From the NCBI RefSeq assembly GCF_963921235.1, contig NC_086098.1, forward strand, positions 85,560,001 through 85,624,000: a DNA stretch of 64,000 bases, in the 5' to 3' direction. Origin of the DNA: Mobula hypostoma. Taxonomy: Eukaryota. The stretch's first letter is position 1. Each line of letters starts with the position of its first letter. The translations under genes were made by a program, and so were the position numbers. Positions 1-64,000 of this stretch are shown here, in pieces. The notes below the pieces were generated by a model, which was not told where the DNA came from, did no database searches, and saw only the letters and a program-made list of their open reading frames with translations.

Positions 1-1640
1 ACACCATCACCTCTTACAAAGTGAAACCAAGTGACAACAGGACTTCACCCCAGATGAGCTCACTTTGCTCAAAGTGCCTCTGTGCTCACTTTGACTGTCA
101 AATCATGGCAGAACCTTCACAAACTCCCACTGCCCCCAATGATTCTGTGATTTTAGTCTCTGAGCCGACGTGAGAACATCCTTCAGGAGGGTGAACCCAC
201 AGAAACCATCCGGCCCAGATGGGGTATCTGGCTAAGTAGTAAAGGCAAGTGCCGATCAACTGGCTGGTGTGTTCACTGAGATCTTTAACCTCTCACTTCA
301 GCAGTCTGAGGTAGCACCTGCTTCAAGCAGGCTTCAATCATATGGTGCCCAAGAAGAACTGGTAACCTGCCTCAATAACTATTGTCCAGTAGCACTTACA
401 TCCTCTGTGATGAAGTGCTTTGAGAGGTTGGTAATGAGACATATCAACTCCTGCCAGGGAAGTGACTTGGATCCACTCCAATTTACTGTTCCATAGCAGA
501 TACCATCTCATTTGTCTCTTCACTCAACCCTGGAACATCTGGACAGCGAAGATACATTCATCAGGATGCTCTTTATCGACGACAGCTCAGCATTCAATAC
601 TGTCAACCCCTGAAAACTAATCAATGAGCTTCAAAACATTGGCCTCAATACTTCCTTGTGCAATTGGATTCCTGATTTCCTCACTTGCAGACCCCAAGCA
701 GTTTGCAGTTTGGATTGGCAACATCATCTCCTCCACAATGTCCATCAGCACAGGTGCACCACAAGGCTGTGTGTTTAGCCTGCTGCTCTTCTCACTTTGC
801 ACTTATGACTGGGTGCCTAAGCACAGCTCAAATGTCATATTTGTTTTCTGATGACACCACTGTTGTGAGCCAAGTCAAAGGCGGTGATGCATCACCATAT
901 AGGAGGAAGATTGAAAATCAGACTGAGTGGTGCCACAACAATAACCTCTCTCCCAATGTCAGTAAGACACAAGGAGTTGATTATTGATTTCAGGAGGAGG
1001 AAACCCGAGGTCCATGAACCAGTCCTCATCGGAGGTTCAGAGGTAGAAAAGGTTTTAATTCCTTGGAGTTATCGTTTCAGAGGACTTGTCATGGCCCAGC
1101 ACAAAAGTGCAATTATGAAGAAAGCACATCAGTGAGTACTTCCTTAGGAGTTTGCAAAAATTCAACATGATAGCTATAATTTTGACTAACTTCTACAGAT
1201 GTGTGGTGGAGAGTATATTTACTGGCTGGATCACAGTCAGTTATGGAAACACCAAAGCCCTTGCACAGAAAATCCTACCGAAAGTGGATGTAGCCCAGCT
1301 GATAACATTTAAAGCCTTCCCCACCACTGAGCGCATCTACACAGAGCATTGTCACCAGGAAAGCAGTATCCATCCTCGGGAACTCCACCTCCCAGGGAAT
1401 GCTCTCTCCTCACTGCTGCCATCAGAAAGGTAGACCAATGGGACCCACAGGTGCCTCGGGACCCACATCACCACATTCAGGAACAGTTATTAACCTTCAA
1501 TCATCAGGCTCTTGAACCAGAAAGGATAACTTCACTCAACTTCACTTACCCCATCACCGAACTGTTCCCATAATCTGTGGACTCACTTTCAAGGGTTCTT
1601 CATCTCATGTTCTCAATATTAATTGTTTATTTATTTATTT
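1..1640 (+). mobile_element. Degenerate Rex1/Babar-type LINE (RT and 3' end)
   Basis: [49 protein letters not shown]; many frameshifts; TTTA-rich tail. Confidence 0.85.
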
Positions 1641-1779
1641 TTATATTTGCTCAACCTTGGAAAGAAATCCTTCAGCCTCCATGCAATCTGGCTCACTGGC
1701 TACTTTATCACAGATGGTATAAGGAGCCAGACAGACTTTGTAAAATATTGGTGTAGCATTTTCATTAAACAGTATTTTA

Positions 1780-2180
1780 CTCTTAAAGTGTTTGTGAGTT
1801 TTCCACTGTCATCCCTGTACACTGCTGTGGCATCATCCAATACCCTTCTGAATTTGCTTTCAGGTGACCCTATTGCAGGGGATGTGGCATGCAAATGGCA
1901 GATGGACCTTCAATCAAGTTGTAATTGTCTCAGCCAATCACAGCCCCACAATGCTGGCCCTCTTGTTTCTGCCACATACAAACCCAATGTGGCTTGTTGG
2001 TTGTTGCATTTCACTGTTACTTACAAATGTCATTAAAACAGGAGTTATCTTTTCTCCAGTATAAGTTCTTAGTTAGATATCTGCAGGCTTCATTTCAGCA
2101 TCTTTGAAATGCCATTCAAATTCATTTTGTGGAATGACTGGAACAGTTGAGCCAGTGTCCAATGCCATTTTAAATAATTT
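1780..2180 (-). mobile_element. Ty3/Gypsy LTR-retrotransposon aspartic protease relic
   Basis: Minus-strand translation MALDTGSTVPVIP...LRTYTGEKITP...LGLYVAETRGPALWGCDWLRQLQLD with stops; DTG active-site motif and G-x-DWL motif. Confidence 0.75.
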
Positions 2181-2206
2181 GTTGTGCACTCCTGCTGTGA
2201 GCCATG

Positions 2207-2930
2207 TTACTTGCCTCCTGTGAGGAGAAGGGGTATGACGGGGTCGAGAGTGGGGAATTGAAAAAGAGGGAAGCGGGAGGGGAGAAACCGAAAATTGGAG
2301 AAATCGATGTTCATCCCATCAAGTTGGAGGCTACCTAGATGGAATATGAGGTGTTGAGAGGCCTCATCATGACGGCAGAGGAGACCAGGCACTGACATGT
2401 CAGAAGTGGAATGGAGATTGGAATTAAAATCGTTGGCCACCCACTGGGAAATCCTACTTTTTGCAGATGAGGCGAAGGTGCTCAACAAAGCTGTTTCCCC
2501 AATCTAAGTCGGTCTCATCAGTGTAGAAAAGGCCACATCAGGAGCACTGGGTACAATAGATTTGGACATGGAAGAGTTGCCTTAGCAGGAAGGACCTTTT
2601 GAGGCCCTGAATGGAGGTGAGGGAGGAGGTGAACGGGCAAGCGTAGAACTTCTTTCACTTGTAGGGATAAGTGTCAACGGAGTAATTAGTTGGGAGGGAT
2701 GAACAAACATGGGAACCACAGAGGGAGCGATCCCCGTGGAAAGCAGAGAGTTGGGGGGAAGGGGAAGTAGAAAACATGTTTGGTGACAGGGTCCTGCTGA
2801 AGATGGCGGAAGCTGTGGAGAATGATGCTTGGTGGTAGGTAGGAAGAGCACAAGAGGAACTCCAGCCCTGTTAAGGTGACAGGAAGATGGTGTCCAGGAA
2901 ATAGAGGAGATGTGTGCGTGGGCAGCTGCT
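2207..2930 (-). mobile_element. Penelope-like element fragment (GIY-YIG end)
   Basis: VANDFNS..HS.SDMSVPGLL..EA.QHLIFHLGSLQ..GMNIDFSNFR. Confidence 0.8.
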
Positions 2931-2956
2931 GGAAGCACGCTGTTTATTTGCCCCAA

Positions 2957-3382
2957 GTGGGTAGTGGGTAGTGGCTCTACATGTCATTACTACAGTGCGT
3001 GATGACCCTGCCTCACACGAGTCCCAGGCTCAGCTGTCTCCGGCTGACAGTACCCGGTATGGGCCCCTATCCAGGGTTACGGATCCCACTGCCTTGTGGG
3101 TATCTTCGGGAGAAGAGAAGGCTAAGGAGTAAACCCTACGCAAATCCCGAGTGGAGCCCCTAAGGCGGTTGGATGGTGTATCACGTCACCTCCCGGCAGC
3201 TCCTGCAACCACGCTGATGCCAAATGTACTGCTTCGCTTTCCTTTGGACCACGTCCGCGAGGTCGAGAGGGGGATCTTGATGTCTGGGCAGCCCAGGATC
3301 TCCATATTCATCGCCCAGGTCTGCACCCCAAAATCTGGGCGCATCCATTGTCTACTTAGACGGACGGAGCCATTAATTAATT
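2957..3382. repeat. Short CpG-rich interspersed element (non-autonomous retroposon?)
   Basis: CpG-rich 430-bp block in a CpG-poor background, flanked by similar TT(T/G)CCCCAA sequences; family not identified. Confidence 0.4.
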
Positions 3383-3459
3383 TTCCCCAAACCCACCTCT
3401 TGAAATTCCAATGGAATTCAAGGGATTCCAGTGGTTTTCAATATCCTGCTCCCAAGTGA

Positions 3460-4380
3460 TGATTTACAAGGATGTTGCTGGGACTTCAGAACCTGAGTTA
3501 TAGGGAAAATGTAAACAGGTTAGCATTTTACTCCCTAGAGCATGGGAGAATGAGGGGAGATTTGATAGAGGTATACAAAATTCTCAGTGGTATAGTTAGG
3601 GTTAATGCAAGCAAGCTTTTTCCACTTAAGTTGGATGAGACTCAAACTAGAGGTCATGGGTTAAGGGAGCTAAAGATGGTGGCAGAGGTTTTGGTGGACC
3701 TGGGCGACTTCTTCCAGTTCACCTGTGAAGCAGTTTAAATCTCCTGTTCTCATGTGTCTTTTTTCCTTTTCAAGGTGGCTGGGGTCCTGTCGAAATCTAT
3801 AATATACAGCTGCTTTTAGGGCTCTCCAGGAGTAGCTGGAAGACATGCATCCTCTCCAGATCATTGTCTCTGGGGGGCTTTGCTATTGCTTGCATGCTGG
3901 GTGTTGTGGGAGGGGGCAGTTATGCTCTTGCTGAGCAAGTGGGGGGAGGGTTGGTGCTTTCACTGCTGCTTGTGCGTGGGAGGGTGGAGGGGGTCTTTGG
4001 GGTTCCAACATCTTCCTGTCATTTATTCTTTGGGTTTTTTCCCTCTGTTTTGTGGATGTCTGTGGAGAGTACGAATTTCAGGTTGAATACCGTATACATT
4101 CTCTGATATTAAACTGAACCATTGAAGGGTGAAAGATGAAGTGTTTGAGGGGAACTGCTTCACTCAGAGGGAGGTGAGAGTATGGAATGAGCTGCCAGCA
4201 GGAGTGTTGGGTGTGGATTCGATTTCAATATTTAATAGAAATTTGGATAAATACATGGTTGGGAAGGGTAGGGAGAGCTATGGTCCAGGTGCTAGGAACT
4301 AAGATGGAACTGGGCAGAATAATTGTTTGGATGGACTGAAGGGCCTGTTTCTGTGCTAAAGTGCTCTAAGACTCTATGAC
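3460..4380 (+). mobile_element. CR1 LINE 3' fragment interrupted by another insertion (~3669-4126)
   Basis: LSYRE..RL..YSLEH.RMRGDLIEVYKI...TRGH; typical CR1 3' tail GACTCTATGACTCT. Confidence 0.8.
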
Positions 4381-5050
4381 TCTCTTTAGCCACCACTCTA
4401 GAAGCCACTTGTTTTCAGGTACAGAGAGTACGAAAGAAGTTAGAAGCAGAAAATGTTGGCAAAAACTCATCAAGTCAGTCAGCTTGTGCTTCCTCAATGT
4501 AATGATGAGATGAAATGATCTACAGGCATGAATGCAAACTCTGTCACTAAATTCATTAATGCTGCATTCGTTCATTTCATCGGGGCATTGAAAAAACCAC
4601 AAGTAGTACAAGTTTCCACTGTATCTCAGTGCATCACCAGATCCTAGGCAGCAGCCACTTACTCCTTCACCAACAATGATTTAACACTTAGACAAAATAA
4701 ATGCCATTTCTATAGCATCTTGCAAAACTTAAAGACCATAAGACATAGGAGCAGAATTAGGTCATCTGTCCACCATTCCATAATGGCTGATTTATTATCC
4801 CTCTCAACTTCATTTGCCTGCCTTCTCCTCATAACCTTTGACACCCTGAATAATCAAGAACCTAACAACTTCCGCTTTAAATGTATTCAATAACTTAGCC
4901 TCCGCAGCCATCTGTGGCAATGAATTCCACAGATTCACCAACCTCTGGCTAAAGAATTCCTTCTCATTTCTATTCTAAATGAACATACCTTTATTCTGAG
5001 GTTGTGTCTTTTACTATAGGAAACATCCTCTCCACATCCACTCTATCAAA

Positions 5051-8000
5051 GTTAGTTGGTTAATCACTGTCTGTTACACCACTGGTGTTTCGGGCAGCAA
5101 TGAAGAACTTCCATCTCTGTTTGTCCTTGACCATCTTCTCTATGTACCCCAGATGTGGTTCACAGCCTTCACTTCTGCCTCTACAGTATGGCACTAAGTT
5201 GTGTTTGATTTCCTGCGTTTCCTCTGCCCTTCAGGGGTCTAATGAAGTGCTGTCTTAGATGCTGGAGTTGACCTGTCTTCTCATCATGTGCCCAATCCAT
5301 CGCCAACATTTCCTCATGATGATGGTGGCCATGTCCTCTTGGTGACACTGAAGGAGTAGGGCAAGATTGAAGATCTTTCTTGGCCAGAAAATACAGAGGA
5401 TCTTCCAGAGGCTCATGGTGTGGAATGACGACAGCTTGGCAAGGTTGCTCTCTGTCATACGTCAGCATTCTGACCCATACACTGAGAACAGTACAGAGCT
5501 CTGGTACAGCTTCACCTTGGTGTGGACACTGTACTTGGTTGACCCCCGTAAGTTGCTCATTGATCCGAAGACAGTTCTAGTTCTGCTGAGTGTGCACTGG
5601 ACATCGTCCTTGGTCCCACCGTCCTGCCGAATGATGCTGCCCGGGTGGGTGAATCTGCCAGTGCCAGGTAACTCGGCGCCATGTGCTGTGACAGGAGGAG
5701 ATTCCACATTGAGGGTCATGGTCTCAGTCACTCTCCAGCCCACTCTGAGTCCAGCCTGTCCATCAAAGGTATACGGGCACTGGGTTTTCTCTCGCATGTG
5801 CTGGTGTGTATGTGACAGCATCCGCAAAGTCAAGGTCTTCTAAAGTAGAGAATAGAGTCCACCTAATGCCTCTCTGCTTATATTTCATTGTTTGCCTCAT
5901 AACCCAGTCAATCACCAGGTTAAATAATATCACCAACATCACACAGCCGTGCCTGACTCCTGTCTTGACTTCAAAGCTAAAATTACAGTCCCAACTATGC
6001 AGGTGAAATTAATATAGAAACTCTGGATAAACTGGACAATCTTGGAAGTACAATCTGAGAATTCACCACAGGCTCTCCCTGGTGGTACTGGAAACTCTTT
6101 ATTTAGGTTTCCAGTATCTGCAGTTGTTTTAATTTACTGCAGGATTTTGACTGATTACATCTTCCAGTCATTCACATGTTTGTAATACATGCCATGTCAC
6201 CTTCAAATAAAGATCACAAAGAAAGACTGGCTGAGGGGCAGGAGCCTTCTCAAAGTCCATGAAATTTACATCCAGCTGTCTCTGGCATTCTGTGCACTCT
6301 TCTATGATTTAACACAGCATGACGATCTGATTGACACAGCCTCTGTCTCTCCTGAAGCCCAGCTTACTCTTTCCTGAAGTACATATCGACAGCATCTGTA
6401 ATCTATTGGACAATGACTTTGGCGAGAATCTTGCTGGGCACTGACGAAAGTCTAATGCCATGCCAGTTGCTGCAATCACTTCATGCTCCTTTCTTGGGGA
6501 TCCTAACAATGACTTCCTTTGACCAGTCCTTTTGTATTTGTCCCCATTCCCAGATTATAGTAAGCAGTGGTGGTAGAATGGCTGTTGCAACTTCTGGTTC
6601 ACTTTGAACAGGTCAGCATTCAAATTGTCATGTCCTGGAGCTTTGTCATTCTTTATTGATTTAACCGCAGCAACAGATCTGTGGATCTGTGTTGATGTCA
6701 AGATCCTCTGCTGCCTCTAGTATGTCATGTTCTTCATTTGGTGGTTGTCTATTCTGTAATTCTCTGAAATATTCCATCTATTGTGATTCTTGCTCTTTTT
6801 CAGTTGTCAAAAGCAGACTGTTCTTATTCTCACGGGACCACTGGATCTGCCCCGGAACTTTCTGCATACCAGTTTTGAAATCTTGTATATATTTCCCGGA
6901 ACACCTTGAATAGCTGCTGCTTCAGCATCCTGTACAAGGTCTTCCATGTAGACTCTCTTATCCTTTCTAATAGGTCTCTTCACCTTCTTGTTAGCTTCAG
7001 TGTATGCTAGGTGAAATTTCTCCTTAATTCATGTTGACTTTGCATCCAACACTTTCTTTTTAATTTTCTGTATTTCTTCTAAGGCTGTCCATCTTTCCTA
7101 CTATATCCATTCTTTGTTCTTCTTTCCAGCTCTGTATCTCAGACAAGCCTCGCTGCTCTCCTTGAAGACAGAGGCAATCTGTTTCCACATTGTGTCAATC
7201 TTCTCTACAGACACATCCTCAGCAAGGTCTTACAAGACCTGGAATCCATTCTTAAGCTGAATGGTGAAGGCAGATCTCACACTGGTGTCCTTGAGCTTTT
7301 TGACATCAAAACATCTTTGTGTATTTGTTCTGGTCCCAGCGCTTCTCAGCTTGAGTTTCATCACTGCTACATCAAGGTGGTGATCACTTCCTGTATCTGC
7401 TCCTCTCTTCTAACATCCTGCAAGGATCGTCTCCACGTACCATTGATCATTAAATGGTCAGTCTGGTTCTTGTCACATCCATTGGCTGAGCACCATGTCA
7501 GTTTGTGGATTTCACAGTGTGGAAAGAAAGTCCCTCCTTTCACCAAATTGTTCATGGCACAGAATTCCACCAGTCCTTCACCACTGTTATTCATTATTCC
7601 ACATCCATGCATGCCCCTGACCCTAGTGAAGTGTGAGTTGTTATTTCCCACTTTGGCATTTAGGTCTCCAATGACAATGGTTGTTATGGCGCGGCGTTAA
7701 CTCTAGCTCTGATTGCAGCTGTTCACAGAAGACATCCATTTCTTCGATGTCACTGTCATCAGTAGGAGCACAGTCGTGTTCCCCTGCTTCCCTTTCAGCC
7801 TGACTGCTGATTGGTCTCGACTCCAGCAAGCGCTTCTCAATGCTTCTCTTCAAAATGACAGCTGCACCATCATGATGCTGACCATCTGACTATAAACTCT
7901 TTACCCAGTTGCTACCTTTAGACTGCCAGACCTCTTTCACTGACGCCCAGTATATGTAGGTTGTAACCACACATTTCTACACTTATTTGTGCTAGCTTGC

Positions 8001-8402
8001 CAATGTTGCATATGATTCGTACATTACAAAAAACAACTTGGTCTAATCTTGGTGATGTTCAGGGCTTCCTTCATCATGCTGGTAGCTTCCTCTTGGTTTT
8101 CACTACTGTCAGTGATGCAAATCCTGGGTGGAGACTCAGGAATACCATCATACACAGAAATGGGACTCTTCATTACTGTTTCCGTAACAATTGTTTTGAC
8201 CAGTCAGGATCGTTAGCCCTGAGCTGAACCCCAAAACCTGGAGCACCAGTGAACCACTCTTAGTCTGACCTCTACCCTTTGACCTGTTTAGCACAGATCA
8301 CTCACCAAAAGTCAAAGCACAAGGTCCTGACCCCAGCCAACACAGCTCTCCAGCTCTCGCAAGCATCCAAACCCTACGGCAAGGTTGTGGTTCTCTCAGA
8401 GG
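5051..8402 (-). mobile_element. RTE-clade LINE, near full-length and degenerate, with 11-bp TSD
   Basis: TSD ACTCTATCAAA at 5040-5050 and 8403-8413; EN motifs (CAPTDDS, GDLNAKVG, IHKLTWCS..DKNQTDHLMI); C-terminal WRWIGH...LHxTPEGQRKRRK. Confidence 0.85.
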
Positions 8403-8599
8403 ACTCTATCAAAAGCACCTCACAAAGTACTGTCCTGATCCCCTGAACGGCAATCTGATAAAGATATTTGAAATATTGGATAAGAGAATAAAGGTGTTGG
8501 GAATGTCAAGCTCTCCAATTCTGCTTTCCACAAAGGCTCTCATTCCACGTGCTTTCCACCCAGCGGTACTACCTCAGGCCATGATTTGATTACAAGCTC

Positions 8600-9130
8600 T
8601 AGACTTTATTGTGAACAGTTTTGGACCTCATATCTAAGATTAGATGTGCTGGCATTGTAGACGGTCCAGAGCTGGTTCACAACATAATGAAAGGGCTAAT
8701 TAATGAAGAGCATGTGATGGCTCTGGGTTTGTATTTTTGGTGAAGTTTAGAAGAATGACAGGGGTTAACACTGAAACCTACTGACAGTCCTAGATAGAGT
8801 GGACATGGAGAGGATGTTTCTATTAGTGGACATGGAGAGGATGTTTCTATTAGTGGACCATAGGGCACAGCCTCAGAATAGAAAGATGTTCCTTTAGAAC
8901 AGAGATGAGGAGGAATTTCTTTAGCTAGGTGAATCATCGCCACAGATGCCTGTAAAGGCTAAGTCATTGGGTAAATTCATAGCAGAGGTCGATAAGCTCT
9001 TTATTAGTAAGGGCATCAAAGGTTATGGGGAAAAGGTGGTTGAGGAGGAAAATAAACCAGCTATGATTGATTTGTGGAGCTGATTCAATAGGCCAAATAG
9101 CCTGATTCGGATTCCAGGTCTTATGGTCTA
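8600..9130 (+). mobile_element. CR1 LINE 3' fragment
   Basis: CR1 3' region ending TCTTATGGTCT; internal 27-bp tandem duplication at ~8798-8858. Confidence 0.7.
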
Positions 9131-9313
9131 ATAAACTCCAAATCCACACTCACCTAGAGGTCCAGGCCTCACATTCCCTTTAACACTGACAATCATGGTG
9201 CCCCTTTGGCCAAACCACAGAGATAAAATCCAATAAGAAACAAATGCCTCAAATCAAATCTGAGTATTTTAAAAGTTACAGTCGAAGATTAAAGTGTTAC
9301 ACAGAAGGCTCAC

Positions 9314-9446
9314 CTGCTCAGCTAATGTATCTAGAAGGTTCAGTGACTCACAAGCATTCTTAGCTGCAAACTGTTTAGCTTTCTTCTTCGTTTTGCCCTG
9401 GGCCTCAGGGTATATTGTATCCCCAAGTTCTGCAGAAGTTATGAAC
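9314..9446 (-). CDS. EIF2AK2: PKR-like second coding exon (dsRBM C-terminal half)
   Basis: cttcag|G TTC ATA...GAG CAG|GTGAGC; KTKKKAKQFAA motif. Confidence 0.82.
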
Positions 9447-10567
9447 CTGAAGTAGAGCAGACAGAGCAATGGAAATAAAATTAGCAAAGCAACAGCTAAT
9501 TTTTCTGCCTGAACATTTCCTGATCCATAAAATACCTCAAAGATCCTCTGGAGCCTGACCCTGTTCATTGGTACATGTCTCTCTCCAAAGGAACCTACAT
9601 GGGTTGGGATTCTCCCGGGAAAGAGAGGACCGATACAGCACAACGGACATAATAAAGGTCAGGTTTAGCTGCTGGTTTGTTTTCGTTCTGTACAAGTTTA
9701 TATCTTTTAATTTTTCACTTGGCATATACAGTATAAAAGTTAACCAATTTATAAACATGCACAGAGTTTTCCAATATACACTCAGTGGCCACTTTATTAG
9801 GTACTCCTGTACACTCACTCATTAATGCAAATATCTAATCAGCCAATCATGTGGCAGCAACTCAATGTATAAAAGCATGCAGACATGGTCAAGAAGGTCA
9901 GTTGTTGTTCAGACCAAATATCACAATGGGGAAGAAATGTGATCTAAGTGACTTTGACCATGGAACGATTGTTGGTGCCAGACAGGGTGGTTTGAGTATC
10001 TCAGAAACTGCTGATTTCAATGGCATTATATAAATACAACATACACATCTTCCAACTCCCAGACAGGTTTCCAGCCTCCAGACAGAATAAATTCCTCACT
10101 TAGACTCAGTGTTTGAATTCTCCACCAAAACTGAATATATTGAAGAAAGCAAATGTGATCTTTTGAAATTGAGTGAATAAAGCAAGATGGGTTTCAGGAG
10201 AAGATTAGCGCTGAGGGAAGAAATAAGACAATCTCATTAAGTAGCTTGGCTGCAAAGGCAACTCCAGCTTCAGATTCTTACCATGTCATGGCAGAACTCT
10301 CGATAGATATTACACCTGGAAGATGTTAAAGGAATTTCAGGGTTGCTAGATGGAGGAAGTTAAAACCGTGAGGAGGAACTGTGAACATGGAGTTGCAAAC
10401 AACATGATCAAAGAAATATATTCCTTAGCAACTTACACAGGGTCATGAGATGGTCCAGTTTGTGACTCTTTCCAGGTCAAGGTCTTATTGACTGCTACTG
10501 CATGAAGTTTGAGAATTTCCACATACTTGTAGCCAGCATCAGAAGTTGTTCCTTCTCCACTGGCCAT
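9314..10567 (-). CDS. EIF2AK2: dsRNA-binding-motif protein, likely PKR (eIF2-alpha kinase 2), 5' partial: join(10437-10567, 9314-9446)
   Basis: Spliced MASGEGTTSDAGYKYVEILKLHAVAVNKTLTWKESQTGPSHDPV|FITSAELGDTIYPEAQGKTKKKAKQFAAKNACESLNLLDTLAEQ forms an N-terminal dsRBM (GPxHxP, YP.A.G..KK.AK..AA) split by a phase-2 intron just after GPxH, as in PKR dsRBM1. ISRE upstream; neighbour of GPATCH11/HEATR5B as human EIF2AK2 is. Kinase exons not found in the window, so identity is inferred. Confidence 0.72.
9779..10020 (+). mobile_element. Tc1/mariner non-autonomous element, left part
   Basis: TA-CACTCAGTGGCCACTTTATTAGGTAC terminal repeat; MGKKCDLSDFDHGTIVGARQGGLSISETAD transposase N-terminus. Confidence 0.8.
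10437..10567 (-). CDS. EIF2AK2: PKR-like first coding exon (exon starts at 10580)
   Basis: ttacag| acceptor, AAAATGG Kozak context, donor GT|GTAAGT. Confidence 0.8.
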
Positions 10568-10586
10568 TTTCTTTCAGAAGCTGTAA

Positions 10587-11030
10587 TAGAACATAGAACA
10601 CAGAAAAGTACAGTTCATGATTTTGTGCCAACCTTTTAACCTATTCGAGGATCAATCCAACACTTCCCTCTCCCACAGCCTTCTATAGGCATATCATCTA
10701 CACGCCTATCTTAAAGTCCCTAATATATCTGCGTCTACCACCACTCCTGGTAGTGCATTCCACACACCCAACACTCTGTGTAACACTCTGACATCCCCTG
10801 TATAACCTCTTCCAATCACTTTAAGATTATACCCCCTTGTATTAGCCGTTGCCACCCTGGATAGTCGCTGTCTATCCGACCTGTGACTCTATGTTATACA
10901 GCTTATACAGCCCTATCCTATAATGAGGCGACTGGAATTGAACACAGTACTCCAGGCATAGTCTAACCAGAGTTTTACAGAGCTGCAACATTACCACAGA
11001 GCATATGAACTCAGTCCTCCGAAGCCCACA
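10587..11030 (-). mobile_element. CR1 LINE 3' fragment
   Basis: ATAGAACATAGAAC tail (reverse of CR1 GTTCTAT repeats) and CR1-like body. Confidence 0.7.
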
Positions 11031-11720
11031 GTTTGAGATTCCATTGCATCTGAGGTACGACTACAAGAGGGGCAATGACCCCCGTGAATAAAGACCGCGG
11101 GATCTTTCGTTCAGGCGCCTCCTGAGTTCGGAAACTTGACTTAGAGACGTAGGGGGCAGGGGAGCTGAACTTGTATATTGTAAGTCGCCAGCACCTTTAC
11201 CACTGTGTAGGATAGATTAACCATACACCACTGCCTCCCATCATCCCCCTGCCCCGAGAGATGTTCACCAACGCAGGTTATTTTAAATGGTCGCACAAAC
11301 CCACCTCGCGTCCGCACCCCAGTGAAAACCCAGACCAGCTCACTGTTCCTGCGCCGGCAAACCTCGGCATCTGCCCGCTATCCTACGCCGACGCTACAGT
11401 TTCCACTTCTACTTACGTTTCTCCGGCGTTACGCACTTTCGGTTTCGTTTCCCTCTAGTTTTGCAAGAGGGGTGTGGAGAAAGTCGCGGTCCGGGGAGGC
11501 CCTCACCCTCTGAGACGATGGAAGGCAGGGAGTAACTGCGATCGAGGTCTGCAGTCAGCAGTGATCTGCTGTAGTTAGACAGTGGGCAGCGGGTGTCACC
11601 GCAAGGCGAGGGCGTAAGCGAGTGCATCCCCAATCAATCACCTCAACTCCTCCGTGGTGGAACGGAACTGGATCTCGCGTTCACCCGTGAATTCCGCCCT
11701 TCCAGATTCGTATTGGTAAT
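11030..11720. promoter_or_regulatory. CpG-rich promoter region of the PKR-like gene
   Basis: High CpG density about 0.8 kb upstream of the first coding exon; contains the ISRE; candidate minus-strand donors near 11300-11415. Confidence 0.7.
11434..11453 (-). promoter_or_regulatory. Interferon-stimulated response element (ISRE/IRF-E), triple GAAA
   Basis: GGGAAACGAAACCGAAAGTG on the minus strand fits the GAAAN(N)GAAA consensus twice. Confidence 0.8.
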
Positions 11721-11949
11721 CAAGGATCAACTTTACTTGCCGTATACATGTTTTAGGAATTTGCTGCGGTGTGTTGGCGCGACGTGCAACAAAAAACAAT
11801 ATACAACAATTATAAAGAACAGTATAAAATAATAAGTTAGAGGCTAAAATACAGATATGAAATAAGATGTGTATAAATGCCAACACGTATTTGCGACCTT
11901 ATAAAGTGCGATTTTAAGTGTTAACAGTGCATAGTGGACAAAAAGGAGT

Positions 11950-12340
11950 GCCCTTACTCCCCTTTCTACCATGGCCCTCTCCTCTCATCAGATTTGCCCT
12001 AATTCAGCCCTTTACCTCTTTCATTTATCACCTCCCAGCGACTCACTTATCACCCTGCCCACCCTCTCTCCTGTCACCTGCCAGACTGCACTCCTCCTCA
12101 CTCCATCTTCTTGTCTGCCCACTTCCTTTGCAGTGCTGATGAGGGCTCTTGGCCCAAAACATCTACTGTTTATTTCACTCCATAGGTGCTGTGTGATTGG
12201 CTGAGTTCCTCCAGCATCTTGTGTGTATTGCTCTGTAAGGCGAGACTTAAAGCGGAGAGAAACAAGACGAGCAAACACACACAAGATGCTGGAGAAACTC
12301 AGCATGCTAGGCAGCGTCTGTGGAAGAGTAAACAGTTGAT
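11950..12340. mobile_element. Penelope-like 3' terminus plus a nearby inverted partial terminus
   Basis: Pyrimidine-rich 3' UTR, degenerate hammerhead at 12131-12168, CTGAGTTCCTCCAGCA terminus; inverted copy at ~12270-12340. Confidence 0.7.
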
Positions 12341-12341
12341 A

Positions 12342-13790
12342 GACATAGAACATAGAAATTTACAGCACTTTACAGGCCCTTCGACCCGCAATGTTACGCT
12401 GAACATGCAACCTACTCTAGAGACTGCCTAGAATTTCCCTAGCACATAGCCCTCTATTTTTGTAAGCTTCATGTACCTATCTAAGAGGCTCTTAAAAAAC
12501 CCTAATGTATCCACTTTCACCACTATCACTGGCAGTGCATTCCGCATGCCCATCACTCTCTGTGTGAAAAACTTATCCCTGACATCCCCTCAGTACCAAT
12601 TTCCACGCACCTTAAAACTACGCCCCTTCGTGTTAGCCATTTCAGCCCTGGGAAAATCCCCACGATCAATGCCCCTCATCATCTTATACTCCTCTATCAG
12701 GTAACCTCTCATCGTTCGCCACTCCAAGGAGAAAAGGCCAAGACTCAACCTATTCTCATAAGATATGCCCTCCAGTCCAGGTAACATTCCTATAAATCTC
12801 CTCTGCACTCTCTCTATTATATACACATCCTTCCTGTAGCGAGGTGACCAGAACTGAACACAGTACTCCCAAGAGGGGTCTGACCAAGGTCTCATATAGC
12901 TGTAACATTACCTCACGGCTCTTGAACTCAATCCCACGGTTAATGAATGCCAACACTGCATATGCCTTCTTAACAACACTGCCAACCTGTGCAGCAGCTT
13001 TAAGTGTCCTATCGACACAGACCCCAAGATCTCTCAGATCCTGCACACTGCTAAGAGTCTTACCATTTTCTTCTAAATTATAGTGAATACAGGCCCAGAA
13101 CCATCAAACACTCTTCATATGACAAGCCATACAATTTTGAAATCATTTTCGTGAACCTCCTTTGAACCCTCTCCAGTTTCAGCACATCCTTTCTAAGATA
13201 AGGTGCTCAAACCTGCTCACAATACTCCAAGTGAGGCCTCACCAGTGCTTTATAAAATCTCAACATTACATCCATGCTTTTATATTCTAGTCCTCTTGAA
13301 ATGAATGCTAACATCACATTTGCCTTGCTCACCATAGACTCAATCTGCAAATTAACCTTTAGGGAATCCTGCACAGGACTCTCAAGTCCCCTTGTGCCTT
13401 AGTTTTTTTGTATTTTCTTCCCATTTAGAAAATAGTCAACCCTTTCATTTCTTCCACCAAAGTGCATGACCATACACTTCCCAACACTCTACTCAACCTG
13501 CCATTTCTTTGTCCATTCTCCTAATCTGTCTAAGTCCTTCTGCAGCCTCTCTACTGCCTCAAAACTACCTGCCCCTCCGCCTACTTTCATACCATCTGCA
13601 AACTTTGCAACAAAGCCATCAATTCCATCATCCAAATCATTGACATCTAATGTAAAAAGAATCAGTCCCAACACAGACCCCTGTGTAACACTGCTAATCA
13701 CTGGCATCCAATCGGGAGGCTCCCTTTATTCCCACTCTTTGCCTCCTGCCTGGGGAAAAGATTCTGACTGCCTACCCTGTCTCTGTCGGT
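12342..13790 (-). mobile_element. Two adjacent CR1 LINE fragments
   Basis: EYCVQFWSPRYRKD..IERVQRRF, RDLGV, QGSVLG..LF...NDLD...KFADG. Confidence 0.88.
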
Positions 13791-14559
13791 TATAATTTTA
13801 AAATCCATGAGGTCTGCAGAGAAGTAAGACATAATTTAGAGAAAAGGGTTACATCACCACTGTAGGTAGTGTGTGGCAGATTGTGGAAAATGTAGCCAGG
13901 CAGGGAAGTTTGTTCAGCTGCTCAATCATTTCAAGGCCAAAATGATCTCTAGATGTTCATGGATGGCATGTTGCTTGTTCTCAGGTCGATGTATTTTCCG
14001 AAGGAAATGGTGCAGAATGGACAGGTGATACTGCACTGATCCGTAGAGTCCATGGGATGGTTGCTGGAAGCAATGAATGATCTAGTCTTCTTACACTGTT
14101 AAAGGTAGTTAGACTAAAAAGGCCAAATTATTTAATGACTAGTGTAGTTACTATCAATAAGAATAGCAACTTCATGTGATTCAACTAAGAGGCAAACTGC
14201 CATTTTTACAAAATCACAACTGTGATTTGAACAGTTTACTGTGCATTTGTTCCCTGCCTAAATTTCTCTTAAAAGGACACTTTCATTTGCTTGAAGTTTT
14301 CCACTGATAGAATTTTCCTGAAACTAAATAAAACCATAAGATACGTATAGCATTAGGCCATTTGACCCATTGAGTCTGCCTCACCATTCAACCATGTCTG
14401 ATTTATTATCCCTCTCAACCCTATTCTCCTGCCTTCTCCACATAACCTTTGACGCCTTAACTAATCAAGAACCATCCACCTCTACCTTAAATACAGCCAA
14501 TAACTTGGCCTTCATAGCCGTCTGTGGCAGTGAATTTCACAGATTCACCACCCTCTGGC

Positions 14560-14968
14560 CGATCATGTGGCAGCAGCTCAATGCATAAAACCATGCAGAC
14601 AAGGTCACAAGGTTCAGTTGTTGTTCAAATCAAACATCATAATGGGGAAGAAATGTGATCTAAGTGACTTTTATCGTGGAATTTCTGTTGATTTCAGTGG
14701 GGTGGTTTGAGTATCTCAGAAGCTGCTGATCTCCTGGGAACTTCATGCATAATAGTCTCTAGAGTTTTCAGGGAATGGTGTGAAAAACAAAACATCAAGT
14801 GAGTGGCAGTTCTGTAGGCAAAAAACGTCGTTACTGCGAGAGGTCAGAGGACAAAGGCCAGACTGGTAGGAAGGCAATGCTAACATCAATAACAACAGCG
14901 GTGTGCAGAGAAGTAACTGTGAATGCACAATTAGGTACTGGAGGTGCCTAATAAAGTGGTCACTGAGT
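14560..14968 (+). mobile_element. Tc1/mariner non-autonomous element, 5'-truncated
   Basis: Same family as 9779 and 39232; ends CCTAATAAAGTGGTCACTGAGT. Confidence 0.75.
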
Positions 14969-15009
14969 TTATATTTGGCAGGAGGAGTCATATAATTAAA
15001 GGGATAACG

Positions 15010-17660
15010 ATAAACACAAGAAATTCTGCAGATGCTAGAAATCCAAAGCAACATACACAAAATACTGAATGAACTTGGCAGGTCAGGCAGCAAATGTGAA
15101 ATCGAACTACCAGTCGACATATTGGGTCAAGACCCCTTTTCAGGACTGGAAAGGAGAGGGAAAGATGCCAAGAAAAAAAGTGGAGGGAGGGGAAGGAGGA
15201 GAGCTGGAAGGTGATGTGAAGCCAGGTGGGTGGGAAAAGGAAAAGGCTCAAGATGAAGGAATCTGCTAGGAGAAGAGAGTGGACTGTAGGAGAGTGGGAA
15301 GGAGGAGGGGTACCAGGGGAAGGTGATAGGCAGGCAAGAAGAGGTAGGAGGCCTGAGTGGGAAATAGAAGATGGGAGGAGGAGGGAAAATATTTATTTTT
15401 TTTAACTGGAAGAAGAAATAGTTATTCATGCTATCAGGTTTGAAGTTACCCAGACAGAATACAAGGTGTTGCTCCTCCATCCTGAGGGTTGATATGTCAG
15501 AATGGGAATGGGAATGGGAATCGGAATTAAAATGTTGCACCACCAGGAAGTTCCACTTATGGTGAATGGAGCAGAGATGCTCGACGAAGCAGTCCTCCAA
15601 TTTACGAAGGGTCTCACCAGTGTAGAGGAGGCCGCATTGGAGCACTGGATACGATATGATGGCCCCAACAGCTTGGTAGGTGAAATGTGCCTCACCTAAA
15701 AGGACTGTTTGGGGCCCTAAATGGAGGTGAGGGAGGAAGTGAATGGGCAGGTGTGGCACTTTGGCTGCTTGTAGGGTTAAGTGCTGGGAGGCAGGTTAGT
15801 GTGGAGGGATGAATGGACAAGGGAAACACGGAGGGAGCACAAAGTGGAGGGGGATGGGTGAAGATAAAGTTATGTTTAGTGGTAGGATCCCATTGGAGAT
15901 GGCAGAAGTTTCTGAGATTGATGTGTTGGATGTGGAGGTTGATGGGGTGGTAGGTGAGGACAAAAGGAACTCTTTCACTGCTAAAGTGGTGGGAAGATGG
16001 GGTGAGTGCAGATGTCTGGGAAATGGAGGAGATGCAGGTGAAATCAAGGTCAAAGATGGAGGAAGGGAAACTCCCTTCTTCAAAGGAGGCGGACATCTCT
16101 GACGTCTTAGAAAGCTCATCCTGGGAGAAGATGCAGTGGAGATGAAGGAACTGAGAAAAGGGAACAGCATTTTTACAGGAGATAGGGTGGGAATAGGTAT
16201 AGTCAAGATAGCCGTGGGAATCTGTATGTTTATAAAAGATGATAGTCGACAGTTTGTCTCTAGAGATGGAGACAGACAGATTCAGAAAGTGGAGGGAGGT
16301 GTCAGAAATGGACCAAGTGAATTTAAGGGCAGGGTGGAAGTTAATATAATTAGAGAGCTTAGAATGGGTGCGTGAAGCCATAGTCATAGTCATAGTCATA
16401 CTTTATTGATCCTGGGGCAAATTGGTTTTCGTTACAGTTGCACCATAAATAATAAATAGTAATAAAACCATAAATAGTTAAATAGTAATATGTAAATTAT
16501 GCCAGTAAATTATGAAATAAGTCCAGGACCAGCCTATTGGCTCAGGGTGTCTGACCCCCAGGGGAGCAGTTGTAAAGTTTGATGGCCACAGGCAGGAATG
16601 ACTTCCTATGACACTCTGTGTTGCATCTCGGTGGAATGAGTCTCTGGCTGAATGTACTCCTGTGCCCAACCAGTACATTATATAGTGGATGGGAGACATT
16701 GACCAAGATAGCATGCAACTTAAGACAGCATCCTCTTTTCAGACACCACCGTCAGAGAGTCCAGTTCCATCCCCACAACATCACTGGCCTTACGAATGAG
16801 TTTGTTGATCCTGTTGGTGTCTGCTACCCTCAGCCTGCTGCCCCAGCACACAACAGCAAACATGATTGCACTGGCCACCACAGACTGGTAGAACATCCTC
16901 AGCATCATCTAGCAGATGTTAAAGCAGCGCCAATGCAGTCATCAAGTAGCGAGGAAGAGTTGGGGAGCATTATGGGGGACTGTTCTACGTAGCCAAAGAA
17001 AAGTCAGGCATAGCTGGGGCCCAAGGCTACCCCTAGAGTCTGGAGAAAGTGGGAGGAGCCAAGGAGAAATGTTTGAGGGCGAGGACCAGTTCTGCCTGAC
17101 AGAGAAGGGTGGTGGTGGAGGGGAACTGGTTGGTTCTTTTATTGAGAAAAAATAGAAGAGCTTCAAGGCCTTCTTGATAGAGTATAGAAGTGTACATGGA
17201 CTGGGCATCCATGGTGCAAATGAGAGAGTCAGGGCCAGGGAACTGAGAGTTAGTGAGGAGATTGAGAGCATGAGAAGGGTTGTGGACGTAGGTGGGAAGA
17301 GGATACAATGGAGTCAGGGTATGAGGACACGTGTTCAGTGGGGCAGGAGCAGACAGAGACAGTGGACCTACCTAGACAGTCAGGTTTGTGGATCTTGGGT
17401 AGGAGGTAGAAGTGAGCAGAGCGGGGCAAAGGAACCATGAGTTTGACGGCAGTGGTTGGGAGTTCTCTAGAGTGGATGAGGTCAGTGATGGTGTTGGAGA
17501 CAGTTTTTCTGCTGGTCCAGAGTGGGGTCCTCTTCAAGGAGTAGGGAAGAAGAGGTGTCTGAGAGTTGTCACCTAGCCTCAGCAAGGTAGAGGTCAGTGT
17601 GCCACACAGTAACAGCACCCCCTTTGTCTACAGGTTTGGTGGTAAGGTTTGGATTGGTGC
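15010..17660 (-). mobile_element. Penelope-like element remnant (RT + GIY-YIG + terminus), interrupted by a Rex insertion
   Basis: FYLLPKIHKPDCLGR, TMDAQSMYTSI, NFHPALKFTWSIS, TDSHGYLDY..SHP, CGLLYTGET, MEEQHLVFCLG; terminus at 15010-15150. Confidence 0.87.
16378..16920 (-). mobile_element. Rex/Babar-type LINE 3' fragment with (TGACTA)n tail
   Basis: MFYQSVVASAIMFAVVCWG...NKLIRKAS; tail TAGTCA x3 on the plus strand. Confidence 0.8.
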
Positions 17661-18109
17661 AGAGAGGATAAAGGGATAACTATGCAGGTTTCCTCTCGAC
17701 TAAAAAGCAAGTGTACTGGTAGATAAAATAAGAATAATATTAAAGATGCCATGAGCTTGGGCCAGGAATATAAGAGGGTTCAGGGGTGGGGCAGGGGGGA
17801 ACCAGGGAGTTGACCAGAGCCCTCCTGTAGCAGCACATTCAGGGATGGGCATCACTTTGGGAAATATAGACTGGACTTAAAGGAAAACAGACCCGAATGA
17901 TGGTGGGGCTAAAAAGATAGACTCGTATTCCTGATTATTTAGAAGACTCTGAATAATCTAGCTGTTGCTTCTGAAAGAATGAAGGGACTCAATAAGGAAG
18001 AGGAAAACTATTTCATTGGTGGTAAAGGAAGTCCTGAATAATGGAGTGTGAACGTTGAACCAGGAGGCTGTTTAGGTGCAACATCATAAAACGTGGCTTC
18101 TCACAAATG

Positions 18110-18300
18110 GTACCACAGTAGTGCAGCTCCAGCAACTATGGTACTATCCCCACCTCTTGAGTTGCGTATGTGGAGTTTGCATGTTCTCCCTGTGACCTTG
18201 TGGCTTTCTTCCAGGTGCCCTGGTTTCCTCCCACATCCCAGGCAATGCAAAGTTTAACTGGCAACTGTAAATTGCTGCAGGTGGCCGGGAAAAATCGGGA
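18110..18300 (+). repeat. V-SINE
   Basis: V-domain-like TGTGGAGTTTGCATGTTCTCCC...GGTTTCCTCCCACATCC. Confidence 0.75.
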
Positions 18301-18879
18301 CATTAATCAGCATTTGGAAATAATTAAGTTATAAGGAAACAAATGTAGAAATGGGATTGGTGACATTGCCTTGAGAGCCGCATTAACTCAATGGGCCAAG
18401 TGGCCTTCTCTATGCCATAAAGTAATATCAAATTGTGGAATTCAAGAACTCTGAACTCCAAAAGACTCCCTTTGCTGGGAGTCAGTTTGGGCCTTCAGAA
18501 TGGAGACCAGTGGGTTTTTGTTGGCTGTAGGGCTATTGAAACAAAACTTCCACCCCATCTTAAAAGTTTCTGCCCCCAGGCAGTTATTCTGATCAACCAT
18601 TTTAGTTAGCCCCACTCCCCGCTATTTATTATCTCACATCACCGCACTGCACTGTAACGGTTTACATTATAAATGCATGCTGAGGTTTATGTATATCCAT
18701 ATCCATACATTAGCCTCTAACTTTATATTTGATATAATTCTTTACTCTTTATAATCATCGAATGTTAATTTTGTTGCATGTTGTGCCAACACACCACAGG
18801 AAATTCCGAATACGTGTCAATATGTATGGCAAATAAAGTTGACAGATAGTACTGAGATCTCGACTAGCCACGTTTGAAT

Positions 18880-20155
18880 ATCAAAGTTCAAAGTAAATTT
18901 ATTATCAAAGTATGTCACCATATACTAACCTGAGCTTCATTTTCTTGCAGATATTCACAGCAGAACAAAGAAATACTATACAATCGATGAAAAACTACAA
19001 AGGCTGACAAACAATGACAAAAGACAAACTATGCAAATACAAATAAACTAAATAATACTGAGAATGAGTTGGAGAGTCTCTGAAAGTAAGTCAATAGGTT
19101 GTGGTGAGTGAAGTTATCCACACTGGCTCCTGTACCTCCTTCCTGATGGCAGCAGTGAGAAGAGAGCATGGTGGGGGCCCTTGATGATGGATGCTGCTTT
19201 CTTGTGGCAGAGCTCCTTGTAGATGAGCTCAATGGTGGGGAGGGTTATTCATGTGATGGGCTGTAGCCACTACTTTTTGTAGGCTTTTCCATTTTTCAGT
19301 ATTGGTATTCCTATACCAGACAGTAATGCAACCAGTCTCCACTCTGCACCTCTAAAAGTTTGTCAAAGTCTTAGATGACATATTGAATCTGTGCAATCTT
19401 CTAAGAAAGTAGAGGTGCTGCTGCACCTTCTTTGTAATTGTACTTACGAGCTGGTCGCAGGACAGATTCTCTGAAATGAAAACACCAAGGAATTTGAAGT
19501 TACTTACCCTCTTCACCTCCATTGGTCTAATGAGGTCTGTGGAGATTCGACACAACATCAAAAACTTTGACAAACTTCTATTGATGTGCAGTGGAGAGCG
19601 CATTGACTGGCTGCGTCACAGCCTGGTATGGAAACACTAATGTCTTTGAACGGAAAATCCTACAAAAAGTAGATTTGGCTCAGTTCATAACAGGTAAAGC
19701 CCTCTCAACCATTGAGCACATCTACATGAAATGCACTTGTATGAGCATCCATCATCAGAGATCCTCAGCACCCAGGCCATACTCTTTTCTCGCAGCTGCC
19801 ATTGGGTAGAGGATACACAAGCCTCAGGACCTGCATCACAAGGTTCAAGGACAAATAGTACTCTCCAACCATCAGGCTCTTGAACAGAAGAGGGTAACTA
19901 CATCCACTTGCCCATCCATCCATTGAGATGTTTCCCCAACCAATGATCTCACTTTAATCTTGTTATTTCATGCTCGTCATTTATTGCTATTTATTTGCGA
20001 TGCATTTGCAGTTTGTTGTTTTCTGCTCTCTGCTTGATCTTTCATTGATCCTGTTATGGTTACTATTCTATAGATTTGTTGAGTATGCCCGCAGGAAAAT
20101 GAATCTCAGGGTTGTATATGGTGACATATATGTACTCTGATAATAACATTTAATT
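18880..20155. mobile_element. Two oppositely oriented Rex-type LINE 3' fragments (18880-19520 minus; 19545-20155 plus)
   Basis: FKFLGV..SENLS...QHLYFLRRL; ESALTGCVTAWYGN; 3' tails with GATAATAAA. Confidence 0.75.
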
Positions 20156-20829
20156 TGAGGACTGGCTTGTGGGCCTCTGGTTTCCCCCTCCTATAGTGAA
20201 CAATTAACTCGTTGGTAGTAGATGGAGGTGAGATCTGGAATATCAGTGCAGGCAAGAAGGGCCTTTGATTGAGGCTATGTTTTTGTATGTTGGCAGTTAC
20301 AGTCAGTGTAATAATTGGATAATAAAGGAAAATTATCCCATATAAAATTGAAGTTTGGGATGCATTCTACTGGAGGAATTCTGCCAATTACTTTGCAAAC
20401 TCTGAAGGCAGCACTGCACAACATTCCTAAACCGTTAGGTCATGAACATGGCCAGTTTGTAGGCTCGAGCTGCTCAGTGAAGGAACCTACTGAGTCATCA
20501 AGTTAAACAAGCCATAAATAAGTATGTTCAAACTAGGCCCAGCCATTAACTCACAGTCATACTGCATGGAAACAGACTGTTCGACCCATCTGATCCATGC
20601 TAATTAAGATTCCAAAAGTTGTCCCTTAGATTCCTATTAAATATCTCTTTTACCTTAAACCCGTGCCCTCTGGTTCTTGACTCCTTAGCTCTGAGCAAAA
20701 GACTGCACATTCATCCTGTGATTAAATTCCCCCAAATTAATAGCAAGTTTTTGTATCTTGCCAAAAAAATCAGTAAGATCAATGTCTCAGATCTATTGAG
20801 CACGTATCAGGAGAACAACTGTTTAATGC

Positions 20830-21047
20830 TATTACAGCACCAGTGACCTGGGCTCAATTCCACCGCTATCTGAAAGGAGTTTCTATGTTTTCCCATAACT
20901 TCATTGGTTTCCTCTGGGTGCTCCGGTTTCCTCCCACATTCCAAAGACATACGGGTTACTGGGTTAATTGGTTATATGAGTGTAATTGTGCAACGTGGGC
21001 TCGTTGAGCCAGAAGGGCCTGTTACTATGCTGTCTCTCTAAATAAAT
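20830..21047 (+). repeat. V-SINE with TAAA tail
   Basis: GGGTGCTCCGGTTTCCTCCCACATTCCAAAGAC core. Confidence 0.75.
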
Positions 21048-21149
21048 AAACCACTTACTTTTCTAACCTGAATCATTTGTACTCTGCAAGGCATCAATTC
21101 TTCAACACTAAGAAACAAAAACAGACTTGAGACCTGAAGATGTCCAAAA

Positions 21150-21450
21150 GTGTTCAGCAAACCAATCAAGCACTTCTGAAATGTATTTGCTTCAGTAATG
21201 TAGGAAAAATGGCAGCCAACTGTCAGGCAGCAAGACCCAACAACAGCAATGTAAAAATAACCAGATAATCTATTATAACAATGTTGATTAAGGGACATAT
21301 TTTGGTTAGGACACAAAGGAAAATTCCATTGCTCCTTGAAATAACTTCCACGGGCTCTTTTATGTCCACTTTGGTTTATTGTTTCATTCAAAAGGTGGCA
21401 CCTCTTACAGCACGGCCCATTCTCAACCGTACACTCTGAACTGAGGAAGA
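21150..21450 (-). repeat. Deu-domain SINE relic (related copies near 51030-51310, 59895-60000, 63810-64000)
   Basis: GGACAC...GGG(C/A)TCTTTTA(T/C)GTCCAC...GGTTTA..GT.TCAT.C.AAAG..GGCACCTC..ACAG pattern. Confidence 0.6.
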
Positions 21451-21639
21451 CACAAATCAGAACCATGAGCAAATCCCTCAGACTCTTCAGTCTGTTGTGC
21501 CATTCAGCAAGATCATGGGTGATTTAGTTGTAACCACAACTCCACAGTTTCATCTTTCAGCCCCTTGCTTACCAAGGAAGGTTTTGTTTAATTCAGAAAC
21601 CATTTTTAAAACACGACAATATCTCTGGCAGGTTAATGA

Positions 21640-22047
21640 GAATTACCACCGTCTGGGCTCCCTCCTCACTGCTACCATCGGACAGGATATACAGGACTCT
21701 TGGATCCCATACCACAAGGTTTGGGAGCAGTTGTTGCCCTGCAACCATCAGCCGTTTGAACCAGCATGGATAACTTCACCCAACTCAACCCTGAAATGAT
21801 TCTACAACCTACAGACTCACTTACTCACTTTCAAGGACTCTACAACTCATGTTCTCAGTGTTTTTTTTTAAATTGCATAATTTGTCGTCTTTTGCATATT
21901 GTTTTTGTCAGTCTTCGTTTATGTATAGTTTTTCATAAATTCTACTGAATTTCTTTATTTTCCTGTAAATCCCAGCAAGGAATGAACCTCAAGATAGTTT
22001 ATTGTGACATATACATACTTTGATAATAAATTTACTTTGACTTTGAA
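21640..22047 (+). mobile_element. Rex-type LINE 3' end
   Basis: Ends TTTGATAATAAATTTACTTTGACTTTGA; similar to 1400-1620. Confidence 0.7.
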
Positions 22048-22239
22048 TTTTGATAGTAGAATAAAAAGAAATAACAATCTTATACAGTATTTCCATTGTA
22101 CCTTTCACAACTTTAGTGCTTTATAGTCATTATGTTATTTTTTGGATTATTTGTTGTAAAAAGGAAAAACAAAAATCATTACATCATTATTATTCAGTTT
22201 CAGGAAAAGGATTGAAAAGATGAGAAGGAAAAAAAAGCA

Positions 22240-22245
22240 TTTATT
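22240..22245 (-). terminator. Candidate GPATCH11 polyadenylation signal (AATAAA)
   Basis: AATAAA on the minus strand about 600 nt after the stop codon, followed by T-rich sequence. Confidence 0.4.
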
Positions 22246-22839
22246 CATAAAACTTAAATAAACACATTTTATGGCAAAATAACAGTAGGGAATACACGGC
22301 CTCAAAACCTGCACTGGAGTAAAAATACAAATGAACACATATTACAACATCAATCTCATATCCAGATCATGTCTAATACTCACTGAGTGTTACTTTTTAA
22401 TAATGAAGATAAACACAGTTTGCTGATCAGGAATTTGAAATTAATTACTCACAATCTGTCTCCGAATGACTTTCAGGTTAAGTTTGATGAATGTTATAAT
22501 TACTACATCCAAACCTCTCACTGTGAATCATCCACAAGCAAATCACACTACCTGCTGTGGATCAATAAACACATTAAAATATTTAAAAAGGAAAGAAATA
22601 GGTACAGTTGCCCGCTGGTCATGAAACTTGGGAAAGTGGGAGACAGCTGAGTTTCAGCGGAATTAGCACAGTTTATCTTTCAGCAACTTTCTTTTAAAGC
22701 GGAAGGTAGAATTGGCTCCAAATGCACTAATCCTCAGAGCTGTAATGACCTGTGTGCTTTGTGAGGTTGCATTCAGAAATTGCTTCATTCCAGCTTCGGT
22801 ACAGCGTGCAAGTCCTACCATTAGCATTCTGAGCTGCAG

Positions 22840-22895
22840 TCAGCAGTGGTCAGCAGCACAATTTCCAGGGCAGTTATTGCACAGGTCCTCCTCAT
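22840..22895 (-). CDS. GPATCH11: GPATCH11 terminal coding exon
   Basis: ttccag|AT GAG GAG GAC CTG TGC...CAC TGC TGA = (D)EEDLCNNCPGNCAADHC*. Confidence 0.93.
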
Positions 22896-25800
22896 CTGGA
22901 ATTCAAAATCAAGAACATCATTTATCAGAACAAGAAAAAAGGGGTATCTATTTCTACAGGATCTTCACAATCTAAAGAGCGCTTTGCAGTCTTTAAATCT
23001 TTTTATTGAATAAGTATACAAAAAGGTAAGCCATATAGACACTAATACACTGTTAGAATATAATAAAATTACAGAAGATATTAATACAAAAAAAAATACT
23101 ACAATGCAATTTAAACATAACATACCAAGGTAACATAATAGTATACTAATTTTTATATATATATCAATAGAGAAAAGGAAAAAAAAAAACCCCAAAAAAA
23201 CCCCACCGTGCAACTAACTAAAAGCAAAGCAAAGCAATGGGCTAACTTGAAACCAAACAGAGTTAAACTTAAAATCACGTCCTCAATCCCGACCTCCATT
23301 AAAAACAGTAAAAAAAACACCAAGGGTATATATTACATCAAATGAAAATATTGAATAAAAGATCTCCAAGTCTGTTCAAATTTAAATGAGGAGTCATAAA
23401 GATTGCTTCTAATTTTCTCCAAATTCAAGCATAATATCATCTGAGAAAACCAAAAAAAGGTAGTTGGAGCATTAAGCTCTTTCCAATGTTGTAAGATACA
23501 TCTTTTCGCCATTAAAGTAAGAAATGCAATCATTCTATGGGCTGAAGGGGAAAGATTACTGGAAATTTTAGGTAGTCCAAAGATAGCAGTAATAGGGTGA
23601 GGAGAGATATCTATATTCAATACCTTGGAGATAATATTAAAAATGTCTCTCCAAAAAGTTTCCAAAGTAGGGCAAGACCAAAACATATGAGTTAAAGAGG
23701 CTATCTGCCCCAGACATCTATCACAAAAAGGATTAATATGAGAATAAAAGCGCGCTAACTTATCTTTGGACATATGTGCTCTATGAACAACTTTAAATTG
23801 AATTAGGGAATGTTTAGCACAGATAGAGGAAGTATTGACTAATTGTAAAATATGCCCCCAGTCATCCACGGAAATGGTAAACCCCAATTCCTGTTCCCAA
23901 TCTACCCTAATCTTATCAAATGGAGCTTTCCTAAGTTTCATAATAATATTATAAATCATAGCCGATGCACTTTTCTGACATGGATTAAGGTTAATTATAG
24001 TATCTAAAATGTATGTAGGAGGAAGCATTGGAAAGGAAGAAAGTATAGTACTTAGGAAATTTCTAACTTGTAGATATCTAAAAAAATGTATTCTTGATAA
24101 GTTATATTTATTAGATAATTGTTCAAAAGACATAAGGGAACCATCTAAAAATAAATCCAAAAACCGTGAAATACCCTTAGTCTTCCAAATTTGAAAAGCA
24201 CGATCCGTAAAAGGGGGAGGAAAAAATATGTTACCTAAAATAGGAATCGCTAACCCAAATTGATTAAGATCAAAAAATTTTCTGAATTGAAACCAAATAC
24301 GTAAGGTATATTTAACTATCGGATTAGACACCTGTTTAAGGCGTTTCAAATCAAAAGGAAGAGAGGAACCTAAAATAGAGCCAAGTGTAAAACCCTGAAC
24401 AGATTGTAATTCCAATGCAACCCACTTAGGAATGGATAGTAACCAGAATTTCACATGTCGACTATTAATTGCCAATAATAAAATCTAAAGTTAGGTAATG
24501 CTAAACCTCCATCTCTCTTAGCTTTCTGTAAATGTATTTTACCCAGTCTCGGGTTTTTATTCTGCCAAATAAATGAAGAAATTTTAGAGTCAACTTTGTC
24601 AAAAAAAGATTTTGGAACAAAGATTGGTAATGCCTGAAATATATATAAAAATTTTGGCCAAAAAAACATCTTAACTGCATTAATACGACCAATCAAAGTT
24701 AAATATAAAGGAAACCATTTAGATGAAAGTTGAATAATATGGTCTATTAATGGTAAAAAGTTAGTCTTAAATAAATCTTTGTATTTACAAGTAATTTTAA
24801 TCCCAAGATATGAAAAATAATTATTAATCAATTTAAATGGAAATTTATAATATAAGGGAAGTTGTTTATTAATCGGAAAGAGTTCACTCTTACTAAGATT
24901 TAATTTATAACCTGAAAAAAGACCAAATTGTGCTAATAGCTCTAGAACAGCCGGGATGAATTTTTGAGGATTAGAAATATATAAAAGTAAATCATCAGCA
25001 TAGAGTGATATTTTATGGGACTTTAAGCCCCGAGTTATCCCAGTAATATTTGGAGATTCTCGAATGGCAATTGCAAGAGGTTCTAATGCAATATCAAATA
25101 ATAAGGGACTAAGAGGACAACCTTGTCGAGTACCTCGAAAAAGAGGGAAAAAAGGTGAACTTAAAAAGTTAGTACGGACTGAGGCCACAGGAGAATGATA
25201 TAACAGTTTAATCCAGGATATAAATTTTGAGCTAAAATTAAATATTTCAAGCACCTTAAATAAATAAGGCCATTCTACTCTATCAAAAGCTTTCTCAGCA
25301 TCTAAAGAGCTAACACACTCAGAAACATTTTGTGAGGGAGTATAAACAATATTTAACAGTGTGCGAATATTATAAAAAGAGTAACGACCTTTAATAAAAC
25401 CCGTTTGGTCTTCCGAAATAATAGAAGGAAGTACTTTTTCTAATCTATTTGCTAATAACTTAGAAAAAACTTTAGAATCAACATTTAATAAAGATATTGG
25501 CCTATAAGATGCACATTGAGCAGGATCTTTATCCTTCTTTAATATTAGAGAAATTGACGCTCTATTGAAAGATTCAGGAAGTTTACCAAGTTTTAATGAA
25601 GCCTCAAAAACCCTACAGAGCCAAGGGATTAATGAAGGAGCAAAACATTTATAAAATTCTACGGTAAACCCATCAGGGCCAGGAGCTTTCCCCAAATTCA
25701 TAGAGAAAATAACATTCTTAATCTCATCCATGGTAATGGGAGTATCTAACATAGAAGACATATCCTGTGAAACCTCAGGGAAGTCTAAATTATCTAAAAA

Positions 25801-28800
25801 ATCATTCATATATTTAGAATCTCGAGGAGACTCTGATTGATATAAGGAAGAGTAAAAATCACAGAAGGTTTGATTAATCCCCACATGATCAAGTATCAGT
25901 CGATCATTTTGGTTATAAATCTGATTAATTTGAGATTTAGCATAATTAGACTTCAGTTGATTAGCCAACAGTTTGCCAATTTTGTCACTGTGTACATAAA
26001 ATTCACTTCTTGTTTTCTTTAATTGGTCTACAATTGAGGACGAGAGTAATAAACTGTGTTCCATTTGAAGTTCAGTTCTTTGTTTATATAACTCCTCAGA
26101 AGGAGCTATAACATATTTCTTATCAATTTCCTTAATCTTGTCCACAATTACCAACTCCTCCTGCTTCAGCTTCTTCCTCAAAGCAGCAGAATACGAGATA
26201 ATCTGACCACGAATATAAGCTTTAAAAGTATCCCAAAGAATGTTGACAGAAATATCCTCTGTATAGTTAATTGTAAAAAAAAGATCAATCTGTTCATTCA
26301 TAAAATTAACAAAGTCCGAGTCCTGAAGCAACAGCGAATTAAAACGCCATTGCCTATTATTTAATATATTGGCCAGAATTTTAATAGAAAGTTTAAGTGG
26401 AGCATGATCCGAAATGGTTATAGAGTCATAATCACATTTAATCACTGAGGAAATAAGACGAGAATCAATAAAGAAATAATCAATTCTTGAATAGGAATGA
26501 TGAACATGTGAAAAAAAAGAAAAATCTTTTTCCTGAGGATGCAAAAAACGCCAAATGTCCGTCGACCCAGAATCAGAAAGGAATGAATTAATCAAAGTTG
26601 CAGATTTATTAGGTAAGATCCGTAGAGGAGCCGAACGGTCCAAAGCTGGAGATAAACAAGTATTAAGATCTCCGCCCCAGATCAATGAAAACTCATTCAA
26701 ATTCGGGAACTGATTGAATAATGATTTATAAAATTCCGGACAGTCCATATTAGGAAAATAAACATTAACCAAAACTACCTTTTTATTAAATAGTAGACCA
26801 CTAACCAATAGAAATCTACCATTCGGATCAGAAATAATATCATGTTGTATAAAAGTAACTGAGAGGTCTATAAAAATAGAGACGCTTCAAATCTTAGCAT
26901 TGGAGTTCAAATGAAACTGTTGTCCCTTCCAGAATTTAAAAAAACGTAGTCTGTCCCCCCCTCCGCACATGGGTCTCTTGTAAAAATAAAATTTGTGCTT
27001 TAAGTCTCCGGAACACTTTAAAAACTTTTTTCCTTTTAATAGGATGATTAAGACCATTAGTATTCCAGGAGACAAAATTAATAATAGACTCCATAAACCC
27101 TAAAGTCAACCCGCAACAAGGAGGATTGACGATAGGCTCGACCCACGAACCCGGAAAGGGAACAGAACATACAAGAGATACCGGGAAAAAGAACGCAACC
27201 AATACTTCAATAATGTATATAGCCCAAGAAGAAAGAAACTAAAACGTGAAACCCCTCCCACCACCCCCACCCCATGACCCCAAGGCTAAATCTAACGCAG
27301 ACCAGCCCGAAAGAAGCAAGCACTAAAACTACCCCCATGACTTCCGGTATACGCTCCCTTAAAAAAAAGTGTAAATATAAAAAAGATCAGCTGATTATAA
27401 AACAGTAAAAGAATAAAAAAAGATAACTCAATTAAAATAAACACATAACAGAATAAAAGCCAGAAAATATTTTAAAAAACCGCAATAAACCCCAGACCCA
27501 TGAGTAAACGAAACAACAAAAAAAAATGAGATTATTAACATAAACTAGTTATAAAAACCTACAAAACAAAATAAATTTTTTAAAAAACTACAAAATTTAA
27601 GGCCACAAAGGAAATACGTAAAATGACGATGAGGAAGTAACCACCCAGAATCCCCTGGGAAAAAGAAAGAAATGACGCAGTTAAAAAGAAAGTTTAGCAA
27701 CCATATTAAGTAATCAAAAATAAACTTTTCTGCCCAAATAGGGCAAAAAAAAATTAAGACCGACAATTTCGCAGCCTCCGATCAACGGAGATAGTTAAAA
27801 TATTACGATTAAGATGTTGAAGGTGAAAATTGATCCAGATAACTCTGGGCATCTGATGGAGATTCAAAAAAACGGAGGGCTCCATCCAGCGTACGAATCC
27901 TTAAACGTGCAGGGTAAAGCAGCGCTGGTTTTAAATCCATCTTGTCGAGTTCCGACATCACAGATCTGCAACGAACCCGTTGATCTCGGATTGGTTTACT
28001 GAAATCCTCCACGAATCAGAACTTAAGATCCAAAAAATCAATGAAACCTTTAGATCAAATGAATCGAAACAGTTTCTCCTTGTCTTGAAAGTAATGAAAA
28101 CGTAAAATGACATGTCTAGGTTTATCTGACCTAGGCGAGTATGATGGAACTCTGTGAACACGATCCAATAACGGTGGTTGGTCAGGAAATACAGTAGGAA
28201 ATGCATCTTTTAAAAGTTGAGAAAAATACTTCATAGGGTTATCGGATTCAACAGCTTCACACACCCCAATCATTCGAAGATTCTGCCGTCGCATTCTAGA
28301 TTCTAAGTCAGAGTTTTTAAAGGTCAGAAAGTCGAGTTTCTTCTTCATTACATTAATTGTTTCTTCGATTTTCTCCATCTTGAGCTCACTTTGTTGCGTG
28401 GATTTTTGAAGATCAGATATAGCCGACCGATGTTCCGTAATAGATATCTGTATCTTCTCGATTGAATCGGCAACTTTCTGGAAACTAATTGAAATTTCCG
28501 CACGAATCAGCTCCGTAACAGAGGTTGAAATTTCCCTTTGAATTAGCTCCGATATAGCTTTCAAAGACACCGGTGGTTCAGTCGGAGGGAAATCAGTACC
28601 TTTCGGTCTAACCGGAGGTTTGCCATCCTTCCCGTTTTTTCCATTCTTAGACATAGCAGACCTTAAACGCATCCAATTATCGGAGAGCCCAATTTATTTC
28701 AAAGTATTGTAAAAGTTGATGCTTTAATTAATGGTTAATTAAAATATAGCTGATCATAAGAAGAAAAACTCAGAGGTAATGGAGCGAGTCAAGAACGCAA

Positions 28801-31800
28801 CTTCACTCCATGAGCGCTACCGGAAGTCCCAAGAGCGCTTTGCAGTCAATGAAGTTGTTTTGATTGCAATGCAGAAACATGTTACATTATGTATTTGACA
28901 GAAGGTGGAGAAAGGCTCTCCCCTTTGAAATCCTACTATTTATTTAACCATCTGAAATGAAGGTGTTTAAGCAGAGCAATCTTCTAATTAGCCTCTAATA
29001 TCCAGTCATAACACACAGGATGAAATATTCCGGTACTATGCCTGGCATTCAGGATGTGTTTCTGGGAAATTGTTCTGCAATGGAATCAGTGTAAAAGGAG
29101 ATAGAACGTAGAAGAGTACAGCACAGGAACAGGCCATTTGGCCCACAATGATACGCCAAACCAAGCAAAAAGTAATCAAAAACACACAAACACTAATCCC
29201 TCCTATCTACACTATGTCCATATCCCTCCATTTTTTTTACATCCATGTGCCTATCCAAGTGTCTCTTATAAGCCTCTGATGTATTTGCCTCTACCACCAC
29301 ACCAGGCAGCACAGTCTAGTCATCCATGACTCTCTGAATAGAAACTTATCTCTCACATCCCCCTCGAACCTACCCCCTCTCACCTTCAATATATGCCCTC
29401 TGGTATTCCATATTTCAACACTGGGAAACAGATACTCTCTGTCCACTCTATCTATTCCTCTCATAATCTTGTAAACCTCTATCAGATCTCCCCTCAGTCT
29501 CTGGAGAAAACAACCAAAGTTTATCCAGCCCCTTATGATAGCACATGCCCTCTAAACTAGGCAGCATCCTGGTAAACCTCTTCTGCGCCCTCTACAAAGC
29601 ATCAACATCCTTCCTATAGTGGGGCAACCAGAACTGTATGCAATACTTCAGATGTGGCCTCACCAGAGTTCTTGAAAACATTTATTAATTTTAAGGTGAT
29701 TGAAGGGAAGTATAGGAAGGATGTCAGAGGAAAACTTTTTTTTCTTACACAGACAGTGGTGGGTGCAAAGAACACACTGCCAGGGGTGGTGGTAGAGGCA
29801 GATACATTGGGGACATTTAAGAAACTCTAAAATAAGCACATGGGCAATAGAAAAATGGAGCGATACAGTATGTGGGAACGAAGGGAGAGATTGACCTCAT
29901 AGTAGGTTAAAGGATTGGCAAAACATTGTAAACCAAAGGACCTGTACCGTGCTATAGTGGTCTATGTTCCACGTTTTAAAATTGTGCATTACTGAAACCA
30001 ATGTTGTGCACACCGGGGTGAAACTGATTCTGCAGATGCCAGAAATCTTGACCAACACACACAAAATGCTGGAGGAACCCAGCAAGTCAGGCAACACCTA
30101 TGGAGGGAAATAAACAACCCCTCCATAGATGCTGCCCGGCTTGCTGAGTTCCTCCAGTATTTTGTGTGTGTTGCGGCATAAATCCCTACCTCCCACGCTT
30201 GCAGTGCAGACTGCTCACAGTTTGGCGTGGTAAGACTGCCTGTAAAGGCATTGCTGGGTTGCAGGACCAAGTGAGTCACCAGTGTACATGTAAAATTACT
30301 CTAACATTCAGAACATGTTTGATCTTCTAGGCAGGTATATTTGGCAAAGCTTAGTATCCCCTCAACTTGCTGAGCAAGTCTTGGGCAAATGGAAGCTGAA
30401 AGTCACATACAATGTAAAGTGCAACTGTAACACTGCTTATTCTGTACAAAAGTCTCCTCATATCCCTGTTCATATAACACTAACAACAATCTTTCTTGTA
30501 TGTTTATCTCGAACCTCTTTAAATAGATCCATGCTGCTTTTCTCAACTATTCTTCATACTAGCAAGTTCCACATTCTAAGTTTCTGAGTAATTGAGTTTC
30601 TCTCAATTATGTGCCTTTTGTGTTGTAAACTTCTAGGCTTCTATTAACAGATCCTGATCAAAAAGCTTATTGACAACATTTGCCTGACAGTTCACCGCTC
30701 TCGCTGCATTCCCCAGAATGTGGCTTCCTGTACCACTTGCCTCCAACTGGTGGGTTAGCCTTTGGTTATCTACACTTTGGGTTCTATAAACCATCTTCAA
30801 AAACCAAATAAACTACTTAAGGACAGCACAAGGCTGTGAAAGTCACCAGTATCTTTTTTAAAGTACATTTTAAATATTGGTCACAAAGAATTCTCCCAAA
30901 ACAGGATGAATTACTTCCGAGTATTTGTTAAATTATCTGGGATACATTCAAAGTACCATTGGATAATGTCTGAGGTGGTACTGGGCTGATTGTGACATTT
31001 TTGTTACCATTCTTAAATCATCAATTAAAGGTGACACAAACTGTTAATTCAGTATGAAAACAATCATGCATTCATCTATAAACTTTCTGATGGCAGCTAA
31101 CAGATTTATATAATTTTTTTTTACCTTCGTAGGAAATTGCACACCAAATACAGTAGAAATAGGTCTTTCTGAGATAGTCTGTCACTGCCTGTAGCTTTTC
31201 TTCAGTCTGGAAACAAGAAAACATTGTTTCAATTAGTATGTTATGTTGTTATAAGAACTAGAAGGTGACATTATAGAGATTTTTAAAATCATAAAGGGCA
31301 TAGATAAGGCGGATGGTTAGCAGCCTGTTCAGCAGGGTAGGGGAGTTGAGAAGGGAAAGATTTAAAAAGGAATTGAAGGACAATTATTTAAATATAATGA
31401 GTATATGGAATAAGCTGCCAGAGGAAGTGGTTGATGTAGGTACAATAGTGGTATATTTAGGTATATGGAGTCTGGTGGGGGTTGAGGGGGGAAGGAATTT
31501 AGAGGTATATATGCCCAAAGCTAGGTGGGTACCTTGATTGACAAGGATCCATTGGGTCAAAGGGCTGTATTGCTCTATGATTATTTTACAACTGGATAAA
31601 CTGGATAATTTGTATGTACCTGATGTGGTTCACCAAGTCCTTACACATTACAGTGAGGTGAGAAGAGAATAATTCCTGGCTCAATGGCCTTTGGGAATAT
31701 GAAATATAGAGGGCAGGATGTTGCCAATTAAATTAAAGCAGAGCAAGCTCCAAGAATCCTTATTCTAAAACTATATCCCCAGGTCTAGATTCCCCACAAG

Positions 31801-34800
31801 GAGAAACATACACTCACCGTCTATCCTGTGACGACCTCTCAGAAACTTATTTCAGTCAGATCGGAACTCTGCTGCTGTTTGTAAAGAGCTTGTCTGTTCT
31901 CCCCATGACCTTGTGGTTTTGCTCCAAATGCTTCCGTTTCCTCCCACATCCCAAAGATGTACAGTTCTTTAGGTTAATTAGTCACATGGGTGTAATTGGG
32001 TGGCACGGGCTCACTGGGCCTGTTACTGTGCTGTATCTCCAAATAACTGGTGAGTATAGGGCCCATTCTGATTCAGCTTCCTCATAGGACCACCATACAA
32101 GACAATCAGAATGGCATTTGTGATTGGACTAAAGACAAGGTTTGTCTTCCCGGAAATTTGCTGGAGGTAGTTTTTGCTCATTTAGTCCTGAATGCCAGGC
32201 TAGATTTCCAAAAGGTAGAGCTGGCTGCTGTCACAGCACACACAGTAATGGACACTTTGCTTTCTGATGATGTTAACATGTAGATGAGAAACAGATAGCA
32301 CCAAGGACACAGCCTTTGGGGAGCAACAGAAGTGACAGGGTAGAAACAGAAAAAGAAGCCATTGCAGGGGATTCCCTGGCTTCAAGTGGATAGATGTGTG
32401 TAGAACTGGGTGACGGCTATCCTGCCCAGCTAGCAGCAATGGAAAGCCACTGGAGGAAGAAATTGAGGTCAACCATAATGAAGGCTGCAATGGGACCAAT
32501 GGAACCAAATGGGACCAAATAATTGGGACAGGGTCACAGGAGACTGCCACTGAACAGTTTTTAACTAGCGTCAGTTGCATGTACTTGTGTGGCTGTTAGA
32601 TACTACACTGTGCTTAGAGCAGTTTTCACATAGTGTCAGTAGCATGTGTTTGTCTTCAAAAAGCAGTGAATTTTGTCACTGGTAGCACCAAGATAATTTG
32701 CAACTGTTTTGCTCACTGCAGTTTCAAGCATTCAGGCTTCAAGATACCAGAAATGACCAGGAGTGAAAATGAAATGATTTCACTACTTCAATAAATTAGG
32801 AACTATAAAGAATTTGAAGATATTGACAATTATCTTGAATGTTAAAAAGAAAGTGAATATTTGGAGGATGCAATTACTGACAGCATTGTATGAAGGCAGT
32901 CCATTATCTGTAGTAGGTGTCTGCACTGACTTCGTTCATTTACAGTCAATCAAAAGAACACAGCAGTGTACACTGGATGAATTCCTCCACCAATAACTAT
33001 CAGGAATAATACATAACTTTACAATATTCTAGTAGTATTGGTAGTGATCTGATTTGTCCTGTATTTCATTTAAATACAAAACTTGTTACTCAATTAAACA
33101 GTAGTTTGCCCTTCGGCTAATTGGGGCAGCTGCTTAATTGGGCCAAAATATACTGGTCCAGAAGTGTCCCAATTAACCGGAATCCACTGCACTTAACTTT
33201 CTTTCTGTCAAACAAAGTTTTTGGAATTATTAAGTCTAAATCATTTCAGTAGACCAGAAGGAGCATGGCACCAAACCATATGGAACATAATTGTTGCTTT
33301 TTCTCACTGCACATATTCTTAATCCACTTTGCCACTTTCCCTTGGATGCTATGAGTTGCTAATTGATTCATAAATTTAATTTATTACATTAGTTTTTTGT
33401 TTATTGAAATTCAGATAACTAAATGGATGGGAGGAGTATGGAGGGCTATGGTTCAGGTGCAAGTCGATAAGATTAGGCAGAATAACAGTTCGGCAAGGAC
33501 TAGATAGGACTAAGGACCATATTTCTGCACTGTAGTACTCTATAACTCATGTATATGGGAAGGATGAATACTACATGAAATGCTCTTCATTGACACGTCT
33601 CAGTTGATTTCATTATCAGGTTTATAATCAATAACATATGTTGTGAAATCTGTTGTTTTGCAGCAGCAGTGTATAAAAATACTATAGGTTACAAAAGAAA
33701 TAGAGTATTTCTAAAAATTCAGTAGTGCAAAGGGAGAACAAATAGTGAGTTAGTGTTCATGGTCCATTCAGAAATCTGATGGCAGAAAATCATCTAGACC
33801 ATTGTTTCTCAACCGGGTTTCCACGAGAGGTCACCAGAGATTCCACGAGAGATCACGATTAAAAAAAAAACATTGTTTTTGAACTTGGTGCAACACGCGA
33901 AGCTAGCACTCATGGTGGTGGGCAGTGACCAAACAGCCCTGTGAGCAACCTCGTTAGGGGTCTCCCAGCCCAGTGTGGCAGTGCGCAGTAGCACACTGTT
34001 TATTTGGTTGTCCATTCTCGGTTTTTGACGCAAGATGGGGAGGCCGCTGATAATTAGTGAGCGCTGTATTGCACGGAGGGGAGGATGGTAGCTGATGAGG
34101 AGCACCAAGTCATTTTCCGAGCAATGAATGGACTCGCCCAACTTGATCTATGACGCCAGCCTCGCCCAACTTGATCTATGACGCCAGCCTCCCCCATCTT
34201 CCCCTTTCATCATATGAACCAGTTGAACAAGTCTCTGCAGTGCCCTGGAAAAAATGTTACGACTTCAAGTGACAAGATTCCTGGATTTAAAAGGAAACTG
34301 AATCTTTGGAAAAATCATGCTGCACAAAGGAAATCTTGAAATGTTTCCACAGCTGCTTGGGCTTGAGAGTGAGGAAGGATATCAGAAAGTTTTAAGTTTT
34401 ATTGAAAACCACTTAGAAGAACTGCAGAACAAAACTGAACAGCATTTTCTCTCCCATTCAACACAAGTATATGACTGGGTGAGGGACCCTTTCTCTGAAA
34501 CTTCTGCTCAGCCTGAGAACTTGACTTTGAGAGAAGACAAAGAACTTTGTGAGCTGCAGTATGATCGTGCACTCAAGATGAGATTTACTGACCTGCCCCT
34601 TGACAAGTTCTGGATTTCTGTGAAAGAGTATCCTGCCATTCATAGGAAAGCAATGAATGTTTTGCTGCAGTTTTCAAATTCTTACATGTGTGAGCAAGCA
34701 TTTTCTTGTTTAATAAGCATCAAGAGCAAGAATAGCACTCACCAAGTTAAAGGTGAAATCCATATGTGCTTATCTCAAGTTTGACACAGAATTGAGTATT

Positions 34801-37800
34801 TGTGCAGCAAAAAACAAGCACGGGTTTCACAAGCTAGGCATATATTTGAGCCTGATCATGTCACTTACTAGGAAAATGTTTTTTCAAAGTCTTATATAAA
34901 GTTGCGTCTTAGGCTATATTTTTATTCATATTGCTTTGGCTTATGGTTTTTAGTAACTTCACTACTCAATATTGTCAATGTTCATGTTGTAAAATAGCAT
35001 TAATTAAAATCAATCTACAACCTTTATTTAAATTAAATCTACCTTTAGAAAAGTTAAATCGCATTTTGGCTTAAGCCAGTTATTTAACAGAAACTTATTG
35101 TGTTTGCCTTATGAGTTTTTAAAAAAGAAAGAGATTAAGTTCAAGAAAGGTAAGCTAAGCTTAACCATCTGTTTTTTCCAAGGAAGGTTGGCTAAAAATT
35201 CATTCTCTACTCAAAAGAGCATTGGCAATTATTCTTGGATGACTATGTCTACAACTTAATGATCATATTAATGTACCGTGAGCTGTAGGTATAATTTTTA
35301 CGCAGGAGTTCCCTGAGACCTGAAAATTATTTCCTGGGTTCCCCCAAAGAAAAAAAGGTTGAGAAAGGCTGCTCTAGACCAACTCATGTCAAAAACCAAG
35401 GATGGGCTCAACCAAATAAACGTGGTCCTACTGCGCACTGCCATACTGGGCTGAGAGACCTCTAATGAGATTGCAAACGGGGCTGCTCAGTCACTGCCCA
35501 CCACTGTGAACGCTAGCATTGTGAGTTGCACAATTCAAAAAACGATGTTTATTTTTTAAAAATCACTACCTCTTGCGCAAACGCTAGCGAACTCTCGCGG
35601 AACCCTGATTGAGAAACACTGCTCTACACTGTTGATGATTGAAGTTAAACTGGCAGTTAACTGACTGGAAGATACCTCAAGGTCAATTCTTAGTGTTGTC
35701 CATTCGATAGTACAACTTATTCTAAAATTACAATATAGCTTGAAGATTAAGAAAGATACAGTGAAAATTCCCATACTGTTTCAAACTTCTGAACATCTGA
35801 TTCATCCTCGTCATCTTCTTCCTCATTATCAGTGGGCAGCCAATACCATGTTTTCTCTGGGATATCTATACCCTGTGCAAAAAAGTGAGGAAGAACATTT
35901 AGAAAGATATAAAAGTTAAACAGCTGTATGCTCTTACACAAATGCACATTCACAAAAACTAACTTTACTCTTTGCAATATACATCAAAGTTGCTGGTGAA
36001 CGCAGCAGGCCAAGCAGCATCTATAGGAAGAGGCGCAGTCGACGTTTCAGGCCGAGACCCTTCGTCAGGACTAACTGAAGGAAGAGTGAGTACTCTTCCT
36101 TCAGTTAGTCCTGACGAAGGGTCTCGGCCTGAAACTTCGACTGCGCCTCTTCCTATAGATGCTGCTTGGCCTGCTGCGTTCACCAGCAACTTTGATGTAT
36201 ATTGCTTGAATTTCCAGCATCTGCAGAATTCCTGTTGTTTACTCTTTGCACATCGTTTTACAGAATGCTAATGCATGCCACATTGTATTGCTAAGCGTGC
36301 AATGAACTTGCAAACACAAGAGATTCTGCAGGTGCTGGAAATCCACAGCAACACACACAAAATGCTGCAGGGACTCAGCAAATCAGTAGCATCTATGAAG
36401 GAGAATAAGCAGTTGATGTTTTGAGCTAAGACCCTTCATCAGGACTGGAAGTGATGGCGTCAGTGAACAGAAGACAGTTCACAAAACAACTTCATTTACT
36501 TCTTCATCTTTCAAGTATGATTCAAAGATTTCAAGATTGCAAAGTACATTTATTATCAAAGAATGTATAAGTTATACAACTTTGAGATTTGTTTGCTTAC
36601 AGGCAGCCAGGCAGCCACAAAGGAAGAAACCAAAAGGGACCCAATTAAAAAAAAGACCCACACCCGATGTGCAGAGAAAGGGGAAGAAAAACACAAATCA
36701 AGCAAACAATAGTAGTGAGCAACAACATCCTGACCCAAAATGAGAGCATGAATCTGAAGCCTAGAGTAGGCATGAGCCTCAGTATCAGTCCATCACATGA
36801 GCACAGAGCACAGCAGTTGGGGCAGTCTTCACAGAGAGAGAGAGAGGAGGGACAGAGGGACGGAGGGAGAGAGCAGCTGGGGAGGGCAGAGAGGTGGGTA
36901 GGGGGTGTAGGGGTTGTGAGGGGTAGGGTTGGGGGGGTGGGGAGAGAGAGAGACTCTTGTCTTTGATCGTGTAAATTGTCCAAAAAGCACATGGTACCTC
37001 ACACTAGGACCCAGGCACCACTACAGCGAAAGCCTGAAACATGCCGCCTAGCAAATCGCTCTGGCCCAGACTTTGTCCCCCCAGTCTGAGGCCACTCTTG
37101 ATTTCTTCAAATCGGCTTGCTGCCCAGTGTGATCCAACCTTGCACCCAGGCCAATTGGATGGGCTTCGGAGCTATTCTGCTTCTGGTCACAAGGGTGTAA
37201 TTGGGCAGCGTAGGACAAAAGAACGTAAACTAAACATCAAAGCTGGTATGGAAGAAGAAATCAGGAATCCATGGGAAGTTGTGGAAACCTAGAATACTCT
37301 CCCCAAAATGAACCGAATTATTCAACAAGACTGATAGATTTTCACCATCTAAAGCTTACAAGTGATATGGGGGGGTACAGTTCAGCAAAAAAACTGCAGA
37401 AAATCAGTTTACCTTCTTTTCATCCAGTTGTTGACAGGCAAACTGGCTCTTCCGTAAATCACTTTCCATCTGACTTTGGTCCTTTTTGAATCTGAAACGT
37501 ACCCTAGAACGTAAAAAGGGGAAAAGAATAAAACAACCTAATTGAAATTAGAGAGGCAGAGACTGGTCAGGGATAGCTAGCACAGCATCTATAGAAATTT
37601 GTCATAGTCTTAGATGACATCACAAATCTATGTAAACTTATAAGAATGTAGAAGTAATTCGTGCCTTCTTTGTGAGGACACTGACATGCTAGTATAATAT
37701 ATTGAATGAATTATAATGGCTGAAATTGATAGAATGATAGGGTGGGTTATAGCCAACGGACTCTGTACAATAGGCTATATTGGCTCGAGTCAGTACAATT

Positions 37801-40800
37801 GGCAGAGTGGATAGGATGCAATAGACTAGTTACTGGATTCTGTATGGGTTAAATTATCTGGAATCTGTACAACTGATATAGTGCTTTAGACCAAGTGGCA
37901 TTTATACATTTGGTGCAACTGGATGTGCTGTGAATAGTTTTGAGGAGGAGGAAATACAATGCCCCAAAATTTGACTGAATCAGGTCATAGTGCATGGGAG
38001 CTGCTTTCAGCTTTCAGGCTATATTATTTTTGGATATGAAACATAAGCAGATAATAGTGTAATGTGAGGCAGTGAATATTGATAAACAACAGGGTTCAGT
38101 CTTACTCTGTTTAAATATTTAAATAATAGGATTTAGTAAGTAGCAATAGGGTGAATAAAGCATTAGATTAGACACAGAAGGATATACACTCAGTGGGCAC
38201 TGTATTAAGTATCTCCTGTACCTAAGAAGGTGGCCACTGAATATGTGCTCAGTCTTCTGCCTCTGTTGTCCATCCACTTCAAGGTTCGATGTGTTGTGCA
38301 TTCAGAGATGCTCTTCTGCACACCACTGTTGTAACATGTAATTTATTCGAGCTACTGCTGTCTTCCTGGCAGCTTGAACCAGGCTGGGCATTCTCCTCTG
38401 ACCTTTCTCATTAACAAGGCATTTTCATCCACAGAACTGCCACTCACTGGAGCAGCACACACAAAATGCTGAAGATCAAGCACCATCTATGGAAATGAAC
38501 AAACAGTTGACGATGCTCCCCGACTTGCTGAGTTGCTCCAGCAATTTGTTTTTGTTCTGGATTGCAGCATCTGCAGAATCTCTTGTTTACGATTTGCTGC
38601 TCACCGGACATATTTTGTTTCTAGGACCATTCTCTGAAAACGCTGGAGACTGTTATGTGTGAAAATCTCAGGAGATCAGCAGATTCTGGGATACTCAACC
38701 AACCCTTATCTGTCCACCAACAACCACTCCACGGTCGAAGTTACTTGGATCACATTCCTTCCCCTTTCTGATGTTTGGTCTGAACAACAACTGAACCTCT
38801 TGACCATTTCTGCATGCTTTTATGCACTGCATTGCTGCCACAATTGGCTGATTATATATTTGATTTAACAAGTTGGTGTATAGTTGTACCTAATAAAGTG
38901 GCCACTGAGTGGAAACAAGAATTAATTTATATGGGAAAAGGTATAGAAAGAAAAAATACAAGAAAAACTCTCTATTAGTAGTAAATTGAGAGAGTGAGAC
39001 TCCACAGTATCAATTCTTCCTTTTCTGGCTTTCTAAGTTTGAATTTCACAATAAGATCATTAATTAGATCCAAATCAGGGTCCTCAAAATGTGAAATATC
39101 TGAAGTGGGTTCATTTGTAGTTACCATGGAAATCCAGAAATTATTTGATACTTCAGAGGTAGGTAACAGTGCACCCCATACTTACAAACTTTGTACAAGG
39201 CAATGGGAATTTGTCTTACAATGTGTTAATACACTCAATCACCACTTTATTAGGTACACCCGTACACCTCCTTGCTAATGCAAATTATCTAATCAGCTAA
39301 TTATGTCACAGCAACTCAAGGCACATAAGCATGTAGGCATGGGCAAGAGGTTCAGTTATAGTTCACATCAAACATCCGAATGGGGACGAAATGTGATCTA
39401 AGTAACTTTGATCGTGGAATGACAGAGTGCTTTGAATATCTCAGAATCTGCTGATCTCTTGGGATTTTCACACACAACAGTCTCTAGAATTTACAGAAAA
39501 TGGTGCGAGAAACAAAAAATATCCAGTGAGGAGCAGTTCTGTAGATGAAAATGCCTGGTTAATGAGAGAGGTCAGAGGATACTGGCCAGACTAGTTCGAG
39601 CTAATGGGAAGGTGACAGTAACTCAGATAACCTCATTTACAACAGTGGTGCGCAAAAGAGCACCTCTGAATGCACAACATGCCGGACCTTGAAGTTGATA
39701 AGCTACAGTAGCAGAAGACCATGATTGTACACTCAGTGGCCATTTTTATTAGGTACAGGAGGTATTTAATAAAGAGGCCACTGAGTATATTTCCAGATGT
39801 CACAAAGTCAGAATTTTGGGCCAATGAAAAATGGTGATAACATATAAAAGCCACTTTTTGAAATTTGTAGACATGTCCTCCCCAGTAGTGGAATCTACCA
39901 ATGTAAAGTTAGCTTGATACCGTCCTACAAGGGTGGTGCTCCTGTCACCACAGGGCTGGACAGACACAACTAGAAAGGGACAAGTTTGCAAGCAATTTTC
40001 ATTGATAGTCTGCTTGGGTATAAATTTAAAACCCATCCTCAAGTCAGTCAGACCATTCTCAGTCTGAATTCTGCCTGTGTACAAGAACTTAAAAGTTTTT
40101 CTATCCCCAATCATCACTGTAGCTATAATAATTTGAAATAAGATATCGATAATGACAATGCTAACACCCACAAGGTTATTAGGGATGGGGTTGTGGTTAT
40201 TAGGGATGGGGTTGTCTTTCCATCTAGGCTGAGGAAGGCCGAATACATGGCACTGAATGTACAGGTGACCAGAAGCTGACACAAATTGTTGGGTCCCATC
40301 TGGTTCATGTTCAGTGACCAGGGTTTGGTTCCTATTGGAAACAAGTTATGTTTCCACCTTAAAATATTATGGGTTAAATTGTTTCTATAAATTCATGCTT
40401 TGTATTAAATAAATATATCAGGTAGTCATATACTGTACCTATAATCATTAAAGGCAGCCTTCTCTGCCTGCTTTTTGACTTGCATCAATCGCTTTCGATA
40501 TTCCATCCTTTCCTCAGCTTTCCGTTTCTTAGCTAGTTCATGGCCAATCCCGCCACGTCCTTTAATGGTTTAAGAAAAAAATTTGTATTTCAGTCAATCA
40601 AACACAAGCACTGCAACAAGTTTGCAAGCAATATCATTGCCCCTGAGACCACTCATTCCTCCCTACTAATCTCCCTCCTGGCATTTATCCCTGCAAATGG
40701 CCAAGTTGCCCATTCACCTCCTCCCTTGCCGCCATTCAGGGCCCCAAACAGTCTTTCCAGGTGAGGCAACACTTTACCTGCGAATCCACTGGGGTTTATC

Positions 40801-43800
40801 CAGTGCTCCTGATACGGCCTCCTCTATATTGCTGAGACCTGTTGTAAATTGAGACCGCTTCATCGACCACCCCACTCCATCCACCAAAAGCGAACTTCCC
40901 AGTGGCCCAACATTTTAATTCCCACTCTGACTTGTCGGTCCTTAGCCTCCTCTCTTGTGCCACGATGAGACCACCTCAGGGAGGAAGAGCAACACCTTAT
41001 ATTCTGTCTGGGTAGCCTCCAACCTGATGGCATGGATATGGATTTCTTCTTCTGGTTAAAAAGAATTCCCTCTGTCTCCCCCTCTTCTGTTCTCCACCAT
41101 GGCCCCTTACCGCTTCTCACCTCCCCCTGGTGCCCCTCCTCCTTTCCTTTCTCCTGTGGGCCACTATCCTCTCCTATCAGATTCCTTCCTCTCCAACCCT
41201 TTACTTTTCCTACTCATCTGGCTTCACTTATCACCTTCTAGCTATCCTCCTTCCCCTCCCCCCCCCCACCTTTTAATTCTGGCGTCTTGCTCTTTCCTTC
41301 TCTGTCCTGACGAAGGGTCTTGGACCGAAGTGTTGACTGTTGATTTCTAGAGGCTGCAGACCTGCTGAGCTTCTCCAGCATTTTGTGGTGTTGCCTCAGA
41401 AAACTAATGTTCCTCAGGAGGAGGAGGAAATGCAAAGCAATTATGTTCTGCTCTTACTGAATATTCTTCAAGATCTTAAGCATCACTAACTTCCTTATCC
41501 TACTTGCCTGAATAAGAAAATGCAGTGATCTTACTGGGGTATTTGTGAAACACCTTTTTTAATAAATACCAACTATTAATTTAACCTTAATTGTGGGTAA
41601 TAGATCTTTGCCTATTTTGGATCTATTTTCTGGATGACCCAAATTCTCTCCACTTTTAAATACCTTCTCAAAACCAGACTTGATGATGTTTTCAGTTAAG
41701 CTTCCTCTACTTTCCTACACGTGATAATTTGCTTATATCAAAGATGGTACTTGGATGTTATCTTACTCCCCACCCCACCCTTCTAATTCAGTTTGGTTTG
41801 TTCTCTCTTTGTAAACCTCCTTAATATTTACTCTAAACACAAGAGATTCTGCAGATGTTGGGCATAAAATGCTGGAGAAACTCAGCAGGTCAATGGTGAG
41901 GAATAAATGGTCAATGTTTCAGGTCAAGTCCTGATGAAGGGGTTAATAAGTTGTGGGCAGACCATCTTGGAGTCAAAAGCATGTCGACATTTGGAGGCTG
42001 CCCCCAGCACATCCTCAGACTTTGCTGGTTGTTGACACAAACAATGCATTTCACTGTATGTTTCAATGTATGTGTGATAAATAAAGCTAATTTTTAATCT
42101 TTAATCCTGAAGCCTCCTACTTAACAGTACCACTGGGCAGCAGTTCAAAATGACACACGGTGCCTACCTTGTCAAGGACTATAAAGGGTGGTAATAAATC
42201 TTTGCCAACATCATTCACATCCCATATATAAATAAAAATAACAATCCAATCTGAAAATTCACATCAAACTGCTTTTAACAAACCTTTTTTGATCTGCAGA
42301 GGGATGGGTTCAACAATTCCAGATCCTGCAAAAGTAAAGGTGACACTTAAGATTTTAATGTTATCATGTCAGTAACTCCTGATCTCTATCCTAAAATATT
42401 ATTTAAACTCTCTTTGTGATTAGGCCAATTTTTCATGATATTAATTTACACTGCATGATTTACACGGTTTAATATTGTAGCCATTATAAATAAACCACTA
42501 CACGCAGAATGGCCAGAATGTGGTGTTTGATACCACGAGGAGTAGCTGCAATACAAGACCAGACTGCTGTAAATACTGGCATGGATCAGCTGAGACGAAA
42601 GGCCTGTTTCTGCCCTACAAAATTCTCTATATAGTGTCACGTGACAGGATTTGAAAGAATACGAGTCTATTAAGCACAGAAGCAGAAAATACTGAAGTGC
42701 CTAGCTGATCAGATAGCACCACAGAAGGTGTGGTGTTGTGGTCTGGATTTTTGTTTTAATTTACTCATTGAACTAATGAGGCTTTTCCCAGGGCTGAGAT
42801 GGTTAGCATGAGAGGGCACAGTTTTAAGGTGCTTGGAAGTAGGTACACAGGAGATGTCAGGGGTAAGTTTTTTTTTACACAGAGAGTGGTGAGTGCGTGG
42901 AATGGGCTGCCGGCAACAGTGGTAGAGGCGGATATGATACGGTCTTTTAAGAGACTCCTGGACAGGTACATGGAGCTCAAAAATAGAGGGCTATGGGTAA
43001 CCCTAGGTAATTTCTAAGGTAAGGACATACTTGGCACAGCTTTGTGGGCCAAAGGGCCTGTATTGTGCTGTAGGTTTTCTATGTTTCTATGAATTCAGCA
43101 GGCAAAGTGTGCATTTTTTTTTTAACAATGCTTCCTTAGAACATAGAAGACTATAGCACACTACGGACCCTTTGGTCTAGGATATTGTGCTGACCTTATA
43201 ACCTACTCTAAGATCAATCTAACCCTTCCCTCCTACGTAGCCCTCCATTTCACTATCATCCATGTGCCTATCTAAGAGCTCCTTAGAGTTCATCAAACGT
43301 ATCTGGCTCTATCACCACCTCGGCAGGATATTCCATGTACTCAGCACCACCCCCCCCACCGTACTTCCCACTTTGTGAACCCTACAAGTTCTGCTAATCA
43401 GGAATATAATATCTAAAATAATGATGGAGGAAAAATTGACAGTGATGTTCAAAAGGGTGTGAGATAGATGTCAAAATGCTTAATCACTGCAGGCCTGTAT
43501 GCAAAACAAAGGAGTGGTATTAATTGGACAACATTTTAGAACAGCGGGTACAGCCACAATGGGCTATCATGATGATAGGCTTTGTTTCACAAACGTCGTT
43601 GGAAAGGTATGTTAATCTTGGAGAAAATGCCACAGAGGAATGAGAAAAGGCGTAAAAGGATAGCAGAAATTTCAGAGGCGGGGTGGAAGATTTTTGTTAA
43701 ATCACTATGACATCAAGGTGAGTTGGCACATTAAGATGTGGATATGTGATGATCTAATTGAAGCCAAAGGAAATGAATGTCCTACACCTGCTTGAGTAAC

Positions 43801-46456
43801 AACACATGGGAGTAAAGCAGAGGTAAGTTGATATTCAATTCTCTCCTTTGAGATCACTACACATCATAGATCGATAGAGATACATTTTATGTCTATTTTA
43901 TCAGGTTACTTTATACTGAATGATTTACGTTGGGATATTTTACCATTTATGAAAACACACATTCTAGCTGATCCTTAAAATAATGGACCATTAAAGCAGT
44001 AATAAATTCCTTTGATTAATTCATGCTGCAGCTTAGACATACAACTTCTGAAAAATGGTTCAAGTGTAGCAGAAGATTACTGGATACACACCATTCCTGC
44101 CAAGTCCTCGGCCTTCTTTATACCCCATCTTCTGAAGCAATGCAAAGCCTTTATTTTCACTTCCCAACGAGCACTGTAGCATGGACTCACGCCTTTCCTC
44201 TTCACGACTCACTCTTTTCTGGGTCTTTTCCTGCTCAGGTTTTTTCTCCTGGTGCCTTTTCACTTTTTCCACCTTTACCAGTCCTGGCTTGACATCCTGT
44301 CTATGGGCACATTAAAATCAGTTTGCTTTCATTATCTTCCCTTTGATCCTTGGCCGGAACCTTAAATCAATTCTTCCAATTATCAACACCACCTTTTCTC
44401 CACTCTACCAAAGCAAATGGTATGATTTGTGTAATTCTGGTTGCCCAGCTATAGGATGTCACTGAGCTGGAAAGGATGCATAAAAAATTCACAAGGATGT
44501 TACCAGAAGGAGAGGGATTGAGTTATAAGAGACTGGATAGTCTGGGCCTTTTTCCTGGAGCATAAGAGGTTGAAAGAGTTGTATAAAATCATGAGGGGCA
44601 CAGATAAGGTCATTTTCCCAGGATATGGAAGTCTAGGACTAGAGGACATATGTTTGAGGTAGGAGGGGAAAGATTTAAAAGGGACCCGATGGGTATTTTT
44701 TCAGATAGTGGGCAGTGGGTATATGGAAAGAGGTGCCACAGGAAGCTATAGAAGCATATACACATACAATTCTTAAAAGATATTTGAACAGATACAGGAG
44801 AAGGCAAAGAGGAATATGGACCTCTGCAGGTACAAATGTAAATAGGACCGGTTCATTTTGACATCTTGGTCAGCAATTGACCTGAAGGGACTGTTTCTAT
44901 GCTTTATGACTCTTCTTAATTCAGTAAGTATATCTGATCAACTCTATAAGGAGGCCCATAACAAATATTGCTCTAAAGAGAATAATTCCAAGTCCTTTAA
45001 CTGTGATACCAGTTAATCTCCACTGTATTTCTCCGAAGCTGTGTTATTCTGCTTTAGGTTATTACTCGACACAAATCTTCAGTCAAGACCCAAACATTTA
45101 TAATAAAGGGTTTGCAAAATTCCTTGACTTCATGGCTAAATATTCACTGTGCCAACGATGGTCTAAATTTCAACTAATAAAAGGCAATAGATGTTCACTT
45201 CTCAGCATCATTACCAGCTTTGGGACAGAACTGTAACATGTTAAGTAACAGTAAAAATGTGATTACATTATTCAAAAGAAAAGGAAGGAGTTCTCCTGGC
45301 AAATTTGTTAACACTACACTCTGAATCGGCATTAATTAAATAACATTTATTTATTCACCTTGTGGGAATTCAGCAGCAGTTTTCCACAGTTGCCTATGAT
45401 AACTATTAAGTCTTTCATTGTTAGAGAAGACTCTGGTATAACTGTAAGCAAATAGTTTCTACTAAGTATGACACAGACTTGTAACATAGCTGTAACAGAT
45501 TCCAGTAGCACAGTCAGTGCTGCTGATTCACTACTCGATGAGCAAGGTTTCATCCTGACTTCAGGTTCCGTCACTGTGGAGTTTGCATATTTTGTCTTTG
45601 ATGTCGCAAGACAACAAACTTCAAGTCATTTTAGCAGTCGGTGATAATAAATCTGATCCTGACTGCAACACACACACAAAATGCTGGAGGAACTCAGCAA
45701 ATAAGGCAATGTCTATTGAGGGGAATAAACAGTTGATGTTTTGGGCTGAGACCCTTCATCAGGGCTGGAGAAAACCTCACCCCCTTCCTTTCCAATCCTG
45801 ATGAAGGGTCTCAGTGAGAAACATCTATTGTCTATGTACCTCCATAGATGCTGTCTGACTTGCTGAGTTCATCCGGCAATTTGTGTATGCTGCTCGTTTC
45901 CTAGCATCTACACAATGTCTTGTGTACCTGATTCTAACTGCACTGATTTCTTCCACATCGTTAAGACACCTAGGTTGGCCGCTTAATTGGCAGCTGCAAA
46001 TCACTCCTAGTTTAAGTGGGTGATGGGAAAATCGGGGAATTAATGGACATGAGAGTGAGAGTATTTTACGGGGAAATAAATGTGAGAATGGGGTTACTCA
46101 AGACTGGGGGTGGGCGTCATGGAATATGCAATGACAAACTTTTGAGTCTAACTTCAGCTGTCATTTTCCTTAACACTGAGCAGCAGGAAGCAAGCACTGC
46201 GCGGCCGAAGACACCAAGACAAACTGCTTCAGGCCAGGCTGCGAAGTTAGTGGAAGAGGCAGAACTCGTCACCGTAAGGGGCGGGTCTGACACCGGCAGA
46301 CGACGTGCCGGCTGCAGTATCGTTCATGTTTCACCACAATGACCATTCTGGTTGAGGCCCAATCCCAGAACCCTGAAGGATAGCTTACTCAAAATTTATA
46401 AAAGCATCTGACATATAATCTTCACCCTCTTCCTCCTCCTGTTCCTGGGTCGCCAT
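22840..46456 (-). CDS. GPATCH11: G-patch domain-containing protein 11, complete 8-exon CDS: join(46389-46456, 44092-44300, 42284-42325, 40439-40559, 37413-37503, 35777-35872, 31125-31206, 22840-22895)
   Basis: Spliced translation MATQEQEEEEGEDYMSDAFINFEQDVKPGL...[47 protein letters not shown]...[27 protein letters not shown]...[43 protein letters not shown] matches my recollection of vertebrate GPATCH11 (EDYMSD motif, G-patch, C-terminal YCIWC...CPG). All introns GT-AG with compatible phases. Head-to-head with HEATR5B as in human. Confidence 0.96.
23333..27094 (-). pseudogene. L1 ORF2p (APE endonuclease + RT + C-terminal Cys motif), disrupted by 2 frameshifts and a stop
   Basis: SWNTNGL...FLQETH, GGDLN, SRIDYFF, SDHAP, KAPGPDGF, LDAEKAFDRVEW, GTRQGCPLSPLLF, LYADD, CDRC...HMFWSC; breaks near 26955 (G run), 26887 (TGA) and 24470. 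Confidence 0.93.
27809..28672 (-). pseudogene. L1 ORF1p (coiled coil + RRM + CTD), frameshifted
   Basis: DLESRMRRQNLRMIGV...LDRVHRV...KPRHVILRFHYFQDKE, then a shift to EDFSKPIRDQR...LLYPARLRI. Confidence 0.9.
29100..29970. mobile_element. Divergently arranged CR1 3' fragments (29100-29670 minus; 29690-29970 plus)
   Basis: CR1 tails at both outer ends; mutually complementary bodies. Confidence 0.75.
30025..30175. repeat. Palindromic Penelope-terminus insertion
   Basis: CAACACACACAAAATGCTGGAGGAAC...GTTCCTCCAGTATTTTGTGTGTGTTG inverted arms. Confidence 0.8.
31125..31206 (-). CDS. GPATCH11: GPATCH11 exon 7
   Basis: [27 protein letters not shown]; ttccag|...G|GTAAAA, 82 bp. Confidence 0.94.
32500..33190. 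mobile_element. pogo/Tigger-like non-autonomous DNA transposon relic
   Basis: Right end TGTCCCAATTAACCGGAATCCACTG with internal AATTGGG repeats; left end degenerate. Confidence 0.55.
33800..35371 (+). mobile_element. hAT (Charlie/Buster-like) transposon, internally deleted
   Basis: TIRs CATTGTTTCTCAACC / GGTTGAGAAAGGCTG; 8-bp TSD ATCTAGAC (33792) / CTCTAGAC (35372); ORF 34317-34784 carries an hAT dimerisation-type region (FWISVKEYP...LLQFSNSYMCEQAFS). Confidence 0.88.
35380..35621 (-). mobile_element. Inverted left-end fragment of the same hAT family
   Basis: Reverse complement CAGTGTTTCTCAATCAGGGTTCCGCGAGAG... aligns by eye to 33800-34040; flanked by CTCTACAC. Confidence 0.8.
35777..35872 (-). 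CDS. GPATCH11: GPATCH11 exon 6 (acidic)
   Basis: [32 protein letters not shown]; gcacag|...ACA|GTATGG. Confidence 0.92.
36036..36073 (-). ncRNA. Minimal type I hammerhead ribozyme motif (intact core)
   Basis: TAGTC-CTGACGA-AGGGTCTCGGCCT-GAAA-C-GTC-GACTG: stem I AGTC/GACT, CUGANGA, stem II, GAAA, GUC triplet. Confidence 0.75.
36106..36143 (+). ncRNA. Mirror hammerhead motif (GTC changed to TTC)
   Basis: TAGTC-CTGACGA-AGGGTCTCGGCCT-GAAA-C-TTC-GACTG. Confidence 0.6.
37413..37503 (-). CDS. GPATCH11: GPATCH11 exon 5
   Basis: [30 protein letters not shown]; ttctag|...AAG|GTAAAC, 91 bp. Confidence 0.93.
38187..38911 (-). mobile_element. Tc1/mariner non-autonomous element containing a Penelope palindrome (~38452-38590)
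   Basis: CACTCAGTGG(G/C)CAC..TATTA.GTA terminal repeats at both ends; TA on the left flank. Confidence 0.82.
39232..39787 (+). mobile_element. Tc1/mariner non-autonomous element, TA-flanked
   Basis: TIRs at both ends, TA TSD, degenerate MG.KCDLS.FDRG transposase N-terminus. Confidence 0.85.
39790..40380 (-). pseudogene. Possible degenerate retrovirus/LTR-type reverse transcriptase relic
   Basis: Correctly ordered, frameshifted motif-like strings: FGLPQPRWKDNP, YSYSDDWG, LRMGFKFIPKQT, CPFLVVSV. Confidence 0.4.
40439..40559 (-). CDS. GPATCH11: GPATCH11 exon 4
   Basis: RGGIGHELAKKRKAEERMEYRKRLMQVKKQAEKAAFNDY; ag/gt boundaries, 121 bp. Confidence 0.93.
40640..41400 (+). mobile_element. Penelope-like element 3' part (GIY-YIG + terminus)
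   Basis: GPKQSFQVRQHFTC, GLLYIAET, EEQHLIFCLGSLQPDGMDMDF; degenerate hammerhead at 41302-41339. Confidence 0.85.
42284..42325 (-). CDS. GPATCH11: GPATCH11 exon 3 (42 bp, [13 protein letters not shown])
   Basis: ttttgcag| ... AAG|GTTTGT; G-patch GIxEPI motif. Confidence 0.93.
42776..43360. mobile_element. Two convergent CR1 3' ends (42776-43090 plus; 43138-43360 minus)
   Basis: RGHSFKV...FFTQRVVSAWNGLP; TTTCTATG tails. Confidence 0.8.
44092..44300 (-). CDS. GPATCH11: GPATCH11 exon 2 (start of G-patch)
   Basis: catag| acceptor; QDVKPGL...[29 protein letters not shown] donor. Confidence 0.95.
44430..44910 (+). mobile_element. CR1 LINE 3' fragment
   Basis: Degenerate CR1 C-terminus, ATGACTCT tail. 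Confidence 0.65.
45668..45927. mobile_element. Older palindromic Penelope-terminus insertion with two degenerate hammerheads
   Basis: Inverted termini; CTGATGA-AGGGTCTCAG motif on both strands (~45730-45768 minus, ~45793-45830 plus); diverged TSD CTGATCCTGACTGCA / CTGATTCTAACTGCA. Confidence 0.8.
46389..46456 (-). CDS. GPATCH11: GPATCH11 coding exon 1 (MATQEQEEEEGEDYMSDAFINF)
   Basis: ATG in AAGATGGCG context; donor GA|GTAAGC. Confidence 0.93.
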
Positions 46457-46599
46457 CTTCTGCCTCCGGAATGCGGCTGCGCGAAGACGAGGACGAGCCG
46501 TGTGCGTGCGCGTGGTTGTGTCCGAGGATGAGCGTTGTGCGTGCGCGTGTTCGCAGTTGGACGCTGGCGACTGGGCTGTGGGTGCGCATGCGCACAGCT

Positions 46600-46764
46600 G
46601 AGACCTGGGATCGCGCTACTAACGCCGGCTGAGAACTGCAGCCGAAGCTTTAGTGTCAGTGTCGGTGATCGGAGTGACTCTGCTCGTTGACTGGCTGGCC
46701 TGCTCCTCCCCGGAACCTTTCCTTACGCCTCTGCTTCGGAGGCTGGTGTTGGACCCGGAGAATG
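46600..46764 (+). other. HEATR5B: Probable HEATR5B non-coding first exon (start approximate)
   Basis: Lies in the CpG island facing away from GPATCH11; ends at strong donor ATG|GTGAGT (46764/46765). Confidence 0.65.
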
Positions 46765-47164
46765 GTGAGTAGCTGGGCCGAAGGAGATCAGGCGGTTGCG
46801 GGGCCCGGTCCGGTCTAGTATGGTCTGCTATGGCCCAGGGACTGTGCCCCGTACCTGGCGGGACATCCACGCCCCCAGCCCGCCCTGACACTCCCACTAC
46901 CTTGCTCTGACACATACTCCTGCGTTGCCCGTACACGTATTACCGCCCCCTCCCCAATCAACCGCTACTGCCCGTGAGTTGGAGGGATGTATTTGCCCCC
47001 ACTGTCCTCTGCCCCACTCCCCAACAGCACCCATCAAGACTTCACCTTATCTGGGCCACGTTCCTTCTCCTTATCTCACGGGCTATCCTCCCTATTTAGG
47101 TCTACTTCGCTCTGACCCACTGACATTTTACCCATAAGCATGCATAGTCCCCCAATCATTTAGA

Positions 47165-48300
47165 CATTATGACCATGAGACATAGGAGCAGAACTAGGGC
47201 GTTCGGCCCGTCTTCTGCTCCATCATTTGATCATGGTTGATTTATTATCATTATCAACCCCATTCTCCTGCCTTTTCCCCAAGACCTTTGATGCTCTGAC
47301 TAATCATGAACCTATCAACCTCTGCAATAACTTGGCATCCACAGCTGTCTGTGGCAATGAGTGCCACAGATTCACTGCCTTCTGATTAAAGAAATTCCTC
47401 CTCATCAGTTCTAAATGAATGTCCCTATATTCTGAGGTGTCCCCGCTGGTCCTAAACTTCCCCAAAATAGGAAACATCCTCACCACATTCATTCTATCTA
47501 GATCTTTCAATATTCAGTAGGTTTCAATGAGATTCCCCCTCCCCACCCCAAACTCCAGCGAGTACGGACCCAGAACCATCAAATATTCTTCATACTGAAA
47601 CCCTTTCATTCCTGGAATCCTTCTCTGGACCTTCTCCAATGCCAACATATTTTTTTCTTAGATAAGGGACCGAAAACTGCTCAGGCCAAGTGTGGTCCGA
47701 CCAGTGTGTTATAAAGCTTCATCATTACATCTTTACTCTCATATTCTAGTCCTCTCAAATGAATGCTAACATTGCATTTGCCTTCCTCACCACTGGCTCA
47801 ACCTACAGGTTAACCTTTAGGGACCCTGCATGAGGACTCCAAAGTCCCTTTGTACCACAGATTTTTGAATTTTCTCCCCATTTAGTAAATAGTCTACGCT
47901 TTTATTTCTTCTGCCAAAGCGCATGACCGTACATCTGCCACTTTTTTCCCCATTCTCCCAAGCTAAGTGCAACTTGCCCCTCCGTCTGCCCGGGACAATT
48001 AACCACAAAGCCATCAATTCCATCATCCAAATATTGACATATAACATGAGGCAAAGTGGCCCCAACACAGACTCCTGTGGAGCACCACAAGTTGCTGGCA
48101 GCCAACCAGAAAAGGCTCCCTTTATTCCCACTCATTGCTTCCTGCCAGTCAGTCAATCTCACTTCCATGCTGGTGTTTTTCCTGTAATACCATAGGCTTA
48201 TCTTGTTACGCAATCTCATGTGCATCATTTTGTCAAAGGCCTTCTGAAAATCCACTTAAACAATATGCACTGACTCTCCTTTGTCTATCCTGCTTGTTAT
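47165..48300 (-). mobile_element. CR1 LINE fragment
   Basis: DFQKAFDK, G.PQESVLGP, RRNFFNQKAVNLWHSLP; TCTCATGGTC tail. Confidence 0.85.
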
Positions 48301-49500
48301 TTGCTTGTCACTCTTATTTTTTCATTTCAAGCCCCGTATCCAATCACTTTACTCGGTCTTACTCACCTCTACCCATTTACTCATCATTTCACTTGCGCTG
48401 TGGATTCACCCCTTCCCCCCCCCCCCCCATATGAGATTCAAGCAGAAAACCATTAGGTGCCATTTTTGGGCATGGCCTTTGGTAGACTTGAGGGATTATG
48501 GAGCTTACTGCAACATCTATCATGTTCTGAGCTATATTAAAATGAATGTCATTCATCCCTGAAGTTATTTGTGTGATACATGACCACCACGGACAGCCAC
48601 ATATATTACACTGATAGCTTGAGTGTGTGTTTGACAGTATAGGATTTACACTGACTTCTGCTTGGTGATGTTTAAAGTTATTAACTGGAATCTGTCAGGA
48701 ATGTACAGTGGTCTTTGATCATTGGCAAATACTTTATTGTAGTACTTTTTTTGAGCTTCACTTTGAGTACTGCCTTTGACAGTTTTATTAGAATCTTTTG
48801 GTTAAATACCACCATCTTAAGCCCATCACCCCTACTAGGGCATAGACCAAGGAAAGTAGCTCGCCAGAGGCCTCTTTTCTGGTCTGATAGAAAAGTTTAA
48901 TTGGCTCTGAAGCTTCCACTTTTGCCACCCAACTTCATATGTCTTGCCGAAGATCCTTCCCCTTCAAGGAATGAGGTCTTTGTTGCCGTTTTTGTAGCTG
49001 TGGGTTTTTGCGTGATGCAGTTGCTGGTCCCGTGTCCAACCCTCCTCCTTTTGCAGCCATAGGACCATCTGTGGCGGAGGTTTGGTTAGATATATTAGAC
49101 AAGAACATATTTGACAAGAACAAATTCAGTGCAGCTGAGCTGTGAAAGCAATTGCATTGTTACCTGTAAAAGCTGATGCCTCAGAAAAAATAATATTTGG
49201 AATTCTGTCCTACAGTTGAATATGTGCTGTTTTTCAAAGGCACAGTCTTCAAAGTTTCAATGGTGGTTGCCTAAGTATCTGTCACAATGGACTGTGCATT
49301 CTGTTGTAGGAGAACGAACAGGGGTTTTCAGTCAGTTTTGCATAATTTTATGCCTCCGACACCCATCCTAAATTATAAGATTTTTTCCTATTTCAGATGA
49401 ATGTTTATTGAAAAAATTCCATTGATTTGGGTAGCATTCTTGTTCAACATATAAACAGCGTAGTCAAGAACTTGAGCGATGTGTTCTGCATCTGTCATTT

Positions 49501-49699
49501 ATACGAGATTCTGCAAATGCCGGAAAAATTGAGTAACACCCACAAGTCGCTGGAAGATCTCAGCAAGTCGGGCAGCATCTGTGGAGGGGAATAAATAAGC
49601 CGATGTTTCGCTCTCTGTCAGCTCAGAACCTTTACTGTTCATTCCCCTCCATAGATGCTGTCTGATCCACTGAGATTTTGCAGCATCTTGTGTGTTTTA
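49501..49699. repeat. Palindromic Penelope-terminus insertion
   Basis: Inverted GCAGCATCT.TGGAGGGGAAT arms; diverged TSD CATCTGTCATTT / CACCTATCATTT. Confidence 0.7.
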
Positions 49700-50454
49700 C
49701 ACCTATCATTTGTTTTTCTCAGTCACTTTATATTTAAGGTCTCTTGTACTTCAGTTAACTAATCTTAGTATCCTTCAAAATCATTAAAAGGTTATATGCA
49801 GTTAATACATTGTGAGCTGAATGTGATATCAGTGTGAATTTGTCAAATTCCTCAACCTCTGCAGTGAATCCAGATGCATGCAATTAGAAACATAGAATCG
49901 TAATTCCCCACAATTTTTTTCCTGCTCCCACCTTTAGACGTGATTGTACATTTCCGTTTTCTATGCAGTTTTATTTTCTAAACTGCCTTTGGAAATATGC
50001 AAATATTTAAACGTTGTTACTTAGAGGAATAGTCAGAACCTTTTGATTTTTGCATGGATCTTTGTCAGGTGCATTATAGAATTTACAGTATACTTGTACT
50101 CCAAGCAACTTAAAAGGATGTGTTTACACTGAATAATTTCTTTTGTGAACTTAGTATTAGAGAGTGTTCAAACTGCCTTTTGATATGTCAGTGTTTAAAA
50201 TTGAAAATACTGGCTTGTGGCTATGTAATGCTTTGGTTGTTTCTGCCTCAAATTGTCCTAGTAGTGCTAAAAGAGTATAGCCATGGCATTGTAGTAAAGG
50301 GGAAGGTGTTAAGCTTCAGAACTTGCAATTAAACGTGGAGTTTCTTTCCTTTCCTTGGGCTAAATATATATTTCTGATGTGCAACCTTAATCAATGTAAC
50401 TCCTGGACTATCCATTGGGACTGTGCAGGACTGCTAGTCTGAGTTTAATCCTAA

Positions 50455-50895
50455 CTATCAATAAGATTGAAAGAGTCCAGAGAAAATTTACAGGGATGTT
50501 GCCCGGACTTGAGGACCTGAGTTATAGGGAAAGGTTGAATAGGTTAGGGCTTAATTCCCTGGAGCATAGGAGAATGAGGGGAGATTTAATAGAGGTATAC
50601 AAAATTTTGAGGAGTATAGATCAGGTAAATGTAAGCAGGCTTTTTCCAGTGAGCTTGGGTGAGACCAGAACTAGATCTCATGGGGTGAAGGGTGAAAATT
50701 TGAAGGGGGAGCTTCTTCACTTAGGGTGGTGTAAGTGTGGAGTGAGCTGTCAGCCGATGTGGCGGATGTGGATTGGACTGCAAAATTGAAGAGAAGTTTG
50801 GATAAGTACATGGATGGAAGACGGAGGGCTAAGATGCAGGTGTAGATGGATTGAAGGGCCTGTTCGGTGCTGTAGTTCCCAATGACTCTATGACT
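50455..50895 (+). mobile_element. CR1 LINE 3' fragment
   Basis: IERVQRKFTGMLPGLEDLSYRERLNRLGL.SLEHRRMRGDLIEVYKI; ATGACTCTATGACT tail. Confidence 0.88.
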
Positions 50896-52279
50896 TTGTT
50901 CTGGCTGTAGTTTTCATAAAATATTGCGTTATAAAATATTAGATCTGCATCTCGTGTTAAAAGAATTAAAATCATAAACCCACTTTGACCTCTGTGAGTA
51001 GTGATGATTTATTTTGAAGGATTATCACTGTATTACTGTAGACAGCACAGCAGCCACTTTGCAAAAGCAAACTCCTACACTGTAATGTGATAATTCTCTG
51101 TTAGATAATAGCAGAAGGTAAATGTTGGCCAAGAAACCAGAGAACTTCACCTGCTCTTCAAAATGATGGTACAGGAGTTTTTTCTTCTCTGCAGGAATGC
51201 AGACCGGTGCTGTCTGTGGAGAAACTGGAGGAATCCCTCTAACAGAGCACTTGAGCAGACTGGCAACGGAAAGTCAGTCTAGATTTTGGAGTGGGATTTA
51301 ACCCTATGCTCTGTAGGTCAGTCACAGTCTATGACAGGCATCATCTAAGCCATAACTTGTACCTTATTTTGACAGATAAATAATTTACCAATGTTTTTCA
51401 TTTCTGTGTCATTTTCTCTTTCACATGTCAGAACAGCAGTCTATATTTAGTGCTTCCTGTAGGAATCATAGATATGCTAGCTATTATGTGCTTATTGTAT
51501 AGAAGTTCTGACCCAAGCCTCCTATTCTGCAAAGGCAATTAATTTACAAAAAAACAACTGTGGATGCTGGATATTTGAAATGGTCAACAATGATTTGTAA
51601 GTATTCAGCAGCAGTTGTGGGGAGAGAAAAAATTGACTTTTATTCAGTTTATCCAGGGTTTTCCTTCTGATGAATATTAAACAATACCGTGTCCTACTTG
51701 TGAATAGTTTTGCTCTCCTAGTGGTACATTTTCCACACTATACTTTTTCCAAGATATCCCATTGTTGGGAGGAGAGCCAGTGATGAATGGTCATTAAGAT
51801 AACATCATTACTTAAGAATAAGGTGAGAACTTGGGCTAAGTTTCATTCCACAGAGATCTATCCATTCTTGTTTACTTCTTGCAAAAGTCACTGGATAGTG
51901 GAAAGCAAGGGGCTTCCAAGGTATGATTTATTCTGCTAACTTGGAGTACCAGTGCATCATCAATCAGTGTCTGCTGAGTGGTACAACATTGTCGAGAAAT
52001 GACTGAGATTGTAGACGACAGTGCTTTCAGCTACAAGACCAAGGCAGGAAGCCAATTGGCCCTATGAACATGTTGAATCCCTCAGTTTGATCATGTCCCG
52101 TCAATCTTTACTGAGGATGCGTTCCTCGAAGGTGGAGCGCTATGTAAATCAGTGCTCTGCGGGGTCATTATAACATTACATAAATGGACATGTGTACCTC
52201 ATAGAAAAAAAATCAAACCCAGGATATATGATATATTATTTTGTGTATACACAGTAATTTGTGGAGTAACAAACACACA

Positions 52280-52730
52280 AATAGGCCTAACCTGTACATC
52301 CGTGGAGCAGCAACATACCACAGCAGCAGTGGAGGGATGGGGCTGGTGGGTACATCTTAGAGGAGGGACCGGGCTGTGGGTCCTCCTCTAACTTAGACTT
52401 CTTCAAGTAGGCATCGACATTTGACTGCCTTTTCTTAAGTTTCCTCTCAGGAAGCAGTTCTCGGTAGCAGGAAATCATGTCAAGAACAGTCCTCTTTGCC
52501 TTATTGCTTTGCACCCAGTCAGGGTCACTCTGATCGTCAATGTAGCCAATTTCGAAAAGTGCCAACATCAATCTGACGCTCACCAGCTTCCAAACACTGT
52601 ATCATTTGCAGTTCCACATCCATGTTAATACTTTTCCTAGACTTCTTAGATGTACTACCCTCACTGGAAGTTGCAGGATTTATGGTTGCAAATGGAATAA
52701 ATTGGCGAGGGAGCCAGAACGCTTCCACAT
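52280..52730 (-). mobile_element. Tigger/pogo transposase relic, internally deleted
   Basis: KKSRKSINMDVELQMIQCLEAGERQIDV (CENP-B/psq HTH start) joined to the C-terminal CYRELL..RK..KRQSNVDAYLKK. Confidence 0.7.
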
Positions 52731-53094
52731 GTGGGGGAGGCAGTGTGAACTACAATGTAATAGGCTCTGAGTGGCTATTGGGGGTGGGATAGTGCAACAG
52801 GGGGAGTGTCAAATATGGGCTGCCTTTAATGAAACTAGATGTAACAGAGGTTCAAGAATTTCAGCATAATTTTTCTGCTTTTCTATGTTAGAAACAAAGC
52901 CACCACTACATTTATGTTACCTTGGCTTTTACTGATCTGTAACTGCAACCAGGTGAGTAAAGCTTAAATGATTTTAAGCCAGATATCCCTTTGAACCGAG
53001 TGCTTAACTTTCAGCTAGTTCTTTTTGGACAGGCATCAGCTATACAGTGATAATCTAAATTATATATATTTTTGAAACAGGACTGAATTGTTAA

Positions 53095-59089
<5,995 letters not shown>

Positions 59090-60675
59090 TAACTGTGATA
59101 TTGATGAAGATACTAAATTGCCTGTATTGTCCAGAAGTGCCATGCTAGTGCAACATCTGCTTATCTGTGCTGGCCTGAATGTCATAGAACTGTTATTGGT
59201 AAAGGAAAAGCTGATGACTTACTAGGTTATAGGAAATAATTACAAGGTAATATAGACCATGGCTATTCTGAATTTGGACTTGTGTACGGTCTTGTAAGTG
59301 GTAATGTCACGGTTGCGCAGAACTGACTGTCCACAGGAACAAGATGTACTTGCCTTTGTTTCCTTGATCAGTATCTTACAGAGAGTTATGTGACACAGCG
59401 TGCTTTTCTCTGAAACTGGTTATACAAGACAGCAACTCTCTTGTGCAAGAGTATGTTTGTGTGGAGTTGGGCTTTCTCTACTTTCCACTCTCTTTCCTAC
59501 TACTGCTAGTAAAGTAGACCAGCCGTTACTTTACTCCAGTGCAGTCAGGAAACAGAATCTTTGCTCACCTGTATTAGAGGGTCTATGAGAGTGATAATAC
59601 TGAAAATTTTGGAGATACAGACAGATAATAATAAGTGATTAGCTATTCGGGATGGGAATAAAGCTTGGATTCAGTACCCAATATGAAGAAACACTTGGGT
59701 GGAAATCTTTCTTCAAGAGTACCATGGAGGCTCAATGCATCAGTAAAATTCAAGACAGATTGTTAGACTTTTGGATATTAAAGATTTTGGGATTTGGTGT
59801 GGGAAATTGGTGTTGAGGGAGAGAACAGCCTGGCCATCAATGAATGGTGTAGCAAGTGTGAGGGGCCAATTGTCCTATTCATGTTTTTTCTTACTTTAAG
59901 GACACTGTGGGATTGTTTTATATCCCTCCAGTGGACAGTTTACATTCTCAAATGACCAATGATAACTTGGCTAATGCAGCATTCCCTCAGTTGCCACTTG
60001 AACAATGAAGAGAAGATTTTAAATTTGAAGTTGTTTTGCAATCATTTTAGGAGTTTTCATTCTCCCTGTGACCATATGGATCTCCTCTGGGTGCTCTGGT
60101 TTCCTCCTGTATCCCAGAAGACATAAATGAAGGGAAATGAATGTGATGAGGCACATAATAAAAAGCAGCTACTTCTTTTGCTTATGGGTTGGGTTAATTG
60201 TTAAGTTGTATGTTGGTGCCTGGTAGAATTTGGGAGGAGCTGATACAAGGTTCTTTCAGAAGTCTAGAAAGAGGCATAAACTTGTTGCTTAATGATTGTT
60301 TTAGTAAGTAATAATAGAACAAAGAGAATTGGAAATGGAGTAGCAGTAAGTCTAAGAACAAAGAGGGAAGGAATGGAAAAGAGCAAAGATGGTGGGCCAA
60401 GTTGTTTAGCCTTTCTTATACCATAGATAAGCATATTCCATTCAAATATGTAGATAAGAGTTAACCAATCAGATAGCCCCTATTCAAGTAATGTGATACC
60501 AGAGAAGCTTCCTTAATCATACAAAGAACAGTAAGCATTTGAGACACTGAAAAACTGCATATGGTGACCGCTAGGAAGCATAATAAACAGTTACATGTAT
60601 ATAAGTAGTTATATAAAATGCAAGCAGGCATGTAGTGTTAAACTGCACAGAAGGTAACAATTATACAGTCTCATC

Positions 60676-60867
60676 CAGGGATTGGCAACCTTTTTGCCTC
60701 TGTGGGTCGGATCGCATATTAATGAGCAGACGGTGAGCCAGATAAATGCCATAAAAAAACTTGAAATATGGGAATTGTCCATTTAAATACATCTAGTTAT
60801 GTTTTGCCTCAAATTAATGAATAATGCATGCTAGAAAATCATTTGTGCTTAAGGTTGCCTACCCGTG
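60676..60867. mobile_element. hAT-type MITE (192 bp)
   Basis: TIRs CAGGGATTGGCAACC / GGTTGCCTACCCGTG; 8-bp TSD GTCTCATC / GTCTAATC. Confidence 0.8.
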
Positions 60868-60882
60868 GTCTAATCCAACAGA

Positions 60883-61004
60883 GGAAAGCTACAATTGCAA
60901 ACTGATGATATCACCGTCCACTTAGTTATGATATTGGTTGAAGTTCAACCAATATCACAGTTAAATGGATGACCCTATCATCACTTTGTAATTGCAACTA
61001 TTCC
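60883..61004. repeat. Imperfect 122-bp palindrome
   Basis: Perfect 14-bp arms TGATATTGGTTGAA / TTCAACCAATATCA around 60943, extending with mismatches to about 60 bp per arm. Confidence 0.8.
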
Positions 61005-61604
61005 TAATGTCCTGGTTGAATGATGATATCTCTTTCCCAGGACACCGGGGAGACCTTGGCTGCAAACCAAGGTTACATGTTGAAGTGCAACAGACAAGGT
61101 GTTGTGTTGGATAAACTCAGCAGGTCAGGCAGCATCTATATTCAGACCAGATGAAAGATCTCGACCCGAAATGTCTGTCCATTTCCCTTCATAGGTGCTG
61201 CCTGACCCACTGAGTTTCTCCAGCATTTTGTGTTCAGCTTCTGATTCCAGCATTTACAATCTTTTGTTCAAGTGTGAAGTGGGGCTTAAAATCCAGAAGA
61301 AGGTGTCGTTGGCAATATCTAAGTCACATCAGACTGTATATTCCAGACAAGAAAAGCCATGATTTGATTTTTTTTGGGTGGCTTGGTAGCATAGTGGTTA
61401 ACGTAATGCTATTATGGACCTGGATTCAGTTCCACTGCTGTCTGAAATGCTGCAGGTTCTCCTCATGACCCTGTGGGTTTCCTCTGAGTGCTGCGGTTTC
61501 CTCCCACATTCCAAAGACCTATGGCTTAGTAGGCTTTAATTGGTCACAAGAGTATAATTGGGCAATGCGGGCACTTTGGGCTGGAAGTGTCTGTTGGATA
61601 GATA

Positions 61605-62180
61605 AATACCTTATTAATCCCAAAGGAAATTACAGCATCACAGTAGCATTACAAGTGCACAGAATTTAGAAGAGAAATAGAAAGAATAAAAAATAAGTTA
61701 CCACAGTCTAACAGGAGGGGGGGTTTAACAGTCACTTCCCCGACTGTAGGTTGACTAATTATAGAGCCCAATGACCAAGGGTAAGAATGGCTTCATATAG
61801 CATTTTTTTGGAGCATTGCAGTTGTCTCAGTGTATTACTAAACGTGTTCCTCTTTTTACCCAAGGTGGCATGCAGAGAATGAGAAACATTGTCCAGAATT
61901 GCCAGGATTTTCCGTAGGGTCCTTTGTTTTACCACAGCCTCCAGTGTGTTCATTTTAACTCCTATAACAGAGCCAGCCTTTTTAATCAGCTTATTGAGCC
62001 TGTTGGCATTACGCATGTTGATGCCATTGTCCCAGCACACCACCATATAGAAGATTGCACTGGCGACAACAGACAGGTAGAACGTGAAGGAGAGGCTTGC
62101 GTACTCCAGAGGACCTCAGTCTCCTCAGGAGGTAGAGGTGACTGTGGCTCTTCTTGTCCTCAGCCTCTGTGTTGTATCCC
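61605..62180 (-). mobile_element. Rex/Babar-type LINE 3' fragment inserted in a V-SINE (SINE head at ~61375)
   Basis: VVCWDNGI...NRLNKLIKKAGSVIG...ILDN.SH.LH. Confidence 0.78.
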
Positions 62181-62233
62181 TAAATAATAAAAATAATACG
62201 TTTTTTAAAAAAAGAGGAAAGGAAATGTTGACA

Positions 62234-62376
62234 CGAGGAAATCTGCAGATGCTGGAATTTCAAGCAACACACATAAAAGTTGCTGGTGAACGCAGCAGGC
62301 CCGAAACATCGACTGTACCTCTTCCTAGAGTTGCTGCCTGGCCTGCTGCGTTCACCAGCAACTTTTATGTGTGTTG
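62234..62376. mobile_element. Penelope-terminus mini-insertion with 37-bp perfect inverted arms and 15-bp TSD
   Basis: Arms 62265-62301 and 62340-62376; TSD AAGGAAATGTTGACA at 62219-62233 and 62377-62391. Confidence 0.88.
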
Positions 62377-63274
62377 AAGGAAATGTTGACATTGGGGAAA
62401 GTACAGACACTGAATTTTGTCAGCAAAGTGACCTAACAACTTTGTCAACATAGTTAAATAAAAATACATTTTTTTGTATTGCTGAGACCCATGAATGGAA
62501 GTGTGCAATTGATCTTCTCTTCAGTTTCTGAAAACCCAGAAAAATATTTTGCCACTGCCTAAACTTTTGCTGGGCATGTGTATTGCAACTCCTCTCATTC
62601 TGAGCTGTTGAGAAGCTTGCCATCTACAGTACGTTTAAGAAGGGATAGTAGCTGCCTTTTATCAGAAACATATAAACATAAGAGATTCTACCTTTATACC
62701 AAAAGCCAAGAAAAAACCTATTTTATTGCTTGTGCAAAATGCTTGTATGGTCATGTGATCATCTAAAGCAAACATGCACTTGTAATGGTGATGGCCGCAA
62801 ACTTGAATTTGGGTTCTTTGTTCCAGCAGTGGCTGGACCAGTTATTCTTCTAAGTGTGTAGCATGTTCTTATTTTTAATTAATCACCATGTACATTGCAA
62901 AGCTGCTGTCAAAAAAAAATCAACATTTCTTGAACTGCACTCTGCAAAGTGTTAATTATTACTGAAACTTTATATAAAAAAAAACAACTTGCAAAGTGCT
63001 TGAGCCCTCTGTGTGGGGAGAACTGCAGCAAATCTGGAGCAGGGTTCTTAGCTGAACTCCTGGGTTGCCCTCCTGGGTGCTTGGTCTGTGCTTCCAGAGA
63101 CAAAAAGAATGAGATTTGTTTTTATACTCAGATATTCTAATGCACTTTACAATTCATGAAGTACTTTTTCAAAATTGTGAATATAGGAAATGTGCAATTT
63201 ATGAAAAGTACAAATAAAATAAATCCCAGAAGGATAATGTGCTAAAAATCAGATTATTTTTGGTTGCTTTCATT

Positions 63275-63725
63275 AGAACATTGTAGAGCAATGTTGTGCC
63301 GACCTTTTAACCTACTCTATGATCAATCTAATGCTTTGCCCCCACAGAGCCCTCTTGTTTTCTTTCATCCACCTGCCGGTCTAAGGGTCTCTGAAATCTT
63401 CCAAATATATCTATCCATACTACCACCCCTAATAGTATATTCTATCAATTTCTGTGTTTTAAAAAAACAATACCTCTGGCGTTCCCCCATGCTTTCTTCT
63501 AATCACCTTAAAATTATGCCCTCTTGTATTAGCCATTTCTGCCCAGAAAAAGGTGCTGTCTGTCCACTCTATCTATGCCTTAAATTACCTCTATCAAGTC
63601 ACTTCTCATCCTCCTTCACTCCAAAGAGAAGAGCCCTGGATCGTTACCTCTTCTCATAAGACATGCACTCTAATCCAGGCATAGCATGATAAATCTGCCC
63701 TGCACCCTCTCTAAAGCTTCCACGT
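63275..63725 (-). mobile_element. CR1 LINE 3' fragment
   Basis: Same pattern as the 10587 and 43138 copies. Confidence 0.65.
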
Positions 63726-64000
63726 TCTTAAGATATTCAACCAGAATTGAGTGCAATGCTCAGTTAATTTCAACAATCTAAGTAACTTCTGGTTGAAAGG
63801 TAAAGGTTGTCCAGGTCATCTGGCGAAGGGTCTCAACTCGCCTTTGAAGTAATGATGTGGGATCTTTTACATTCACCTCATGATTCAAATAGGGTCTTGA
63901 TTTAATATCTTACTTGGATGTCAGTGAGTCCAACAATGCAGTACTCCCTTGCTTCTGTAATGGGAATGAGTGCCTGGAATACGTGTTCATGTCTCTGGAG

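What the first reader, a model, noticed from the sequence alone, without database searches (positions are those of the whole stretch)
35964..36250. TSD-flanked 232-bp hairpin carrying a hammerhead ribozyme on each strand, just upstream of GPATCH11 exon 6
Seen: two 114-bp inverted arms (35974-36087 and 36092-36205; 4-nt loop; single mismatch at 36043/36136) inside a 13-bp TSD. Each arm has TAGTC-CTGACGA-AGGGTCTCGGCCT-GAAA-C-(G/T)TC-GACTG. The intact GUC copy is on the minus strand, sense to the GPATCH11 pre-mRNA. Its predicted cut lies between 36041 and 36040, about 170 nt upstream of the exon 6 acceptor. Known: Penelope-like elements carry minimal type I hammerheads with a vestigial palindromic stem III that are thought to cleave as dimers. 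Inference: on either strand the antisense arm is transcribed before the ribozyme arm, so the element would self-sequester as long dsRNA. That would make it an intron-tolerated ribozyme cassette, possibly switchable by A-to-I editing or a helicase. The only mismatch between the arms falls in the cleavage triplet of the plus-strand copy.
Basis: partly seen in the sequence, partly recalled or inferred. Interest (0 to 1): 0.8.

Follow-up and report, generated by a model that had tools for sequence, protein, structure and literature searches.

The report
Young inverted Penelope retrotransposon insertion in intron
The hairpin is real, but it is an ordinary, very recent insertion of an extremely abundant Penelope-like retrotransposon end, laid down in that family's usual inverted form, and its hammerhead motifs are passengers with no sign of a host function.

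Summary
Two 114-nt inverted arms (35974-36087 and 36092-36205) differ at one base, have a 4-nt spacer and lie inside an exact 13-bp target-site duplication. Each strand carries a minimal hammerhead motif.

One detail was missed. The insert is asymmetric: the right arm runs on for 32 nt (36206-36237) before the duplication.

That is the published anatomy of a Penelope-like element (PLE) insertion: heavy 5' truncation, an adjacent inverted 5'-truncated copy, and a 30-40 bp "tail" at one end only. Seven such pairs lie in this 64-kb window. All have their 5' ends at the centre and a tail on exactly one arm. Arm identity runs from 100% down to 67%, so the hairpins decay.

A longer copy (about 15019-15170) ends a decayed ORF with reverse-transcriptase-like and GIY-YIG-like motifs. 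A contig from a related species joins 35963 directly to 36238, a precise empty site, so the insertion is lineage-specific.

The single sense motif cannot form the dimer this ribozyme class needs, and it is locked in a -247 kcal/mol hairpin. Nothing supports a switchable ribozyme cassette. First-stage notes of this scan describe the same family on many other pieces of this genome. Low interest; a new member of a known kind.

The parts
35964..35976 (.). Left copy of the 13-bp target-site duplication (TTTACTCTTTGCA). Its last 3 nt (GCA) are shared with the start of the left arm.
   Evidence: family D3, 100% identical. The organism-B contig carries a single copy at the empty site.
35977..36087 (-). 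Left arm: the 3'-terminal ~114 nt of the PLE family, 5'-truncated, element sense on the minus strand (the same sense as the host pre-mRNA), with no tail.
   Evidence: nhmmer E 7.7e-25.
36036..36073 (-). Minimal hammerhead motif with the ACGU palindrome and GUC. The predicted scissile bond lies between 36041 and 36040.
   Evidence: Read directly; segment positions computed; no Rfam hit.
36088..36091 (.). 4-nt spacer (GAGT) at the centre, where the two 5'-truncated ends meet.
36092..36205 (+). Right arm: the same 114 nt of the element, sense on the plus strand.
   Evidence: nhmmer E 1.3e-24.
36106..36143 (+). Minimal hammerhead motif with UUC; the ACGU palindrome is broken to ACUU by the single arm mismatch at 36136.
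36206..36237 (+). 32-nt 'tail': the optional 3' extension of the element, present on this arm only.
   Evidence: The same tail ends the copies at 36316-36345(-), 15019-15050(-), 45895-45923(+) and 62234-62262(-). The literature describes a 30-40 bp tail at one end (PMC8557442; PMC11167929).
36238..36250 (.). Right copy of the 13-bp target-site duplication.
   Evidence: empty site.
35777..35872 (-). Host exon (96 nt) of the G-patch gene, 105 nt downstream (in transcript sense) of the insert.
   Evidence: Acceptor cag|G and donor A|GTATGG read. The RNA-run contig depth of 82-84 fits these limits exactly.
36316..36470 (-). Older, separate copy of the same family (73% identity), with tail. Its motif is dead (GAAA changed to AAAA).

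Best explanation
This is a very young, lineage-specific insertion of the 3' end of a Penelope-like retrotransposon (PLE) into an intron of a G-patch gene. It was laid down in the inverted-pair form typical of PLEs.

Inferred mechanism. The element's endonuclease made nicks 13 bp apart on the two target strands, and both 3'-OH ends primed reverse transcription of element RNA.
- The minus-strand end started at the outer start site, which gives the 32-nt tail.
- The plus-strand end started at the inner start site, on a 3-nt GCA microhomology, which gives no tail.
- Both cDNAs stopped at the same point, about 19 nt upstream of the hammerhead core, and were joined with 4 nt between them.

The result is two 5'-truncated copies with their 5' ends together and their 3' ends outward.

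The hammerhead motifs are part of the element's terminal sequence and came along as passengers. In the host pre-mRNA the region should fold as a 114-bp hairpin. The one sense motif has no partner for the dimer it needs, so it is expected to be inert.

What is shown: the anatomy, the family membership, the recurrence and the empty site. What is inferred: the priming of both strands, and the inertness of the motif.
For: - Anatomy: arms, spacer, duplication and one-sided 32-nt tail.
- Recurrence: nhmmer finds 23 family hits in the window. Among them are 7 inverted pairs, all (-)(+), meaning the 5' ends face each other, against one (+)(-) adjacency. Each pair has the tail on exactly one arm.
- Duplications: the pair at 62234-62376 is of the same subfamily and has an exact 15-bp duplication. 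Four older pairs have diverged duplications, matched over 13-nt windows with 2-3 mismatches.
- Inner ends: in most pairs the inner ends differ between the arms. One pair joins at a GGCC microhomology (62298-62301). This points to two separate cDNAs.
- Link to a PLE: the copy at about 15019-15170(-) ends a decayed ORF with an LPKIHKPD motif and a YTGET...R...EH...HFNS motif. Protein-atlas feature hits go to GIY-YIG / HTH_animal / RVT_1 clusters.
- Empty site: an organism-B contig of 529 nt at single-copy depth 42.8 lies on 35535-35963 and on 36238-36337. An organism-C contig stops matching exactly at 35976.
- Abundance: element bins reach 10^6-10^7 word depth against 15-45 in the flank.
- Decay: arm identity across the 7 pairs runs from 100% down to 67%.
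- Literature: an inverted 5'-truncated copy plus a 30-40 bp tail at one end is typical of PLEs (PMC8557442). A PLE protein cleaves and extends both strands and has two start sites that bound the tail (PMC11167929). Minimal hammerheads sit in PLE repeats, pairs on opposite strands were seen 100-700 bp apart, single motifs are inactive and dimers weak (PMC4209133).
- Energetics: hairpin -247.1 kcal/mol. The double-hammerhead fold of two isolated arms scores -12.9 against a dimer minimum of -35.0.
Against: - No read or contig spans the whole palindrome at this locus. Short-read contigs break in the repeat, so the inner junction rests on the assembly alone.
- This copy carries no ORF, so its PLE membership rests on sequence identity to the family and on architecture.
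- The PLE ORF next to the copy at 15019 got no Pfam hit for RT or GIY-YIG, and the large protein search gave one unnamed hit.
- The two arms end at exactly the same base. A fold-back copy of one cDNA would also produce that, so the priming of both strands is not proven for this copy.
- No RNA data at read level were available, so cleavage or editing was not tested.
Confidence: 0.87

Rival explanations
1. One reading: the hairpin is an intron-tolerated ribozyme cassette. The sense hammerhead is kept silent as dsRNA and can be unmasked by A-to-I editing or a helicase to cut the pre-mRNA upstream of the exon.
For: The core of the minus-strand motif is complete, including the ACGU palindrome and GUC. 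The antisense-first geometry and the hairpin fold are real. Long intronic dsRNA is a known class of ADAR substrate (general knowledge).
Against: - The insert is absent from two related species.
- It is one of 7 such pairs in the window, and those pairs decay with age.
- There is only one sense motif per strand, and this class needs a dimer (PMC4209133, PMC6765202).
- The nearby same-sense copy has lost G12.
- Both motifs have a G10.1-U11.1 wobble.
- The active fold is disfavoured even in isolated arms.
- The exon is still found in RNA.
Confidence: 0.03
2. The palindrome is an assembly or fold-back read artefact laid over a simple single-arm insertion.
For: No contig or read examined spans the centre. 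PLE inverted structures are known to trouble assemblies (PMC8557442).
Against: - Both outer junctions are of the element type expected for two outward-facing 3' ends, and they are flanked by an exact duplication.
- The empty site in organism B removes exactly 274 bp.
- The arms differ in the tail and at one base.
- The same architecture recurs six more times in the window, five of those pairs with diverged arms that no artefact would give.
- An organism-A contig crosses the left junction with 0 mismatches.
Confidence: 0.03
3. It is a fold-back or MITE-like DNA transposon with terminal inverted repeats, moved by a transposase, not a retrotransposed PLE fragment.
For: Near-perfect inverted arms inside a short duplication look superficially like a MITE.
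Against: - The ends are unequal, with a 32-nt tail on one side only.
- The inner junction differs from pair to pair, as 5' truncation does, while the outer ends are fixed.
- Single-arm copies are as common as pairs.
- The duplication length varies (exact ones of 13 and 15 bp).
- The same sequence forms the 3' end of an RT/GIY-YIG-like ORF-bearing element.
Confidence: 0.03
4. The perfect symmetry of this copy arose by snap-back. A single cDNA folded back, or the RT jumped onto its own product, and was copied. It did not arise by independent priming on both target strands.
For: Both arms end at exactly the same base with a 4-nt loop. The pair at 49533-49698 is also nearly symmetric.
Against: A copy of the first cDNA should reproduce its outer end, yet one arm has the tail and the other lacks it, in 7 of 7 pairs. 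Most pairs have unequal inner ends. A PLE protein extends both strands in vitro (PMC11167929).
Confidence: 0.2

Closest known systems
Penelope-like element insertions with an inverted 5'-truncated copy and a one-sided 30-40 bp tail (Evgen'ev and Arkhipova 2005; Craig et al. 2021, PMC8557442)
   Same: 5' truncation, an inverted copy joined at the 5' end, a 32-nt tail at one end only, a short duplication, and a hammerhead motif in the terminal repeat region.
   Different: This copy is extremely short: 114 + 146 nt, with no ORF and no tandem pseudo-LTR. The two arms are truncated at the same base, which gives a near-perfect hairpin.
Minimal (min-HHR) type I hammerheads of metazoan PLEs (Cervera and de la Pena 2014, PMC4209133; Lunse et al. 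2017, as cited in PMC6765202)
   Same: The CUGANGA and GAAA boxes, an unpaired base before helix II, a short helix I (5 bp), no helix III hairpin but a palindromic ACGU, and C17. That paper also noted pairs on opposite strands.
   Different: Both copies have U at 11.1 (G-U instead of the conserved G10.1-C11.1). The plus-strand copy has lost the palindrome. No activity data exist for this family.
L1 twin priming (Ostertag and Kazazian 2001; from general knowledge)
   Same: Both 3'-OH ends of a staggered break prime cDNA synthesis. This gives an inverted structure inside one target-site duplication, often joined at a microhomology.
   Different: In L1 the two segments are different parts of one RNA. 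Here both arms copy the same 3' terminus, which implies two templates or two rounds of copying.
Animal non-LTR retrozymes (Cervera and de la Pena 2020, PMC7229834; bioRxiv 10.64898/2026.07.22.740005)
   Same: Short non-autonomous hammerhead-bearing sequences related to PLE terminal repeats.
   Different: Retrozymes are direct tandem repeats with same-sense hammerheads that can dimerise and yield circular RNA. Here the copies are inverted, so neither strand has two sense motifs.

Membership tests
Penelope-like element (5'-truncated insertion) | Sequence continuity with an element that encodes RT plus a GIY-YIG endonuclease | tested here: inconclusive
   This copy has no ORF. The family copy at about 15019-15170(-) directly follows a decayed ORF with LPKIHKPD and YTGET..R..EH..HFNS motifs. 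Atlas feature hits go to GIY-YIG/HTH_animal/RVT_1 clusters at 0.94-0.96. There is no Pfam hit and only one unnamed homologue.
Penelope-like element (5'-truncated insertion) | An inverted 5'-truncated copy adjacent at the 5' end | tested here: met
   Arms 35974-36087(-) and 36092-36205(+) have their 5' ends at the centre. There are 7 such pairs in the window.
Penelope-like element (5'-truncated insertion) | An optional 30-40 bp tail, often at one end only | tested here: met
   A 32-nt tail at 36206-36237 on the right arm only; one tail per pair in 7 of 7 pairs.
Penelope-like element (5'-truncated insertion) | A target-site duplication and an empty site | tested here: met
   Exact 13-bp duplication. 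The organism-B contig joins 35963 to 36238.
Penelope-like element (5'-truncated insertion) | Partial tandem / pseudo-LTR | tested here: not met
   There is no direct tandem copy at this locus. This is expected for a copy truncated to its last ~146 nt, and it is not required of truncated copies.
Minimal type I hammerhead ribozyme (PLE type) | Conserved core boxes CUGANGA and GAAA, and H17 | tested here: met
   CUGACGA, GAAA and C17 are present on both strands.
Minimal type I hammerhead ribozyme (PLE type) | Helix II with a G10.1-C11.1 pair and an unpaired base before it | tested here: inconclusive
   The unpaired A and a 4-bp helix II are present, but 11.1 is U (G-U wobble) in both arms. U is the commoner letter among family contigs of organisms A and B, and C in organism C (place 36049).
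Minimal type I hammerhead ribozyme (PLE type) | Palindromic 15.1-16.1 segment for dimer helix III | tested here: met
   ACGU on the minus-strand copy; the plus-strand copy has ACUU, so the feature is not met there.
Minimal type I hammerhead ribozyme (PLE type) | Match to a curated hammerhead covariance model | tested here: not met
   No Rfam hammerhead family matches at gathering score or at E<=10. This is expected, because the models include a helix III hairpin that minimal motifs lack.
Minimal type I hammerhead ribozyme (PLE type) | Self-cleavage | not testable with these tools
   Only contigs of a multi-copy family were available. Published relatives cleave weakly, and only as dimers.
Animal non-LTR retrozyme | Direct tandem repeats, each unit with a same-sense hammerhead | tested here: not met
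   The copies are inverted. The one other same-sense copy found by the core scan within several kb is 374 nt away, only 73% identical, and lacks G12.
MITE / fold-back DNA transposon | Equal terminal inverted repeats with a fixed inner structure and a fixed duplication length | tested here: not met
   The ends are unequal (one-sided tail), the inner junctions vary, and the exact duplications are 13 and 15 bp.

The most novel reading that the evidence does not exclude
In the pre-mRNA, the sense hammerhead is held inactive inside the 114-bp hairpin. Once the duplex is weakened by ADAR editing or a helicase, it can pair in trans with another family transcript and cut the intron. Genome-wide, the inverted PLE pairs would then form a pool of masked ribozymes and long dsRNA inside genes.
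Probability: 0.03. Interest if true: 0.65.

Novelty: new member of a known kind. Interest (0 to 1): 0.15.

Why it matters
As a single locus it matters little. It is a neutral-looking young transposon copy in an intron.

Its modest value is as a clean natural record of PLE integration. It has an exact duplication, a precise empty site in a sister species, a tail on one arm only and microhomology at the tail-less junction. Together with six more pairs in the window that all obey the one-tail rule, this fits the in vitro finding that a PLE protein nicks and extends both strands and has two start sites. It also suggests that each strand uses a different start site.

Such pairs put long, near-perfect dsRNA hairpins into many introns of this genome. 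That could matter for ADAR or small-RNA biology, but this was not tested.

Tried and rejected
- Rfam, at gathering score and at E<=10 over 35900-36500, gave no hammerhead. The best 'hit', MIR530 (28.8 bits against an 85-bit cutoff), is spurious. It is produced by the two opposed tails at 36207-36240 and 36312-36345.
- Pfam on the ORFs next to the family copy at 15019 gave no RT or GIY-YIG hit, even at E<=10.
- The large protein search on the GIY-YIG-like ORF gave one unnamed eukaryotic hit.
- Earlier notes searched by sequence and by place near the finding returned nothing.
- Reads: only assembled contigs were available and the family is hugely multi-copy. Cleavage ends, editing and the inner junction of this locus could therefore not be read.
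- I asked whether the arms' common inner end is the hammerhead cleavage site. It is not: the end lies 46 nt upstream of the cut, and the inner ends of the other pairs are scattered.
- I asked whether the older same-sense copy 374 nt away could supply a dimer partner. I rejected this: G12 is lost, and the helix I and III strands are mismatched.
- GPATCH11 identity and the exon number were not resolved. Only the G-patch domain and the exon limits were confirmed.
Full report
**1. Observation**

The sequence is as described.
- The arms are 35974-36087 and 36092-36205: 114 nt, one mismatch (36043 versus 36136), and a 4-nt spacer.
- An exact 13-bp direct repeat lies at 35964-35976 and 36238-36250.
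- In motif sense each arm reads helix I strand UAGUC, CUGACGA, an unpaired A, a 4-bp helix II closed by a 4-nt loop, GAAA, C, then G or U, U, C, and the helix I strand GACUG.
- The minus-strand copy has ACGU/GUC. Its scissile bond would lie between 36041 and 36040, 168 nt upstream of the acceptor of a minus-strand exon.

Chance is excluded. The relaxed core pattern occurs 12 times against 1.8 expected, and the transcript folds at z = -32.

Two things were missed.
- The insert is asymmetric. After the right arm there are 32 more bases (36206-36237) before the duplication.
- Both motifs have U at 11.1.

Rfam's hammerhead models do not match. That is expected, because the motif has no helix III hairpin.

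**2. What the sequence belongs to**

Blastn and an nhmmer profile built from nine copies find 23 hits of the same family in the 64-kb window.

Longer copies run on upstream of the point where the arms here stop, so the arms are 5'-truncated.

Copies end in one of two ways: at ...TGTGTGTTGC, or about 32 nt further on, after a segment of the type ...TTTCCAGCATCTGCAGAAT.... This segment is the "tail".

The copy at about 15019-15170 (minus) directly follows a decayed ORF with two sets of motifs:
- LPKIHKPD;
- YTGET...R...EH...HFNS, a GIY-YIG-like endonuclease motif.

Feature searches place these pieces next to clusters carrying GIY-YIG, HTH_animal and RVT_1 domains. Pfam itself and a large sequence search gave nothing useful.

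The family is therefore most likely the 3' terminus of a Penelope-like element. The hammerhead lies about 100-130 nt from the element's end.

**3. The inverted form is the family's habit**

Seven inverted pairs lie in the window:
- 30053-30174
- 35974-36206
- 38451-38553
- 45669-45894
- 49533-49698
- 61091-61233
- 62263-62376

All are in the order minus then plus, so the 5' ends meet at the centre. Only one adjacency has the opposite order. Every pair has the tail on exactly one arm.

The pair at 62234-62376 is of the same young subfamily and has an exact 15-bp duplication. Its arms are truncated at different points and joined at a GGCC microhomology, and its hammerhead is cut away. An intact ribozyme is therefore not a feature of the inserted product.

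Four older pairs keep diverged duplications (13-nt matches with 2-3 mismatches). Arm-to-arm identity runs 100, 99, 89, 86, 77, 77 and 67%, so the hairpins decay like neutral sequence.

This matches the published description of PLE insertions:
- strong 5' truncation, often an inverted 5'-truncated copy at the 5' end, and a 30-40 bp tail often at one end only (PMC8557442);
- the earlier remark that minimal hammerheads occur in pairs on opposite strands (PMC4209133).

**4. Age and reality of this insertion**

I laid contigs of four public runs on 35400-36800.

Abundance:
- The element bins have word depths of 10^6-10^7, against 15-45 in the unique flank.
- This holds in the same species (organism A) and in two others (B and C). 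The family is enormously abundant.

Organism B (empty site):
- A 529-nt contig at single-copy depth (42.8) lies on 35535-35963.
- Its remaining 100 nt lie on 36238-36337. Its private variants at 36294 and 36297 are reported at the same depth and at the right distances from the end.
- This is a precise empty site with one copy of the 13-mer.

Organism C:
- A contig stops matching exactly at 35976, with 19 letters left over. The same reading fits.

Organism A:
- A contig crosses the left junction without a mismatch.
- An RNA-run contig covers exactly 35777-35872, so the exon is present in RNA.

No contig spans the centre of the palindrome. The inner junction therefore rests on the assembly, supported by the recurrence of the architecture.

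According to earlier follow-up notes of this scan, the genome is a devil ray. I did not check that.

**5. Mechanism (inferred)**

- The plus strand of the left arm is cDNA-sense and continues directly from the target's plus-strand 3' end ...TTTGCA. It shares GCA with the element's inner end.
- The minus strand of the right arm is cDNA-sense and continues from the target's minus-strand 3' end. It begins at the end of the tail.
- Both 3'-OH ends of a 13-bp staggered break therefore look like primers of reverse transcription, one at each of two start sites 32 nt apart.

This agrees with the in vitro behaviour of a lizard PLE protein (PMC11167929). That protein cleaves and extends both strands, and it starts at two internal sites that bound the tail.

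Because both arms copy the same 3' terminus, two templates or two rounds of copying are implied. This differs from L1 twin priming.

That both arms here end at the same base could mean two things: a common end of a short template, or a jump of one cDNA onto the other. Snap-back of a single cDNA fits the one-tail rule less well.

**6. The ribozyme question**

This class needs two same-sense motifs to build helix III. Published single motifs did not cleave, and dimers cleaved weakly (PMC4209133; review PMC6765202).

- In an inverted pair each strand has one sense and one antisense motif, so no dimer can form in cis.
- The core scan found one other same-sense copy within several kb (36418-36442). 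It has lost G12 and its pairing strands.
- Nearest-neighbour energies give -12.9 kcal/mol for the double-hammerhead fold of two isolated arms, against -35.0 for their minimum, and -247 for the hairpin.

All of this says the motif is inert here. It does not say the motif is poised.

**7. Verdict**

The interpretation as a Penelope-type hammerhead pair is right. The proposal of a switchable intronic cassette has no support.

The object is a new copy of a known kind, in a family that first-stage readers of this scan have already noted on many other pieces of this genome.

Noticed in passing
window 23333-28672 (-): An L1-like LINE with long open frames: an ORF1 piece (Transposase_22, 28055-28672), an RT ORF of 785 aa (RVT_1 E 7e-39, 24451-26808) and a 380-aa continuation with zf-RVT (23333-24475). 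The last two are offset by one frameshift-like overlap.
   Followed up: partly
window 15019-17618 (-): A decayed Penelope-like element body, with LPKIHKPD and GIY-YIG-like motifs in broken frames, ending in the hammerhead-bearing terminus with tail. It is the only copy in the window that links the short repeats to an ORF.
   Followed up: partly
window 62219-62391: A second young inverted pair of the same subfamily. It has an exact 15-bp duplication (AAGGAAATGTTGACA), arms 100% identical over 37 nt, unequal truncation, a GGCC microhomology at the joint, and the hammerhead core cut away.
   Followed up: yes
window 36207-36240 and 36312-36345: The tail of the young insert and the tail of the older neighbouring copy face each other (82% complementary, 71 nt apart). 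This gives a spurious weak MIR530 match in Rfam (28.8 bits, cutoff 85).
   Followed up: yes
window 44063-44311 (-): Exon encoding the start of a G-patch domain (PF01585, E 6.8e-9). It shows that the host gene runs on the minus strand. The GPATCH11 assignment is plausible but was not verified.
   Followed up: partly
window 36049 / 36130: The C11.1-to-U change of the hammerhead sits in a CpG. U is the commoner letter among family contigs in organisms A and B, and C in organism C. The recently active master may therefore have carried the G-U wobble.
   Followed up: no
window 35400-35540: Another interspersed repeat: word depth in the thousands to tens of thousands in all three species (about 3,400-10,800 in organism A, 9,500-27,000 in B, 850-3,400 in C). 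It is unrelated to the hammerhead family and was not identified.
   Followed up: no
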